DNA of 64,000 nt. Origin: Patiria miniata. Taxonomy: Eukaryota. Positions 1-64,000 of the stretch are shown one piece after another. The notes under the pieces were generated by a model. It saw only the letters and a list, made by a program, of their open reading frames with translations. It was not told the origin of the DNA and did no database searches. Where the stretch lies: contig NW_024037073.1 of NCBI RefSeq assembly GCF_015706575.1, positions 20,022,740 to 20,086,739 of the forward strand, in the 5' to 3' direction. The position numbers and the translations under genes were made by a program. Each line of letters begins with the position of its first letter. Position 1 is the first letter of the stretch.

Positions 1-160
1 ATCCCCTTGATTTTTTTTCAATTTTGGCCAAAAAATGAAATTGCTTGAAAGTTGCTAGAAAGATGTCTCAAGGGCCCTAGAACGCATTCCAAATCGATTG
101 CTGTACAGATGTGCTACTAAAGGGGAGGGAAATTCTGTCGAAAAAAATAAGATAAAAAAG

Positions 161-812
161 TATGTACCGCCAGAGGCGACCATCAATAGTCGCCCCCAGA
201 GGTACGTACCGCTAGAGGCGACCATCAATAGTCGCCCCTAGAGGTACGTACCGCTAGAGGCGACCATCAATAGTCGCCCCTAGAAGTACGTACCGCTAGA
301 GGCGACCATCAATAGTCGCCCCTAGAGGTACGTACCGCTAGAGGCGACCATCAATAGTCGCCCCTAGAGGTACGTACCGCTACAGGCGACCATCAATAGT
401 CGCCCCTAGAGGTAGGTACCGCTAGAGGCGACAATCAATAGTCGCCCCTAGAGGTTGGTACCGCTAGAGGCGACCATCAATAGTCGCCCCCAGAGGTACG
501 TACCGCTAGAGGCGATCATCAATAGTCGCCCCCAGAGGTACGTACCGCTAGAGGCGACCATCAATAGTCGCCCCCAGAGGTACGTACCGCCAGAGGCGAC
601 CATCAATAGTCGCCCCTAGAGGTACGTACCGCTAGAGGCGATCATCAATAGTCGCCCCTAGAAGTACGTACCGCTAGAGGCGACCACCAATAGTCGCCCC
701 TAGAGGTAGGTACCGCTAGAGGCGACCATCAATAGTCGCCCCTAGAGGTACGTACCGCCAGAGGCGTCCATCAATAGTCGCCCCTAGAAGTACGTACCGC
801 ATTCGTACGTTG
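161..812. repeat. Minisatellite of about 15 tandem copies of a 42-bp unit (gtacgtaccgctagaggcgaccatcaatagtcgcccctagag) with point variants
   Basis: Direct reading shows regular head-to-tail copies with C/T and A/G variants; there are no unique spacers, so this is not CRISPR. Confidence 0.9.
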
Positions 813-820
813 GCACAAGT

Positions 821-1640
821 GATGGACTTTTTTGTGGAGACGATAACTCAAGAATAACTCAGTGCACTGAATTGAAATTTCGTTCAATAATTGTTTGGGA
901 TATCGGACACATATGGTTTCAAAATTGACGGGAACCATTCAAGAAATTTTTTTAATATGATTTAAGGAAATACAGTGTACTAAAGCACTCTTTGTGGGGA
1001 CGATAACTCAAGAACAACACAGTATCCTGAATTGAAATTTCGTTCAATAATTGTTTAGGATATAGGACATAAATGGTTTGAAAATCGACGTGAACCATTC
1101 AAGAATACATTAATATGATTAAGGGAAATACAGTGTACTAATCGCGAAAAATTATATTCGAATTCGCGGAGTCACTGTTGGAACAAAAATAGAGCACTCT
1201 TTGTGGAGACGATAACTCCAGAAAAACACATTGCACTGATTTGAAATTGCGTCCCATTAATGACTGTGATATACGAGACAATATATTTGAAATTCGACAG
1301 AAACCGTTGAAGACAAAAAACGCATACATCAAAAACAAAAACGACAATGTGTAAGAGCACTGCCGTACATTTTACCAACATCAAATTCTTGCAACAGAGG
1401 GCGCGCTACACAAATACTGGTCACCAAGCGCGCATACTTCTGTCAACGTGGATACGATCTGCCCAAACGAATTTGCACAGGTGATGGACTTTGTGGAGAC
1501 GATAACTCAAGAACACAGTGCACTGAATTGAAATTTCGTTCCAAAATTGTTTAGGATATAGGACACAAATGGTCTGAAAATCGACGGGAACCATTCAAAA
1601 ATAGAATTAATATGATTTAAGGAAATACAGTGTAAAAATC
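821..1640. repeat. Satellite with a 160-180-bp unit, 4 diverged copies (gtgatggactt..gacgataactcaagaa..gaaatttcgttcaataattgtttaggatat..gaaccattcaag..aggaaatacagtgtac)
   Basis: Copies seen at about 821-1000, 996-1160, 1190-1330 and 1480-1640. Confidence 0.8.
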
Positions 1641-4129
1641 ATTTTGCACTCAGTAACAAGGATTACACTTTTTTTTGCACGATAACAGCGAATACATCGT
1701 TTAGTGACAAAATACAATGATGCACAAATCATGGAAAGCCATTTGTATCATAAATATATATTGGGTTTTATTACAAACTATGTCAAATTTGTTATTAGTA
1801 CCATGATAAATAGTTTTTGTACTGTCCAAGCAAAAAATGATAGAATGGTAGAAAGTGACAAAATTATGGGAACTCATTTAAATCAGAAAAATGTAATAAC
1901 AATGCTGAACACCATATACTGAAATGTATGCTTTTCAAGGGAATCTTTGGGGTTTTTTTCCAGATGCGACTTGCAGGCCATTTTCAGACAAATCAATTTA
2001 ATCAATGAATATTTTTTTTTGGGGGGGGGGGACCAAAATACGTACAGTATAAACCTTTTGTTACTAGATTTTTACATTTTTCAAAACGTTACATATTTTC
2101 ACATTTTCTCTACTTTCTCAGTAATTTCTAATTCGCTGAATACTTTCCCAAAACAGTAAGGACCATTTTTATACACTTTTAGTTGGCAAGAAGAATGAAG
2201 TTGAAATCAGTTGCATATTGACACTTCATTGAATCATTGACACAGCTCTGCGAATCCACTCAATACAATCTACTCATCTCCAATATAATCACAATTAAAA
2301 CTTCTTAAAGAAGGTATCCTAATGCTCAGAAAACCAAGTGCACACTCGGTAGAATCACCGTCGAATACTTTGTATTTGTTAGGCTTTTAGCATCCATTTT
2401 CTTGCTTCTACTGCAAGTGTTGAAAATTTCATAGGCACACTTTTTATGGACGAAGCTGGAGCTCTACAGAGGTAAATATGATGGGGAAATGTACACATTC
2501 TTTCCGTATGAATGGGAAAGCTTTTTTACAAAACAAAATACAGAAGGTCTTCTTACATTTGAATATCTATCAGTGGTTAGAGCCTTCCCGATGTTTGGCT
2601 TGAAAAAGACTTGAAGGTAATGTGCAACATTTGCAAACATTAAACAGCAAAACTACCATAATATTATGAAATACCTTACTGGACTGTAAGTGAATAATAT
2701 CCCCAAGCATCCTGTGAAATTATGGCACCTGATATGCTGTCATTTTCAAGAAAAGTTGAATTTTGTATCAATTTCCAAATACTGCCCCAAATTCACCAAA
2801 GTTAGTTAGTCCACATTTTGTTTGTAATCAGTTAGACGTCCATGAACGGGTGCCAGCTTGTCTGGTTCCCTGACCTGATAATTCCCTGGCGTCTACAAAT
2901 TGCTCTGTTTCGTCCAAAGCAGGGTCAAGGAACCAGACTACATGAACAGCAGTTTTTTTCAGTCTAACAATATTCACTATAAAAATACTAACCCCCAAAT
3001 CCATCCACTTCTGAAAATTACAGCAAAAGCAAGTGTTGAATATTACCTTTAAACCTAATACATATATTCCACAGCGCTCAATTTACTTTGTACTTGCGTT
3101 CGTCTTGTGTTGTTTTGAAAGTCGTATCAAGTCATGTGAAAACAATTTCCCAAGAAGCAACATTGGTTTCACAAACTGCAACTGCATTTGAAAAAGGAAG
3201 AAAAGGCAGGTTTGGAAACCAGACGTCCATACCTGACCACTATTCTTTATACAATATCTTAGGAGAAATCTGGCTTCAGAATTTTGCACCCTCAAGACAT
3301 GGTTTGCAAGACATGGTTTGCACTCAGCACAAAATTGAACGCGCATGCAAATTTGCGACGTCTCGTCAAGTTTTCTCGCTGCGAATTTGCAAAACTTGAA
3401 CACATTTCAACCTGGACTACTTTTGCTGAGAATGTTTTGTGATGTCAAATTTGCTTTACGTTTGCATTCAGGCAGTATCCTTTTGTGACTTCATGTTTTT
3501 GAGCACACAACAATTAAAGAAAAATAAGCGTAGCCTGTTTGGATAGGAATACAAAATTCCCGCCATTGTAGTACAATTGTGCCCCACTAAATGTTCATCA
3601 ATAATTTCTTGCAATGCTAAGAAAATAAATATACACTACAAGGCTAAGCAGCCCTGCACAATCACGTAGATAAATACGTATATTACATCATTATACAGGT
3701 CATTTTTTGTACACAAATTTGAACCATTTAAATAAACTCCAACTACAGCAAGGCAACTGTAAGTACTTCTTGTTACAAGATTGTCTCGGTGTTTTTGAGC
3801 AACATCACTTTTGAAAACCTTCAAAAAGTATCAAATTTATTTTACATAATTTTGGCAAAAATCCTACTGCTGTTAATAATGTCTTGGTGGTAGAACCCTG
3901 TTATGTATTTCAATTGTATCCCCTTCTTTTTACATTAAAAGCCCCCAACTGTTTGGGGCCACGCAATTTGTATATAGCTACGTAGGGCCAGTTGAGCTCC
4001 CACTGAAATATACTGTAAATGCAAACAAGCTTTTTACTTACAAAAATCAAAACATTTGTGTCCAAATTCTTTGCAATCAAACGTTTTCCCAGAGGCGGTT
4101 CTGAGGTCTGGTAGCCATTTTCTTAACCC

Positions 4130-4440
4130 TAACTCCCTAGGCATTTTTACTAGGATCCAACCTCAATCCTGCAAAATCCTCCCACTGCCTCCATGTCAAA
4201 ATTGCATACAGCCTCAATCTTCCAAAATCCTCTGTTATCGCTGTCAATATGTTGAGGCAGAGCCAGTGACATCCTGGAGCAGTGCAGAGGATTTCAAGTA
4301 TAATCTAGGCCTAAATTTATGCACGGCTGAACATAAACAACACAAGGTCCGGCCTGAGACCTTGACACACTGCATTCTCCAAAATCAGCCACGCAGTTTT
4401 GCCATATAGCCTCCATCCTGCAAGAGCCGCATTTTGCCAA
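4130..4440. repeat. Copy of a dispersed interspersed repeat family (core ggaggattttgcaggattgaggcag / ccaaaatcctc)
   Basis: The same roughly 200-300-bp sequence recurs at 20215-20425, 34020-34345, 36515-36650, 60995-61200 and 63835-63965. Confidence 0.7.
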
Positions 4441-7210
4441 GAGCATTTTGGAGGATATGGGAAGGTCTAAGGTTAAAGGTTTAATTCAAAAAAGTTCCAG
4501 TCCACAGAAAAGTACAGGTTACAGCATTATTCAGAATTGGAAGACAGAAATTATCAATTTTAATTTACATGTGAATAATGAAGAGCAAACATCTATTTTT
4601 GTTTGCACATGAGTCTAAATGTGTACTTACAAATTCAGTTGGCAAGGGCTGAATGAATACAGTATCGTTAATGGCTGATTTTGTAGTGAATATATATTTT
4701 GTTGACCTATGTTGTCTTTTTCTGTGCTTTTTTTTCACATACTAAGCATTCTGGAGTGTACTAACAACCTTGTCTTTGACAGCAAGACGATGCACCCACT
4801 GGTAACAATGCAAGATTACAACTCTACACTGGGGGGGGGGGGGGGGGGGGGCAACACGTGCCCGTGCTTCCCCCCCCCCCCCTCCCCTCCCAAGTGCCCC
4901 CTAGCAACCTAACCCTAGTTACGCCGCTGGGTCATTACACACAAGCTTGTCACCAACAGTAAGATCATAAACACTGTGAGTAGTCAAATTTCATCAACAG
5001 ACAAAACAGGTAAGTGGTAGGTACAGCTTGCTTATCCATCACCACCAGTCAAAACATGGCTGTATCAAGTGACATAAACAGTCACAACCAGTCAATCCTG
5101 CTTTGGAGAACTCAACTGGCAGGAAACAGTCCCTTTCTTGAGTTTGACTGCTGGGATGGCTTTGTTGAATTTGCCAGACAGAGGAGTGTCATAAAAGGTG
5201 ATTTGTAATAAAAAAAAAAATTCAAAGGAGTTAGGTCAAACGAGCTTTGAAATAAGTTTGCACAATTTAAACTCAATTACGATTGCCAACATAAATTACC
5301 CAAAACAGCTCATTTAAAGCACCTACATTTCATTTACAAGCACCAATTAATACAGTCATGACTGGAGAGGCAATCAAGTCCTTCGAAGGCTGAAAAATCC
5401 CAACAAAAAGAGGGAACTGAAGTGAATATTGACTTGCACTTTTGAACAAACAAATCCAAAAAAGTCCTCTAGCTAATTGTGGTTACAGAGGAACCTTACA
5501 AATGGGCCTTATACACGAGTCGGCCATATTGAATTGAAAGTGAGGTAAAAGCTTAATTTTTGGAACTTGCCGAGAGAAATGAAAGCAACTTAATTACTAA
5601 TTAATTCCAGTCTGCTTCAATGAATTATTTAAAATTTGTGATTACACATTCCCTAATGTTTAAAGCCAGATTTTAAAAAAAAATTGCATAAATAGTCTGG
5701 CGCCATCCCATTCAATAGTTAATAATGAATGAAATACATTCAGGGAACTCGACAAAAATGGCCACTCGTGAATAAGGCTCATTGTGTGCCCTCTATCAAC
5801 CAAAGCCTTTTACAGTCTTTATCAACGTACATCCAATACAAGATTAGCAAACAACCAGTTCTTATATCCACATGGAAAAAACACCCCCATTCTGCCATTT
5901 CTTTAGTTACGCCATTTGAATTTCCCACCTAGGATCCAACGGTTCAAAGCTTGGTTGGTTTCTTTCACAATTTAAAAAGAAAAAAAACAATTAAGGTCAC
6001 TGCTCAAATGTGACTGGCTCCACAAAAAAAGGGTATTATGTCGCAAAAAAAGAGAGAAATTGAGTTATATACATGGGTGGAAGGCCCACAATGTAAGCTT
6101 TCATTTGGTATATAATAGAGCTCCATAGCCCCTGCTGTTCTGGAGATATGATGTATTTGCATATTAATTTCTTCCTTGGAGTTCGATTAAAACAACTGAG
6201 AAAACAGGCTTTGAAATAGCTGGCTTTGTTGTAGAACAACAGACCGATGCACCCAAATGGTTGTTTTTTCCACTTTGTTTATTAAAATCAACATTTCTGT
6301 GAATGAAACCTGGAACTGTAGGGATTTAAAGATGTCATTCATGACAAAAAATGAAAATCACATTTTGACAAAATTTTCACCCTCTTACACAATAATGTTT
6401 AGCGAGTTAATACCCTTTTTTGTGGAGCCGGTCACAAATCAAATACCACACTTTTTGTTCTTGTATTCATGCAAATTTGAAAATATTGAGGTACTTTAGC
6501 CTGCTCAGGGACATATTAAAGAAAAACTCTCTCTTCATGGACCAACCACTAAATTACACAAGTCATAAGCAGCCATATTTCCTAAGCAAGTTTTGAGCGG
6601 TCATTAAGAATCAATTTCAGGAAGTATAAATCTACAAAAGTTTGGTAAAATAAATATCTGCACTCTTTGTCAAACCTGGCTGATGGGGGGATTCCTCTAC
6701 CTCTTTAAAGCTCTTCAAAGTACGCCACCCTTGCCTTCGTCGTGCCAGATTTGATCTGTAAAGAAAATCGAACAGAACAGTCAAATATTGAATATTGCAA
6801 ATCTAAACCAGAGCTTATTTTACAATACTACATGTTCTTGTCGTCATACACATTTTTCTCAATACTTCAATTCTAAAAATTTAATACCAAAGTACAGTAC
6901 AAACTTATGTCATCGCAAATACACCAAAAAAACCAACAATTATTAGTTATATCAGGCTTCCAGTGGTAAAAATAATCAGCGCATTGTTTCCTTTCGTAAA
7001 AAGTACCAGGATGACTGCAATATTATGTCAGTATTAAAACGTACCCAGATGAGCACAATATTTTTTTCGATACTGTCTTCATCCGGGCATTTGAACAAAT
7101 TTCACTGTTTCCTGCTCAATCAAGAGTGTAGAAAGCCACAACTTGCATCAGTACAGCAAGGTCCCACAGATGCTTACACCTGATGCTCTGTGTTGCGTCT
7201 GCCAGGGTTA

Positions 7211-7731
7211 AGGTGCCTTTCCATATGCACATTTTTTGGTCCGTTACGCCTACGTTGCGTTAACATATTTAATTTTTAAGGACACAAAAAATTGACTTCA
7301 TATTGACGCACACGTCCCTTTTCATAGGTACGCATACGTTGCGTGTCCATTTCGATCGTCCGCCAAAATCATTCCAAGAGCAATTTCGACACATATGCAA
7401 CGCTTGGCGCAAGCGAACAACCCCCTACCATTACTGCGTTGCAATCAAAACGATGGTACGTCCCATTATCTTGCCTGCTTTGGACGATTTCATGGACCCA
7501 CACCCAGTATTTTCGGTTTTTTTTGGAAAGAATTCTTTCACTGTAAGCTGCAGCTGCAATCAATGGACGCATTTTATTTTGACAGCTTGCCATTTTCTTT
7601 TTTCTACATTGCTATTAAACCAAATTCATTGCGCATACTTCACATATACATGGAAAGGTAAATCACGCGTGCAAAATGCATCGCGAACAACAGTCACGGA
7701 CACAGCCAGGACTGAAAGCGCATATGGAAAG
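7211..7731. mobile_element. MITE-like element with perfect 19-bp terminal inverted repeats (aaggtgcctttccatatgc ... gcatatggaaaggcacctt)
   Basis: Exact inverted repeats at 7211-7229 and 7713-7731 flank about 480 bp that has no convincing coding content; the left flank (cacctgatgc.ctgtgttgcgtctgccagggtta) also recurs at 10250-10290. Confidence 0.5.
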
Positions 7732-7753
7732 GCACCTTTTACTAGGAATCATT

Positions 7754-7943
7754 CTAAATAATTGAGATCGTCTTCCCACTTACTCTGACTAGCGTGATGT
7801 ACTTGGTTTCTCCCCTATCCATCAGGTCATTGTGGATGCGATCAAGCTCCGTCTCTTTCTCCTCCACCTTCATCACCTCGATCTCTGACTTGAGCTCATT
7901 CAGTTGTAGCTGCAGATGCCTGCTCTTCTCCAGGTAGTCCACC
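7754..7943 (-). CDS. NF2: Merlin/NF2 homologue, terminal coding exon (..RVDYLEKSRHLQLQLNELKSEIEVMKVEEKETELDRIHNDLMDRGETKYITLVRVSGKTISII*)
   Basis: Acceptor cgcccag|G in phase 1; matches the human merlin C-terminus [57 protein letters not shown]; stop TAG at 7754-7756. A possible alternative donor GTAAGT sits directly after the LVR codon. Confidence 0.8.
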
Positions 7944-9037
7944 CTGGGCGAGACAAACAATAGAGGTAGGCGGAGTAAAATAAAGGGTGGAAATTTGGAA
8001 AGACTCTTTAAGAAGTCCAGAGGGAAAACGGGATGACTAAAGGTGGTCTTCCATTGTGTTACTCTGAACAGGATGGAATTTGCATCGGGGAGATGGAAAT
8101 TCAAGATTAGGTTTTGCCCTTCACCGAGAACAAATTCACAAGCTTACTCGGGTGGGACTGGAACCCACAGCCTCCTGCTTACTGGTGCAGACATCTTACC
8201 ACTGAACCACCAAGCTTGCCAGGATCGGCTGGCTGGTTCGAATTGGATAAAGCAGCAGGTACTGCACCCAAACTATTTATAGAATGGAATTTGCGTTGGG
8301 GAGATGTACATTCAATAATGGGTGTTGTACTCTGTTCCTACAGTTTCATACTTTTGTTTCAGAGTCTCGCCCAACATAAATGTGTTTAGATTGACCCAAG
8401 ACGACCAAAATAGAATTAGGTTTTTGACAAGCCAACTTCAATTTTCTACTGACTAGTCTCTGGACTTGTTTCAAAGGATTTCAACAGTCGATCTTCCGCG
8501 TTTGGCGCAGCTCCAGAATGCCAGGCCGCAACAGCTGTTAATACTCAATATCTGCCCAGTTTACTATAGGGGTGTTTTGTAAAACAAAATATTTTTTGGT
8601 GAACATTCAACTGCTACGTTTTGAGCTTGAATGTCAGCTTGAAAGAGATTTTTTATGATAAAGCAACTTCTATTCCATGTTCTTTTGTGCAGGGTAAAAT
8701 ATATTTTCTAGCCCTATTGCTGAGAGTGGATTTAGAAAGGTCATATAGAGGGCTCTCACTGACCCATTTGACTCGGCCTACATCCAGGTACCACAAAGTC
8801 AGCGTCGCCATTGTAGCAGACTAAGACCGATGGGTCGGCATGATTATGACAACCGTGCACGGCACAGGTAGTGACCATTATGCAATTTGATAACGGCTAT
8901 GCCACACGAAAATACACCATACTGTCTAATTTACAATGAATGACGTGGTTGCTGACTAAAGGCTTGCCTCCTGCACTGAGGTAGGGTCTGAAAAAGCAGC
9001 TGGATGGATGTAGAAAACATATCACGTTGATACAAAC

Positions 9038-9186
9038 CTTTCTTTCTCAATTTCTTTGGACAGTTTCTCCACGTCACCATCCGTCATCAGTTCATAGGAG
9101 TTGTTATCGTTGTCCACTCCGTAGTCTCCGTCTGTGAGCTGTAGCTTCTCAAACTCTGAGCTGGTTATGACATGCGCTGATGTTAA
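9038..9186 (-). CDS. NF2: NF2 exon 13 (LTSAHVITSSEFEKLQLTDGDYGVDNDNNSYELMTDGDVEKLSKEIEKE)
   Basis: tctcag acceptor and gtttgt donor; aligns to merlin [31 protein letters not shown]; phase 0 to 2. Confidence 0.75.
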
Positions 9187-10447
9187 CTGAGAGAAAAACA
9201 CACAGAGGGAGAAATGGGTTACAATATTGCTTGAACATTTAATGGCGGAGGACGTGTAAACACGATCTGGCAGTGTACATCAGCAGGGGCGGGCGACGGG
9301 TTAAATCGTCAAGCTTTCTTCAAGTCTCAGGCGGTGGACGTGTTTACACGTCAGTGGTTCCCATTGGTTTTGTACACACTTTGTGTTGAACTTGAACTTG
9401 GCCATTACAGGCCTGGCATTGTATCATATCACTCCCTGGCGGGACCTCCGAGTTACGGTGAGGAGTATCATACAAATATTGTACAAATGACTCTCAAGAT
9501 TTAGTATTTGTGGTGTTTGGCCGATATATTTAATCTTTGTGAAAATTTATGTTTTTCGGCCAAAAAAAATCCTGTCGTGAAGTAGCTACAGGTTATTATG
9601 GAAGTAAAACAAACTGTGCCACTGGTTTACTCATTGCATTGTGTGTTGATAACTGTCAAACACCTGCCAATTTTGTGAGCATTTTGTGCAATGAACACAA
9701 ATTGCACAATGTATCTCTACAATCTAAGTTCTACTAAGAGCAAGTCATTTCACATTTTTAAGGTTATATGTGGGCAATTCCAGCATTATGAAAGGAAGTG
9801 TAATGTCCATGACAGAGCCAATTAACCACGATATCTAATTAATGATTCAGAGAAATGATCTAAAACTCCTAGTCTGTGGTCTCCTGGACCATTAATAGAC
9901 GAAGGATGTAGAAGATTTGAAGAAAAATACATGTTCAGGTTTATTCACTGGGCTCTTAACAGCTCTATCACGGACATTACATTAACCCTAACCCTCCAGG
10001 GTATTTTGGCTAGACACCCTGCCAAATGCAGCAACATGCAACACTTGTCTAAGTGACAAGCCTGCCCAGTGCAGCAAGATCCATCAGGTCAAAATGTTTC
10101 AAGGCCAAACTGCCTCAGAGTCTGTGGTCCCCGAACGCAGCAGGATACAACTGTGGCATTGTTCAATGGGATTAGCTCTCATTGTCTCAGAAACGGCCGT
10201 TTACGCACTGGTGTTGGTGGCTGAATGCATCAAAGTGCACCAGACTTTTCCACCTGATGCACTGTGTTGCGTCTGCCAGGGTTAGGGTTGACGCTTAAAC
10301 ATTTTGGCAAAACCCTTCTGTGTGTCATTCACAAGCAAGTTTAATAATACTACGCAACATTTTGACTGCTAAGCTGTTTACATGTAGCATAGCAAATTTC
10401 TTATGCTTTCAGCTAAGCAGCTTCAAAATATCAGCCCAAGTACTCAC

Positions 10448-10553
10448 ATCCAGGAGTGGCAACTTGGTGACTTGGATGAGTTTCTCCTTGGCGTTCTTCT
10501 CAGCTTCCCTGGCCCGGACAAGCTGCTCCTTTAATCTCTCGGCCTCCATTGCT
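10448..10553 (-). CDS. NF2: NF2 exon 12 ((R)AMEAERLKEQLVRAREAEKNAKEKLIQVTKLPLLD)
   Basis: ctttcag acceptor and gtgagt donor; aligns to merlin [32 protein letters not shown]. Confidence 0.75.
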
Positions 10554-11449
10554 CTGAAAGAACAATAGAAACAATGACATCACTGACTTCCAATCTTAAA
10601 GCTTAAAGGGGCACGACGCTTCATCTCTGATGACAGGAAATGCCCTGTGCAATTAGAAATACCTACAGCGACTTTTTCAAGGGATCCCCATATGACCCTT
10701 GAAAAAGTAAAATTGAAAATCTCAGCGGGTGTCGGAGGATGCCTACGTGCCCAACGGAATCTGGGGCGGATTGCAATACCAAGGTCTTAGCTGGCGGGCT
10801 TAACTAGTCTGATTATACCTGGCTATCGCTCAAGGATGGTCTTGGTAAGATGCAAAAGCGATAAGCCGGTCTTTACTAAGCCTGCGTAAAGTATTGATTC
10901 ACAAACATACATTCCGTGGTTATGGGCTATGGTGCTCACACGCCGTAATACCAGAGAAACTGCACAATTTTCAGCAGTCTGATTCAACTCATGCGAAATC
11001 AAATCTGTCGATTAGAAATTTGTGTTCAGAAAATTGTAACTGCAGTACAACTCAGTGTCATTACATTTCTTTAAAAGATTCCTTCTGTCTTAGACAATCC
11101 TCTCTCCAAGCAGTGTTCTGCTATTTAACATAATCATGTTTATATTAACTGAAGAAAAAAAATCTTTGACATTTTGTTTTGAACACACAGATGAATACAA
11201 GAAAATCCCAACAATAGACCGTTTTTAAGCCAGCCCAACCCGTACTTTCGAAAAATGGAATTTTCACAACAGGCATAATGAAGTGATGACATGAAGACGG
11301 TTAAGACACAGTGGTTTAATTTTTATAAAAATGCTGTCATTGCCACATTTTGTCGGTTAATTTTTCAGAGATTAAGCATCAGAAAAGCTGTCATCTTGGT
11401 ACTAACAAGTTATAAAAAGATTCTGTGAATGGAAGAAGGCAGTTCCTAC

Positions 11450-11535
11450 CTTCTATCTGACTCCTCAGCTAATCTGCCAGCAATCATCTCGGCTTCGTGA
11501 ACTTTCATCTCCATTAAATTTCTCTCTTCTTCCGT
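11450..11535 (-). CDS. NF2: NF2 exon 11 (TEEERNLMEMKVHEAEMIAGRLAEESDR)
   Basis: gtgtag acceptor and gtagga donor; aligns to merlin [29 protein letters not shown]. Confidence 0.75.
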
Positions 11536-12280
11536 CTACACAGGAGGGCAAATGTATGACAGGTTGAAAAAACAAAGAATCAATATTTATTCATATTCCT
11601 TCAAATCAGTAGAATTGCCGAAATGGGTACATCTTCACTTTAATAAACTTGTGCAACATGTGTGTTCGCATCGTACATTGTATCATCACAGTAATAGACC
11701 ATTGTCATGTTACGGCCATCTTGATTTTTTTCTCATTTAAATCAACGTAACCCAAGCGAGGCTAAAAGGAAAAATAGTCTGGTTCCTTTTTGCACAAAAA
11801 ATTATCATTCAGTACTGTTATTGGATACAGGGAACATGACTGAAATGGTGGCAGCATGATAAAGGTCTATGGCTTCTCATTACGTTTTGTTGAATAAGTC
11901 ATCAGGTAATGCCAAGTAAAAAAAATAACAAATTCCTCGTCACTGCCAGTTTGATTTTTTTTCCCGGCTGCCTCCCTTTTTCTTTTTAATTGTACATTTG
12001 CAATACATTTTGTCTTATGTGTTTCCAGCGAACCTGTATCTATGTACAACTTCAAAAACTGGTAATAAGCATTGACGGCTCCTTTCGACACAAAATTATC
12101 AGCAAAAGAGTCAAGGAAATGGAAGAATCCATCTTAAAAAAATCCCATCTTGACAAATAAAAGGGCCGCCTCCTCCCTTCTGTCAAAAACCTGGATGAGT
12201 AACCATTTTTTCCCCCACTTTGTCTAATAGATGGTTCTTTTCATTCAAAATCCACCAGTCACAAAAGTCTTTCCGTTTAC

Positions 12281-12412
12281 CTTGATAGCCTGTAGCCTGA
12301 TGCGTTGTATCTCAGAATCGGCTTGGTTGGCCTTCTGAGCTAGCAACATGGCTTCCTCCTCCGCAACCTGGGCTTTCTCTCCGAGAAGTTCTGCCGTCTC
12401 CTCTGACCTCAT
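12281..12412 (-). CDS. NF2: NF2 exon 10 ([44 protein letters not shown])
   Basis: Six-frame ORF 12245..12439(-); ttttaag acceptor and gtaaac donor; aligns to merlin [44 protein letters not shown]. Confidence 0.85.
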
Positions 12413-13183
12413 CTTAAAACATAGCAAAAATGAACACAAATGAGGGAATAGGCCTAGAACACTTCTATTACAGTGGAATATTCACATGAGTTTGTGAGCA
12501 CCCAACGAGGAAATTTGGATTGTAATGGGCTTATATTCAGCACACAATATCTGTGCTAGAGCTGCAAGCACAGACTGGTGAACTAAGCACGGAATTACGT
12601 GGTTCGACAAACCATGTTAGTGAGCCTTTTTTATTTTGCAGGTTTGAGGGAAGAAGGCCTATACACTATTTTGGCAATCTAAACTAGTGGCCATTATTGA
12701 GTTGGAACCATATTTGCATGCAGGCTGTATGCACACACTTACTATTCCTTTGATCAATAGCGTTACCAAAATGTGTACAAGCATGACATTCACTGTGTGG
12801 ACTTCCCAACAAAAGATGTCCACATAAACCAGTTTTCAGCTACGTTGTGTGGACTTGCCCACGTCCACACAATGTTTCCCCCTCTCTGGAAAACAGGTTT
12901 AGAGGCATTTTGGGGTTAGGTTTATCCATTGCAAAAAAAATTGGGTGAGTTTTTACAGTGTGAGTAAAATGAGTTTTTTTTCACAGGTTTTTCTTAACAA
13001 CGAAAACAAAGGAACGTCCACAATAGGTATGTAACGTAAACATATATGTGTGTGTGTGTGCTTCAATTTTAAGAATGCTGGAGAAATGCACACAAGCTTG
13101 GTTCAACCTCAGTCATGGCTTCCAATTTTGTTCATCAAATTAGTCTATAAACCAACATTAGGTAACAACAAGCAGCATCTCAC

Positions 13184-13306
13184 CAGTGCATCGTGTGCTA
13201 GTCTTGCCTCGTCCCTGAAGTGCACCAGTTGCTTCTCCATGTCCTCCTTGTCACGCTCGGCTTGCTCCCTCAACTCTCTCTCCCTCATCAACTTGTGTCT
13301 CTCGAT
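13184..13306 (-). CDS. NF2: NF2 exon 9 (IERHKLMRERELREQAERDKEDMEKQLVHFRDEARLAHDAL)
   Basis: ggtcag acceptor and gtgaga donor; aligns to merlin [41 protein letters not shown]. Confidence 0.8.
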
Positions 13307-13429
13307 CTGACCCAAGAAAATCAAAAACAGTCTAACGTTTGTACATGGGAAAAACCTCTTTCTTAAAACTTAAAACTGGTGGTCAAGGGATTGAATTTTG
13401 GGTAAGAAGTAAAGTCTGTCACGAGCGAA

Positions 13430-13715
13430 ATGGACCATCAGGCCAGTGTTTATTTCCAGTTTCCTTGGTGTGAAGTGACTGAGAACATTTCTACTCCCCT
13501 AGATGGGATACCAGTCCATCTTTAGGTAACTCCCCAGCTAATGCTGTTACCCATTTATACTCCTGGGTGGAGAGAGGCAAGTGGGGGTGAAGTGGCTTGC
13601 CCAAGGACACAACATATGGCCAGCAGCTGGATTTGAACCCCTGACTCTCTGATCACGAGTCAAAACCCTAACCCCTAAGTCACACTGCCCAGAGGTACGG
13701 ACTTCACTCCGTGTC
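13430..13715 (-). mobile_element. tRNA-derived SINE with a Deu-domain-like core (..CCAGGAGTATAAATGGGTAAC..GATGGACTGGTATCCCATC..)
   Basis: tRNA-like head with B-box GGGTTCAAATCC on the minus strand plus the conserved Deu-type core; related copies at 31545-31935, 59925-60105 and 60660-60800. Confidence 0.7.
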
Positions 13716-13877
13716 CAAAGGCAAGTCAGTTTAATAACTTCACTTTCCTTTATGAAAATAGCAATAAGCATGGACACTGGCATTAGTTGAGTAATAATCT
13801 CTGTCCATTCCAAGTGTTACGAGTTTTGAGATGCTCCCTTATGTGAGCACAAATCGACAGATTGACGGCTGACTTAC

Positions 13878-13991
13878 ATGTCTCTTGGCTTTCTCCTCCT
13901 TGGCTTGTGCTTTCATCTGTTGTACCTCCATCGTGTCCATCCGCCGTCTTTGCATAAACAGCTCGTGGTTCCCAACACACAGATCCAGAAT
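13878..13991 (-). CDS. NF2: NF2 exon 8 ([38 protein letters not shown])
   Basis: ttgtag acceptor and gtaagt donor; aligns to merlin [38 protein letters not shown]. Confidence 0.85.
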
Positions 13992-14899
13992 CTACAAACA
14001 GATAGCGCACACATTTTTCAAAGTCACTTCACTATTGCCAATGCATTTTGGTACACCAAACGTTTGGTGCTATACCAGGCTTTGGTACTACTTGAGGTCT
14101 ATGTCAATCATATCTCAAATAGATATAATTAAAATCTGTGATTTTTCGCAATATAATTTTGCATTGAGTGATGGATATTGGTTTGAGAAAGCCCACCTGG
14201 GGTTGTGGGTAGCAATTCTTACATACTATTGGGGGGGGGGGGGGATTAAGATCAACAATTTGATCTTAAGTATAGTTTTACAGATGAGGCTTAGAAAACT
14301 GATATTTTTCAACACTATCCCCTAAGGCCAAAAAAAAAAAGTCTCCGGTTTCTGGTATGGAGCTTGCCCAAAAAGTGATGCGGCGACGCGGCTTTTTTTT
14401 TTTTTTTTCCCTGACTTTTTTGCTTCAAATGTCGGCTGATGACTGCAAATGGTGTCCGACTAAACTGAGTGCAAATATATGGGAGTCCAGAGAGGCCACA
14501 TAAAGCTTATTCTCGACCATAACCCAATCTAAAAACACGTTAAAATTGTGCAGCAGCAGTATTCCAGTCAAACCAGTGAGTTTGGTGGTTTTGGGACATC
14601 ATCTTTCATTAAAAAAATTTTTTTCATTTTGCCGACGCGCATGGCTACGGCGACGCGCGCGCATACCAGAAACCGGAGACTTTTCTTTTTTGGCCTAAAA
14701 TATGTGACAAACATATTAAAATTTGAGGACTGTTACGATTAATGATATTTTGGGAACTTAGTTTAGGACCTTCATTTTAAAAACAACTCTCAGGCTACAA
14801 TGATCAATACAGCTTGTTTCCAAGTTCACCCAGAGTGCCCTTTTTCAAAGGTGTGATCTGTTCCACTGATAACAATGAAGATAAGGTACACCAACTCAC

Positions 14900-14974
14900 C
14901 AGTTTGTTGAGTCTGAGCCGAGGAGATATGAAACAAAAGTCAGGTGATTTCTTGTCTATCGGCTTTATCGTGAA
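14900..14974 (-). CDS. NF2: NF2 exon 7 (FTIKPIDKKSPDFCFISPRLRLNKL)
   Basis: Six-frame ORF 14804..15019(-); cttgcag acceptor and gtgagt donor; aligns to merlin [25 protein letters not shown]. Confidence 0.85.
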
Positions 14975-15139
14975 CTGCAAGAGAAAAGTTAATACTTGTG
15001 AAATTTGTGCCGAAACCATTTGGGAATTTTTTCCAATCTAAATGTTTATGTGTGAAAAGATAAAAAAGTTTGTAGATATTTCTCCTGGTTAGATTGATGT
15101 TGATTATTATTCATTCAGGCGAAGTCATCAAATTGCAAG

Positions 15140-16165
15140 TTGGACTTGTGACTGGACTAGTGACTGGACTAGTGACTGGACTTGTGACTGGACTTGTGAC
15201 TGGACTTGTGAAAGGATTGTGACTGGACTTGTGACTGGACTAGTGACTGGACTAGTGACTGGACTTGTGACTGGACTTGTGACTGGACTTGTGACTGGAC
15301 TTGTGACTGGACTTGTGACTGGACTTGTGACTGGACTTGTGAAAGGATTGTGACTGGACTAGTGACTGGACTTGTGACTGGACTTGTGATTAGACTTGTG
15401 ACTGGACTTGTGACTGGACTAGTGACTGGACTAGTGACTGGACTTGTGACTGGACTTGTGAAAGGATTGTGACTGGACTTGTGATTAGACTTGTGACTGG
15501 ACTTGTGACTGGACTTGTGACTGGACTTGTGACTGGACTTGTGACTGGACTTGTGATTAGACTTGTGACTGGACTTGTGACTGGACTTGTGACTGGACTA
15601 GTGACTGGACTTGTGACTGGACTTGTGAAAGGATTGTGACTGGACTTGTGATTAGACTTGTGACTGGACTTGTGACTGGACTTGTGACTGGACTAGTGAC
15701 TGGACTTGTGACTGGACTTGTGACTGGACTTGTGACTGGACTTGTGACTGGACTTGTGACTGGACTTGTGATTAGACTTGTGACTGGACTTGTGACTGGA
15801 CTAGTGACTGGACTAGTGACTGGACTTGTGACTGGACTTGTGACTGGACTTGTGAAAGGATTGTGACTGGACTTGTGACTGGACTAGTGACTGGACTTGT
15901 GACTGGACTTGCGACTGGACTTGTGACTGGACTTGTGACTGGACTAGTGACTGGACTTGTGACTGGACTTGTGACTGGACTAGTGACTGGACTTGTGACT
16001 GGACTTGTGACTGGACTAGTGACTGGACTTGTGACTGGACTTGTGACTGGACTTGTGACTGGACTTGTGATGGACTTGTGACTGGACTTGTGACTGGACT
16101 TGTGACTGGACCTATGATGGACTTGTGGCTGGACTTGAGAACTAACTTGTGAGGGACTTGATTAC
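15140..16165. repeat. 12-bp satellite (gtgactggact[t/a]) of about 85 copies with a higher-order periodicity marked by gtgaaaggatt/gtgattagactt variants every 120-130 bp
   Basis: Direct reading. The six-frame ORFs made of VTGL or QVQS repeats are translation artefacts of this array, which lies in NF2 intron 6. Confidence 0.9.
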
Positions 16166-16327
16166 ACCTCTGCCACATGTGGGTTATTCTCATTATGTTT
16201 AGGTACAAGAGCTGGAGGTTTGTGGCATATTGCTTGCCATGGCTCACTTCATATATTCTGGGAATTCCAATTGTAATATATCAAATTTTGGCTTCTTACT
16301 TCACTTCACCTCGGCATCTTATCTTAC

Positions 16328-16462
16328 CTTCTTGTCTTTGTAGGACACGTTTCTGATCTCGCTCCAAGGGAAGGATATCTTGGGCACCAGTTTGTTGTCA
16401 ATCTCATACACGTTCAGCCCCATAGCGTCAACACCCAGATACAAATCTGTACCTTTCTCGTT
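16328..16462 (-). CDS. NF2: NF2 exon 6 ([45 protein letters not shown])
   Basis: ttttag acceptor and gtaaga donor; aligns to merlin [45 protein letters not shown]. Confidence 0.85.
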
Positions 16463-16959
16463 CTAAAAACGAAATGCCAAATAAAAAGTATAAATACACT
16501 CTTATGGCAAAAGAATACACAATAAACAAGAAAAACACAATTTCAGTGCGATCTGGGGCTTTGCGTGGTTGAGAATACAGCATTGGAGAAGTTTACCAAT
16601 GCTCCTCGAGTCAAAGTTACTTTTACTATAAAAGAAGATGGTAGTTTAGTTTTTCTCACTTCACATAGTGTACATATTTCTTAAACGTATTTCAATTGGA
16701 AATACAAATTGAGCAATACTTGTTAAACGGCTCTAATTAAGGTGAGAAATGTCGCATCACATGTTCACAAACTTCAATGAGCTCTAAGTTTGTGTGGTTC
16801 TGAAAAGAACTGTTTGGAAACTCAACGTTTTGGACAATATGCTCTGCCTGAGGTTGAACTACTCCCCAGGAACTCTCGCAAACCATCAGATTCTTCGCTG
16901 CGAACTCACAGTGCAACCCTTCAAATCTTAATTGAGCTCCATGTCTGTATGTAATTTAC

Positions 16960-17035
16960 CTTAATCTCAAAATAGTTGACTCCATACATTTCAAGATCTT
17001 GTGTGATTTTCAAATACTCCATCTCTGCTTCATCC
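16960..17035 (-). CDS. NF2: NF2 exon 5 ((R)[25 protein letters not shown])
   Basis: acag acceptor and gtaaat donor; aligns to merlin [26 protein letters not shown]; phase 1 to 0. Confidence 0.8.
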
Positions 17036-17329
17036 CTGTCAAAACAAAACATGAAAAAACATTTTAAAAATGTATTTCCTTTTTTGTATTAATTCTTTCT
17101 TAATTAACCTAAGCTACTTTCTATGTTACATTATGAATCGCTGTTAATCAGCATAGTATTTTCTTTATCGTGCTCCATAATTTTTTTTCTGGCCAATAAA
17201 ATTGATTCCTCATTTACAAGATTTCATCCCTGGTCCAAATTCACAAACCTTGACTATGATTCAGGGTCACTATCCCTTGATCCGATACACCTCGTGATAT
17301 TTACCACTTAATCCCACTGTTGGCATGCC

Positions 17330-17759
17330 ATACTGTTATGTTTTTTTTTTCTCCTCCCACATATCACAGCCAACCAATCAAAACTCTCATTCACAAATCT
17401 TCATGACTGATTCGTGACCACCATCAATGGTTCCCTCATCTCACCATATTCTTGCCTCATGAGTCCCTGGTGCTCCGCATACCATGCTGTTATTTTTTCT
17501 CCTCCCACATACCACATCCAACAAATCAAAAACTCTCATTCACAAAGCTTCATGAATGATTCATGACCTCCATTACTGGTTCCCTCATCTCACCATGACA
17601 AATTTACCTCGTGAGTCCCTGGTGCTCGGCATACCACGCTGTTATTTTTTCTCCTCCCATATAACACATCCAACCAATCAAAATCACTCATTCAAAAATG
17701 TTCATGAATGATTCATGACCTCCACCACTGGTTCCCTCATCTCACCATGACATAGTTAC
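17330..17759. repeat. About 3.5 tandem copies of a roughly 120-bp unit, each reproducing the 3' end of NF2 exon 4 plus its GT donor and adjacent intron
   Basis: The unit ..catgctgttatt[t]ttctcctcccacat..tcattcacaaa.cttcatga(a/c)tgattc(a/g)tgacc.cca..actggttccctcatctcaccatga..cctcatgagtccctggtgctc(g/c)gcataccatgctg.. repeats up to the authentic exon at 17760. Confidence 0.75.
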
Positions 17760-17911
17760 CTCATGAGTCCCTGGTGCTCGGCATACCATGCTGTTATTCT
17801 CTCCTCCCACATCTCAGCTGTCATGTCAAACTGCTCCACCACTCTCTGCGGCAAGAGTTCTTCGTTGGCTAGGAACCCTGGCTGGTGCACATTCTGTTCG
17901 TAGTCGCCATA
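17760..17911 (-). CDS. NF2: NF2 exon 4 ([50 protein letters not shown])
   Basis: ctgtgcag acceptor and gtaact donor; aligns to merlin [49 protein letters not shown]. Confidence 0.85.
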
Positions 17912-18048
17912 CTGCACAGAACAGGACCAAGCGAAATGCTAGAGATTCACTACACAGTGTGCCAAAAAAGTGCAACATTCAGAAAACAAATAATTAAAAC
18001 TGTTTAATGTTTTTCTTCAATGAAATTATATATTACATTAAAGCCTGA

Positions 18049-18325
18049 CTATTTCTCAATCCACTCCTTTTTACCCCATTCCATTTGGGTCCCTAGATCC
18101 AGAAATACAATCAATAAGTGAAAGGGTGTAAATTTTACTTGGGCCACTCTCACCTGGACATGCTGAATCTGGGTTAAGCATTGAATAAGCACTGAAGTTG
18201 GTGACATCACAGGTGAGAGTGGCCGAAGTAATACGTACACCCTTTCACTTAATTGATTGTATTTCTGGATCTAGGGACCCAAATGGAATGGGGTAAAAAG
18301 GAGTGGATTGAGAAATAGTCAGGAT
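18049..18325. repeat. Foldback element with roughly 95-bp arms that are exact reverse complements, separated by about 90 bp
   Basis: 18049-18145 (ctgactatttctcaatccactcc..) is the reverse complement of 18235-18325 (..ggagtggattgagaaatagtcagg); it lies in NF2 intron 3. Confidence 0.8.
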
Positions 18326-18844
18326 GTGCAAAAAAAATGGTCAACTAAATTTGGTAAATTGGGGGCAGTATTTGTAAGAAGTCAGTGTTTCCAACCGTGG
18401 TCGGCCAACCATCTTTGCAAATTGATACAAAAATTACAATTTTCTTGAAAATTACAGCACATGATTGAGACTAAATTATAAAGTTACAGTCATGTAAGGT
18501 ATTTCATAACAATTTGGTAGTTTTGTTTTTTGATGCTTGGAAATGTTGTTTATTATCTTTAAGTCCTTCTGAACAACTGCAAGAGTAAATTTTTCAATGC
18601 AGTCACTCCAAATTGGAGCACAGATGTTCCAATGGTCCAATTAACAAGGAAGAAAGAACTCCAATGCGATGTGTAGAATTTACGGCAATATAAAAACGGA
18701 CAGCCACACCATAAAATTGTACGCAAGTTTAAAATTAAGTTGTTCAAGCATAGAGTAAAGACAGGATTTTTCATAACACCAACTTGCATGTCAGGCAACA
18801 TAATGACAACAGGTAATTACACAATAAAACCTTCAGAACGACAT

Positions 18845-19030
18845 GAATTTCAGGCAATCAAAATTGAATTTTCTTCAACAAGGCTCTGTTAATTTGACAC
18901 AAATTGAGGGTATAAAATATTTGAAATGCACAAACTGCTCTGCCGTTTAAATTTTCTTCAACAAGGCTCTGTTAATTTGACACATATTGAGGGTATAAAA
19001 TATTTGAAATGCACAAACTGCTCTGCCGTT
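18845..19030. repeat. Tandem duplication of an approximately 85-bp unit (..aattttcttcaacaaggctctgttaatttgacacaaattgagggtataaaatatttgaaatgcacaaactgctctgccgttt)
   Basis: Two adjacent near-identical copies. Confidence 0.8.
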
Positions 19031-19089
19031 TGTGCATTTTGTTTTCTGTAGCTTTTTAGCATTGCACGCATGTATTAGACGTTTTCATT

Positions 19090-19380
19090 TATGATGACCC
19101 TGAAAATTCCAACAGCTGATAATGAGCCAGTTCGGTATCTCGATGATGTAGTACAGGTCAAAGGTCATTCGGGATAAAAGGGCTGACTCGACTCAAACGT
19201 CTTGTAACCGCGATGTTACGCGAACACCCATTCTGCTCTTAATTAACGCGCAAGCGTCATGTGACTGTCTCATTGCGTGTCCATGCACCTTCAATGAGCA
19301 TTCTCTTATCCCGAAGGACCTGTGACTGCGCGCATGGACAGTAAAAATACCGAACTGGCTTATTATTGTCGAAGATATGA
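19090..19380. repeat. Long imperfect palindrome or foldback (arms ..gagccagttcggtatctcgat..aggtcattcgggataaaag.. and the complement ..ctcttatcccgaaggacct..ataccgaactggcttatt..)
   Basis: Inverted arms around a centre near 19230; lies in NF2 intron 3. Confidence 0.6.
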
Positions 19381-19514
19381 TTCTTAAAAATTATACACTC
19401 ATTATTTTAAGTAACTTCTCAAACATATTTCCCAAGTACAAATTATGATAATTTTATTTTCATCTTATTGAAAGTAAAATTGAACAGTAATTTGTATTAA
19501 CTTTAAAAACAAAC

Positions 19515-19721
19515 CTTAGCCTGGACCGCATAGGAGGCCAGAAGTACGGAAGCCTCCGGTGGACAATACACCTCCTCGTTCAGGATCTGCTGCTTGACTT
19601 GTAGGAAGAAGAGATGTTGCGTGATCTCCTGTATCAGTTCCTCACTGACTTCCTCCGGGTAGAACTTGGCCGCAAAGAGGAAGGGCATGGGGGAGGTCTT
19701 GGGAATGCCCTGCTCCTGGAC
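19515..19721 (-). CDS. NF2: NF2 exon 3 ([69 protein letters not shown])
   Basis: Six-frame ORF 19503..19688(-); cttag acceptor and gtttgt donor; aligns to merlin ..[56 protein letters not shown]. Confidence 0.9.
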
Positions 19722-20214
19722 CTAAGGTGTGGAGCAGATAGGAATTGAATAGTCCAAATTGTGTCTAAAGGGCCCATGCATTAGTAAGGGTACAAATATA
19801 TGCTTGGCCGGTTTTAAACAAGTACATTCAAAACCAGCTTGGGGCTGGATGCTGATAATGGCTCCAGCCAAAGGTGAGGGACATTATCGGCGACCAGGCC
19901 CCTAGCCGGCTTTAAACGTAGTTTGTTCAATACCGGCCAAGCTCGTAATTATTCCATTCATAAATACCTTTGAGTCAAAAAGTCAGAACAACTCAAAAGT
20001 TATAAGTTTTCAACAATTTTGTTCAACAATTTTACTTCATGTTTTTGTAGAAAATCCCCTCTAGCTATGTTATTGTAGGAGCCTCTCGCGAGTAGTCGGA
20101 AACATCTCCTTATATGGAGATTGTTGTGTACTGTCTTAGGCCGGACCTTGTGTTGTTTATGCTCAGACGTGAATAAATTTAGGCCTACATTATACTTGAA
20201 ATCCTCCGTCCCGC

Positions 20215-20425
20215 TCCAGGATGTCACTGGCTCTGCCTCAATATATTGACAGTGATTGCTGGAGGATTTTGCAGGATTGAGGCAGTGGTCTCCCTTCCAA
20301 AGACCACATTCAAGAAATAACGGATGATTTTGGAGGATTTTGGAGGATTGAAGCTGTATGCAATTCTAACATGGAGGCAGTTGGAGGATTTCGCAGGATT
20401 CAGGTTGCATCCCAGCAAAAATGCC
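20215..20425. repeat. Copy of the dispersed ggattttgcaggattgagg repeat family
   Basis: Same family as the copy at 4130-4440. Confidence 0.7.
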
Positions 20426-20985
20426 TAGGAAGTTAGGGTTTAAAAGCCTAAATATGTTGGGCCCGATCAGTGGATCTGCGTTATCACTCGATCGCCCAGA
20501 AATGCACTTGCGCGATCGGTCGATCCTGTAGGAAATCTCAGACTTTAGTTCCCTTTTCCAAAACAATCTTCCATAGCCATGAATAAGAAAGAAAATGTGA
20601 TCAACTAATGGTGGTTCGATTGACTGATAGCACAGCGTGATCGACCGATCGCGCAGATCCACCAATCATGCCCAACAAATAATCTTGGCTTTTCCTCACT
20701 TGCTTTGGATTTTCCTTTTCAGCATGTCTACTATCTGCACAAGATGTGTATGTCATTCCCACTTGCCAGAGAATTGAATCCCTAAAAATGTCAACACTTT
20801 TTTTCTTATTTTTAGCCACCACAAACCAAAAATTCACAGGATAACGAACAAGAGCTGAAAAGGGTGTACATGTCTCCTGACAGCAGCTGGGGCTTACTGT
20901 CTGAAATAAGGAATAATTTTTAAAAAATGGGGGGGGGGGGGGGGGGGGCGGCGGGCGCGAATTTGTTCTTTCTCCCACTACTTAC

Positions 20986-21114
20986 TTTTCTGTCCATCTT
21001 CAGCCAGCTAATGTATCCTTTGTGATCAATGAATCTCAGCCCAAAGTACCACGTTTCTCGTAACCCGATTGTCCTGCACACCATGTCAAATAACTGTCTC
21101 CCTGTAGCTTTCCA
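20986..21114 (-). CDS. NF2: NF2 exon 2 (WKATGRQLFDMVCRTIGLRETWYFGLRFIDHKGYISWLKMDRK)
   Basis: caaacag acceptor and gtaagt donor; aligns to merlin [41 protein letters not shown]. Confidence 0.85.
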
Positions 21115-21814
21115 CTGTTTGGTGAAAGGAAAAACAAACTAGCAAAGATCATTTTAAATGATAAATTATATATAATTAACAAGTGTATTATTTTTTTAGG
21201 ACAACACAGCAAAACATTTAAAAACCATGGAACTCTAGCCAATGCGTCTGCATATTTTTACATGTAATTTTTTTTGCTAGGAAAGAATGTAGTATCCAGA
21301 TGCCACTTCAGCGGATGTGTACAAAGTGTATGGAGAGTGAAGAACATTTTCTAAGAAGTTTCTAACAAAATTGGAAATGTTTCTCAGCCCCAGATTCATG
21401 TCTTTTCAACATTTTTGCAATGACTGACCTTTATTGAGATGATATGAAGAAAAAAAAAATAGGCGTCAAGTTGCAACATTCTTTCCTTTTTCTATCCCAA
21501 CATTTTACTATTTTGTAATACAAATATAAATAAAAGTACTTTTTTATTGTTGGTTGTTGCATCAAAAATGTTGTTCCTTAAACTTTAAAGGCAATATTTT
21601 AAGTTAAACTTGAATAGTTCGATGTTCAATAGCTAACGCTTTAATATCCCGGAATGATGAAGAAAAAAAACAACTCAGACATAAATATGGAATATGATTC
21701 AGGCCCGTAGGCCTACCTCCCAAATTATTAATCAGTTCAATTTATTCCCAGATTTCAATGTTCTACAATCATTAAACCATAACAGCGAATTATCAGCCTG
21801 ATCAGAGAACTCAC

Positions 21815-21895
21815 ATCTATGCCGAATTCCAACTCGGCATCCATGGTGGTGACGCGGACGGTGAACGTCTTTGGATTTCTACGCAACATCGACAT
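21815..21895 (-). CDS. NF2: NF2 first coding exon (MSMLRRNPKTFTVRVTTMDAELEFGID); the ORF stays open upstream to a GTG at 21949
   Basis: ATG at 21895 has A at -3; aligns to merlin [27 protein letters not shown]; gtgagt donor. The ORF-track M at 21949 is GTG. Confidence 0.7.
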
Positions 21896-24254
21896 GTTGC
21901 CGACCGTGAAACCGGCGGCCCTCTCCGCCGCATGCAGAGCAAAAAACACGGCAGCAAATCAACTTCCTTGTCCGCTCAACGAAGCCGCTAATCCCGTGGC
22001 CTCAAAAATAGATACACCGTCGGCACGGTTTTACTGTTAAAACCCGCAATCAACCAATACTCAGCAATCACATTTGGAGTTCAGACGGTGGTTGTAGTCA
22101 GAACAGAATGTCAGGGGTGGACGGCATTGTGTTAAAGAGGAGAAAACTGTGAGTAATTTAGTAAAAATGCGCTTTTGTCAAGGGCTACCTGCTGAGATGT
22201 GTGTGCGTGTAAACGTCCGACATGTTTATGTTGCATGCAGGCAGCAGGCTAGCCGTTTGTCGTTGGAGAGTCCGAGTCTAGACACACTCAATTGGCTTGT
22301 GTGGCATTTTTTCGGTACCATGCTATTTCTTCATGGCGCGCTGGCTAATCTAAATGTAGGGATCGCTCACAGCATAGCGCGCAAACCAGCTGCCTTGATT
22401 AATGACAGATATTACAGGATCAGACATCGAATACCGCTATTCGAAAAATGTCAAGATGTCCCAACTTTGGGGTCGCATGGGACACGAAAGAAGGGAATAC
22501 CAATCAAGATCCTGTCAGGCCTTCTAGCTCGTCCATAAAGCTTCTTCCCAAACGATAAAATCAAAATCATCACAAGCATTTTTCCCCCGGTCTGACATTT
22601 AGAGAAAAGTACAAGTGCAACGATCACTTTCATGCGCAAAGTATTCGGCCAGATGTGCAAATGTGTTAATGTTACTTGCATTAGCCGCATTTTTGAACAA
22701 TTGTTTGTCTTCTGATACTTCTGAGTTCAGCAACTTCCCTTGTCACTAGTTTGGTTTTCCGCAAATACAGAGGCAATTTGATTTTGAGTGGCCATGTTGG
22801 GCATTTCTTCTTTGGCAACACTATTTTCGGGGTTTTTTTTGGCAAAACTATTTTCGTTTAAGTCCACATAATTATTTGAAACTACATCAAAAAGGCATTG
22901 CATCACATTTCAATGACTATTTCCAAACAACCTTTTGTTAGCACATGCTATTTTGAACTAATTCCCAGATGTGATTTAATTGGGGAACAATAAAAAAAAA
23001 AATTCAAAACAAAATTCAAAAAGGGCCAAGGGATATTTCACAAACTTTTGGAAGATTGTGCTCGTGCTCGCCCGTCGATGAATTTCCTCTACAAAAGTGA
23101 ATAAATTCTGAGACTCTAACAGTACCCAACAAATGTTTACTGCTACAACAATCACAACAAATGAATTGATTTAAAAACAAACAAACACAGTAATATTTGT
23201 TTATCTTTTACGGCTCTTTACTAAAGCCCATGTTTATTAATGACAAAATAAGATGTTACACAAACTTCAAGTTATATTTACTATTAAAGTCACTCTGTTT
23301 TATTTTATAAATTTTTTTTTGCACTTCAAAGTTTAAAACTTAGTTACAGTATTAAACACATGATCAAAATAAATCAATATAAACTGTTGCATATGTATAC
23401 GTCTATTGACCTAAATTGTACATTTTGGAATAATATGAAAGTTTAAGGTTGTAATATTAATGTACGATCCCTCTACTTCTGAAAGTTTTTTTGTATATAC
23501 GTACGTTATTTTTCCACAAAATGACTCAAAAAGGTTCTTTGCATACACTGTTTGGCTATGCCAAAGTTACAATTTAAGCTGCTATATAAAATATTTTTTA
23601 AATCCATCCGTTCCATGTTGAAGATAGCAATATCTAACTCTCACAGAAAATAAACATCAATCACTTTGACAGTTATTAACTATTTCCAAAAAAAAAATGA
23701 TCCTTTCCAATTATAGGAAAACTTTGTAAGGCTTCAATGATAATTCTAAAATAAAAGGCACAAATGCTTTTTACATCTTCTTTGAAGAGAAAAAAATAAA
23801 AACACAAAATGCTTCACCTATTTCAGGAAAAGAAATCCGTAGCTCTCAACAATTTTGAGCAGAAGTGTATGATCTCATTCATTACCGTGTGTGCAGCTAA
23901 TGAGGATACTGATGCAAAGTGATCCCTGTGAAGTTTGCTTCTTATATTGCAAGACAATATCTTAATATTTTTTTTAAAAACCTTTAAATGAAAGTCCAAA
24001 TTTCCCCAATTGTGACTCCATTCACGATTAGAACTTAACTGCACAATCTTAGTGAATAATGTAATAATGACTACATCCATATTAAAATTATTGATAACAA
24101 ATAACGATTTCATCGAATAAACCATCTCTGCTATATACCCTTATCGATGAACACCAGTTTTTTTTTTCATGATAAAGCACTACATAATAAAGTATATTAC
24201 TTACGGTCTGAATTCAGAAATATTCCACTTTAAATACCGGATACCAAACATACA

Positions 24255-24605
24255 AGTCTGCAGAGTTGTAATCGCAAGTCAATCACAAATCAATCGCAAG
24301 TCAATCACAAATCAATCGCAAGTCAATCGCAAGTCGATCACAAGTCAATCACAAGTCAATCACAAGTCAATCACAAGTCAATCGCAAGTCAATCACAAGT
24401 CAATCACAAGTCAATCGCAAGTAAGGTCAGAAGTAACAGTGGATGAACAATAACAAAGGAATGCCTTTGTCAAAGTTCATTTGAATAGCTTGTGAGTTGA
24501 CTTGGGACTGGAGGACTTGTGATTGATTTGTAATGACTTGTGATGATTTGTAACGACTTGTGATGACTTGTGATGACTTGTGATGACTTGTGACTGCCTC
24601 GATTA
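24255..24605. repeat. 11-bp microsatellite (caatcacaagt / caatcgcaagt, about 15 copies) followed roughly 60 bp later by the same array in reverse-complement orientation (gacttgtgatg..), giving a long inverted-repeat structure
   Basis: Direct reading; a related fragment (gacttgtgatggact, cattcctttgttattgttcatccactgttac) recurs in inverted form at 46930-47060. Confidence 0.75.
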
Positions 24606-24936
24606 CAATTCTGCAACACCATGTTATATGACTGAGCAAATTTGCTGCTGTAATACCAAGCACAAGAAAATGAACGTAAAGAACACATTAAGGCACGTTC
24701 TGTTGCATCAGAACAAATAAATGAGGCACAAAGACTGCTATATTTGAGTGTTAACTTTGTACACTTTTTCCAATGAATGTTGACCAAAAAAAATACTTTT
24801 CTTTGTGGAAAAAATACTCAAATGATGAATGAATATATTTTGGACTAATGTAAAATTTTACATCTTCGGGTCCCAAACCAATTTAACACTATCTCTCCCT
24901 GCAGTCGTTCATTCCTGGCCTACCACTGGGGTCTGT

Positions 24937-25062
24937 TTAATCAGTTTCCGGTGAGGCCACCATTCCTCCCAGCATGCCCTGGGCCGTGTTGAAGAGGTTG
25001 ATGGGAGTGTTGCCGTCGGTGATCAGGGTAGACTTCAGCCCCAGACTCTGCAGGAGTTTCAC
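24937..25062 (-). CDS. MVP: MVP terminal coding exon ([41 protein letters not shown])
   Basis: ccctcag acceptor; identical to the human MVP C-terminal motif [32 protein letters not shown]; stop TAA. Confidence 0.9.
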
Positions 25063-26179
25063 CTGAGGGAAAGAACGAAAGAAGTAATTGATTATTTTGC
25101 TTATCGGAAGAAATGTAAGAAATATTTAGATACCTTTTTCAAATCAGAAATATTGCAGCGACGTAGCTTTCAATGTCATTACAACATCTTCATTCAGCGA
25201 AGTGAATTAAACCACTGCGGTCCTGTGACCACCTTTTATCGTAGTTGACTGGCAAGTCGTATGCCTTTTGTGTCCTGATTTGATTGCTTCGCCTATCTTC
25301 CTTTTCCAGAACTGGTCCTCCCTGGTAATGACTTGGACATTTTCCAAGTTGATGGAGTGTTGGTGATCTTTGATGTGTTCACCAACCGCTGTTAAAGGGA
25401 CTAGCTTCAGGTTGGAATGGAAGGAATGTGGTTTGGGAACGAACGACGAAATGGGTTCTCTTCTTCAGCAGGAATCCCAGCACTTCATGAAAAACAACAT
25501 TCCCTGATAGTTCACTGAGAAATTTCCAAAATTCCATGAGAAATATTTTCACTTTGAATGAGGTTGCTGGGAAGTTAAGAGGTGGTGTGGCACAGCAAAT
25601 TGTTATCCGCTCCGTTCACAAGTACCCCCTCACCGGCACAGAAAGTACAGTTGGGGGTGACCAAACGACGCCATCTTGCCTGACTGCAAGATTTTGCCGC
25701 GAAGCGCGGCCACTGCGTGTACGAAGTACAAATCCCCTGGTGTACGTGCGTCACATACAAGGAACGGTGCACGCATCAACCAGCAAAATGTATGTGTCCC
25801 GCCAATGGGACGTCGTTGCTATGTAAAAGGGCGCCCTCTTTTGTTGGCGCACAGAGCCATTGTCTGGAGATGTGTGTAATATTCACACTGCATAAACACT
25901 AAAAAAACACTACAGCCAGTCAGTTAATGGACACAACTTGGACAAATTGCACAAGACGCATGATGCCAAACTGGCGAAAACCTTCCCCTTCTGGCTCCCA
26001 TTCAAATTCCCCGAGTTTTCCCTGACTGGGAAAATGGAAACTAATTTTCAAGGTTTTCCCTGATTTCCAGAGTGGCTGGGAACCCTGTTCAGAACAGTGC
26101 ACATAAAGCCCTACTGCCTGAGTAAAGAACTTAAGGTATGAGAATCGAGCAACGCTTGAGCTGGCTTAGCGACACCCAC

Positions 26180-26368
26180 CTGCATCTCAGGTCCAGACAC
26201 AGCGATGGCCCGGATGGTGTCCGATCCGATGGAAGTGACCATCTTGTTAAACTTGTCGGTCTCGATCTCCGACATCTCACGGGACTTGCCAATCTCCATC
26301 TCGTTCTGCTCAGTCACATACTTGAGCTCGGCCTCGCGGGCGTGGGTCAGACGATCAAGCTCAGATTC
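26180..26368 (-). CDS. MVP: MVP exon 13 (ESELDRLTHAREAELKYVTEQNEMEIGKSREMSEIETDKFNKMVTSIGSDTIRAIAVSGPEMQ)
   Basis: Six-frame ORF 26111..26317(-); cactccag acceptor and gtgggt donor; aligns to human ..[22 protein letters not shown]. Confidence 0.9.
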
Positions 26369-26620
26369 CTGGAGTGAAAAAAAGAGGATGGAATTAGAAA
26401 ATATTGAGATTAAAGGGGATTAATGCCTTGCGGGCGTGGGTCAGATGCTTCAGGTCAGTTTCCTGGATTACCAAAACCTGAGGGATTAGCAAGAGATTGA
26501 GATTTTAGGAATGAATGCCCAGTTATGTGATCCAGCTCGGCTTTGCGGGCGTGGGTCCGATGCCCCAGCTCAGTTCCATGGATTACCAAAAACAGAGGGA
26601 TTGGCGAGATGGAGATTAAT
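26369..26620. repeat. Three tandem degenerate copies of the MVP exon-13 5' end plus acceptor flank (..cttgcgggcgtgggtc(a/c)gatgc..cag(c/g)tcagtt(t/c)c(c/a)tggattaccaaaa.c.gagggatt.gc(a/g)aga..gagatt..agg..at(t/g)aatgc)
   Basis: Units at about 26330-26410, 26420-26520 and 26530-26630 each carry a copy of GCCTCGCGGGCGTGGGTCAGACG-like exon sequence. Confidence 0.65.
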
Positions 26621-27186
26621 AGGGGATTAATTGCTTAGTGATGTAACTTTGAGCTTAGCATCCTTGGAGTTGGTAAAACACTACTCGGATTCATGGATTA
26701 ACCATCACCATTTGGAGAGTTCCCAGCTAAAGTTTTCCAGGCACATCAATTTGCTAACAATACTTCCTGCTTAGCAACTCAAATAAATTGGGTCCTTAAC
26801 CCTAACCACACCAACCTGTCAAAATCCAACTGCATGCTTTGTTTGATTCTGTTGGAGTGAGGACTGCAGAAAATTGATTATGCTTTACATGGGGTCAGGC
26901 ATAGCACTATAATCAGAGAACAGTTTGGTTGTTGAGTTACCAAATGGTGTTGGATTTTGCAAGAGTGAGGAAGGTTCCTAGTAAATCACTCAAGGGGGTT
27001 AGGGCTAAAGAATCCAATTTTAGGTAGCTGCTAGGCAGAAAATATGGGTATTTACTTGGTAAAAATTTGCTTGATATTTTGGCTGGTACCTGTTTTTTTT
27101 TGCAAGGAATTACTTTCTACGCTTAGCAAACTTTAGAGCTTAGCAACTCCAGGAAAACTGGGATCAGGTACGAATGTGTGACTCAC

Positions 27187-27430
27187 GGCTTCAATCTTAG
27201 CAGCCTCAGCCTTCAGCTTAGCCTGTTCCACAGCCGCTTCACCCTCGATGCGTGCCGCCTCGGCACGGCTCTGGGCCTCAGCCTTGGCCTGCCCGGTGCT
27301 CTCCACCGCCGCGCTGTTGGCCTGCAGCAGGAGCAGCTCCTTGCGTGCCTTCTCCGCCTCGGCCTCGTCCATGATCTTCTGCCTCTCCAGACGGCCCTTG
27401 GCCTCCTGCTCCAGCCGCTCAGCCTCGTGT
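27187..27430 (-). CDS. MVP: MVP exon 12 ((R)[81 protein letters not shown])
   Basis: Six-frame ORF 27133..27372(-); tttgacag acceptor and gtgagt donor; aligns to human [81 protein letters not shown]. Confidence 0.9.
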
Positions 27431-27930
27431 CTGTCAAAGACAATTGGAAGGATTAACCCTCACAATTGAAAAATCCTTCATAATCCTTTGGGAGGTTTGG
27501 AGGATGTTGAAGGATTGAGGAAGATGGAGCCTATCTAAGTACAAAGAGCGAGTTATTGTTCTACTGCGGGATTTGAGGATTTGGGAAGTTCCCATACAAA
27601 ACCACATGGAAAGTTGGACTTCAGGATAAGTTAGACTTTGCAAAGCTCCTGTGCAAAACTCTGTGCATTGATCGTTTGAATATCTGTAATTTTTTATTCA
27701 TTCTGAGACATCAAAGCAATGTTTTGCAAAAGGCCACTGATCTAAAAAACTTTGAAGTCTACGTACTTATGTCAAATACTCTGCACAAATTCTTTAAAAG
27801 TTGGTGCCACCATCAGTCAGATATTCAGCCATTTTTTTTTTTACAAACACCAGTGTCTCCAAAATGAGCTTAGCAATCCAAACAAGAAGTGTTACGAGTT
27901 GAAATGTGTGGAGCAATCCCTGTATTTTAC

Positions 27931-28142
27931 CTGGCTGCAGCTTCCTGGGAGTTGGTGGTGATCTCAATGGCCAGCTGAACCGACTTCTGCAGGGCGTCAC
28001 GAGTCCTCTGGTCCACGGGCTCTGCGGACTGGATATCGATGCTGGTGATGACCAAGTTGTTCTGGGGGAAGTGGAAGCGTTCCTTCACCTTCAGGTTCTC
28101 GTCCAGGCCAAAGACCGAGGCGCGGATGATCTTTGCCGAGTT
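27931..28142 (-). CDS. MVP: MVP exon 11 ([70 protein letters not shown])
   Basis: Six-frame ORF 27927..28160(-); ttgcgcag acceptor and gtaaaa donor; aligns to human [48 protein letters not shown]. Confidence 0.9.
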
Positions 28143-28940
28143 CTGCGCAAAAGAATGCAAGGAAAAGCAACCGACTTTAGCTCTTTTTCTTCAGTCTTGA
28201 TGATTTAGTTGTCACAGATAATTACAGCTGTCTGACATGAAGCAATGTCATTGTGCTGCTAAGCACAAAAGTTTGCTCATCACAGAAAAATATTTACTGG
28301 TCCAAAAGAATGGCTACCAGCCAATATTTCATGCAAATATAATGACTGTGATTGGACCTCAGCTGATTTTTTGGTAAGCATATATGCATTTATTAGACAA
28401 TTTGCTTAGAAGCTCTATAAAATTGGTGCCTGGTATGATTTATGTTGGGTTTTTTTGTTTAACAATCCAGAATGAGTCTTAAAGAGAAACTGTATGAAAT
28501 TTCGGCTGTTTTTTTTTTTTTAAGTAACAATTTGTTGAGAGGAGGGCTGTTATCCAATTCGTAAAAAAATCACCCCGGTAAATAACTTGCCTTAATGAAA
28601 GTTGTCATGAAAAGAAAAAAAAAACACAGAGGAGTTCAGGAACTCTGTTGTTTTTGTCTAAGGGTAAGAACCTTGAACCATTCCAAAATACCTGGGCTAG
28701 TCCATTTAATAGTCTTTTTGAAGTATGGTGGACACAATAGGATGCTGCTATTTGGAATAGGTATAAACTCGTTTGTAGTTCAATAGCACCCTACTATTGT
28801 GTCCGCCATACACACAAGTTTGCTTTACACACGTGACTATGATAAGCCAAAAAACCTATTCAAATCAAACCATGTCCCTCCATGTTAACTTTTTTTATTA
28901 ATATATCAGTGAAGCAGAAAGGTTTTATTCCCCCCTTTAC

Positions 28941-29085
28941 CTTGTGGAAATCATCAAAGGCAACTCCGGCTACAGCCCCTCGGATGCGGGAAGCGATGGC
29001 CTTGCAGGCATCGCCGATGAAGTCAGGAACGCTGAAGAGCTTGGCGGCCTCGGCTGCGGTGCTGTTCTTGTTGACGTCCAGATGC
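28941..29085 (-). CDS. MVP: MVP exon 10 ((W)[48 protein letters not shown])
   Basis: tctag acceptor and gtaaag donor; aligns to human [48 protein letters not shown]. Confidence 0.9.
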
Positions 29086-29994
29086 CTAGACAGAAATTAT
29101 GAATGATTCATCACTAACCTCTGACCTCCAGATTAAATATCGTAAGAGGATGAGTAGAACTGTTGAGTTTATAATATAGTCTCTTTGCTAAAATGTCGGC
29201 ATCAGACCAGCTAGGACATACTTATAAAAGACCTGAAACTTAACATTAACCCTAACTCCCTAGCATGATTTACTAGGAACCATACCCATCCTGGCAATTT
29301 CCAACACCATATGGGAAACTGCACATACATATTTCTGACTTTGATTCTGGAGGTGTGCCAACCCAATGTAAAAGACTGTCAGTTTAGGGGTACTGTACCC
29401 ATCCCGACAGATTCCAACAAAACATGCCGTTGGGGTTTGATGGGTTGAGTTCTGTTAGGGTTAAGGAAGCTTGTGGTAAGGTAAATTGCTTAAGGACACT
29501 AAAAGTCTGAATAATCACTATATTGAACATTATCAAACCGTCCACACGAGTAACCTGTCTGTAAGCTACAATGTAGTCCTGTGTAAACAAAATAAGATCG
29601 CTGCCACCAATTACAACCTACCAAACTCTCTAAAATACGAGTATACAAACTAAGATGTGCACCAAAACGTTACTTTTGACCACAAAGATATTTCTCGGTT
29701 GGCCGCAAAGATATATCTGATTTGGTACAACACTCAACCCATGTTGCCCACATTCCAAAATTTGAGATAAGCATGCATTTGTAAATACCCAATTGGTCAA
29801 AGGCACACCGAGTACATATGCACAACCTCTGCATGAGCATTTTACCACATACACATATTGTCTCTGATGCAGATAACATTGATACCTTTGACCTTAAAGA
29901 TATTTCTCATGGCCTCCTGTTAAAACGCCTTAAGGACTACTTAGGAGAAGAACCAACCAAGAACCAAGATAAAAACCACAAATTGACAACCTAC

Positions 29995-30192
29995 CAGTTG
30001 TATGAGAGCTGCAGTTGCAGTCGGGCGTGATCGGAGGTCTCGATGGTGATGATATCCGTGCAGAAGTCCGGGCCCAGGAGAAGGCACAGGGACTTGATGA
30101 CGTTGGGGCGTTTGGGTTTGCCTCCAGACAGACTCAGCTGGGTGAACTGCTCATCAGGGCCCAGCATGACCAGCTCGGGACCAAAGACGACC
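29995..30192 (-). CDS. MVP: MVP exon 9 ((R)[65 protein letters not shown])
   Basis: cttgcag acceptor and gtaggt donor; aligns to human [67 protein letters not shown]. Confidence 0.9.
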
Positions 30193-30628
30193 CTGCAAGA
30201 AATGTCAAAGGTTATTCCTAATTTTGTTCAGTGAAGCTAGCCTTTAAACTGTATAAAACCCTAAAAGGTTGCATTCCTTTCATTTTTTTCACGTATACAG
30301 TAAAAAAACATGTATGCTTGCCAAACAATTCTACACTCAAATCGTCAGTTTCCAAATATCGGGCATGTTTTAACTTCTCTTCAAAACGCATTTTTAATAA
30401 CTATATATGCACTGTAATCTTAACAACTGTTATCCCCATGGTAGATAGAGTAGACCTAGACCTACCTAAGCACCAAAGATGACATCCAGAAAAATGTGTT
30501 ATGTATGATAAACAAGACGTACAAAATCAGTTACTCACGTTATGAAAATGTAACGTGGGTAACCGTGGAATTGCCCTGTTGCTGATAATGGTCACAAAAC
30601 TGATCAATCGCAATTCCACCCTCCTTAC

Positions 30629-30870
30629 CTAGCTTTCTTCTCCTTGTAGTCGTAGATCTGCACCGCTGCATTGTGGGGCACTCGGAACGTCACCACCCGC
30701 GTCTTCTCCCGAGGTTTGTCCTTCTGACTGCCTGAGCCGCCGCGCTCGCCCCGGTCCGCCAGGGGGTCCTTCATGCTGATCAAGAGGGTCTCCACGGCTG
30801 GAGGCAGCTCCTTCTGCCAAAGCTCCTCATCTTGGCTCAGCATGTAGGTCACGCCGGTGATGGCACGCAC
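30629..30870 (-). CDS. MVP: MVP exon 8 ([80 protein letters not shown])
   Basis: Six-frame ORF 30625..30870(-); ccccccag acceptor and gtaagg donor; aligns to human [66 protein letters not shown]. Confidence 0.9.
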
Positions 30871-31333
30871 CTGGGGGGAAAAGCGACAGCAACAATTTCA
30901 ACATATCTTCTGAATGGAGCAGTGTTGTAGTCAAGACCTCCCATCTAGACTGAAACCAAGGCATTCGAGACCTGACCAAGACCAAGACCGAGACCAGACT
31001 TCATGGGTCTCGACAGTAAAACTCGGGTCTCGAGAGTAAAATCCGAGACCTTGCGATCAGAGACCGAGTCCGAGACCAGAGCTTTCGAGATCGAAACTCT
31101 GATAGGACGAGACTGAGACCGCAAAAAAAGGTCTAGGACAGTCTCGACACCGAGACTAAGTCTCGAGACCTACAACATTGGAATGAAGTGAGTTGTTAGT
31201 TCCTGAAATTTGTTGAAATATTGTTTATCGTGGAAACATCTGGAGTCTATTTAACAGAGCTGTTAAGCACAAAGGTTTGCTGAGCACGAAGCCCATAACA
31301 ATGCAGGTTGCTTTTCATTTCTTAGACCCGTAC

Positions 31334-31483
31334 CTTTCCTGTCTTGGTATCTCTGACGTAGATACCCTCGTTCTCATCCAGAGGGATGGCCTTGCGACGG
31401 TCCACCACCTCCACCTCCACGGGAGGGACGTACTCCTTGGGACCACGGATCATCCACTTGTCACCTGGCTGGCGATCCACATC
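31334..31483 (-). CDS. MVP: MVP exon 7 ([50 protein letters not shown])
   Basis: gttcag acceptor and gtacgg donor; aligns to human [47 protein letters not shown]. Confidence 0.9.
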
Positions 31484-31544
31484 CTGAACACAGGATAAAA
31501 AGAAAACATGACTGACTTTTGATTTTTCTGATCATCAAATTAAA

Positions 31545-31935
31545 TGCTGTCACTGGCATTTATCTGCGGTTTCCTTGGCATGGAACAACTAAGATGTTTC
31601 TATTCCCCCGGATGGGATACCAGTCCATCACAGGTTACTCCCCACCTAATACCAGGACCCATTTATACTCCTGGGTTGGAGAGAAGCAAGTGGAGATAAA
31701 GTGGCTTGCCCAAGGACATATTATATAACCAGCAGCTGGAATTGAACCTCTGACCCTCTGATCAGGAGTCACGAACCCTAACCACTACGCCACACTCCCC
31801 ACAGTGCTCCTGGGTGGAGAGAGGCAAGTGGGGGTGATGTGACTTGCCCAAGGACACAACATATGACCAGCAACTGGATTCGAACCCCTGACCCTCTTAT
31901 CACGCGTCACGAACCCTAAACACTAGGCCACACTC
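31545..31935 (-). mobile_element. Two adjacent tRNA-derived Deu-type SINE copies, one nearly full (31545-31802) and one truncated (31803-31935), in MVP intron 6
   Basis: tRNA-like head GGGGAGTGTGGC(C/G)TAGTGGTTAGGGTTCGTGAC on the minus strand, B-box, then the conserved CCAGGAGTATAAATGGGT..GATGGACTGGTATCCCATCCGGGGG core. Confidence 0.75.
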
Positions 31936-32111
31936 CCCCATTGCTTAAACACATCAAAAACTTTTCCACATCTGAATCAGCATGCAGGTTATAACTATAG
32001 TGAAACCATAGAGCAGTTTTTGTGGCCTGTCCTTTTTATTCCTGCTATCCTTCTTTACCACACATCAACTTTGTCACAAATACTTATACCAAAACTGTCT
32101 TAGAAACTTAC

Positions 32112-32237
32112 AGCGTCTGTGTCCTTGAAGGCCTCCTGGGACCTGAGCATGAGTCCCTCGTCCTCTCCCAGGACAAAGATACCTTGGATGCCCTTCTCAA
32201 GATGCTCACCGGGACGCAGGAAGAAAGACTTCTCACC
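32112..32237 (-). CDS. MVP: MVP exon 6 (GEKSFFLRPGEHLEKGIQGIFVLGEDEGLMLRSQEAFKDTDA)
   Basis: cttatag acceptor and gtaagt donor; aligns to human [42 protein letters not shown]. Confidence 0.85.
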
Positions 32238-32746
32238 CTATAAGACATCAAGGAGAGAAGAACAGGAGGACTTCAGAGTTTCTTGCTCAACTTTAGCTGG
32301 TTTAACCAATTTCAAAATTCCCGGAGATCAAAGTGTTATTAAGGAAAAGGGGTTTATGGTGTTAAATGCACAACATTTTGTTGTTGCCAAGAATTGAAGC
32401 ATAGATATGGTGCATTAAACTTAATAGAATATGGGCCATTAGGTAATCTAACAATTCCAATGTACTAACATATAACTACTGTGATACTTAACATAATTAC
32501 ATTGTTGTGTAGGGGAAGGTTATATGTTTGTTGGGGGGGGGGAGTGGTGGTATGTTTTGGGATTCTTTCTCTTTCTTTCAATTTCTCACATAAAGCATTA
32601 CAGAATTGCTTTGCACCAATCAACTTGGGTCTTCACAGTTGAAAACCAAATTCAAGTGATAACATTTCTCAAGGTTTTCAAGCTAAATCACAGGCTACAC
32701 TCAAAAGGCGGGCAAGAAAGTCGTTCCGATATAACTTTGTACCTAC

Positions 32747-32857
32747 CTTGACTAGTTTCTTCTGGCCCAGCTGTGGCTTGCCGTCCTCACCTACAGGATC
32801 CAGGATCACACAATACTGCCGGTTGGTCAGAGTGGTGATGGCTACGACTCCAACAAC
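32747..32857 (-). CDS. MVP: MVP exon 5 ([37 protein letters not shown])
   Basis: tttgtag acceptor and gtaggt donor; aligns to human [37 protein letters not shown]. Confidence 0.9.
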
Positions 32858-33776
32858 CTACAAAGTGCCAAGCGAACAGTAAACAGTCACAAAATGAAAA
32901 CAGAGTACCAATGCATTACCTAATAAACCCCCAAGGTGTTTCGATCTGTTTTCAAATAATCTTTGTAAATCTGCCAAAATCCAACACTGAGATGGTTGGC
33001 TTCATCATTTTTGCCAGTAATTTGAGGTCTACAAGGAAAGTAAACACACGTTTGGTGCTGATTAACCCTTCTTTTTGCTTGATCAGTTACAGACAGACAA
33101 CAATTAAATCCTGTTCCCCTGCCATATGCCAGGCATGCAACATGGAACTAACAAAAAATGAGGAAATACCAATCTTTACAGGACTTTGTACAGTGTTTTT
33201 TAATTTTAAATGGCAAAAGTCTGAAGGGAAAAACGAGGAAATCAGCTGATCCAAGGAAAAGTTGCATGCCTGATATATCTTTTACACAGGCTAGTCCCCA
33301 TCAGTCAGATCATATTTCCTGTACGCAAGAGGTGCTGGTATTATTTTTGAATGATTATCATAATCTAAAAATCTCACTATATGTAAGGTTTTCTTTTCCT
33401 GCATTTAATTCGGGCGATTCACAATGCAGTGCGCGCCACCAAGAGTTTGCCACGAAGAGCTCATTTTTCCCAGTGCATTGTTGGAGATGGTCGACAAATT
33501 CGCAGCGCGGGACATTTGAAATTGTTCGTTTTTCCAGTCAGTTGTTTCGTAAGCGTATGATTCGAGTATTTGTTTGCCCTTTTCTTTTCTTTGTATCAAT
33601 ATGGTGTTTTTTGTAAGGCGGCAAAAGGCAAGCCCCAATCTATAACAAATTAGCTCAAGTTGTCTACTGACACTCATTCAAATGGGCCATGTTTTGTTGA
33701 TCAAACTTGAAATATGGACTCTCCATGACAAACTCTTGGTGGCACACTGCCTTGTGAGTTGCCAGAATGAACCTAC

Positions 33777-33902
33777 CTCCTCGTAGACCTGAGGAATGTG
33801 GGCTTCAGTGTCCTCCATGGTGATCAGCCATTCCTCTCCGTTCTTCCTGACCACGCCATGGTCGTCCTTGAAGGTACGGGTTGCAGTGACGTGGAGTGCT
33901 TT
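33777..33902 (-). CDS. MVP: MVP exon 4 (KALHVTATRTFKDDHGVVRKNGEEWLITMEDTEAHIPQVYEE)
   Basis: Six-frame ORF 33678..33923(-); catgcag acceptor and gtaggt donor; aligns to human [43 protein letters not shown]. Confidence 0.9.
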
Positions 33903-34019
33903 CTGCATGAAGAAAATTACCAAAAAATGTTCATCAATTTGTGGGTGATAGTTATTAACCCTAACCTTCCCAAATCATCCAAAATTCTCTTCGCAAAATG
34001 GGGTATTTCGCAGGATTGA

Positions 34020-34345
34020 GGCTATATGGCAAAAATGTGTGTCTGATTTTGGAGGATGCGCTGTCAAGATCTTATTAGGCCGGATCTTGTGTTATTTATG
34101 CTCAGTGGTGCATAACTTTAAGCCTAGATTATACTTGAAATCCTCCGCACTGCTCCAGGATGTCACTGGCTGTGCCTCAACATATTGCAAGTGATTGCTG
34201 GAGGATTTTGCAAGATCGAGGCAGTGGTCGTCCTCCAAGGACCACACTCAAAAAATAACGGATGAAGTTGGAAGATTGAGACTGCATGCAAGTTTTACAT
34301 GGAGGCAATTGGAGGATTGTGCAGGATTGAGGCTGCATCCTAGCA
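34020..34345. repeat. Copy of the dispersed ggattttgcaggattgagg repeat family, in MVP intron 3
   Basis: Homologous to 60995-61200, 20215-20425 and 4130-4440. The break in homology of the MVP partial duplicate falls inside this element. Confidence 0.75.
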
Positions 34346-34420
34346 AAAAATGCCTGGGGAATTAGGGTTAAGTGATGGGTGACTTTCATACAAAAGGGCA
34401 GAATGCCGTAGATGATGTAC

Positions 34421-34774
34421 CTTGTCTGTCAGCACGTAGGCATTCACCACGCCCACCACCTCCTCGTAGGCCCCCGGCAGGTAAGCGCCAACCTTTTTGA
34501 CCAGCCACTCTTCCCCGGTCACTCTGGCATCCCCCTGTCGGTCCAGTGTCTCCTTCCTTGCCCGCAGCTTGATGGCCTGGTTGGCCTTGATGATGGTCGC
34601 CCGGACCGTCTCGTCCACGACGACTTCCTTGCGGGGGATGTAGGTGCCCGGACCTTCAAAGAGCCACTCGTCGCCGGCCACGCGCTTGGTCTTGGCCACG
34701 GCGTCGTCGAAGTCTAGGATAGCGCGGAGTCGGAGGGCCGAGTTGGCTGGGACTACCTTGAGTGCAGTCACAGG
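34421..34774 (-). CDS. MVP: MVP exon 3 ([118 protein letters not shown])
   Basis: Six-frame ORF 34340..34978(-); tgtttcag acceptor and gtacat donor; aligns to human ..[85 protein letters not shown].. Confidence 0.9.
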
Positions 34775-35480
34775 CTGAAACACAATGGGGAAAAATCTAT
34801 GATACAACAACTGAGTAAACCAGTTGGGAGTCTTATCCACTTCAGGATAAATACATATGGTAATCACATACAAGTCAACAGCCCATTCGATTACTGCCCC
34901 CGCACTTACTCGTGCAAGTGCCACTGCGTTCAAATTAATCCTCACGTGACTTCTCACGCTTACGCGAGCCTGGCCCAAGTAACCGACCCGCTGAGCCCGT
35001 TACTCGGTTAAATGTCCCACGTGTAAGTCTAACGCTGCGGCGGGGAGAATTCAAAAGTGTTTCAGGTTCACTTGACTTCACACTTGTACAAGACGACGGG
35101 ATGAAAGTCAAGTTTTAAAATTTAAACATAGAGCAAGGATATACATGGGATTTCTTGTTCACTTTGGAAGAGCAGTACAGTGGTGGCCACCACGGCTCGC
35201 TTTCGACGGCTCGAATCCACTATGCAAAGAGGATTTAATCGCCGCAAGACCTCTTGACTCGGTTCGGTTGCTCTGGCTCGACCTGGAGTAACCCGCGATG
35301 ATTCGTTTATTGCTACAGATTGCACATGTGCATCTATACCCAACACGAAATTAAGGGTAAGCTTGAGGGAAGTAATCAAATGCGCTGTCTGTGTCTGTAC
35401 AGCCCTACTGCTTTAAGACCAATAAATAAAAGTAACCAACAAACGTCGAGAGAAACAAATAACAAAACACAGCAAATTAC

Positions 35481-35676
35481 CAGTTTCAGGATTTCTCCCG
35501 GGTAGAGAGGGAATGGTTCTTGAGTCAGACGGATCTCCTGGTCGGCGTGGTTCAGCTTGATCTGTCCGCTCTGGTCCTCAATCACCGAGCCGTCCTCGTT
35601 GCGCTGGACAGGGTTCTCAATGATGCAGTAGTGACGAGGGGGGACCATGGCCATCTTCTCGGGACCGAAGATGACC
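35481..35676 (-). CDS. MVP: MVP exon 2 ((R)[65 protein letters not shown])
   Basis: Six-frame ORF 35376..35654(-); ctttttag acceptor and gtaatt donor; aligns to human [65 protein letters not shown]. Confidence 0.9.
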
Positions 35677-35924
35677 CTAAAAAGGGGGAAAAGGAAAGGA
35701 CGGAGATCTTGAGGCTCAGAAATATATTTTTTGTATCAAACGTCTAATGCGAAATATTTAGGATTGACTGTGCCTTAAAGCTGAGATCTGAGTATGGTCA
35801 CATTCGCACGGCCATGTTGATGAAATTCAATCCCGTGCCAACATTGCTCCATGATCTTGGAAAGCTCAAGCCATGTGAGGGGGTAGTGTCTCGTTATTTT
35901 GGAAACCTGAAGGGATGGTAAACT

Positions 35925-36183
35925 AAAGAGAAGGTAACCTGAAGGGAAGGTAGCCTAAAGGGAAGGTAGCCTGAAGGGAAGGTAACCTGAAGGGAAGGTA
36001 ACCTGAAGAGAAGGTAACCTGAAGAGAAGGTAACCTGAAGGGAAGGTAACCTGAAGAGAAGGTAACCTGAAGAGAAGGTAACCTGAAGAGAAGGTAACCT
36101 GAAGAGAAGGTAACCTGAAGAGAAGGTAACCTGAAGAGAAGGTAACCTGAAGAGAAGGTAACCTGAAGGGAAGGTAACCTTGT
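35925..36183. repeat. 16-bp minisatellite (gaagggaaggtaacct / gaagagaaggtaacct) of about 16 copies in MVP intron 1, immediately 3' of the exon-1 donor
   Basis: Direct reading; the homologous position of the second MVP copy (about 63460-63520) carries a single unit only. Confidence 0.9.
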
Positions 36184-36207
36184 TCAAGATTTGATGATGT
36201 GTCTTAC

Positions 36208-36383
36208 CTTTCATGGTCCTGCCTGATGAATGTGCGGGGCCCAGTCTCCACAGTGGTGACATTTGTGTTGTGGTTGAGCACGTGGATGTAGTAGTAGGGT
36301 GGGATCCTGTAGATGGACTCCTCCGAACCACTCCCGCCCGCAAAGCCGAAAGGGGCACCGCCACGCTTTCCCTTTTCTGTCAT
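36208..36383 (-). CDS. MVP: MVP first coding exon ([58 protein letters not shown])
   Basis: ATG at 36383; gtaaga donor; aligns to the human N-terminus [37 protein letters not shown]. Summed over all 14 exons the CDS is 2595 nt, giving 864 aa (human MVP is 893 aa). Confidence 0.9.
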
Positions 36384-37029
36384 TTTGATTGTTTATTCTG
36401 TAATTAAACATATTAGAATATTACAATTAAGATTTATTTCTGGAAATATTGCACAGGACACATGTATCACTGATTAGTCCCTGTGGTACCAAGTGCATGT
36501 ACAGAAATCTGTAGAGAGAAGATAATTCCAAAATCCTCCAAAATCCTCTTTGCATAAAGTGGAAGATTTCGAAGGATTGAGCCTGTACGGCAAACCTGTG
36601 TCAGTTGATTTTGGAGGATGCATTGTGTTAAGCCAATTGTAAAGATCAAAGTTCATTTTTAATAAAGTAATTACAACCTTAAGCTTCAACACATCACACA
36701 TTCCAGGCAACCCGCCTTGTTTATCCAAGTAAGGTTTTGGTTGGATATTAAAATGTCACAGATTAGTTTCCAGTGTTGACACCTGACGCTCCCTTCTTCT
36801 GAAATCTCTCCAATAACACACTACAATGCTTTTTAAATTATAAAAAAAAGATTTCAATATCCTCGACTTAAAGGCAGAGTACATCATTTGCAGCGTTCCA
36901 AAAAGTAACTGACAAAGTTATTGCTGAAAAGCATACTTGGTTTAAAGATGGTAATGGCACTAAACTCCCTGTGAAATTATTCTTTCCGCCATGCTGTCAT
37001 GAAGAAAACAAAAAGAGAAGGCAATTTCC

Positions 37030-37430
37030 AACGATGCATCTAAAGACGCATTTTTGGAAATTTCTGTTAGTAGTTTTAATTTGGCAAAGTCTAATAGGCA
37101 CGCGGGCAAGCGTTGACACGATGCACACGGGCACGTGGTTGCTATTATACATCAGTGCAGTGTGTGACATCGAAGTAGCTGCAATCGGCTAAATGAGAAC
37201 GTGTCCCGGATGATGATTTCGGGTGTAATTCAAAACACGACTCGGCAACTTGTGAATTGAAATCGAGATCCTAGAATATTGTTTTCCCTCATTTTATAGC
37301 ATGTACTGAGCTGAAACGTCATCAGTTTAGTTGTTAAGTACCCTTCTTTAGATTTTCAGCACTTTGGTTGCTTCAATCGCAAAAAATGCACAAATGTCAA
37401 ATGATGTACTCTACCTATAGGCCATGTGAT
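37030..37430. repeat. Dispersed repeat with a second copy at 48100-48400 (..catttttggaaatttc.gttagtag..ttaat..ggctaaatgagaacg..gtaattcaaaaca.gact.ggcaactt.tgaattgaaa.tcgagatcctagaatattgttttc..)
   Basis: Two copies about 80% identical, seen by direct comparison. Confidence 0.7.
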
Positions 37431-40384
37431 TTTATAGTGTGTAACTTAGATCCCAGCAGTAAAGTCATAAATCAGGATTCTGTAACAACTTGCGCAGAGG
37501 AAACTACCCCTTTTTAGTTTTAGTATTAACTTCCTGATAAACCCACACCATTTCCTTCATCTGTGGCTGAGTCAACTCAATCAGTTTTCCAAAAAATGTT
37601 TAAAGGTGAAAAGTGACATGTCAATAATGCAAACTTGTACATGTACGCAAATTACACATGTTCTTCCACTTTCACTGCTTTGTGTCTGTGATATTAGAGT
37701 TTACACTACTTTGTACATGTAACATGGAAGAGTGAAACCTAGGGATTAATAGATTTGTAATTGTATGCAGTAGACATCGCTATACCTAACACCGCTATAA
37801 CGAACATTCTGCTAAACTGAACATCGTCCGATCCTTGGCCCCTGATTTTTGTCTACAAATCGTACCAAACAGACAAGTGGCTATTATTTTCCCGGAGAAA
37901 GCCACCCATTGCTGTAGGTAGTAAGCTCAAAAACTGTGTAATTACATAATTCAATAGTCGGCACGGCTACAAAGTCGTCTTTCAGTATTAACTACCACTA
38001 CCAGGCATGCAGGGTGAAGTTCTGAAGGGCACTATTTATTGAAAAGTGAGTACCAGAGCACCGGCAGCTTAAAATCGCTATACCGAACAATCGCTATTAC
38101 AAACAATTTCTGTGGATCCCACGATGTTCATTAGCGGCGTTTCACTGTACATGTATTTCAACAATAATCCTATTCCAAATACCACCACTATTCCGTACTG
38201 GCAGTAGACATTTAACTGGTTTTTGTTTGTCATTCAATTTTTGCGTGCACTTGAGACCTATGAAAGCTGACTGACAAACTTGCATCAACGGCTGTTGCCT
38301 GCAAATATCTTTAGCTTCGCTTTATAGCTCTACTCCTCTAGTTCTTGAAGAGCTAGAATTCATTCCTTTTTCCAGTATTCAAGCAGTAGGCCTATTTGCG
38401 ATAAGGCTTATTATGTGCCGCAGACCACATACCGCCTAGCTTAGTCTGAGTAACTAGGACTCGACGAATCGCCTTTTTTAACATTTGGAGACTATCGCCC
38501 GACCATCTTCAAATGATAAAAAAGGCTATTCGTTGAGTCCAAGTTACTCAGGCGATCGTGAAGTATAGGGCCCCTGTTTTGTTTTGATCAAATTAGAGTC
38601 AAAAATGTATTTTATTGCTCAAAATTCACCTTTACAATCAAAAGCAGACTTTTCTCAATTCTAATGACACCCGTTTTGCAATTTTGAACAGATTCTTGGG
38701 GTAGAAATCATGATTTTCCAGCGCGGTTTGTGCCTTGCGATTCAGCGCACCGTGCGTGCTCACGGTACATTGCGCGGTGATTGCCATCTTTACTTTCGGG
38801 TCGCGTGTTGTCACCGCACTGTCATCGTCATTTTACCCCCAAATTTTCCTCAAAAAATCAAAACCATGTCCTCTTTCTAAGACATAGGCCTATCTGTTTT
38901 TGAGAAAGTCGCTTACTACTAGTTTGGTGTTGGTAGACCTGTCCAATAACTTTATTTGGAATTTGCTCCCTTATATAGGAACCGGGCCCTACACTACACT
39001 ATCGCCGTTACTTCCTCCATGCTCGGACCTACTTCTGAAATCAGAAGGCTTCTCTCCCTGATTTCAGAAGTAACTCGGACCATGGCGGAATAAAAACACA
39101 GCTACAGTAAAAGTATCCCCCTGTATGCACGCACACATGCACCTCCAACAGCTGAAGTGCACAAAATCCTGCAGGTCAATCCAGAAAAACAAGCCCTTAA
39201 AACATCCCCAAAAGGTATGTAATGCAACGCAACCAGCTTGGAAATCACGAGAAACATTTATATCTTGAAACTGTCCAGCCATGTACCGTTATTATTGCCT
39301 ATCTAACTTACTAATGTACAACAGAACGGGAAATAACCAGAGTTTCACTTACCCACTTCCGTGAAATATGCCGAACCGATGCAGAAACACCGTGTATTTT
39401 ATGCAGGGGCGTGTTGCAAGGTACTTGTGCAATGGTGGCTACGCACGGACCAATCAGCGTTCAGCACATTAGCTAGACGCCTACCTAGTTACTATTACTA
39501 GCGATTACATCATAATTTTTGCTCCCGGCTTCGGTAAAAAAAAAAAAATCAATATGACTGTACATTGTACCGTACCTGCGGACGTCATCAAATAGAGTGA
39601 AAAAATAGAAGCTCAAACAAAGCAAACTAAAGACTGCTGACCCTTGCAGAAGACGTGACAATAGTTTCGTTTTACACATTCAATATTGACAGAAGTTACT
39701 TTCCGTACCAACGGTAGTTTATACGGGGGAAAAATAAGATAAATATATTGCGGAAACAGCCTTATAATAATAGTATAAGTAGTAAATTATAGGCTAATGC
39801 GGGGAAATTACTACTTAAACAAAAATCGATAGGCCTAAGTGACTGCCCAGCAAGATTTTACAAATGATTTCATTATTTACCTAACACATTTGATCGTCAA
39901 AATTACCGAGAAACATTTTGTATTGAATCACTGACCGTTATTATCCCAGGGATTCAAAGTAGGCCTACAAGTGCAGGCATCGAACAGTACTAGAAATTGT
40001 AATCTCATCTACATGTGGAAATGGTAAATTATAGAAAAACTCAATTCTAGAAAAATCTGAAGATGCTATTTAAGATGTTGATATATTGTGAAAGATAGCC
40101 CAAAAAATGCTGATGTAAGCAAAGTGCCTAGTGAGTCACACTGCTTAACATCGTGCTGTGCAGCCATCATTTCATAGAGTGTCATCATGATCACCCTTCC
40201 TCCATGGTGTCATCAGCACTTTACGATCAACCTATTTATTGGGACGGTCTGATATATGAATCAACATCTAGCATTGTTGTGCAATTATTGTTCACAACTT
40301 AACTTTCTCTTCAAGACTTATCCGCATTCCTTACATTTTGTGACCTGTTAATAGTGATGAGCACAGCGAATTTTTTTTTGGGGG

Positions 40385-40870
40385 GGGGGTTGAAGAATGC
40401 ATATTTTACAGAAACAAAAATTGGGTAATAAACAATATGTCAGCTTTCCCAAATCATGCAGAAAATAAAAAATCTAAAAACAAAACCTACCTAGACACGG
40501 ATGGGGCAAATAGTAATATCACCACAGAACCCGGATGCTATCAAGGGCGGATCCAGAACACAATTTTTTTTGGGGGGGGCCCAAAAAATTTTTGGTCCCC
40601 CAAAAAAGTGGGTCAAAAAAATATTACGGCGTGGGGATCGGGGCCCGCTTAAGGGCCCCGAAAAAAATTTGGATTCTAGATGCTCTGTGGTGCGATCTGA
40701 GGCAATTTCTGACCACTTTAACCAATTTTTTTTTTGAGGAAAAGATGGTGGTGTACTCATTGCCTGCCTTTATTGCGATGTCACATAAAAAAAAAAAAAA
40801 ATTGGTTTCGTTTTTTTGGGGGGGGGGGGCATGGCCCCCTTTGCCCCCCCCCCCCCCCGGATCCGCCCTT
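40385..40870. repeat. Homopolymer-rich foldback-like block: G(10-13) and C(14-16) runs with A/T runs, bounded by the inverted motif caagggcggatcc ... ggatccgcccttg
   Basis: 40535-40547 caagggcggatcc and 40856-40868 ggatccgcccttg are inverted; the interior holds ggggggggcccaaaaaatttttggtcccccaaaaaa and gggggggggggcatggccccctttgcccccccccccccccc. Confidence 0.5.
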
Positions 40871-41799
40871 GGATGCTATTCGTGAACCTTTGATCGAAAA
40901 TAAATTGTCTGAAAATAACATATCTAATTGACATGACAAGGTGAGCTATCTTCATATGATTTTCTAAAAGTTAATTTATTAAAACAAACAGATCAGATAT
41001 ATTTATGATGAAACAAAGGGGCTGGATCAGGAGCCGGGGTCGCCGTAAAAAGATTTCAGTACACGCTCCTTAAAGATAGTTTTCCGTGGTCTTTAAAAAA
41101 AAAAATTCTCCTAAAGAATTTCAATTTGTATGTTCTGTTTTTACGGGGAGGACCTACTTTTTAAAAGGGGCTTATATTTTGCACCCGATTGATATTGAAC
41201 CCGCCCTGCGAGAGCCGTATTGTTGTCACAGGCCGCAAATTAAGTAGATTTTGTAGTTCGATAGAACGAACGTCGGTGGAATTGTTTTCGTTCGATGTCT
41301 GATTCAAAAGTGAATAACTTTAATATTGCTATATAGGAAAACTGAAAAAATGTTTCGGGTTCAAACTTGGTATAACACGGGAAATATGAGATAAGTCAGA
41401 ATAGTCAGAATCAGACTTCACACCCCCTAAAAGAAAAACAGAAAATGGCAACATTGTTTTATTAGGCCTATATATGAGCAATCATTTTCTCCATCACAAT
41501 AGACCGATGCCGTCATATATTATTCCCATTCAAAGAAGGTGTATGTCTAGCTGGGAGGGGGGGGGGGGCAATGCTGCTGGAACCAGGAGCGCAGCATACC
41601 GGGGTTCAACACGGATGGACGGAAATTAGACGCTCACTGGGTAGTTCAGTTCTGTGATTTATTACGCACTACGATCATTTTAACGAGAACTAAAGGCCCC
41701 CCCCCCCCGCTCGAGGTATATGCCCTATGCCCACACCCCATCCCAGTGGCCAAGTGACCCACCGGTTTTAGCATTTTTGGTCATCCCCCTCTCGCCGAC

Positions 41800-43345
41800 A
41801 CGGATGTACGCCACTGCCCTTGGGTGACACTGGGACGACTTTAAGGCAGGTTTTATCCGTGATGACAAAAACATTTCTTTGTGGTGACAACAACATTGGT
41901 TTGTCCTAATATTTTTATAAGCTTATTTAACCTATCCTGAACATTAATTAAAGGAAATTGCAAACCAGTCCGGTAGGTAATGATTGAGTTATTGTTCAAG
42001 CAACGCGTGTGTATTTTCTGTACACTGAGACGGCCTTAAGACAGGTTTTCTCCGTGATTACACAATTTTGTTTGTGACTGCAACATTGGTTTGCCTTAAT
42101 ACTTTATATGCTTATTTAACCTGCACTTAACAATAATTAACGGAAATCCAAAACAGTACAATAATTATTTAATGAGTTATTGTTCAAGCAACGCGTGGGT
42201 TGTTTCTGCGCGTTCAATAGTCGGGAGTATTTTCTGTACACTGGGACGTCTTTAAGGAAATTAAGGCAGGTTTTATCCGTGATGACAAAAAAAGTTCTTT
42301 GTAGTGACTGCACCATTTGTCTGTCCTAATATTGTATAGGCTAATTTTACCTATCCTTAACATTAATTAAAGGAAATTTTAAACCAGTCCGGTAGGTATT
42401 GACTGAGTTGTTGTTCAAGCAACGCGTGGGTTGTTTCTGCGTGTTCAATAGTCGGGAGTATTTCCTGTACACTGGGACGTCTTTAAGGCAGGTTTTGTCC
42501 GTGATTACACAATTATTGTTTTGGGTGACTGCAACATTGATTTGTCTTAATCCATTATAGGCTTATTTGAACTTTACTTAACAATAATTTACGGAAATTT
42601 CAAAACAGTACGATAACTATTTAATGAGTTATTGTTCAAGCAACGCGTGGGCTGTTTCTGCGTGTTCAATAGTCGGGAGTATTTTCTGTACACTGGGACG
42701 ACTTTAAGGCAGGTTTTCTACGTGATTACACAATTATTTCTTTTGGTGACTGCAACTTTAATTTGTCTTAATACCTTATAGGCTAATTTTACCTATCCTC
42801 AACATTAATTAAAGGAAATTTCAAACCAGTCTGGTAGGTATTGATTGAGTTATTGTTCAAGCAACGCGTGGGTTGTTACTGCGTGTTCAATAGTCCGGAG
42901 TATTTTCTGTACACTGGGACGTCTTTACGGCAGATTTTCTCCGTGATTACACAATTATTTCTTTTGGCGACCGCAACATTGATTTGTCTTAATACTTTAA
43001 AGGTTGATTTGACTTATACTTACTAATAATTAACGGAAATTCCCAACCAGTACGACAAGTATTTAATGAGTAAATGTTCAAGCAACGCTTGGTTTGTTCC
43101 TGCGTGTTCAATAGTACGGAATATGTTCTGTACACTGGGACGTCTTTAAGGCAGGTTTTATCCGTGATGACAAAAAAAGTGTTTTGGGGTGATTACAACA
43201 TTGTTTTGTCTTAATACTTTATAAACTTATTTAACCTATACTTAACAATAATTATCGGAAATTCCAAAACAGTACGATAAGAATTTAATGAGTTGTTGTT
43301 CAAGCAACGCGTGGGTTGTTTCTGCGTGTTCAATATCTGCGTGTT
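41800..43345 (+). repeat. About 7 tandem copies of a 210-220-bp unit (..ctgggacgtctttaaggcaggttttatccgtgat.acaa..ttaattaaaggaaatt.caaaccagtccggtaggtattgactgagtt.ttgttcaagcaacgcgtgggttgtttctgcgtgttcaatagtcgggagtattttctgtacact) directly 5' of the Penelope-like ORFs
   Basis: Periodic near-identical units; probably the tandem-repeat 5' region of the retroelement. Confidence 0.8.
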
Positions 43346-43698
43346 CATTATCTACTGTTTTCATCCACAGGTTTTTACTTCCCATTTGTTTTCTCTCCTT
43401 TTTTTGACAGGTCACAATAACTTTTGCTCTCTCCTTTCAATGCCCCTGTTTTTCCCTGTTTGCTTTACTTCTCATCTTGTCATGTCTTTTTCCCCCTTTC
43501 TAACATTTTCTTCCCCTGAGTAATAACCCACAGTTTGCTTCCCTCTGCAGTTTCATTGTATAACATTGTGTTTTTCGAGATCATCTGTTTTCCTTTTCAG
43601 TACACATTTCCTTTTGTATAATAACTCCGTTTTTTTTCTCCAGTTTATTTTGTCAAATTCTGATTGCACTACTCCTCTCCACAGTTTTTCTCCCATGT

Positions 43699-46425
43699 TT
43701 GTTCCCTCCTTCGATCATGTCTAACCAAAGATACGTTCGCTTGTTTCAGGAACTTAGGAAACTTAAAGAGAAAGCACTACATTATTCGTATCATCGAGAC
43801 AACTACAGATTCTACACACTAACCAATTTCATTCCCACAGGTTTGCAGGTTAAATTTGACCCAGCCCTTGGGTCTCTGTCTACCCCACTTCGCAAGCGGT
43901 GGAACAGCACACTCCATAGTACATCTCTCAGCCTCATTCGTATTCTAACAGAACATTGTGATGTTTGTCTCAACAGCTTCAACCAAGATATTTCCTGTCT
44001 TCAAGCAGAACTTAGATCCATCTGCTCAGAAGCTCGTTTTGCGCAATTTACCAGTGAGATCGATACTGGTTTATCTAAACTTGAATCTGTTCTTAATTGC
44101 AGGAGAAATGGTAAGATTGGTCGTCTTGTCGCCAAACAGCAACAGTACAGACAGCGACGTTTCAAGCGTAACATACCCCCTGAGGCTGAGCAGTCAGCCC
44201 CTCCATCCACAGTTATTAACCTCTCATCATCTACCCTTTCAGATTCAGAACACAGCCTGCTCTCCAAGGGACTCAACTTCTGCCCCACTCCCCCCACAGC
44301 CTCAATCAGGTTGAGCTCAGTCAGGACCTCACTGACTATACCGCAGAATTCGCCTTCGTGAATTCTTCCTTGACTCACCATGCACCCATGGATCCAGAGC
44401 CATTTTACTGCAAGAGTAAATGGGCACCACCAAAGAACCGTGTTCCTTCCCTTGAAACTTACATACAGGTTGTTAGTTCACAAATTAATTCAAGCGATCA
44501 TTCCACCCATTGGACTCATGACAACCTCCCTAGAGAAGAACGTGAGGCCCTTAAGACTCTACGAGCACGGAAGGACATCATCATCAAACCAGCTGACAAG
44601 GGCTCTGCTGCTGTTGTCATGGGCCGTCAGCAATACATCGATGAAGCCATGAGACAACTCAACAACCAAACTAACTATAAACCCCTTGACACTGATCCAA
44701 CAGGTACCTTTTCAAAGGAGATTCAACAGACACTGGACGAAATGCATGACCGTGACCACCTCTTCAAGAAAGCTCACAAGTTTCTTTCCCCAGTCGATTG
44801 TAGAACAGCTAGATTTTACCTTCTTCCCAAGGTACATAAACCAGATAACCCAGGGAGACCCATCATATCTGGCAATGGTTCCCCCACTGAGAATATCTCT
44901 TTTTGTTGACCGTTTTCTCAAGCCTCTAGTGCCACAGATTCCATCATATATTCATGACACTCCTGATTTCCTCCGTAAAATCTCAGGTATTCAGAACCAG
45001 GTCCCCAACACAGCTATCATCGGTACTTTTGATGTGTCCTCTTTGTACACCAACATTCCCCAAGATGAAGGGATTGCTGCCTGCTCTTCAGCTTTGGCTA
45101 AGAGCAGTCACGACTCACCGCCCATTTCTGATATAGTATCCCTCATGAACCATGTTCTAACTAAAAACAATTTTTCGTTCATGGGTAAGAATTTCCTACA
45201 GGTACATGGCACCGCTATGGGTACACGGATGGCACCATCAATGGCCTGCCTATTCATGAGCCAACTTGAACAGCGCATGTTGGCGTCAGCCCCGTGCCGT
45301 CCCTGGGTCTGGTGGCGCTATATTGATGACATCTTTTTCATCTGGACCAGTGATGGATCTAGCCTCACAGCATTCATTAATCACATCAATTCCTTCCATA
45401 GGACCATCAAATTCACAACCGAATACTCAACCAAGGATACCCACTTTCTGGATGTCAAGGTTCTAAAGACGGACGATGGTTTGATCACAGATCTCTTAGT
45501 TAAACCCCCAGATAAACACCAATATCTCCACTCAACCAGCTGTCATCCCCGACACTGCAAAACCAGCATAGCCTACAGTCAGGCCCTCAGACTCCGTCGA
45601 ATCTGTTCTAAAGATTCCGATTTTATCCACCACTCACAGGAACTTAAGAAACACCTCGTCTCCCGGGGTCATAGCTCCCTGGCAGTCCATCGAGCAATCC
45701 AGAAAGTCAAGGCTCGCTCCAGGGAGTCAGTACTTTCAAAAAGACCTGTTTAACAACAGAGTTCCAAGGAGAAAGTTCCCTTTGTTGTCACTTTCCACCC
45801 CTCACTTCCCCCCATTTGTACAATAACCAGTTCTAACCATCATATTCTTCACACGTCAGATCGACTTCAACGTGCTGTACAAGAAGAACCCATGGTTGCC
45901 TACAGACGGCCACCCAGTCTCAGGGATCTCATTGTCCGGGCAGAAGTCCCCCCCCCCCCCTTAATGATAATGTTAACCCCCCTTTGCCACAGTGAACTTT
46001 CAGGTGTCCCAACACCTCCAAATGCATCCTCGGTAGACAACACATCAGAGAATCGGACTCCTTCACCAGCCATACCGGTGGTACCACCCATAGGACAAGG
46101 GGTCATGTCACCTGCACCACCACCAATCTAATCTATTTAATATCTTGCAAAGTTTTTGGTGTTCAATATATAGGTGAAACGAGAACTACACTCAAGAGAC
46201 GTTTCTACGGCCACAGATCCACAGTCAACACCCATAAGCTGGATACACCCGTAGGACATCATTTCAATCTTCCTAATCACTCAATTTCTGACATGATTTT
46301 ACAGGGCATTGAGGCACTAGGAAACCACAGAGAGATTGTTCGTCCGAGTAGAGAGAAATTTAATATGGATAAGACGTCTCCAGACCATCCAACCCCATGG
46401 TCTGAACATCCAAGAAGGAAATGAC
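43699..46425 (+). mobile_element. Penelope-like retroelement: reverse transcriptase (..YIDDIFFIW.., ..FLDVKV..KPPDKHQYLHSTSCHP..) followed by a GIY-YIG endonuclease (LIYLISCKVFGVQYIGETRTTLKRRFYGH), with ORFs fragmented over 3 frames
   Basis: Six-frame ORFs 43699..44361, 44358..44909, 44686..45753 and 45892..46131, plus an unlisted frame at 46100-46425 carrying the GIY-YIG motif. Frame breaks coincide with homopolymer runs such as C13 at 45948-45960. Confidence 0.8.
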
Positions 46426-47559
46426 TAATAACTTTTTGTCTTTACCTTCTCCTTTTCACCACAGATAAGCCACCCCCCCCCTCCAGTCTGCCTCATTCAC
46501 CAATTAACTACCTTTCTCTCCCTCTCCTATCATTGACTTTGTCCTTTGTGTTCCCCACCTCTTGTGGTCAACCATCCCCTTCCCCCAATCCCCCTCCTTT
46601 CTGTTCAGCCACCTGCTTTCTCTGTGTATTTTCCTCTGCATCATCTATTTCCACTTGACTTATGTTAAATACATTTTTACAAGATGTACATGCTGAAGAT
46701 AATTTAAGGGGGTGGAGACAGGGCAGGCTGGGGGGGGGGGGGGGGTTCCCTCCATTTTAAGACTTCCTAAAACAGGTTACATGGGCTCAACAGCGCTTGC
46801 TGTAAGTGGTATGTTTGTCTGAATCCCTGTATGAATGCAAAAATGTTGTGTCAGGCAGGCAGGGTAACGACTTGAACCACATCCGTGCCTCCATTCCCAT
46901 GGTTCAAATCAGTGATTTAGTCAAGTCCCTGCAAGTCCATCACAAGTCCTCCAGTCCCAATATAACTCACAAGCTATTCAAATGAGCTTTGACAAAGGCA
47001 TTCCTTTGTTATTGTTCATCCACTGTTACTTGTGCCTGGACTTGTGATGGACTCAAATACATGTTCAATGACAACAGAAATTATTTCAAACGTAAATATA
47101 CGAGTATATATAGTCACTACATGCCAAACCTTGCAAAATTTAAGTCAGCCAAGTACATAATTAAGCACATTTGACGTATACAGTGAAATCTGATAACTCA
47201 AAACAAATGTCAAGTCAAACAAAGTATCCATTCCCTTCAGTATAAGTATAACAATGATATACAACCCTGCTTAACTCAAAACTCTGCTGAAGTCAAATTT
47301 TGAACCTGTTCCCTTGAGGTTTGATTTACCAAGATTGATATTCTGGACCCGCCTCTAATACTGAAGTTTAGAGGTGCCTAAACTTAAAGGGAAAAAAAAC
47401 CTCTGCAGTGAAGCCCAATGTAAAAGCAAAAGATTTGGACAATACACTGATGAATAGTTGAAATAACTTTGAGGAAACAAATTTAACAGCACCACAGCCA
47501 CCTTTGAGAAGTGTGCTTATTTGTTCAACGGGGACACCCATGAGTAGACCTCTGATGCA

Positions 47560-48100
47560 TTTATTATTATTATTATTTATTCATGCCAATTCTATTTCAT
47601 CACATACAAGATGGGCATAGGAGAGGCAAAAGCGATAACAATCACTGTGGTCAAAGACCTGCCAATCCTCATCAAGTTATGTACAGAGTAAAAAAATATA
47701 TATAAAAATACTAATATAAAAAGTATTTGAAGCCAAAAGTTAGAACTTAAAAATATTTAAATATAAAAAGAAAAGGAATTACTGGAAATGAATGAAGATA
47801 ATGTCCGCAATTGAATATGAAATTAAATAAGTTACATGAATAAGCAATTAATGATAAAGACACATTAAATAAGGACATAATAAACACAAATTAATAAATG
47901 AATAAGAGAACAGTAGGTAAGTGTACAATCAATGTAATGAAAATCTAAAGGGTGATTGGCAAACCGGAGGCTGAAATAGTACTTAAAATGAGAAGAGACC
48001 TGCTGCTCCTCATCGAGGTATGAGAAAAGTAAATAAATAAATATAAATAAGAATATATAAAAAATAAAAATAATAGAACATATGAACATTTCGGGAAAAA
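47560..48100. repeat. AT-rich low-complexity tract (aataaat/aaatata repeats)
   Basis: Direct reading. Confidence 0.6.
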
Positions 48101-51100
48101 AAATATGCATTTTTGGAAATTTCAGTTAGTAGGTTGTTTTTAATTCAGCGGAGCTGCAATTGGCTGAATGAGAACGCCTCCTGGACGCTGACTTTAGATG
48201 TAATTCAAAACATGACTTGGCAACTTTTGAATTGAAAATCGAGATCCTAGAATATTGTTTTCTCGGAATACACAGCATTCACCGAGCTAAAACTTCATCA
48301 CGTTCGTTAAGCAACCATCTTTAGATTTTGAACACTTTTGACGGTTGAAATAGAAAAAATCCACAAATGACGAATGATATACTCTACCTTTAATAAATTA
48401 ACATAACAAAACACACCTTAAAGATAGCTGCTAATGCAATCAGTCTATCCACAATGTTATACTCAAACCTTCAACCGATAGACCTCGTGCGTTAAGGCAG
48501 AGTCAGAGGGCCATGGTTTGCATCGCTAGAATAGACGCGAGTAAACCTTTTGTGCATCCATTTTTATAAATTAAAATTTACAAAGAATACCCTCTGTGGA
48601 ACATTCAAAGCAAAAGGTCTATGTGGCTCGGCCTGGCAAACCATTCGTCAATATTGGTGATATTATAACCAATTCAACATATTATTTGAGGCTTGATCCA
48701 ATGCATTTGATTTGTATATAAAGAGTAGAATGCAAAATTTAACAGACGGAAACTTGATGTTTACCTCAATACCTCCGGGTTCAACCACGAGTTAATGCTT
48801 ATTTTATTTTACATTCTTCCCTTCTCATTTAGGAAAAATGCTATCATCATTGGTTTAGGAATAAATACATAATCCTCTTTTCCATTATACGGTGAGGTAA
48901 CGCAACATTTGTTGAGAAATTCATTTCCAGAAAAATTTCAATCACTACTTTTTGGCAACACATTTTCTGTTTGCAAAACTTTTGTTCCCTGTATTTAAAA
49001 TCCCTAACACAATTTAAAAGCAAACACTCAACTTTAATACACAAATAATTTGGAAAACAAAATTAGTCTGCCACGCGACACAAATCATCTTACTAAAAAA
49101 AGGACGTAAAAGAAACCACCAGTGAACAACATCCAAAGAAAAGAAAAGAATAGAAAACATTCATCACGTGCAATCAAGAGATTTAGAGGGCAGGTATTTA
49201 AGCAAGACGGTTTGCTCAATGCTGTGCTAGTCGCAACTTGCAAGCCAAAAGCAAGTTTTGCAATGAATTACGCACACAAGTAAAGTCCCGTGTGGAATTG
49301 TAACTGTTTGGGGTTTGTTTTTTTTGTTCGCAGCTGTGAACCTCGGATGTTCCCACTTGGTTTTTCTAGACAAGGTGAGAATTGTATTTTTTCTTTGCAA
49401 TCAAAATCCATGTCATAAAGTCTGCTCACGGCACTTTGAGGTATGATGTGATTTTGCGGCTTCATTTTAACCTCAGAAACTGCAGTTGATGTCGACGAGG
49501 TTCAGGCTTTGAGGTTGAGGTATTGAGGTTCAAAGTGCAAGAGGTTTCATGAAGGTTTTTTTTTAACATAAATTTTCTAACGAAATTACCCAAAAATTCT
49601 CAAAAAATACACAAGTCCGTAGTGAGTGGTGGCCATGTTTGCATCTCCATGATCCCGTTACTGTGCCAACCACCGGTTTTGGCAGATCTTACGTAATCAC
49701 TTCGATAGTGAATATAGAAACACCACATTTAAAGGCAATTTCCTAAAACTTGACATTTCCACCATTATTCACTGCAAGCAGATATGCTCTCAGGCCAAAA
49801 TTGTGTTAACTAGAACAGAAAATTGTGTTAACCTTTTAAGCACTCTTTCACAGCGTGGATGTGCTAACGGTTGCAAACACATGGGGATTCCTATTGTTAC
49901 ATCACTAATTTACGCAATTGTTTTTAATTGAGATCAGCAAGCTTTTTGCTGTGATTACTGCTCAATGTCTTTGTGAAATAGATGCAAGCTCTGTTAGAAG
50001 AACATTGTGAGCTTAGCACTGCCATGGAATTGGGACTGCAGTGTTCTCCAACTTTGAAAATTAAAGGTCGGTGCGCCGTCAAAAAGCGGAGGGGGCGCTA
50101 TTTGCAGTCATACAATTCTTTATGCTAGGGGCACTATTTGCAGATGAATATGTAATTTATGTATGGATAACAGCTTTTAGGCCATTTCTAACACAGTAAC
50201 AGTTAAGTACAATACTGGCTCAGCATCATCTTTTTTTAATACATCAGTGACAAGGGACTCTGAGGCAGTTTGGCCTTGAGACTTTTGACCTGATGGATTG
50301 CTACAATGGGCAGGCTTGTCATTTTGACAAGTCTTGCATGTTACTGCTTTTGGCCGAGTTTCTGGCCAAAATATACCCTGGAAGGTAAGGGTTGTCCCAC
50401 TTGTTTGTCTTTTTTATTATTTTTATCATTTTTTAAAGCATGCCCGCAATTTTTGAAGGTTGGCGGCAACTTTTGAAGCTTGACGGGTACCTCAGAAAGC
50501 ATGGCGGGGCACCAGGTTATTTTTACAGGTTGGAGAACACTGGGACTGATCTCTGCCTTTTTGTTTCCATTGGGGACTGGGTTGAGATGTTGGATAATGA
50601 GGGACGTGAACCAGTCACCATCTTAACATGCAAGTGTACTGGTAGGATCCGATTATTGACTGCTGTTGCTCTAAGGGTTCAGAATGTGGCTGCATATTAA
50701 CTGTTCCCTCCGTGTTTTAGGGTCTCTTTACCCATGTTTATCATTTTCTACAGACAGGAAAATGAACATCGACTGTTGTTCTTGTAAGGGTTGTGGTTAT
50801 ATGTGAACAATACAGGGTCGTGCTAAAAGAAGGAAACCCACTTTTGACAGGAATTTTAACTTACTTGACTTATTTGAACTGTTTTTGTATAATGCCGTGA
50901 GGCATAGCTCTCCAACCATTGGGGTGAACAAAATCTTTTTAAAAAAAAAAATCGCAAGAATAGTGTTATTATGTTAATTTGAATACAAGTCACCAAAATC
51001 ACTGTTGTCCACGTGTAAGTCTAGTGTGTGTTTTGTCTTCAACTCAAGCTCCGGAGCTCAGTCAGATCCAGCAGATGGATATAGCCGTCCATACACAAAC

Positions 51101-51607
51101 AGGTTTGGCACATGAAATTTTTAAACTACCATATCTCAGAGACAAAATATGCATTGGCAATCATTTTTTTGGTCACTTACTCAATATTTTAATACCATTA
51201 AATTGAATTTTTGAAATATGCTCAGCAAGTGGGTGAAAATTGCTGTCAAAAATGGGTTTCCTTCTTTTTTGCATCACCCTCTATACTGTCACATTTACTC
51301 CTTTGATGGATTGGAAGGTTTGCGTAATCTCATTGCATATGGAGAGGCCCTGACTGGTGCTGCCGTGGTGGGTGGCTGCTGTTGTTTAGACTGTGCTGCT
51401 TGCTGTTGAGGCTCAGGTGATTAGGCAGGTGGATGCGTATCAGGTTTTTTGACGGCTGTGGCTGTGGCTGTGGCTGTGGGCAGGACAACAGTTGGTGACT
51501 CGGTTTTTACCACTACTGGGGCTTGTTCCCTAACTGGTGGAGTAGCTTGGGGCTGTGGCTGGGGCTGTGGTACAGACTGCGACTGTGGCTTGGCTTCAGT
51601 CTGTGGC

Positions 51608-52291
51608 TCAAGTTTGGCCTGGGTTGGGGTCTGGGACTGAGACGTCAGGCTCTGAAGTGCTTGGTGCTGTTGTTGTTGTTGTTGCTGTTGCTGCTGCTGT
51701 TGTTGGGCCTCTGCGCTTTTTGAAGTTGCTGCAGTTGCTGCTGCGCGGCAGCTGTCGCTTGCAGCCGCGCCTGACCGTTCCCGTCTGCTTTATCTGAGCC
51801 TGCTGTGTCTGGGCCTGCTGCACCTGGCAGTGTGCTGCCGATTTCAGCGCAGCCTGCCGTTCCGCCGGTGACAGTGACAGCGCTTTGGTCGTTTGGGCAC
51901 TCAGGGTGACCTGCACCGGCGATCCTGACTGTATGGTCCCCTGGGGTTGTATGGACGCCGTCACCTGACTCGAGCTGGCAACCTGAACTGATGCCGCTCC
52001 ACTAGTGCTCGCCTGGCCCTGTCCCCTGGACGGCTGAGTGGCTGGAACGCTCTGCACAGTCACCGTCTGTTGAGGCTGTAAGCCGCTGCCCTGTGATCCC
52101 TTCGTCATGGGTAGGGTTTGGGACAGGCCACCCACAGTTTTTGCCACGGTCAGCAGCGAGTTGCCTGAGACCGTCGGGATGATAGTGACCGGTTTGCCGG
52201 CCTGTTGGATGGACAGCGTGGCCCCAGCTCCTGTCCCTGATTGCTTGACTTGCTGCTGCAGCTGCTGTCGAACTGTGGCCAACTGCTGGAC
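51608..52291 (-). CDS. Gln/Ser/Thr-rich low-complexity protein, most 3' identified exon (VQQLATVRQQLQQQVKQSGTGAGATLSIQQAGKPVTIIPTVSGNSLLTVAKTVGG..); the 3' end and stop are uncertain
   Basis: Six-frame ORF 51608..52378(-); ttctacag acceptor at 52292-3 in phase 0. Downstream (CAA/CAG)n and (CCACAG)n tracts are open in other frames, so the true end is unresolved. Confidence 0.4.
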   Translation of the reverse strand, partial: VQQLATVRQQLQQQVKQSGTGAGATLSIQQAGKPVTIIPTVSGNSLLTVAKTVGGLSQTLPMTKGSQGSGLQPQQTVTVQSVPATQPSRGQGQASTSGAASVQVASSSQVTASIQPQGTIQSGSPVQVTLSAQTTKALSLSPAERQAALKSAAHCQVQQAQTQQAQIKQTGTVRRGCKRQLPRSSNCSNFKKRRGPTTAAATATTTTTAPSTSEPDVSVPDPNPGQT

Positions 52292-53481
52292 CTGTAGAAG
52301 GTAATATAAAACATCCCATTGATATAGAAATGTTGTTCGAGCCCAACACCTCAGAAATGACATTCCGCTCTTTTTCATCTCTTTTTCAGCATCAATTTAA
52401 TAACAACTGTGGATTACTTTTGTCAGCAGTTACAGACACTGTTAACGGGGCATCACAGCCTGAAATCCCCCAAAATTTCTTATTTTGGATTGTTTACTTA
52501 TACTATTTCAATGGTCTGGTTGAAAAGAAACCAACCGAATGTATTACCATTCCCAAGAAAAGAAAAAAATCCTGGTTGTTTACATCGGACGTGACAGACA
52601 TTGTGTGGCATACCCATTTGTATTTCAAGTTGTGTCTATTCAATGAGCATACACGTTGTGTGTGTGTGCGGCACATAATACACACAGCACCAATACACAA
52701 ATGATGTTTCTAACACATCCGCAGGGTGCGAATCACTGTGCAGCTGGATTCACAACTAGCATATATCGCTTTTTTTCAGGGACAAAATTGTAATCCCCGA
52801 AATTCATTCTCGCATGGTTCTCGCAAGAAAAACAAAAAAAACGCCCTGTTTTCAAAAGATGGTTGTGTGGACGTTTATATTCTTATTTTAAATGCCATTT
52901 CTATTTAATGTCATTTCGTTTAAAACACTTTTTGTAGCCCAATTGGGCGTATTACAGGCCATAATGTACCTTTGAGTCAACTTGAAAAAAAATTATGTAA
53001 AGCTGCAAGGAAAACCCACAGATTTAGACATCTGTTTTTAATATTTTAAGTGAAATTTGGCCTCACAGGGCCCTTTCAAGAGGGTAGCAATTGCAGAAAA
53101 ATATCTTGCAGGGAGACACAAATCCCAACATCACAGCAACAAATCCTGTATATATATATCCTACAAATAAAAACAACAGCAAAATCAAGACGCTTGTTGT
53201 TCCATCTACAATCCTGGCCAAATCTCGCTGGGCCCCCCAGCCCCCGTTCAATGTTGTCTCTCATTGCGCGGTGTGTGCTCCATCAGCTGGAGAGAACAAC
53301 ATTGACCGGGGGAGCGGGGGAGCAGGGGAGTGGGTGACCGTGGCAGGCTCAGGTAGTGTCCCAACCATTTTGGCAGGGATTGTAGCACATGCTTTTTGGG
53401 GTATGGCCCATTTTTAATGTGAAAGTGCAGTTCCTAAATGACATTCAACATCATGTTAACATTAACACTTCTAATCCTCAC

Positions 53482-53628
53482 CTGGCCTACTCGCTGCACT
53501 ACCGCAGGGCTGCCCTGAGCCTGGGAGGTCGTGACCCTTTGAACTCTGACCTGCTGTATTTGCTGCGGGGTCAACGTGCTGACCTGCTGTGAGAGACGTT
53601 GCCGCTGGCTGCTTGTTGTCTGCACAAC
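53482..53628 (-). CDS. Q/S/T-rich protein exon (VVQTTSSQRQRLSQQVSTLTPQQIQQVRVQRVTTSQAQGSPAVVQRVGQ)
   Basis: gacacag acceptor and gtgagg donor; phase 0 in and out, consistent with the neighbouring exons. Confidence 0.5.
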
Positions 53629-54647
53629 CTGTGTCATAAATAGACATTTTGGTACATCTTTGAAGAATCGCTGATTTAATATTTAAAGGTAATATACAAC
53701 ATTGCTGTTGCTGTAATTTTCAGAAATGGGACGGATTTTGAGGTTAGTATTTTATAGCAGATATTGTTACCGTGAACTGTTGAACTGTTTGTGTTCATAT
53801 ACGCTGGAAAAAACAGGGAAACAGTGCTCTTCTTGTGGTCTGGTTCCCTGGCCACTCCAGACGAAATGGAGCAATTTATAGTCGTCGGGGCATTGTCAGG
53901 TCTGGGAACCTGACTAGCTGGCTTGCACCCCTTCATGGATGTGTAACTGATTGCAACAAAATGTGAACTAACTAAATTTGGTTAATTGGGGGCAGTAATT
54001 GAAAAAACAGAATACTACATGTGTTGCTCACACTTGTATTGGAAGAAATGCATATTACAGGTTACTACTCGGTAGTATTTTGTAGCTTTAGGTGAGGTTA
54101 GGGTTAAATGACCGTAAACTTTTGTAAAATTTACAATTAACACTCGTACTATCTACTTAGCAGCTCTAAGAGAAATGAGGCCCTGTTCAGGGTTCCCAGC
54201 ACTTTATAAAAACCTGATATCAGGTTTTTCACTGATATTTCCCTGAGATATTTTCAAAATTCCATGAGAAATATTTTCGCTTTAACACGGTTGCTGGAAA
54301 ATCAAGAGGCTGTTGCAGCAAAGCAACTAAGATACTGATAGCACACTGGTAACTTGTTGACAAGCGATGGCCTCCCTTCTCCCCTTATAGCTATATTCCG
54401 AGTTGGTCAATGGACACAGCTTGAACACACCGCCCAAGACGCACACACACCCAACTGGCGAAAACCTTTTCCTTCTGCGTCACTATCAAAATTCCCTGAG
54501 TTTTCCCCAGATTTTTGGTGGTTTTCCAAATTTGCTGAGTTTTTCCTGACTGGAAAACTGGAAACTCATTTTCAAGGCTTCTCCTGATTTCCAGAGTGGT
54601 CGGGAACCCTGCTGCACCTGTCAGTGGACAAGATCCACAGTCCATAC

Positions 54648-54818
54648 CTGACTAGCCAGCGAGCCAGTGACAGCGACTGATACCGACGGGGAGCTGATCC
54701 TGATCTGGGCTTGGCTGATGGTCTCTGAGGCTCCTTGCAGCTGGGTCTGGCTGACTGCTGTGTTGCCTGTCTGCATCTTCTGCTGTTGAGCCAACAGTTG
54801 CTGGGCTTTGACTGTCAG
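54648..54818 (-). CDS. Q/S/T-rich protein exon (LTVKAQQLLAQQQKMQTGNTAVSQTQLQGASETISQAQIRISSPSVSVAVTGSLASQ)
   Basis: Six-frame ORF 54621..54833(-); tcccag acceptor and gtatgg donor; phase 0. Confidence 0.5.
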
Positions 54819-55029
54819 CTGGGATAAGGGCAAAACAAATAAACACTTGTTGTTAGAACTGCCATGTTGCTTTAGTCTTGTTGATATACCCTAACGTGGC
54901 GCGGCCGCTAACGTGGCACACTTTGATTTTTCGCCTCTAGTAGCTTGCTAGAGCAAAGTTTTACCTTGAATTTCACAGTAAGTAAAATTCCGTCAGGCTC
55001 TAAACATTTCCGTTCATAAATCTGGAGTC

Positions 55030-55112
55030 AGCCGACCCGGCAAGCTCGGTAGTTGAGCGGTAAGACTTCTGCACTAGAAAGCAGGTCATGGGTTCGAGTC
55101 CCACCCGAGTGA
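55030..55112 (+). other. tRNA-like sequence (D-arm GCTCGGTAGTTGAGC, T-arm ATGGGTTCGAGTCCCAC) that is either a tRNA pseudogene or a SINE head, followed by the hairpin cccgagtga..tcactcggg
   Basis: Canonical D-stem/loop and B-box are present, but I could not fold a clean acceptor stem. Confidence 0.3.
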
Positions 55113-55235
55113 TTTTTCTCTCAATCACTCGGGACAATACAGTATTTGGGTAAAACCAAATATTGAACATGACTGACTTGACATGGCAATCCCCAGCCCC
55201 TGCCCGTACACATAACGAGGACGAAAGCCACCCAC

Positions 55236-55661
55236 CAGTTGTTGCTGCTTGGTCTGGTGCTGACCCTTCTGCATCTGCTGTATCTGGGTGAAGTTGATCT
55301 TGGGCCTGGCCACCATGCTGGGGAGAGTCAGGGGCTTCATGGGGATGTTGCCTTGCTGCTGCTGAGCTTGTTGCTGCTGCTGCTGTTGTTGAGCTCCCCC
55401 GGCCCCCTGGGCCTGCGCCTGGGCCTGGGTGAGACCCTTGGGTGCTCCCGCCGTTGCTGCAGCATTGCTGACTGTCAGCCCGCTGAGGGTGATACCCTTG
55501 AGTCCGGCCACCGTGGTGAGGGGCAGGGTGGTGATGGCCGTGGTGGTGGTCTTTTGGCTCTTCTGGCCCTGGCTGGCCAGGAGTTGGCTCTGGCGCTTCA
55601 GGATGGCCGTCAGTTCCTCGTTCTTGATGGTCCGGGTTATGGTCTTGCCTCCCAACTGCAT
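55236..55661 (-). CDS. Q/S/T-rich protein exon (MQLGGKTITRTIKNEELTAILKRQSQLLASQGQKSQKTTTTAITTLPLTTVAGLKGITLSGLTVSNAAATAGAPKGLTQAQAQAQGAGGAQQQQQQQQAQQQQGNIPMKPLTLPSMVARPKINFTQIQQMQKGQHQTKQQQL)
   Basis: Six-frame ORF 55125..55661(-); cccttag acceptor and gtgggt donor; 426 nt in phase 0. Confidence 0.55.
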
Positions 55662-55889
55662 CTAAGGGAAGAATTTTTTTTAAAGGAGTCACATACAATT
55701 TTAAGTCAAAACAAGTCAGGTGTGTTTACAAACACAAATGCCCCGCAACGATGACAGTTCCCATGACATAACACCACTCTTTTAACATCAACTTACATGT
55801 ACCTTGGTCACATGGAACATTCATTGACAGCATTAGTGTCTTCTGTAGGTTTTATATGAATAAATCCCTAATCCCTATAATCTCAGAAT

Positions 55890-56775
55890 AAATACATGAT
55901 TTCTATTGTTTTAGCCACTGTGAACTTGACCCTTGACCTTTTGGCCCCAAATTCAATAGGCTTCTTAGGATTACCAAGAACAATCCACAAACCAAATTTG
56001 AAGTTCACATGTAAAGTATTTCTCAAGTTATCGCGCTGACAAGATTTTTATTGTGTTAGCCACTGTGAACTTGACCCTTGACCTTTTGGCCCCAAATTCA
56101 ATAGGCTTCTTAGGATTACCAAGAACAATCCACAAACCAAATTTGAAGTTCACATGTAAAGTATTTCTCAAGTTATCGCGCTGACAAGATTTTTATTGTG
56201 TTAGCCACTGTGAACTTGACCCTTGACCTTTTGGCCCCAAATGCAATAGGCTTCTTAGGATTGCCAAGAACAATCCACAAACCAAATTTGAAGTTCACAT
56301 GTAAAGTATTTCTCAAGTTATCGCGCTGACAAGATTTCTATTGTTTTAGCCACTGTGAACTTGACCTTTGGCCTTTTGGCCCCAAATGCAAAAGGCTTCT
56401 TAGGATTGCCAAAAACAATCCACAAACCAAATTTGAAGTTCACATGTAAAGTATTTCTCAAGTTATCGCGCTGACAAGATTTCTATTGTTTTAGCCACTG
56501 TGAACTTGACCTTTGGCCTTTTGGCCCCAAATGCAAAAGGCTTCTTAGGATTACCAAGAACAATCCACAAACCAAATTTGAAGTTCATATGTTAAGTATT
56601 TCTCAAGTTATCGCGCTGACAAGATTTCTATTGTTTTAGCCACTGTGAACTTGACCTTTGGCCTTTTGGCCCCAAATGCAAAAGGCTTCTTAGGATTACC
56701 AAGAACAATCCACAAACCAAATTTGAAGTTCATATGTTAAGTATTTCTCAAGTTATCGCGCTGACACGATTTATC
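55890..56775. repeat. Satellite of about 6 copies of a 145-bp unit (..ttagccactgtgaacttgacc.ttg.ccttttggccccaaat.caa.aggcttcttaggatt.ccaa.aacaatccacaaaccaaatttgaagttca.atgt.aagtatttctcaagttatcgcgctgacaagattt.tattgt..)
   Basis: Direct reading; lies in an intron of the Q-rich gene and is followed by (CACACCC)n. Confidence 0.9.
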
Positions 56776-57672
56776 CGGACACACACACCCACACACCCAC
56801 ACACCCATACTTGTTTCACATGACTAGTGTGGACTTTCCATTGCTTTCGTGTAGTTAAGAAAAACCAGTGAAAAAACTCATTTTTCTCAAACTGTGAAAA
56901 CTCTTTCAACCCAATTTTTTTTCTATGATTCCCTTTAGTGTTTCTCTTCATTCTGCTACAGATAAACCTAACCCAAAAATGCCTCTAAACCTGTTTTCCA
57001 GAAATGGGGAAACACTGTGTGGACGTGGGGCAAGTCCACACAACGTCGGTGCTACCTACATTATGTGGACGTCTTTTGTTCGGAAGTCCACACTGCGTAT
57101 GTAAGACAAACTCACCCACCCACACACACACCCACCCACCCACCCACCCACGGAAGGACAAGGCGGAAACAGTATGCCCCTTCGGCTTCGCCGCGGGGCA
57201 TAATAAAATTGAGAGTCTGACATTTTGACAATTTGATTGGGAATCTGAATTTATACAAGGCCAAAAAAACCAAAAGTTCTGCTTCCGGTTCCTGACCTAC
57301 CCTATTTTTATGGCCCTAACCTTTACATATTTATCGGCAAGTTACAAATAAATACTAAAAAAAAAATTCAAAATAATAAAGCAAAAAAATCCTGTTGTGT
57401 TTTCTGCTTTCACGAAATGCCTATCAACAACCTTTTTATGTCAAAAATGCTTGTATTTCTTTGTTTTTGCCTACTTACATTCGCTATTTTCGAAAAGAAA
57501 CCATAGTTGTTTTAACAAGTTCCCTTCGCAATTTCAAGTTCCCTTTGCGATTCGCTATCGCGGTCATGAAAACATGTGCGCATTGATGTGTCAAAAAATC
57601 TGTCACAAAAGACACAAGATGTCTCTATTTGTATGTCTGAATCAGGAACGAGCTACTACTACTACTACAACT

Positions 57673-57864
57673 GACCTGTGCCCTGGCCTGGCCAGCCTGG
57701 GTCAGCTGAGGCTGGGCCAGGGAGGACGTCGTCGCAGCCACCTGGCTGACCGTCACGTTGCTGGTGGGCGGTTTCTGGCCGGACTGGAGCTGTTTCTGCA
57801 CAGCTTGGGCCTGGGCCTCCGCCTGGGCCTGGGCCACCTTGGCTTGGGCTTGGGCTTGCTGCAG
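57673..57864 (-). CDS. Q/S/T-rich protein exon (RLQQAQAQAKVAQAQAEAQAQAVQKQLQSGQKPPTSNVTVSQVAATTSSLAQPQLTQAGQARAQ)
   Basis: Six-frame ORF 57625..57837(-); accaacag acceptor and gtcagt donor; 192 nt in phase 0. Confidence 0.5.
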
Positions 57865-59257
57865 TCGCTGTTGGTATCAAAGAGAACAAGCTCCATATGA
57901 TCTCGGAAGCCGTGGACTCCCAACGAATCTGTGTTGCACTTTGTGTGGAATGTGTACGCGGAGCAGGCATGAGGGTATTGTCTCCCGGATTATTGCCTTT
58001 CATTGAATGTTTGTTACTAATTAACGGAGAGACACAACTTGTCGAGCTGCTGTCGGCAGCTAAAAACCAGACGACTCTTAGGCTGCATCTGAATCTCTTG
58101 TCTATAGTTCTATATTTTTTGCCTCTATTATTTGCCGCCCATACATGAACCATATACTATCAAAAAGAGTGTTTTCGGATCATTCTAATGGTGCAGTTTA
58201 TTCATAGTGTTACCATTGCAGAAACATTAAGAAAAGTGCTTCAGAAGTATCCAGCCACATTTTAAGGTATGCAGTGCCGTTTGGTCATGTGGTGAAATGG
58301 TTTGCAGTTTAGGTTAACAATTTGAAGTGTGTTGGACAGAAACAGAACCCTCAGCTGTCAGGAAAATCATGAAACATTTTAAATGTTATCTTTTGAAATT
58401 TGTTTGTTACCAAAAAGGGATGTCTCATAGTTTTTATATGTTTCAGACGAATATATATTTTCTACAAATATGCCCCAGTGTAAATTTCATTTCATAAACC
58501 CTTTAAGGCTACTTTAGCGATTTGCAGAAGATATGGCAAATGAGGTATGGACTCCATGAAGAATGATAAGAGATTTAAACTAGAAAGCACTCGGAGAGCG
58601 CAATCTCCGCCAAGGCTAAACAACCCAACCATATTGTTAGTACATCCAACATGAGGATCTTTTAAAATGCTCAATCATGTTCTGAAATCAAAGGGCAGAA
58701 ACACTCAGTATTAATATGTATTGTTCACTTGTTGAAATTGAATACAGAATAATCAAGTGCATATGGCAGAATTGTGCCATTTCCATAGGGTCACTGTTTA
58801 AAATTAGGGTCATAAAACAGGGGCTTGCTAGCCGAGAAGTCTCTAGAGGGACAAGAAGGCTGGCATAATGATTTTAACGTACACCGCCTGTCACTTGCAC
58901 TGTGTGCACAGTATATGGCCCAGCAATGGTCGGGTCCATTAGTTTTTTTGGGGGGGGGGAGGGGTGCCCAAGTTTCATGGCCTATGGCATATTTGCACAT
59001 ACAAAATGGTGAAGAATCCTTAAAAAAAAACCTGCATCAGGATCACGTCCAAAATCTAATGGGTCCGTACTTGTACCAAGGACCACCCCTACACAAATTT
59101 TCATGAAAATCTGCCCACAACTTTAAGAGTTCTTTTATCCTGTTCACAGACAAACCAACCAACTAACCAACACCGGTGAAAACATAACCTCCTTGGCGGA
59201 GGTAACAAAATGTGGGGGACTTTTTTACCTTCAATTATATTATTTGTTTCTACTGAC

Positions 59258-59340
59258 CTTGATTTGTGCCTGCTGCTGTGCCTGAGCCTGCTGCATCAGT
59301 TGCTGTTTGATGGCTTGCTGTTTTATCAGGCTGTACTGAG
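59258..59340 (-). CDS. Q/S/T-rich protein exon ((A)QYSLIKQQAIKQQLMQQAQAQQQAQIK)
   Basis: gtag acceptor and gtcagt donor; phase 1 to 0, joining the upstream exon that ends in phase 1. Confidence 0.4.
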
Positions 59341-59548
59341 CTACCTTAGCTGTGTACAGTCAACAAAAAAGTACACAATTTGACATTATTTATAAAGCTT
59401 TTCTTTTTCAAAATTTTTTGAAATATTATTTATCACAAATCTCTGTAAGGCCCATCACAGACCAGAGGTTGATTTCATACAAAGATGCGTTACAAGACGA
59501 GACAACTTTCTTGAAATCAGCCCCAGTAAAGAATCGCCAAGTGCCTAC

Positions 59549-59747
59549 CTGTCATTGTAGCGGTGGCGGTGGGCGTTGATCTAGCCTGACTGACAGACCC
59601 TGCTGACGTGATGACCACCTGCGTGCCTGATGTGACTGGTGCACGGACCTGACTGGTGATGATGCCTCCTGAGCTAGGGAGGGAGACGTGGGCGATGGTG
59701 GTGCGGACGGCCTGGGCACGGACTACCTGCCCCGGGGGACTTGCAAC
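59549..59747 (-). CDS. Q/S/T-rich protein exon (VASPPGQVVRAQAVRTTIAHVSLPSSGGIITSQVRAPVTSGTQVVITSAGSVSQARSTPTATATMT)
   Basis: gaacaag acceptor and gtaggc donor; low-complexity coding with biased GC3 like the other exons; further 5' exons not identified. Confidence 0.4.
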
Positions 59748-59924
59748 CTTGTTCAGAAGAAAAAAGAAATGTCATAAAACTTCAACTCCCATAAAAAAAA
59801 TTTTATAAAAATAATAATTATAATGTGGTGCTTATAATAGTGCTTTACACCGAAGGTCTCAAAGCACTTCCCAATTATTACCCCTGTTCATCAGGCCATG
59901 AGACATTTATCTGCAGCAGCTCAA

Positions 59925-60105
59925 GATCAGCGCAATTTAGTCTCTACCTTCACAGGTACCCATTTATACTCCTGGGTGGAGAGAGGCAATTGTAGTAAAG
60001 TGTCTTGCCCAAAAACACAAGCACCATGTTCCCCATCAGGGTTCGAACCCATGTACCACTGCATGAGTCGAACACCAAAACCATTGGACCACGGTGCTCC
60101 ACTGT
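59925..60105 (-). mobile_element. Deu-type tRNA-derived SINE copy
   Basis: Contains ..ggtacccatttatactcctgggtggagagaggcaa.. and a GGTTCGAACCC box. Confidence 0.6.
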
Positions 60106-60290
60106 AACCTTGCTCGAAACCTTGCTAGTAACCTTAACCTTGCTCGTAACCTTGCTCATAACCTTGCCAGTAACCTTGCTAGCAACCTTGCTAGTAACCT
60201 TGCTAGTAACCTTGCTAGTACCCTTGCTGGTAACCTTACTAGTAACCTTGCTAAAAACCTTGCTGGTAACCTTCCCAACTCATCTCAAAT
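60105..60290. repeat. 12-bp microsatellite (aaccttgct[a/c]gt) of about 15 copies
   Basis: Direct reading; the six-frame ORFs made of LVTL or NLAS repeats are artefacts. Confidence 0.9.
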
Positions 60291-60659
60291 TCTCTGACAT
60301 GCAGATAACTAATGCCACTTTCCTTTGGTTGTATAACCTTCACAGTGACTTGCCTGGACTTTCCTCAATACTGCACAAAATCCTCAAAAACCACCTGGTA
60401 AATACCTACGGTTTGTGCACTTTCAGATGAAATGTTTTAGGACTTATGGGTTACAGACACTGTTAAAGAGGCATCACAGCCTGAAATCCCCGAAAATTTC
60501 TTATGTGGGATTGATTACTTATACAGGGGTGTGAGTGACCACTGATAAAAATAGCTGAAAAAGGTGTAAAAAAGCTGAACTTTGGAAATCTCCTACACTT
60601 TTGTACACGGCAAGTGAGGGAAAAAGCTGAAAAAAAAGCTGAAATCCAAAACAAAAAAA

Positions 60660-60990
60660 GCCTAACCACTAGGCCACACTCCCCACAGTGCTCCTGGGTG
60701 GAGTGAGGCAAGTGGGGGCGATGTGACTTGCCCAAGGACGCAACATATGTCCAGCAGCTGGATTTGAACCCCTGACCCTCTTATCATGAGTCACGAACCC
60801 TAAACACTAGGCCACACTCCCCCATTGCTTGAACACATCAAATGCTTGAACATATCAAAAACTTTTCCACATCTGAATCAGCATGCAGGTTATAACTATA
60901 GTGAAACCACAGAGCAGGTTTCGTGACCTGTCCTTTTTATTCCCGCTATCCTTCTTAACCACACATCAACTTTGTCACACATGCTTATAC
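60660..60990 (-). other. Segment homologous to MVP intron 6 (31780-32100), including a truncated Deu-SINE copy, retained in the partial MVP duplicate
   Basis: About 90% identity by eye between 60660-60990 and 31780-32100; homology stops about 12 nt short of the exon-6 donor. Confidence 0.75.
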
Positions 60991-60994
60991 CGAA

Positions 60995-61200
60995 AATATC
61001 CAGGATGTCACTGGCTGTGCCTCAACATATTGCCAGTGATTGCTGGAGGATTTTGCAGGATTGAGGCAGTGGTCACCCCTCAAAGGACCACACTCAAGAA
61101 ATACCAAATGGCGTTGGAGGATTAAAGCTGCATGCAAGTTTTACATGGAGGCAATTGGAGGATTGTGCAGGATTGAGGTTGCATCTTAGCAAAAAATGCC
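60995..61200. repeat. Copy of the dispersed ggattttgcaggattgagg repeat, homologous to 34150-34345 in MVP intron 3 of copy 1
   Basis: Direct comparison. Confidence 0.75.
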
Positions 61201-61266
61201 TGGGGAATTAGGGTTAAGTAATGGGTGACTTTCATACAAAAGGGCAGAATTCCGTAGAAGATGTAC

Positions 61267-61620
61267 CTTGTCTGTCAGCACGTAGGCATCCACCACGCCC
61301 ACCACCTCCTCGTAGGCCCCCGGCAGGTAAGCGCCAACCTTCTTGACTAGCCACTCTTCCCCGGTCACTCTGGCATCCCCCTGTCGGTCCAGTGTCTCCT
61401 TCCTTGCCCGCAGCTTGATGGCCTGGTTGGCCTTGATGATGGTCGCTTGGACCGTCTCGTCCACGACGACTTCCTTGCGGGGGATGTAGGTGCCAGGACC
61501 TTCAAAGAGCCACTCGTCGCCGGCCACGCGCTTGGTCTTGGCCACCGCGTCGTCGAAGTCTAGGATAGCGCGGAGTCGGAGGGCCGAGTTGGCTGGGACT
61601 ACCTTGAGTGCAGTCACAGG
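61267..61620 (-). pseudogene. MVP: Partial MVP duplicate, exon 3' ([45 protein letters not shown]); intact ORF with Q and D substitutions relative to copy 1
   Basis: Six-frame ORF 61186..61629(-); identical splice sites to copy-1 exon 3. Confidence 0.7.
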
Positions 61621-62327
61621 CTGAAACACAATAGGCGAAAAATGTATGATACAAGAACTGAATAAATCAGTTTGGTAGTCTTATCCACTTCAGGATAAAT
61701 ACATATGGTAATCACATACAAGTCAACAGCTCATTCGATTACTTTCCCCGCACTTACTTGTGCAAGTGCCAATGCGTTCAATTTAATCCTCAAATGACTT
61801 CTCACGCTTACTCGAGCCTTGCCCAGGTAAGCGACCCGCTGAGCCCATTACTCGGGTAAATATCCCACGTGTAAGTCTAACGCTGCGGCGGGGAGAATTC
61901 AAAAGTGTTTCAGCTTCACTTGACTTCACACTAGTACAAGACGACGGGATGAAAGTCAAGTTTTAAAATTTAAACATAGAGCAAGGATATACATGGGATT
62001 TCTTGTTCACTTTGGAAGAGCAGTTCAGTGGTGGCCACCGTGGCTCGCTTTCGACGGCTCGAATCCACTTTGCAAAAAGGATTTAATCGCCACATGACCT
62101 CTGGACTCGGTTCGGTTGCTCTGCTCGACCTGGAGTAACCCGCGATCATTCATTTATTGCTACAGATTGCACATGTGCATCTATACCCAACACGAAATTA
62201 AGGGTAAGCTTGAGGGAAGTAATCAAATGCGCTGTCTGTGTCTGTACAGCCCTACTGCTTCAAGACCAAAATATAAAAGTAACCAATAAACGTCGAGAGA
62301 AACAAACAACAAAACACCGCAAATTAC

Positions 62328-62523
62328 CAGTTTCAGGATTTCGCCCGGGTAGAGAGGGAATGGTTCTTGAGTCAGACGGATCTCCTGATCAGCATGGTTC
62401 AGCTTGATCTGTCCGCTCTGATCCTCAATCACCGAGCCGTCCTCGTTGCGCTGGACAGGGTTCTCAATGATGCAGTAGTGACGAGGGGGGACCATGGCCA
62501 TCTTCTCGGGACCGAAGATGACC
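62328..62523 (-). pseudogene. MVP: Partial MVP duplicate, exon 2' (..[65 protein letters not shown])
   Basis: Six-frame ORF 62223..62501(-); only synonymous differences from copy 1. Confidence 0.7.
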
Positions 62524-63524
62524 CTAAAAAGGAGGGAAAGGAAAGGATGGAGATCTTGAGGCTCAGAAATATATATATTTTTGCATCAAACTTCTAATCC
62601 GCAATATTTACCCTCAATCTTTTGGTAGGGATTGAAGACGTCTGTATGGGTGAGCAAGAGGTCATGGGTACAATTCCTATCTAAGAAATCTTGTGGACTT
62701 TTTTTACTGCTTAAATCTAAGAAAGCACCGAATATTCAAAATGCCTGAACAAGTTAAGTCTGTACTACAATATGTCTTATGGCTAATTAATTATTCATAT
62801 GTATGAATGGCATTTCTGCTCGGTGTACACAACGTATATGCGAAAATTGAGTTTTCATGGCACGTAGCGCCGAAATTTTTTTCGCTATGGGCCAACCCGT
62901 GGTCCGATTTTTATGTTTTTGGTATCAAAAGATGCGCAAAGCTCGAGGCTAAAAAGTCATAACAGCTCGGATCGCGAAAATTTTTTTTTAGAAGCTATCG
63001 CGGAAAATGTTGAGGGGGGGGCGGATTCCGCCCCCCCCCCCCGGCCCCTTTATTCCGCCCCCCCCCCCCCCCCCCCCCCCCCCTTTAGGGTTAAACAGCT
63101 AGCCAGTCAATCCTATTTTATGTAGGCTGGGAATTCTTAACTGTTGAAAATAGCCACTTGATTGATTTTGACTGCAAGGGCAACTTGGACCAGAATGTAT
63201 GTTTGCATAGGAGGGTTAACCCTCTCTCCCTCTCTGACTGGCACATTCAACAAAACCATCCCAGCAGTCAAATTCAATCAAGTGACTGTTTTGAACAATT
63301 GCATGCTCCCTCATAAAGCAGGGATTGACTAGGCCTTAAAGCTGGGATCTGAGTATGGTCGCATTCGCACAGCTATGTTGATCAATTCCAATCAAGTCTC
63401 AACATTGCTCCATGATCTTGGAAAGCTCAAGCCATGAGCGGGTGGTGTCTCGTTTATGTTGGTCTGTGTAACTTGTTGCTCTAAAGGGAAAGTAACTTGT
63501 CCATAATTTGATGATGTGTCTTAC

Positions 63525-63700
63525 CTTTCATGGTCCTGCCTGATGAATGTGCGGGGACCAGTCTCCACAGTGGTGACATTTGTGTTGTGGTTGAGCACGT
63601 GGATGTAGTAGTAGGGTGGGATCCTGTAGATGGACTCCTCCGAACCACTCCCGCCCGCAAAGCCGAAAGGGGCACCGCCACGCTTTCCCTTTTCTGTCAT
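63525..63700 (-). pseudogene. MVP: Partial MVP duplicate, exon 1' ([58 protein letters not shown]) with the ATG at 63700 and a homologous upstream region
   Basis: Identical protein to copy-1 exon 1; the 5' flank 63701-63965 is homologous to 36384-36650. Confidence 0.7.
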
Positions 63701-64000
63701 TTTGATTGTTTATTCTGTAATTAAACACATTAGAATATTACAATTCTTTCTGGAAATACAGCACAGGATACATGTATCTCTGATCAGTCCCTGTGGTACC
63801 ATGTGCATGTACAGAAATCTGCAGAGAGAAGATAATTAATCCAAACCTTCCAAAATCCTCCAAAATCCTCTTTGCATATATAAAGTGGAAGTTTTCGAAG
63901 GATTGAGCCTGTATGGCACAACTGTGTCAGTTGATTTTGCAGGATGCATTGTGTCAAAATCTACACCTTGTACATGTTGTAGCTTGTGTTGTCTATAGCC

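Follow-up and report, generated by a model that had tools for sequence, protein, structure and literature searches.

The window, a 64-kb stretch of animal nuclear DNA with about 40% G+C and abundant satellites and SINE-like copies, carries two genes on its minus strand, the merlin gene NF2 (21916 to 7778) and the major vault protein gene MVP (36329 to 24967). Both were mapped by tblastn, using human NF2 and MVP sequences as queries, and a splice-aware search between neighbouring matches gave canonical GT-AG junctions for most introns of the two genes. The junction search was unreliable at the 5' end of NF2, in NF2 after 13851, and at MVP exons 3/4 and 10/11, and these junctions were excluded from the donor and acceptor sets. 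In protein searches, the closest named relative of the multi-exon merlin model was Branchiostoma (74%), and a metaclust sequence reached 80%; for a query made by joining the peptides of two exons, the best matches lay at 65-78% and included a partial protein of the coral Desmophyllum. In exact look-ups, two ORFs of the window matched no record. A sequence-only reading had already named the two genes and placed the junctions discussed below at exons 4 and 13, and the tblastn and splice-aware mapping agrees with these names and with these numbers, counted as coding exons of the window.

The 5' part of MVP occurs a second time, incompletely, on the minus strand at 60658-63957, corresponding to 31774-36631. 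The matches between the two comprise 34154-35760 with 60999-62610 (94.7%), 36163-36631 with 63481-63957 (90.7%) and 31774-32094 with 60658-60995 (89%). MVP exons 1-3 recur at 63646-61258 with open frames (tblastn). Since the remainder of the gene is missing, this second copy is a truncated duplicate or a pseudogene with an internal deletion.

The repeat content of the window is varied. Three satellites were observed, at 160-800 (42 bp x 15, 94%), 41827-43335 (221 bp x 6, 81%) and 55894-56772 (145 bp x 6.1, 97%), the last of which is recent, given its 97% matches. A 12-bp repeat, TGGACTTGTGAC, occupies much of NF2 intron 6 with about 86 copies over about 1 kb (15141-16160), and a related motif, GACTTGTGAT, occurs in both orientations just downstream of MVP (24270-24422 and 24514-24593) and at 47028-47053. 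Judging from the satellites, tandem amplification at a local scale evidently happens often in this genome. NF2 intron 3 contains a palindrome of about 280 bp (18044-18323), whose arms at 18067-18115 and 18252-18300 are 49 nt long and 100% complementary, with an inner arm pair of 42 nt that is 90% complementary; it looks like a MITE or foldback element. Additionally, a 355-aa ORF on the plus strand (44686-45753) encodes a reverse-transcriptase domain (Pfam RVT_1, E 4e-8) and was on this account assigned to a retroelement; it has neighbouring ORFs at 43699-44909 and lies in the strongest negative GC-skew stretch of the window. Weak matches to a tRNA model were found at 8144-8216 (minus strand, 32 bits) and 55043-55112 (plus strand, 29 bits), and a repeat common to both sites (8146-8234 and 55110-55026, 80% identical) suggests that they are copies of a tRNA-derived SINE. 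Another family (13449-13694, 31559-31945, 59953-60079 and 60691-60829), tRNA-like by eye and lacking an Rfam match, is dispersed over introns of both NF2 and MVP, and makes a 138-bp two-copy "tandem repeat" at 31668-31945. Long homopolymer runs of G or C (16-26 nt) lie at 4831-4851, 4870-4891, 20929-20948, 46730-46745 and 63058-63083; one such run, G20 on the plus strand, follows the NF2 exon-2 donor at a distance of about 40 nt.

The features of the NF2 locus that concern the present analysis are as follows, where a slash marks an exon-intron junction.

17760..17911, minus strand: NF2/merlin coding exon 4 of the window, 152 nt (tblastn, splice-aware search, crinoid and bivalve orthologues)
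17756..17758, minus strand: in-frame TAA (ATG AG/G TAA) just past the end of exon 4 (translation)
16960..17035, minus strand: NF2 exon 5, 76 nt, acceptor TTTTGACAG/G (tblastn, splice-aware search)
17661..17812, minus strand: U0, founding copy, exon tail 17812-17760 (53 nt) plus 99 nt of intron, with the authentic donor inside
17509..17660, minus strand: U1, 90% identical to U0
17360..17508, minus strand: U2, 149 nt, 89.7% identical to U0
about 17210..17359 (distal boundary approximate), minus strand: U3, decayed fourth copy, 68-71% identical to the other units

Beginning in phase 0, exon 4 encodes 50 residues and the first two bases of a split R codon, and it is flanked by the acceptor TGTGCAG/TAT and the donor GAG/GTAACT (17762-17754). 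We take this exon to be human NF2 exons 5 and 6 fused (69 + 83 = 152 nt), and its donor presumably corresponds to the human exon-6 donor. The intron that follows, from exon 4 to the start of exon 5 at 17035, is 724 nt long and bears the array.

Tandem copies of the NF2 junction are indeed present 3' of exon 4, as first proposed, and alignment of the units indicates that they do contain exon-derived sequence. The dimensions given at first, a unit of about 120 bp with about 35 nt of exon, have to be revised: the period is 152 bp (149 in U2) and the exon-derived part is 53 nt. The unit consists of the final 53 nt of exon 4 and the initial 99 nt of the intron, repeated head-to-tail at spacings of 152, 152 and about 149. 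Tandem Repeats Finder reported the array at 17345-17812 (period 152, 3.1 copies, 88% matches, score 719), a repeat search returned 152-nt copies at spacing 152 with 89% identity, and self-blastn aligned 17323-17662 with 17477-17812 (86.6% over 344 nt). Pairwise identity among U0, U1 and U2 is 88.5-90%, with z of 38-42 against shuffles, and that of U3 to the other units corresponds to z of 7.5-11.5. The exon-derived 53 nt of U0, ATGTGGGAGGAGAGAATAACAGCATGGTATGCCGAGCACCAGGGACTCATGAG, begins ATGTGGGAGG and ends CATGAG. A 29-mer across the junction, GGTATGCSGAGCACCAGGGACTCAYGAGG, has three occurrences on the minus strand; in 100 dinucleotide-preserving shuffles it never matched. Self-blastn and a pattern search found no further copy of the unit in the 64-kb window, and an exact scan of metagenome contigs for the 29-mer gave 0 matches. 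In the tblastn search with NF2, the intronic pseudo-exon tails appeared as weak extra matches at 17660-17607 (E 0.02) and 17517-17449 (E 0.009).

Within the unit, a perfect 17-nt palindrome, TCATGAATCATTCATGA, is present on the minus strand of U0 (17702-17718) and U1 (17550-17566) and is mutated in U2. This element might bind a protein, or form a hairpin that favoured slippage. As a candidate for breakpoint microhomology, a GATGTG motif is found near both ends of the NF2 unit, its two copies lying 143 nt apart and not 152. The array matched no Rfam family and folds no better than its shuffles (z = 0.0).

The authentic U0 donor, GAG/GTAACT, is in use by protein homology. It was scored together with the intronic sites in a crude donor matrix derived from 19 well-supported authentic donors of the NF2 and MVP genes of the window, which range from 5.0 to 12.0 bits; the authentic donor itself reaches 8.9 bits. 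The intronic donor-like sites are the following.

17610-17602, minus strand: U1 decoy donor GAG/GTAAAT, intact, with GT at 17607-17606, 9.6 bits
17458-17450, minus strand: U2 homologous donor GAG/GCAAGA, GT mutated to GC
17307-17299, minus strand: U3 donor-like GTG/GTAAAT, GT in decayed context, 7.6 bits
17748-17740, 17596-17588 and 17447-17439, minus strand: second donor-like site ATG/GTGAGA, three copies, 7.6 bits each

Each copy had been described as reproducing the GT donor, and this is the case for U1; in U2 the position reads GC, and in U3 the GT stands in a decayed context, so that U1 is the only intronic unit that keeps GT at the homologous position in near-identical context. The idea of a ladder of decoy donors is therefore retained in a reduced form: donor-grade sites do exist, with U1 at 9.6 bits against 8.9 for the authentic donor, but just one rung is near-identical and carries a GT. 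The second donor-like sequence, ATG/GTGAGA, lies 14 nt downstream of each primary donor position and is invariant in U0-U2. Use of the downstream donors would add 152, 304 or 455 nt, all out of frame, and any use of an NF2 decoy donor, or read-through, leads to a premature stop.

At the MVP locus, a triple repeat of the exon-13 acceptor region had been reported by the same reading, and the repeat search and shuffles bear this out, as the authentic unit and two clear upstream copies. The exon and the units are listed below.

26180..26368, minus strand: MVP coding exon 13, 189 nt, peptide ESELDRLTHAREAELKYVTEQNEMEIGK...GPEMQ (tblastn, splice-aware search)
26309..26423, minus strand: M0, authentic junction, with 60 nt from the start of exon 13 after about 55 nt of intron
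26424..26517, minus strand: M1, 94 nt, 77% identical to M0, with 39 nt exon-like
26518..26632, minus strand: M2, 115 nt, 77% identical to M0 and 83% to M1, with about 60 nt exon-like
26633..26747, minus strand: M3, possible fourth unit, with a TAATCCATG motif at the same 115-nt spacing

The repeat search placed three copies at 26331, 26425 and 26540, spaced 94 and 115 apart. M0, M1 and M2 are 77-83% identical with z above 20, and each comprises about 55 nt of intron and 39-60 nt of exon sequence. The overall similarity of M3 (z of about 3) is within the range of shuffles. The donor of exon 13, CAG/GTGGGT, was set by eye at the exon end, 26180; the reading frame agrees with this placement and the site was kept in the donor set. 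The authentic acceptor is CCTCTTTTTTTCACTCCAG/GAA, also given as CACTCCAG/GAA, with the exon starting at 26368, and 17 of the 18 positions scored in its tract are pyrimidines. Across the 19 authentic acceptors of the set, these counts run from 12 to 18 of 18. The decoy acceptor of M1, AATCCAG/GAAAC, keeps its AG at 26464-26463 and has 11 pyrimidines of 18, below all authentic acceptors, and at the corresponding position of M2, AATCCAT/GGAAC, the AG is lost. Use of the M1 acceptor would add 94 nt, out of frame and including a stop (translation).

The history of the NF2 array can be read in part from the copies themselves. The duplication ran from exon into intron, because the exon copy encodes a peptide common to human, crinoid and bivalve merlin. 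All three intronic copies contain a 2-nt expansion of an A-run, in which GAGAGAATAAC becomes GAGAAAAAATAAC or longer and the reading frame is broken. The intronic copies therefore derive from, or were homogenised to, a single intronic founder, and do not represent repeated fresh duplications of the exon. In some characters the intronic copies are closer to each other than to the exon copy, and U0, U1 and U2 are roughly equidistant overall; the four sequences may fit one founding duplication followed by amplification, or gene conversion.

Two orthologous merlin loci were compared, one from a crinoid (Antedon mediterranea) and one from a bivalve (Potamilus streckersoni). Each has one single exon of 152 nt here, with identical boundaries, the phase-2 donor (...AG/GT) and a next exon that starts A GAT GAA GCT, and no copy of the NF2 junction was found in either orthologous intron. 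Since the boundaries are shared and the array is absent in Antedon and Potamilus, the NF2 intron is ancient, the first donor of the ladder orthologous and the array lineage-specific. Gain of the intron itself by tandem duplication was ruled out by the same boundaries and phase in the two orthologues. It had been considered alongside a mobile element or satellite that became partly exonised, and the many satellites, the SINE-like copies and the reverse-transcriptase ORF of the window would suit such an origin. However, the unit occurs nowhere else in the 64-kb window and the residues that its exon-derived part encodes are conserved from human to bivalve, which makes this part ancestral, and we regard an origin of this kind as extremely improbable.

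The equality of the NF2 period and the length of exon 4, both 152, would also be expected of a remnant of whole-exon tandem duplication, that is, of decayed alternative or mutually exclusive exons. The copies argue against such a remnant in several respects, as they lack an acceptor, their frame is broken by the A-run insertion, and just 53 of the 152 nt of the exon were copied. Furthermore, the 99-nt intron part and the 99-nt exon head were not similar in global, local or in-register comparisons (p at least 0.09 against shuffles), and whole-exon duplication was rejected. This explanation is accordingly given next to no weight, and the equality of period and exon length is treated as coincidence.

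Divergence between the copies amounts to 10-23%, with indels in addition (149 against 152 nt in NF2; 94 against 115 nt in MVP), so the copies are old and not identical duplicates created by assembly. The copy number does rest on one assembly, and mis-assembly of repeats might in principle have produced the arrays or altered their copy number. An artefactual expansion would give identical copies, whereas the units differ by at least 10% in NF2 and by 17-23% in MVP, plus indels, and the same type of structure occurs at two separate loci; an assembly artefact is very unlikely on these grounds. One GT of two and one AG of two have been lost, as neutral decay would produce at 10% (NF2) and 17-23% (MVP) divergence. 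GT and AG loss being no commoner than overall divergence predicts, it gives no indication either way of selection against the decoys.

Arrays of this type have precedents. Intron 7 of human F7 contains a VNTR of 37-bp monomers, the first of which extends across the exon 7-IVS7 boundary, so that the authentic donor is followed by identical pseudo-sites; the most upstream site alone is used, the others were functional when tested, and the authors argue for a 5'-to-3' oriented search for donors (Borensztajn et al., PLoS Genet 2006, PMC1557585). The NF2 array resembles F7 in its head-to-tail arrangement within an intron, in a first unit that holds the authentic junction, and in an authentic donor that is the most upstream. 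U0 contains the exon end at 17760, and in MVP it is likewise M0 that contains the authentic boundary, the exon start at 26368. The likeness is partial with respect to the repetition of the donor consensus downstream as pseudo-sites, since here one decoy alone keeps its GT. The two also differ in scale, with 152 bp including 53 nt of exon here against 37 bp including 4 nt of exon in F7, and the NF2 array has only three extra units, diverged by 10-30%.

Passages of the same article describe further cases (PMC1557585). Minisatellites span junctions in IFI6 (6-16) intron 2 and CBS intron 13, where two proximal pseudo-sites are used, and in LMNB2 (100-bp monomer, 10-15 repeats) and PDGF intron 4 (81-bp monomer, 16-18 repeats), where the authentic donor only is reported as used. 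All four share with NF2 a long-period array that starts at a donor junction, and all four have many more copies. The exclusive use of the authentic donor in LMNB2 and PDGF is the pattern that we infer for NF2 here, and the use of two proximal pseudo-sites in IFI6 and CBS departs from it. Engineered tandem duplications of donors and acceptors in globin genes, known from classic cis-competition work and recounted in the same article, gave outcomes that were contradictory between laboratories (PMC1557585). As in those constructs, duplicated junctions with exon sequence compete for one partner, and the NF2/MVP locus offers natural donor and acceptor versions; the constructs differ in being artificial, with identical copies. 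It is also accepted that new splice sites and introns can arise by local tandem duplication within genes (PMC3443670). The same mutational process yielded extra splice sites here, but no new intron arose: an existing intron, shared with crinoids and bivalves, was lengthened. The NF2 and MVP arrays are thus further examples of junction-spanning intronic minisatellites. No acceptor-side counterpart to the MVP array is described in the review of cases in PMC1557585, and the acceptor-side array is a less commonly described mirror image.

In view of the F7, IFI6 (6-16), CBS, LMNB2 and PDGF cases (PMC1557585), the statement that such junction duplications are unusual was too strong, and a random-placement analysis leads in the same direction. 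NF2 and MVP are compact, with 48 mapped junctions in 28.6 kb, and contain four local long-period duplications (units of 152, 83, 138 and about 115 nt), two of which span a junction. When units of the same sizes were placed at random, counting as hits those that reached at least 20 nt beyond a junction in both directions, 0.55 junction hits were expected and the probability of two or more of four was 0.09, which is not significant. Selection would also remove duplications that lie wholly inside exons, and those that span a junction leave a working gene. For both reasons, two junction arrays do not point to a special process. If splice junctions were duplicated preferentially in this genome, the mutational cause might be, for example, breaks or template switches linked with exon-positioned nucleosomes or co-transcriptional splicing complexes. 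Such a process is hinted at by the two of four duplications that span junctions (P of about 0.09) and by the NF2 period that equals the exon length, and we consider it quite unlikely.

We therefore favour, with a probability of roughly 85%, two independent, lineage-specific, minisatellite-like tandem duplications, each of which straddled a pre-existing junction by chance, with decoys that are silent or rarely used and arrays that have no function. The silence of the decoys and the lack of array function are inferred. At NF2, the last 53 nt of the exon and the first 99 nt of the intron, 152 bp together, would have been duplicated into the intron, and the intronic copy would then have been amplified or homogenised to give the three further units. 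At MVP, duplication upstream of exon 13 would have involved about 115 bp, of which about 55 nt came from the end of the intron and about 60 nt from the start of the exon. A correct mRNA can come only from the copy that adjoins the rest of the exon, so the authentic donor stands first, and the authentic acceptor last, in its ladder.

The authentic NF2 donor would win by position, as the first site and the one that closes the normal 152-nt exon, through exon definition and a 5'-to-3' preference; this choice by first-site preference is proposed because it has been shown experimentally for human F7 IVS7. The authentic MVP acceptor would win through a much stronger pyrimidine tract and because it adjoins the exon body. 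Decoys would be silent, or would give rare transcripts with premature stops that nonsense-mediated decay clears, and the arrays would be neutral or slightly harmful passengers that diverge by mutation. Some mis-splicing may well occur, because U1 scores 9.6 bits against 8.9 for the authentic donor and because proximal pseudo-sites are used in IFI6 and CBS (PMC1557585). The earlier suggestions of cryptic splicing and of slippage-prone copy number are both reasonable.

The same observations bear on the possibility that the decoys are functional, with regulated use of downstream donors or upstream acceptors providing dosage control by unproductive splicing, or with binding of U1 or U2AF to the arrays tuning splicing efficiency. 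A decoy donor in unit U1 as strong as the authentic one, the invariance of ATG/GTGAGA in U0-U2, the premature stop that follows from every decoy choice and the use of proximal pseudo-sites in human IFI6 and CBS (PMC1557585) would all agree with such a role. Against it, the Antedon and Potamilus orthologues lack the array, the copies are decaying (GT to GC, AG to AT, with U3 and M3 degenerate), no structure or conservation signal was detected, and chance accounts for the overlap with junctions. Functional decoys are thus considered unlikely, and they are the principal alternative to the favoured reading.

Under the favoured reading of two chance duplications, the arrays are probably harmless. 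For annotation, homology-based gene predictors may misplace the end of exon 4, which is followed by protein-matching pseudo-exon ends with donor-grade sites. If a junction-targeted process did operate, ladders of this kind would be common genome-wide and would serve as a replicated natural test of how donors and acceptors are chosen. Should the decoys be silent, the two arrays would provide non-mammalian natural cases in which ladder position and exon context outweigh raw splice-site strength; if they are used, they would represent a tolerated cost of mis-splicing in two conserved genes.

Follow-up and report, generated by a model that had tools for sequence, protein, structure and literature searches.

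The window, the whole stretch of 64 kb of DNA that was analysed, contains one reading frame of a mobile element with pyrimidine-rich flanks on both sides and, directly before it, a tandem array (Table 1).

Table 1. Features of the element and of the adjoining array, with positions in the window
Feature	Position	Strand	Description and basis
Tandem array	41827-43335	.	7 units (195, 216, 231, 221, 221, 221, ~204 bp); TRF, blastn, alignment
Array/element junction	43321-43353	+	15-bp motif TCTGCGTGTTCAATA, 2.2 copies; TRF; alignment to L001 starts here
5' UTR	43336-43716	+	Pyrimidine-rich (74% C+T); local alignment to L001 ~4603-5100, score 242
Single ORF	43717-46428	+	~890 codons, now a pseudogene; three-frame translation, Pfam, homologues
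GLNF	44269-44280	+	GxKF/Y-like; N-terminal domain
Frameshift 1	44292-44297	+	In or adjoining C6 run
Frameshift 2	44334-44340	+	1-nt deletion, lost T (TAT TAC to TATAC); non-homopolymer
Frameshift 3	44378-44386 (~44385)	+	+1 nt; non-homopolymer
DKG	44595-44603	+	N-terminal domain
Frameshift 4	44890-44903	+	2-nt loss (CT of TCTCT) in TCTCTTTTT; ISLFVD to ISF/VD
RVT_1 match	~44950-45414	+	RT core; Pfam
YIDD; YIDDIF	45319-45330; 45319-45336	+
HFLDVKV	45442-45462	+
YLHSTSCHP	45523-45549	+
Thumb/HTH region		+	Between RT core and Cys-rich linker
In-frame TAA	45751-45753	+	Lys in P0010, Pro in P0001
Frameshift 5	45948-45960	+	C13; ~5 extra C where relatives encode Val-Pro-Pro
In-frame TGA	45993-45995	+	Gly in all relatives examined
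Cys-rich linker	45999-46043	+
CX5CxxC in linker	46005-46037	+	Zn-finger-like; third Cys>Gly (CPNTSKCILG; P0010 CSNISKCIVC)
GIY-YIG nuclease	46128-46425	+
GIY…YIG core	46128-46214	+	LIYLISCKVFGVQYIGETRTTLKRRFYGH; second Cys of CCHH>Phe (ISCKVFG; P0010 ISCRVCG)
Frameshift 6	46356-46363	+	4-bp TAAT insertion within SREK-LWI (~46360)
Stop codon TAA	46426-46428	+
3' UTR remnant	46429-46692	+	72% C+T; aligns to L001 7801-8083

Judged by its sequence, the element at 43336-46692, located in the genome of an asteroid, an Asterias-like sea star, is a Penelope-like element (PLE). [quoted passage not shown] In the conceptual translation, Pfam detected RVT_1 (E 2.3e-7; 31.2 bits, cut-off 29.6) followed by GIY-YIG, the latter with an E-value of 3.4e-4, yet with 21.3 bits, just below the cut-off of 22.6; in the intact relative P0001, full-length alignment to which is concordant with this domain order, the domain clears that cut-off with 27.7 bits. 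Asn replaces Lys at the GxKF/Y site, and relatives read likewise. The Cys pair of the CCHH motif between GIY and YIG, together with the CX2-5CxxC linker, was found in 97 of the 109 GIY-YIG-bearing homologues; the CCHH region of P0010 is intact (ISCRVCGVQYIG). Solved structures and NCBIfam gave no informative match.

Protein search revealed 2838 homologues at E<=1e-10, the best of which was an Asterias amurensis protein (90% identity), while an intact 897-aa relative has 67% identity across 100% of the query. Frameshift-aware protein-to-DNA alignment gave 92.2% identity over 600 codons for P0010, annotated as an 'uncharacterized protein' of A. amurensis, and 69.0% over 896 codons for P0001 (897 aa, intact). 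The locus of P0010, L001 (GCA_032118995.1, CP134958.1: 22.53 Mb), has 88% nucleotide identity over window positions 43676-46604 (~2.9 kb) and homologous 5' and 3' UTRs, but retains the 600-aa open frame and, 299 nt past the stop, a hammerhead that is degenerate (U4>C); the 221-bp array is missing. The sequences flanking L001 are unrelated to those in the window, and it is therefore not an orthologous insertion. The marine-metagenome family of P0001 (loci L002-L009) has the same architecture and motif set, with 69% amino-acid identity and a unit of ~3.2 kb; in contrast to the window copy, its ORF is open, a canonical CUGAUGA minimal hammerhead lies at each unit boundary, and copies are arranged head-to-tail and inverted. 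When the N-terminal 315 aa served as query, close hits were few; the best of those that could be used, L012 (86% nucleotide identity), includes only 119 bp on the 5' side of the ORF. Copies from other species and assemblies are the basis for inferring how old the window copy is and where its true termini lie.

The family appears to be Neptune-like, not Penelope/Poseidon, according to the diagnostic Cys-rich linker, which Nematis shares. This placement is based on the CX2-5CxxC linker between RT and the endonuclease, a feature that distinguishes Neptune and Nematis from Penelope/Poseidon (Craig et al. 2021, PMC8557442; Arkhipova et al. 2013, PMC3846280). From the generic comparison with Penelope, Poseidon and Neptune proposed earlier, only the Neptune part would then hold, with the third Cys of the linker lost in the window copy. 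Penelope of Drosophila virilis and Poseidon resemble the element in RT, C-terminal GIY-YIG with CCHH and pseudo-LTRs with hammerhead; however, according to the cited literature, they are without the Cys-rich linker present in this family. The Hydra clade, with DKT, no CCHH and a CxCX5C linker, was rejected, since the family has DKG, CCHH and CX2-5CxxC; Naiad/Chlamys elements, with an N-terminal GIY-YIG and a CxC motif, were rejected because the endonuclease here is C-terminal.

Transcription of active PLEs is driven by a pseudo-LTR promoter, and the single ORF is translated; a nick made in the target DNA by the GIY-YIG nuclease frees a 3'-OH, which RT uses as primer. PLE insertions are 5'-truncated, tandem or inverted, with flanking repeats carrying a minimal hammerhead ribozyme. 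Among the relatives, the minimal hammerhead lies ~250-300 nt outside the ORF, at unit boundaries of tandem and inverted arrays; in L004, hammerheads at 71-111 and 3310-3350 enclose the ORF (360-3053). Rfam hammerhead models found no match in window positions 40000-48000 or in L001-L009 at E<=5-10. Since Rfam models miss minimal PLE hammerheads, a minimal-hammerhead descriptor allowing a U3-A8 core and a covariance model, R1, were made, and R1 scored the hammerheads of L001-L010 at 61-70 bits.

No hammerhead was found with R1 in the 64-kb window, where the best score was 10 bits (E ~4, filters off). The pyrimidine-rich leader of L001 appears to reach ~60-90 bp further upstream (extent read by eye), and thus the window copy may be slightly 5'-truncated. 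The 3' UTR remnant ends ~20 nt short of the position of the L001 hammerhead (8102-8142), and no ribozyme was found after it. The sequence CTGAAGA at 46693, ~10-20 nt before the expected hammerhead, has neither helix II nor a GAAA partner and is scored at nothing by R1; it is treated as chance or an unrecognisable remnant. Downstream of the 3' UTR remnant, a G16 run occupies 46730-46745. Terminal repeats were looked for and not detected: comparison of the 5' with the 3' UTR scored 23, and shuffles averaged 22.7. Two short, CT-rich matches between the 5' and 3' sides, D11 and D13, likewise did not exceed shuffles. Tandem or inverted insertion structure or pseudo-LTRs are present in L002-L010 and absent from the window copy, and neither a target-site duplication nor (TA)n was found at its ends. 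Within the window the element and the array each occur once, a distant relative of the array unit aside. Compared with Neptune-clade PLEs (Arkhipova 2006; Craig et al. 2021, PMC8557442), whose flanking repeats carry minimal hammerheads and whose insertions are tandem or inverted, the window copy differs in eight ORF lesions, two lost Zn-ligand Cys and missing hammerhead, pseudo-LTR and (TA)n. The absence of the hammerhead fits a truncated copy and is no argument against family membership.

The array was reported by TRF at 42011-43335 (period 221, 6.0 copies, 81% matches, score 1704), with a shorter first unit from 41827. The seven or so copies of a 215-bp repeat described earlier correspond to seven units of 195-231 bp, with a mean of ~215 and a modal period of 221 bp. 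Mean column identity of the units is 82% (alignment A1), and, according to the identity matrix, A-type units u1, u3 and u5 alternate with B-type units u2, u4, u6 and u7, forming a dimeric higher-order repeat of ~442 bp.

Taken together, the window segment 43336-46692 (+) and the 221-bp array are very probably a dead, terminally incomplete canonical PLE copy with a C-terminal endonuclease and a separate satellite. The array is most likely a satellite that lies beside the retrotransposon without belonging to it; the 'tandem-repeat 5' region' attributed to the element in the preliminary description finds no support, given copies without the array and dissimilar flanks. It is improbable, though not negligibly so, that the array is integral to the PLE lineage, as a tandem-repeat 5' leader or promoter or as an expanded pseudo-LTR. 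Consistent with such a role, the array directly adjoins the 5' UTR in the same orientation as read, TCTGCGTGTTCAWTA is common to the array and the UTR with a homologous GTTCAATTA at the matching place in L001, and in relatives the hammerhead is found ~250 nt before the ATG, at about the place where the array ends; PLE families lengthened by tandem repeats are also on record (Craig et al. 2021, PMC8557442), and some Chlamys PLEs are reported to contain tandem repeats. However, the array was absent from all copies compared, namely, the closest L001 (88% nucleotide identity) and L012 (86%), L010 and L011, which are more distant, and L002-L009 of the 67% family; among these, L010 and L012 hold little or no sequence upstream of the ORF start. 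Local alignment with the non-coding 5' and 3' flanks of L001, L002, L004 and L010 showed no similarity beyond shuffles, and the array differs from the UTRs in base composition. A second array, distantly related to the unit, is present on the minus strand at 828-1578, and no PLE adjoins it; conserved array motifs, used as exact patterns in two scans of metagenome contigs, matched nothing. A 14/15 match of TCAATAGTCGGGAG in the array to sequence downstream of the L001 hammerhead was rejected, as the local alignment scores for the flanks of L001, L002, L004 and L010 equal the shuffle expectation.

At the junction, the final unit of the array and the first part of the 5' UTR have GTGTTCAWTA in common. 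The ~15 bp shared there would fit microhomology-mediated 5' joining or later local duplication; the share of 15-17 bp nevertheless exceeds typical microhomology and leaves room for a real link between array and element. Slightly less probable than an integral array is its origin as a product of the PLE lineage, a ribozyme-less expansion seeded at the 5' end (TCTGCGTGTTCAWTA), or as a satellite targeted or co-mobilised by the family. If true, either reading would tie PLE activity to the birth of satellites with no hammerhead involved.

The element itself is an ordinary transposon fossil, mutation-riddled rather than near-intact. Frameshift-aware protein-to-DNA alignment revealed six frameshifts and two in-frame stops in the ORF, the last frameshift being just upstream of the region that holds the catalytic Glu and Asn, both conserved. 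Of the sites that do not vary among seven relatives, eight carry private replacements in the window copy, the two Cys among them, and three in P0010. The preliminary description had called the element near-intact, with the frame broken only at homopolymers; the C13 run that it cited is real and contains a frameshift, but only two of the eight lesions fall in homopolymer runs of at least six bases and six lie outside them, two zinc-ligand Cys are mutated, and the hammerhead and terminal repeats are absent. An intact or almost intact element whose frame is broken by sequencing or assembly errors in homopolymers is very unlikely: although two frameshifts sit in the C6 and C13 runs, long G/C homopolymers are numerous enough in the window to make indel errors conceivable, and the protein is 92% identical to its A. 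amurensis relative, the lesions outside homopolymers comprise two nonsense codons, a 4-bp insertion, a 2-bp deletion and two single-base indels, accompanied by Cys>Gly and Cys>Phe at invariant Zn-ligand positions and by loss of hammerhead and pseudo-LTR at both ends. Assembly error could account for some of the indels that fall in short runs. The six frameshifts, two nonsense codons, losses of Zn-ligand Cys and missing ribozyme ends indicate that the copy is unable to encode the protein, and its processing or mobilisation has probably been lost. The copy has lost both ribozyme-bearing ends and is regarded as a fossil. For annotation, the region is to be masked as a degraded Neptune-like PLE and a satellite rather than taken for a candidate active element or gene; the case shows that long ORF pieces and a first-pass call of 'nearly intact' can conceal eight disabling lesions.

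Least probable of all is the reading of the array as a non-LTR retrozyme, a non-autonomous tandem repeat with hammerheads that stems from PLE pseudo-LTRs and is moved by PLEs: the 221-bp unit and the tandem layout beside a PLE match animal retrozymes (bioRxiv 10.64898/2026.07.22.740005) and relatives of the present PLE carry hammerheads, but in the array no type I hammerhead per unit was found on either strand (Rfam, descriptor, R1 with filters off), the CUGANGA core string is absent, and the fold energy of units is that of shuffles (z-scores -0.33 and +0.44).

Beyond annotation the significance of the locus is slight; a by-product that may be useful is that members of the family from echinoderms carry minimal hammerheads, the U3-A8 core variant included. 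In alignment A2 the hammerhead core covaries across three lineages (C3-G8 versus U3-A8), with compensatory changes in helix II.

The motifs quoted in the preliminary description (YIDDIF, FLDV, YLHSTSCHP and GIY-YIG) and the C13 run were all located in the window, of which 40000-47500 was inspected and 43300-46700 translated in three frames; these features are real and far beyond chance. Assignment to Penelope-like elements (PLEs) was likewise borne out by both domains and by full-length homologues. In the conceptual translation, following the frame changes along the ORF, Pfam RVT_1 (reverse transcriptase, RT) was matched above the cut-off at E 2.3e-7, and GIY-YIG (endonuclease, EN) at E 3.4e-4, with 21.3 bits against a cut-off of 22.6 bits; intact relatives exceed both thresholds. 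Among 5.8 billion proteins, 2838 homologues were found at E<=1e-10, the best being P0010, an 'uncharacterized protein' of Asterias amurensis (600 aa, 90-92.2% identity). The intact 897-aa P0001 from marine metagenomes is 67% identical across the full length; the next-ranking homologues belong to sea urchin, brittle star, sea cucumber, amphioxus and bivalve. This ranking points to an echinoderm host, almost certainly an asteriid sea star.

Coordinates of the PLE, its lesions, the tandem array and the hammerheads of related loci (L001, L002, L004, L010)
Feature	Sequence	Position	Strand	Details	Method
Shorter array unit	window	from 41827		precedes TRF-called array	
Tandem array	window	42011-43335		period 221 bp, 6.0 copies, 81% matches, score 1704	TRF
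PLE ORF	window	43717-46425	+	TAA stop 46426-46428	frameshift-aware alignment
Frameshift	window	about 44292	+	in C6 run	
Frameshift	window	about 44339	+	one T lost	
Frameshift	window	about 44385	+		frameshift-aware alignment
Frameshift	window	about 44890-44900	+	CT lost	
YIDDIF	window	45319-45336	+		motif search
HFLDVKV	window	45442-45462	+		motif search
YLHSTSCHP	window	45523-45549	+		motif search
Nonsense TAA	window	45751-45753	+	Lys at aligned site in P0010	
C13 run, frameshift	window	45948-45960	+		
Nonsense TGA	window	45993-45995	+	Gly at aligned site	
LIYLISCKVFGVQYIGETRTTLKRRFYGH	window	46128-46214	+		motif search
Frameshift	window	about 46360	+	4-bp insertion TAAT	
Hammerhead	L001	8102-8142		U3-A8 core variant, U4>C	
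Hammerhead	L002	2473-2513		further sites across L002-L009	
Hammerhead, ORF, next hammerhead	L004	71-111, 360-3053, 3310-3350			descriptor
Hammerhead	L010	10146-10186		U3-A8 core variant (UUGAGAA)	

Alignment of P0010 and P0001 to the DNA by a frameshift-aware dynamic programme revealed six frameshifts and two nonsense substitutions in the ORF. Only the C6 and C13 events fall in homopolymers, contrary to the suggestion that all breaks do. At sites invariant in seven relatives, eight private replacements were found in the window copy versus three in P0010; these include Cys-to-Gly at the third cysteine of the CX5CxxC linker and Cys-to-Phe at the second cysteine of CCHH. With these lesions the copy can no longer be called near-intact. 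Because of the frameshifts, stops and private replacements it is a pseudogene, and would remain one were the indels in homopolymers mere assembly artefacts. Decay by substitution is moderate, judging by the 92.2% amino-acid identity to P0010, and inactivation need not be ancient, dating requiring a same-genome consensus.

In active PLEs, retrotransposition starts from a nick made by the GIY-YIG nuclease and proceeds by target-primed reverse transcription, yielding truncated, tandem or inverted copies, the repeats of which carry a hammerhead. By this established knowledge, active relatives of the window copy would use nicking and target-primed reverse transcription, while the window copy itself is predicted to be incapable of these steps, a fossil with no predicted function.

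The Zn-finger-like motif CX2-5CxxC between RT and EN is conserved in Neptune and Nematis and absent from Penelope/Poseidon (Craig et al. 2021, PMC8557442; Arkhipova et al. 2013, PMC3846280). Unlike Penelope/Poseidon, the family of the window copy carries this motif; together with a Cys pair between GIY and YIG, it was found in 97 of the 109 GIY-YIG-bearing homologues. Naiad (DKA) and Hydra (DKT) are disfavoured by the presence of DKG, and Naiad and Chlamys by the C-terminal EN. Because of the linker, DKG and the C-terminal EN, the family appears Neptune-like, as placed by the linker motif, which Nematis shares.

Canonical PLEs contain minimal hammerhead ribozymes in flanking repeats (PMC4209133, PMC8557442). 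Rfam models called no hammerhead, either for the window or among its relatives, but missed those of the relatives, which were found with a minimal-hammerhead descriptor (GGCCTCTGATGAAGGTCCTGCTAGGATCGAAACGTTAGGCC in the P0001 family). The core in echinoderm-type relatives is CUGAUGA or the U3-A8 variant (UUGAGAA), and helix II is compensatory among three lineages (GGUCC/GGAUC, GACUC/GGGUC and GAACC/GGUUC; alignment A2). The hammerhead spacing in L004 gives a 3239-bp unit, and P0001-family copies are both head-to-tail and inverted. At L010, the copy encoding the PLE protein P0013 is directly followed by a second ORF for an RT and then by a hammerhead (8290-10186), a partial-tandem arrangement typical of PLEs. 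The hammerhead of L001, the P0010 locus, carries U4>C and is probably inactive. The covariance model R1, built from the relatives' hammerheads, scored 61-70 bits on the relatives and at most 10 bits (E about 4) across the 64-kb window with filters off. Sequences similar to the histone 3'-UTR stem-loop (RF00032) were also present in L001 at 4969-5013, 8377-8421 (-) and 8749-8793 (Rfam, 31-34 bits, at or slightly below the gathering score), suggesting a hairpin-bearing dispersed repeat; one lies within the PLE 5' UTR of L001, where it is inserted by comparison with the window.

DNA homology to L001 is 88% across 43676-46604, and gapped alignments reach 46692 (L001 8083) in the 3' UTR and about 43316-43340 in the pyrimidine-rich 5' UTR. 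Because 3' UTR homology ends about 20 nt short of the expected hammerhead, the two UTRs of the window copy show no similarity and no second copy of the PLE or the array was found in the window, the ribozyme-bearing pseudo-LTR ends were lost from this copy or never present in it. Neither a target-site duplication nor a (TA)n target was seen at it. Runs of G12, C12 and G16 (41557-41568, 41697-41708 and 46730-46745) bracket the block of array and PLE. At both 41550 and 46727 a G-run is preceded by GCTGGG; the similarity goes no further and is probably coincidental.

The array comprises seven units of 195-231 bp, consistent with the described seven or so copies of 215 bp, which is the mean, the mode being 221 bp. 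Two subtypes alternate, with variable-core identities of 89-94% (u1/u3/u5) and 86-88% (u2/u4/u7) within and 70-79% between them, thus forming a dimeric higher-order repeat, as satellites typically do. No hammerhead core was found in the array on either strand (Rfam, descriptor, R1), its folding is no more stable than that of shuffled sequences (z -0.33 and +0.44), and scanning of metagenome contigs for its motifs returned nothing. The array is very probably a neighbouring satellite. That it is linked to the PLE as its 5' region, as initially proposed, is favoured by TCTGCGTGTTCAWTA, common to the last unit and the PLE 5' UTR and duplicated at 43321-43353, and by GTTCAATTA at the homologous 5' UTR place of L001, but is unlikely: the array is missing from all loci examined, L001-L012 (L010 and L012 have little upstream sequence), its similarity to the relatives' 5' and 3' flanks is not significant, and its base composition differs from that of the pyrimidine-rich UTRs. 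Moreover, a distant relative of the array at 828-1578 (-), with a 160-bp period and related to positions 105-204 of the 221-bp unit (unit profile, E 1.6e-4 to 1.4e-3 for three units), has no PLE beside it. The junction between satellite and 5' UTR could derive from microhomology-mediated joining or local duplication. The 160-bp-period array adjoins a 42-bp minisatellite (160-800, 15 copies, 94% matches).

Other repeats of the window include, at 40542-40871, an element of about 330 bp that resembles a MITE. Its 13-bp terminal inverted repeats, CAAGGGCGGATCC / GGATCCGCCCTTG, are perfect, long A/T/G/C homopolymers fill its interior, and a direct duplication of 8-9 bp, (G)GATGCTAT, flanks it (40533-40541 and 40871-40879). 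The ORF pieces 34340-34978 (-) and 61186-61629 (-) share about 140 nearly identical aa, presumably resembling major vault protein repeats, which suggests an exon or segment duplicated about 27 kb apart. Units of 10-12 bp, related to GACTTGTGA(T/C), form arrays at 15141-16160 (85 copies), 24270-24593 and 46922-47053; the last spans 132 bp shortly after the PLE and, inverted, matches 24409-24540 at 88% identity.

Follow-up and report, generated by a model that had tools for sequence, protein, structure and literature searches.

A partial duplicate of the MVP gene as the probable 5' coding module of a young chimeric gene in Patiria miniata

Drosophila jingwei and Sdic are chimeric new genes that arose by partial gene duplication together with exon shuffling. 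The locus described here, from Patiria miniata, resembles such chimeras in several ways: the parent gene – MVP, which encodes the vault shell protein – is intact, the copy supplies a start codon and a folded N-terminal domain, pre-existing splice sites are used, and unrelated exons are joined in frame. The P. miniata gene also appears to be young and lineage-restricted, and carries a signature of constraint. There are differences too. Whereas jingwei involved retroposition, the P. miniata copy keeps its introns and points to duplication at the DNA level; and unlike chimeras of the jingwei and Sdic type, its partner is of low complexity, its breakpoints fall within a MITE and a SINE, and the fusion is predicted from sequence and annotation.

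Truncated segmental-duplication pseudogenes offer a second comparison. Like these, the copy is partial, lies near its parent, and has undergone internal deletion, transposon insertion and a change of minisatellite length; unlike these, its exons are intact, have a dN/dS of 0.055, and form part of annotated open reading frames. The third comparison is with MVP itself (rat and human structures PDB 4V60, 2QZV and 3GF5). Residues 1-242 of the chimera, comprising the Vault and Vault_2 domains, are 99.2% identical to P. miniata MVP, but the chimera is without repeats R5-R9, the shoulder domain, the cap-helix and the cap-ring, and has a glutamine-rich tail of 539-636 amino acids instead. The chimeric protein is an MVP derivative, not an MVP. 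A literature search found no paper on this gene or on echinoderm MVP chimeras. We favor the view, at a probability of roughly 0.8, that a young chimeric gene, found in the Patiria lineage only, takes its 5' coding module from this copy.

The duplicated block and its parent gene

The window is the entire 64,000-nucleotide stretch of DNA that was analysed, and all coordinates are positions within it. The parent gene (copy 1), the duplicated block (copy 2) and their parts are as follows.

24937-36383, minus strand: parent, the complete MVP gene (copy 1), 14 coding exons, 864 amino acids, XP_038074409
31774-36631, minus strand: parent segment matching copy 2, including 32095-34153, which is absent from copy 2 (self-BLAST and alignment)
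35904-36180, minus strand: 16-bp minisatellite of parent intron 1, 17.3 copies; about one unit in copy 2
60658-63957, minus strand: copy 2 as a whole, the block duplicated from 5' MVP sequence (self-BLAST and base-level alignment)
60658-60995, minus strand: MVP intron 6 relic, with a unique part (60826-60995), a tRNA-like SINE unit (60691-60825) and the 25-nt head of a second SINE
60996-60998, minus strand: deletion junction with three filler bases, parent 34154 joined to parent 32094 (self-BLAST and alignment)
60999-61231, minus strand: first ~220 bp of the intron-3 MITE (TTAACCCTAA...), ended by the deletion
61267-61620, minus strand: exon 3' (354 nt), phase-0 end, donor GTACAT, with R182Q and N235D
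62328-62523, minus strand: exon 2' (196 nt), five synonymous differences
62611-63321, minus strand: insertion of ~710 bp in intron 1', private to copy 2, with G/C homopolymer runs and a 37-nt inverted repeat
63525-63700, minus strand: exon 1' with the ATG (176 nt); it holds codons 1-59 of the chimera and differs from copy 1 at a single synonymous site
63701-63957, minus strand: 257 bp shared 5' of the ATG (copy 1: 36384-36631), 6.2% diverged

The copy-1 gene model (864 amino acids) is 100% identical to P. miniata MVP, XP_038074409. Copy 2 contains coding exons 1-3, introns 1 and 2, a piece of the intron-3 transposon and the intron 6 relic. Self-BLAST with base-level alignment pairs 60999-62610 with 34154-35760 (94.7% over 1613 bp), 63322-63462 with 35761-35902 (86.7%), 63481-63957 with 36163-36631 (90.7%) and 60658-60995 with 31774-32094 (89%); in the self-BLAST of the window these are the only long duplicates that are not transposons. 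Both copies lie on the minus strand, their ATGs 27,317 bp apart. The original prediction had been made from the letters of this stretch, and its core – a second MVP 5' module some 27 kb upstream on the same strand, being a real paralogous partial copy without exons 4-6 – holds in both the alignment and tblastn. It had allowed that exons 4-14 might lie further downstream of 60660, outside the window: within the window there are none, tblastn with full-length MVP at E up to 10 finding no second copy of exons E4-E14.

Copy 2 is a paralogue whose parent was left intact, both being present in the window. Marks of a processed pseudogene or retrocopy are absent: copy 2 has kept introns 1 and 2 as well as pieces of introns 3 and 6, and the origin is therefore duplication of DNA rather than retroposition. 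Tandem duplication of the whole 27-kb period was considered and rejected, because the spacer is single in the window, the 43 nt upstream of copy 2 are unmatched at the copy-1 flank, and there is only one annotated glutamine-rich paralogue.

Missing from copy 2 is parent 32095-34153, about 2,060 bp, an interval that holds E4 (33902-33777), E5 (32857-32747) and E6 (32237-32112). The predicted jump from the intron-3 repeat directly to intron 6, with exons 4-6 gone, is seen in the alignment, as is the predicted collapse of the minisatellite. The prediction that homology then gives way to a SINE and a microsatellite was right for the microsatellite (60104-60273), which is outside the block, but not for the SINE: the SINE-like unit lies inside, and homology stops ~25 nt into the head of the second SINE, at 60658. 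The full intron-3 MITE of copy 1 (34372-33955) has the ends TTAACCCTAA...TTAGGGTTAA, and a copy at 4122-4476 has ends that are alike. This repeat of intron 3 and the upstream region shows both a TTAA target duplication and terminal inverted repeats beginning CCC...GGG; we take it to belong to the piggyBac-type superfamily. The unique 166 bp of the intron 6 relic occur in the window only here and in MVP intron 6. Rfam and ARAGORN gave no matches on 59-64 kb, so that the label "SINE" refers only to tRNA-like box A and box B motifs and to the presence of multiple copies. Part of the insertion private to copy 2 recurs at 5090-5183.

The original prediction held that a promoter-proximal region had been copied. 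The shared sequence upstream of the ATG is short, however, and its features point elsewhere. An acceptor-like ttacag lies 14 nt 5' of the ATG in both copies, and in Asterias a strong acceptor is likewise seen 14 nt before the ATG; the 257 bp therefore most likely lie in a 5'-UTR intron. About 120 bp of them belong to a fragment, at 63835-63962, of a TTAA-flanked MITE. Judged by these motifs, the shared segment is most likely part of a 5'-UTR intron plus a transposon fragment, and the promoter of the chimeric gene should lie 5' of 63957, probably outside the window. The MITE runs on upstream of copy 2 and not upstream of copy 1, a continuity which suggests the more speculative possibility that copy 2 occupies the ancestral MVP 5' flank, with an inherited promoter, the full-length gene having split off.

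The annotated chimeric gene and its predicted product

Downstream of exon 3' (E3'), which ends in phase 0, seven glutamine-rich exons extend from 59747 to 51608, each placed by a spliced CDS match.

59549-59747, minus strand: exon 4 (Q/T/S-rich), phase-0 acceptor joined to E3' in X1 and X2
59258-59349, minus strand: exon 5, skipped together with exon 4 in X4
57676-57867, minus strand: exon 6, acceptor for E3' in X4
55236-55661, minus strand: exon 7, tandem acceptors 55661 (X1) and 55655 (X2)
54648-54818, minus strand: exon 8
53482-53628, minus strand: exon 9
51608-52291, minus strand: last coding exon, including the stop codon

When the ten exons in the window are joined – all introns being GT-AG – the resulting CDS gives XP_038074366-68 (X1), XP_038074369 (X2) and XP_038074371 (X4), residue for residue. 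The first 242 amino acids of the chimeric RefSeq proteins are exactly those of copy 2, Q182 and D235 included, and the start codon of every annotated chimeric isoform found comes from the MVP-derived module. Across the junction the predicted protein reads ...AYVLTDK|VASPPGQVVR. The frame stays open for 636 codons past the junction, over seven exons, and the variants keep it: the tandem acceptors differ by 6 nt, and skipping of exons 4 and 5 removes 291 nt. Since MVP exons 3-7 each begin and end in phase 0, the exon 3' donor would keep the frame when joined to the phase-0 acceptors that are next available (59747 or 57867). Read-through of that donor would add 25 codons before a stop. In a word-index protein search, glutamine-rich ORFs between the copies matched P. 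miniata proteins only, and these carry Vault Pfam domains; their RefSeq names ("eaf-1-like" and "mediator subunit 15-like") are driven by low complexity, mislead, and conceal the origin from MVP. The annotated stop adjoins a possible frameshift in a CAG/CAA repeat.

The original prediction had proposed two products. A free truncated N-terminal MVP fragment is disfavored as the main one, no protein of 424 amino acids or fewer that matches copy 2 being present in the protein database. The other, a chimeric transcript, is the alternative that the annotated models back, in that E3' plus the glutamine-rich exons gives the RefSeq isoforms exactly.

The chimeric proteins (781-878 amino acids) consist of MVP residues 1-242 followed by 539-636 residues rich in Q, A, T and S. 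Residues 20-242 align to rat MVP 3-224, which are repeats R1-R4, and the only Pfam domains are Vault and Vault_2, whereas copy-1 MVP also has Vault_3, Vault_4 and MVP_shoulder. The shoulder domain (PF11978) is absent from the chimera, and the window holds no second copy of exons 8-11; the cap-helix coiled coil and cap-ring are likewise absent, the tail being without MVP similarity and exons 12-14 without a second copy in the window. That the glutamine-rich exons might be diverged cap-helix exons of MVP was rejected, no tblastn similarity being found at E up to 10. The shoulder and cap-helix region of MVP is held, from the rat vault structure, to drive particle assembly; having neither, the chimera is not expected to form vaults itself.

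For the tail, no Pfam domain was found in the glutamine-rich part, a word-index search for relatives returned only the chimera's own isoforms, and an exhaustive HMMER search with the last exon against 1.84 billion representative proteins found no homologue; its sole match was rejected as a translated satellite repeat. The R1-R4 head would most likely act as a folded domain that mediates interactions or localisation of the disordered tail. A more specific proposal is a speculative one: that in this selected new gene the head docks on vaults, or on partners of the MVP N-terminal repeats, and so tethers a coactivator-like disordered glutamine-rich tail to vaults or disturbs the pairing of half-vaults.

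Selection on the copied exons and competing explanations

Exons 1'-3' have the lengths of their parents (176, 196 and 354 nt); their frames are open, and every junction is GT/AG. Between the copies 13 of 726 coding bases differ (98.2% nucleotide identity), 11 of the differences being synonymous and two nonsynonymous, with no indels. Both the intact frames and splice sites and the R to Q and N to D changes in exon 3' had been predicted, and are as described; the latter, R182Q and N235D, are the only amino-acid changes in copy 2. Since R and N are the residues of Acanthaster and Asterias, both replacements are derived states of copy 2; Q182 and D235 also occur in MVPs of other species. Copy 2 has CAA at codon 182 and GAT at codon 235, and a synonymous T at codons 93, 102, 103 and 104; R182 gives MVP a tryptic cleavage site that copy 2 lacks. 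Polarity was assigned for these two replacements only: with Asterias, four synonymous sites favor a change in copy 1, two a change in copy 2 and five are undecided, third positions being saturated (56% identical).

If copy 2 were a non-functional pseudogenic relic, then the RefSeq fusion would be an artefact of annotation, in which evidence from MVP was placed wrongly on the copy and joined up with a transcribed glutamine-rich neighbor. Several observations fit. Exons 4-14 have been lost, while a 710-bp insertion and a 2-kb deletion have been gained; the glutamine-rich part is without homologue or domain; and the fusion proteins are model predictions with names driven by low complexity. Indeed, the isoforms are computational RefSeq (XP_) models, in a region where MVP reads, at 98.2% identity, could be mis-assigned to copy 2, and the searches of the protein databases gave no P. 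miniata protein derived from transcripts. The extra His after K242 in isoform X3, moreover, was not reproduced from the genome by shifting donor or acceptor positions. The pattern of substitution, however, is not that of neutral decay. For exons 1'-3' dS is 0.066 and dN 0.0036, and the non-coding divergence between the copies is 7.0% with 13 small indels, compared to none in the coding bases. Neutral simulation of the copy-2 branch gives an expectation of 18.6 nonsynonymous changes and 0.8 stop codons; two or fewer nonsynonymous changes were obtained in 0 of 20,000 simulations (conditional binomial P = 0.0028, a test based on the 13 differences in exons 1'-3'). Gene conversion as the cause of the exon similarity was rejected, since dS equals the non-coding divergence (0.07); the depletion is thus at nonsynonymous sites only.

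As read from these substitutions, the exons of the MVP-derived module are shown to have been under purifying selection since the duplication, which implies that the module is translated and is of value to the animal. The "decaying segmental duplicate" of the original prediction does not fit this record. Nor does a relic account for the preservation of every splice site in copy 2, or for the long open frame beyond the junction with its in-frame alternative forms, and we regard that explanation as improbable. Had the truncation occurred only very recently, the signal of purifying selection might stem from a longer functional predecessor instead of the fusion as it now stands.

Far less probable is an assembly artefact, with a divergent MVP 5' haplotype misplaced 27 kb upstream, a possibility that the original prediction had raised against itself. 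Low dN/dS is expected of two functional alleles, and a dS of 0.066 with many indels falls within the allelic divergence reported for some marine invertebrates. Against this, the window contains no N bases, both flanks of copy 2 are unique and not homologous to those of copy 1, and an allele would not miss exons 4-6 and then end within intron 6; furthermore, annotated mRNAs splice exon 3' to exons of the unique flank. Equally remote is an alternative 5' end for MVP, with exon 3' spliced over 27 kb to exon 4 of copy 1 to give full-length MVP with a variant N-terminus: the shared strand, the phase-0 end of exon 3' and the phase-0 start of exon 4 would permit it, but P. miniata is represented among the 120 best matches to full-length MVP by the copy-1 form only, and seven competent glutamine-rich acceptors and a terminal exon lie in between.

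Origin and significance

A young chimeric gene thus remains our preferred reading, and its formation may be envisaged as follows. A segment of MVP that began within the 5'-UTR intron, 257 bp ahead of the ATG, and reached as far as the SINE in intron 6 would have been duplicated 27 kb upstream on the same strand. A deletion of 2.06 kb, at the time of duplication or later, would have removed the interval from intron 3 to intron 6, with one breakpoint within the TTAA-flanked MITE. The intact donor of exon 3' would then have been spliced in frame to glutamine-rich exons at 59747 or 57867, a step that can be followed in the sequence and the annotated models. The protein encoded by copy 2 is 99.2% identical to copy 1 compared to 90.5% to Acanthaster, which places the duplication after the Patiria/Acanthaster split; Asterias amurensis has one MVP, with no partial copy within 10 kb upstream, and there the gene is flanked by tocopherol-cyclase-like and LDLa/TSP1/trypsin genes.

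The locus would thus provide a clean and datable case of new-gene birth by partial duplication (~7% neutral divergence), in which all the structural steps can be read from the sequence: the breakpoints fall in a MITE and a SINE, three phase-0 exons have dropped out without disturbing the frame, and a donor already in place has been put to new use. A practical consequence follows as well. Expression of mvp has been reported in larval stress-associated cells of P. miniata (bioRxiv 10.64898/2026.09.20.752982), and in expression studies of this species a probe or read that covers MVP exons 1-3 can be assigned to the wrong one of the two genes. Finally, the function of vaults is poorly understood, and a separate gene that combines R1-R4 with a disordered glutamine-rich tail gives a handle on these repeats outside the particle; should the docking proposal prove true, it would be a natural experiment on the vault N-terminal repeats acting alone.

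Structure of the second MVP copy

The complete MVP (major vault protein) gene, hereafter copy 1, comprises 14 exons on the minus strand (ATG 36383, stop 24937) with a product of 864 aa. In a protein search its translation was 100% identical to XP_038074409 ("major vault protein-like [Patiria miniata]"), the runners-up among the matches listed being Acanthaster planci (92%) and Asterias amurensis (87%), which marks the window as bat-star DNA. Downstream on the same strand come the exons of a gene of ezrin/radixin/moesin type (13872-21901, minus strand), an order also present at the A. amurensis MVP locus, L001, where the counterpart of that gene spans 23122-29961; the upstream neighbours of the Asterias gene (tocopherol-cyclase-like and LDLa/TSP1/trypsin genes) have no counterpart in the window at 36.4-60 kb.

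Self-BLAST and base-level alignment place the partial duplicate, copy 2 (exons E1' to E3'), in four colinear same-strand blocks, 60658-63957 against 31774-36631 of copy 1. Apart from these blocks and dispersed repeats, the window has no long duplicates; it contains no N bases.

Features of copy 2
63481-63957: homology block, copy 1 36163-36631, 90.7% identity
63322-63462: homology block, copy 1 35761-35902, 86.7% identity
60999-62610: homology block, copy 1 34154-35760, 94.7% identity
60658-60995: homology block, copy 1 31774-32094, 89% identity
63700-63525, minus: E1', parental length, open frame, GT/AG junctions
62523-62328, minus: E2', parental length, open frame, GT/AG junctions
61620-61267, minus: E3', parental length, open frame, GT/AG junctions
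62611-63321, minus: private insertion of ~710 bp inside intron 1'
61266-59748, minus: intron 3', holding a MITE fragment, the intron-6 relic, a SINE and a microsatellite
60826-60995, minus: unique part of the intron-6 relic, 166 bp, preceding the SINE in parent intron 6
60104-60273: microsatellite within intron 3'

Aligning the two copies upheld, with minor corrections, the anatomy set out in the original prediction: a second copy of exons 1-3 with open frames and intact splice sites, loss of exons 4-6, a jump in homology from intron 3 to intron 6, and collapse of the 16-bp minisatellite of intron 1 (17.3 copies in the parent, ~1 in copy 2). Parent 32095-34153, carrying exons 4, 5 and 6, is missing from copy 2, and the deletion junction (60996-60998) consists of three filler bases. 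Because the 166 bp of the relic have no further occurrence in the window, the jump reflects true paralogy and not a common transposon. Further MVP exons downstream, a possibility the prediction had raised, were not found: tblastn with full-length MVP detected no extra copies of exons 4-14 in the window. Past 60660 the homology was said to give way to an unrelated SINE and microsatellite; the microsatellite is there, but the SINE unit (60691-60825) lies inside the homologous block. The element is SINE-like, ~135 bp long, and begins with a head resembling a tRNA (GGGGAGTGTGGCCTAGTGGTTAGG...GGTTCAAATCC). It occurs at 13449-13694, 31559-31940 and 60658-60825, with two units in tandem in intron 6 of MVP, and is recognised by neither ARAGORN nor Rfam.

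A chimeric gene built on copy 2

In the interval that separates the two copies, the minus strand carries long Q/A/T/S-rich open frames. A search with the concatenated Q-rich frames returned just three proteins, all on one 26.5-Mb P. miniata contig and all bearing Vault Pfam domains: their N-termini match the 242 copy-2 residues exactly (Q182 and D235 included) and lead into the Q-rich frames. Cluster look-up yields four isoforms – X1 (XP_038074366, -67, -68; 878 aa), X2 (XP_038074369), X3 (XP_038074370) and X4 (XP_038074371) – named in RefSeq "chromatin modification-related protein eaf-1-like" or "mediator of RNA polymerase II transcription subunit 15-like". The chimera is already present in RefSeq, as unrecognised computational models.

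Coding exons of the chimera, all minus strand
63700-63525, 62523-62328, 61620-61267: exons 1-3 (E1' to E3')
59747-59549, 59349-59258: exons 4-5
57867-57676, 55661-55236: exons 6-7
54818-54648, 53628-53482: exons 8-9
52291-51608: exon 10 (last)

Joined with GT-AG introns throughout, these ten exons translate exactly to X1; X2 is reproduced by acceptor 55655 and X4 by leaving out exons 4 and 5, an in-frame loss of 291 nt. X3 has an extra His between E3' and exon 6, after K242, that no donor or acceptor shift tried would yield, and which may be a micro-exon or a model correction. The match of the spliced CDS to X1, X2 and X4 indicates that copy 2, as judged from sequence and RefSeq models, forms the N-terminal module of a chimeric gene that is already annotated. 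Between the products originally envisaged, the chimeric transcript is thus favoured; a truncated N-terminal MVP fragment is not an annotated product, since the database holds no protein of 424 aa or less resembling copy 2. Read-through of the E3' donor adds 25 codons before a stop.

Homology between the copies upstream of the ATG is restricted to 257 bp. An acceptor-like ttacag stands 14 nt before the start codon of the ATG exon in both, and Asterias MVP has a strong acceptor at an equivalent distance, which suggests that the shared 257 bp are probably part of a 5'-UTR intron: the label "promoter-proximal region" is not established, and the promoter driving the chimera is expected upstream of the block, probably outside the window. 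A distinct small duplication of the MVP 5' end is seen in Asterias, another sea star: at L001 9700-10000 the start-exon acceptor, ATG and first ~35 nt are tandemly triplicated, and the three ~120-nt units directly precede the real start.

Residues 20-242 of the chimera align with rat MVP 3-224 of the solved vault structures, which we take to be repeats R1-R4. In the chimera Pfam detects Vault and Vault_2 alone, whereas in MVP itself it also detects Vault_3, Vault_4 and the shoulder domain; with shoulder and cap both absent on testing, the chimera is not a bona fide MVP. Its 636-residue tail (20% Gln, 13% Ala, 12% Thr, 10% Ser) has no Pfam match, and its last exon no accepted homologue among 1.84 billion representative proteins, a lone match being rejected as translated satellite. 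At the C-terminus (51424-51789, minus strand) the annotated frame reads a CAG/CAA repeat as Thr/Ala and stops at 51608, while an alternative frame reads poly-Gln and stays open as far as 51424. Possible causes of the clash at 51608 are a frameshift, a short intron missing from the annotation and an indel in the assembly, and the true C-terminus is uncertain.

Tandem arrays occur at 42011-43335 and 55894-56772: a 221-bp satellite (6 copies, 81% identity) and a 145-bp unit (6.1 copies, 97% identity) in the intron between chimera exons 6 and 7. The spacer between chimera and MVP holds a Penelope-like retroelement (43500-46450, plus strand), with one ORF for a reverse transcriptase (RVT_1, E 4.7e-8) and, after it, one for a GIY-YIG endonuclease (E 4.1e-5).

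Selection on the copied exons

Between the exons of the two copies 13 of 726 coding bases differ: 11 changes are synonymous and two nonsynonymous, the latter being the predicted R to Q and N to D changes (R182Q, N235D), the only replacements (dS 0.066, dN 0.0036, omega 0.055; Nei-Gojobori). Since Acanthaster and Asterias carry R and N, both replacements arose on the copy-2 branch; Q182 and D235 also occur at the corresponding sites of MVPs from other animals. In the aligned non-coding sequence 127 of 1802 sites differ (7.0%), with 13 small indel events; relative to copy 1, E1' to E3' contain no indels. Synonymous divergence is at the neutral level and depletion is confined to replacement sites, which rules out gene conversion as the source of exon similarity. 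Neutral simulations (copy-2 branch at half the non-coding divergence, observed transition:transversion ratio, 20,000 runs) predicted 18.6 replacements and 0.8 stop codons, and in no run did the number of replacements fall to two or below; for the 13 differences a conditional binomial test gave P = 0.0028. The sample is small and the direction clear: for most of their history since the duplication, E1' to E3' have been translated and under constraint. On these counts the suggestion of a decaying segmental duplicate is not borne out.

It is accordingly unlikely that copy 2 is a pseudogene and the fusion models an annotation artefact: although MVP reads could mis-map to exons 98.2% identical, this is contradicted both by the selection signal and by an open frame that runs for 636 further codons over seven exons. 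A haplotype mis-assembly would account for the low dN/dS, but is highly improbable, as it leaves unexplained the unique flanks on both sides, the gap-free window, the missing exons and the splice links into the flank; just as improbable is that the copy-2 exons are alternative first exons of MVP itself, for which no supporting protein appears among the matches listed.

Origin and significance of the chimera

Copy 2 shares 99.2% identity with copy 1 and 90.5% with Acanthaster, and in Asterias there is one MVP, the 10 kb upstream of which contain no partial copy: the duplication thus appears young and confined to the Patiria lineage. MVP exons 3-7 all have lengths that are a multiple of three and are phase 0 at both ends, which would permit in-frame splicing to any downstream phase-0 acceptor. 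In a copy ending in intron 6, exon 6 could have spliced in this way; after loss of exons 4-6, exon 3 could have done likewise.

Members of a TTAA-flanked MITE family with ends CCCTAA...TTAGGG, which we take to be piggyBac-like, hold two of the three rearrangement breakpoints.

MITE copies and fragments
4122-4476, plus: member of the ~420-bp TTAA-flanked family
20136-20440, minus: member of the ~420-bp TTAA-flanked family
33955-34372, minus: member of the ~420-bp TTAA-flanked family, in parent intron 3
36526-36626, 60999-61231, 63835-63962: fragments

The deletion starts at about position 220 of the intron-3 MITE (TTAACCCTAA...TTAGGGTTAA), whose family is represented in the window by four further copies or fragments, and the 5' limit of the block (36631 / 63957) falls within a fragment of the same family. 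The 3' limit falls within a SINE head, homology stopping 25 nt into the second. The 43 nt upstream of copy 2 (63958-64000) show a weak similarity to MITE positions ~286-300, in colinear order with the adjoining fragment (P about 0.02), and include a 10-mer common to two other MITE copies. The copy-1 upstream flank shows no MITE resemblance at the colinear position, and at 36660-36700 weakly resembles the MITE 3' end (P 0.02-0.04). This hints that copy 2 retains the older 5' flank, 43 nt being too short to settle the matter; the resemblances, also too short to decide, may be what is left of recombination between MITEs at the edge of the duplication.

With classic chimeric genes the chimera shares a partial, intron-retaining duplication and exon shuffling, a mechanism comparable in principle to that of Drosophila jingwei and Sdic. 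Our search found no literature on this gene or on MVP chimeras in echinoderms. In P. miniata, mvp and tep1 are reported to be expressed in larval stress-associated cells (preprint, bioRxiv 10.64898/2026.09.20.752982), and the chimera could confound exon 1-3 probes or reads in such work. It would also be a neat example of a new gene, and might prove useful as a natural means of dissecting the N-terminal repeats of the vault.
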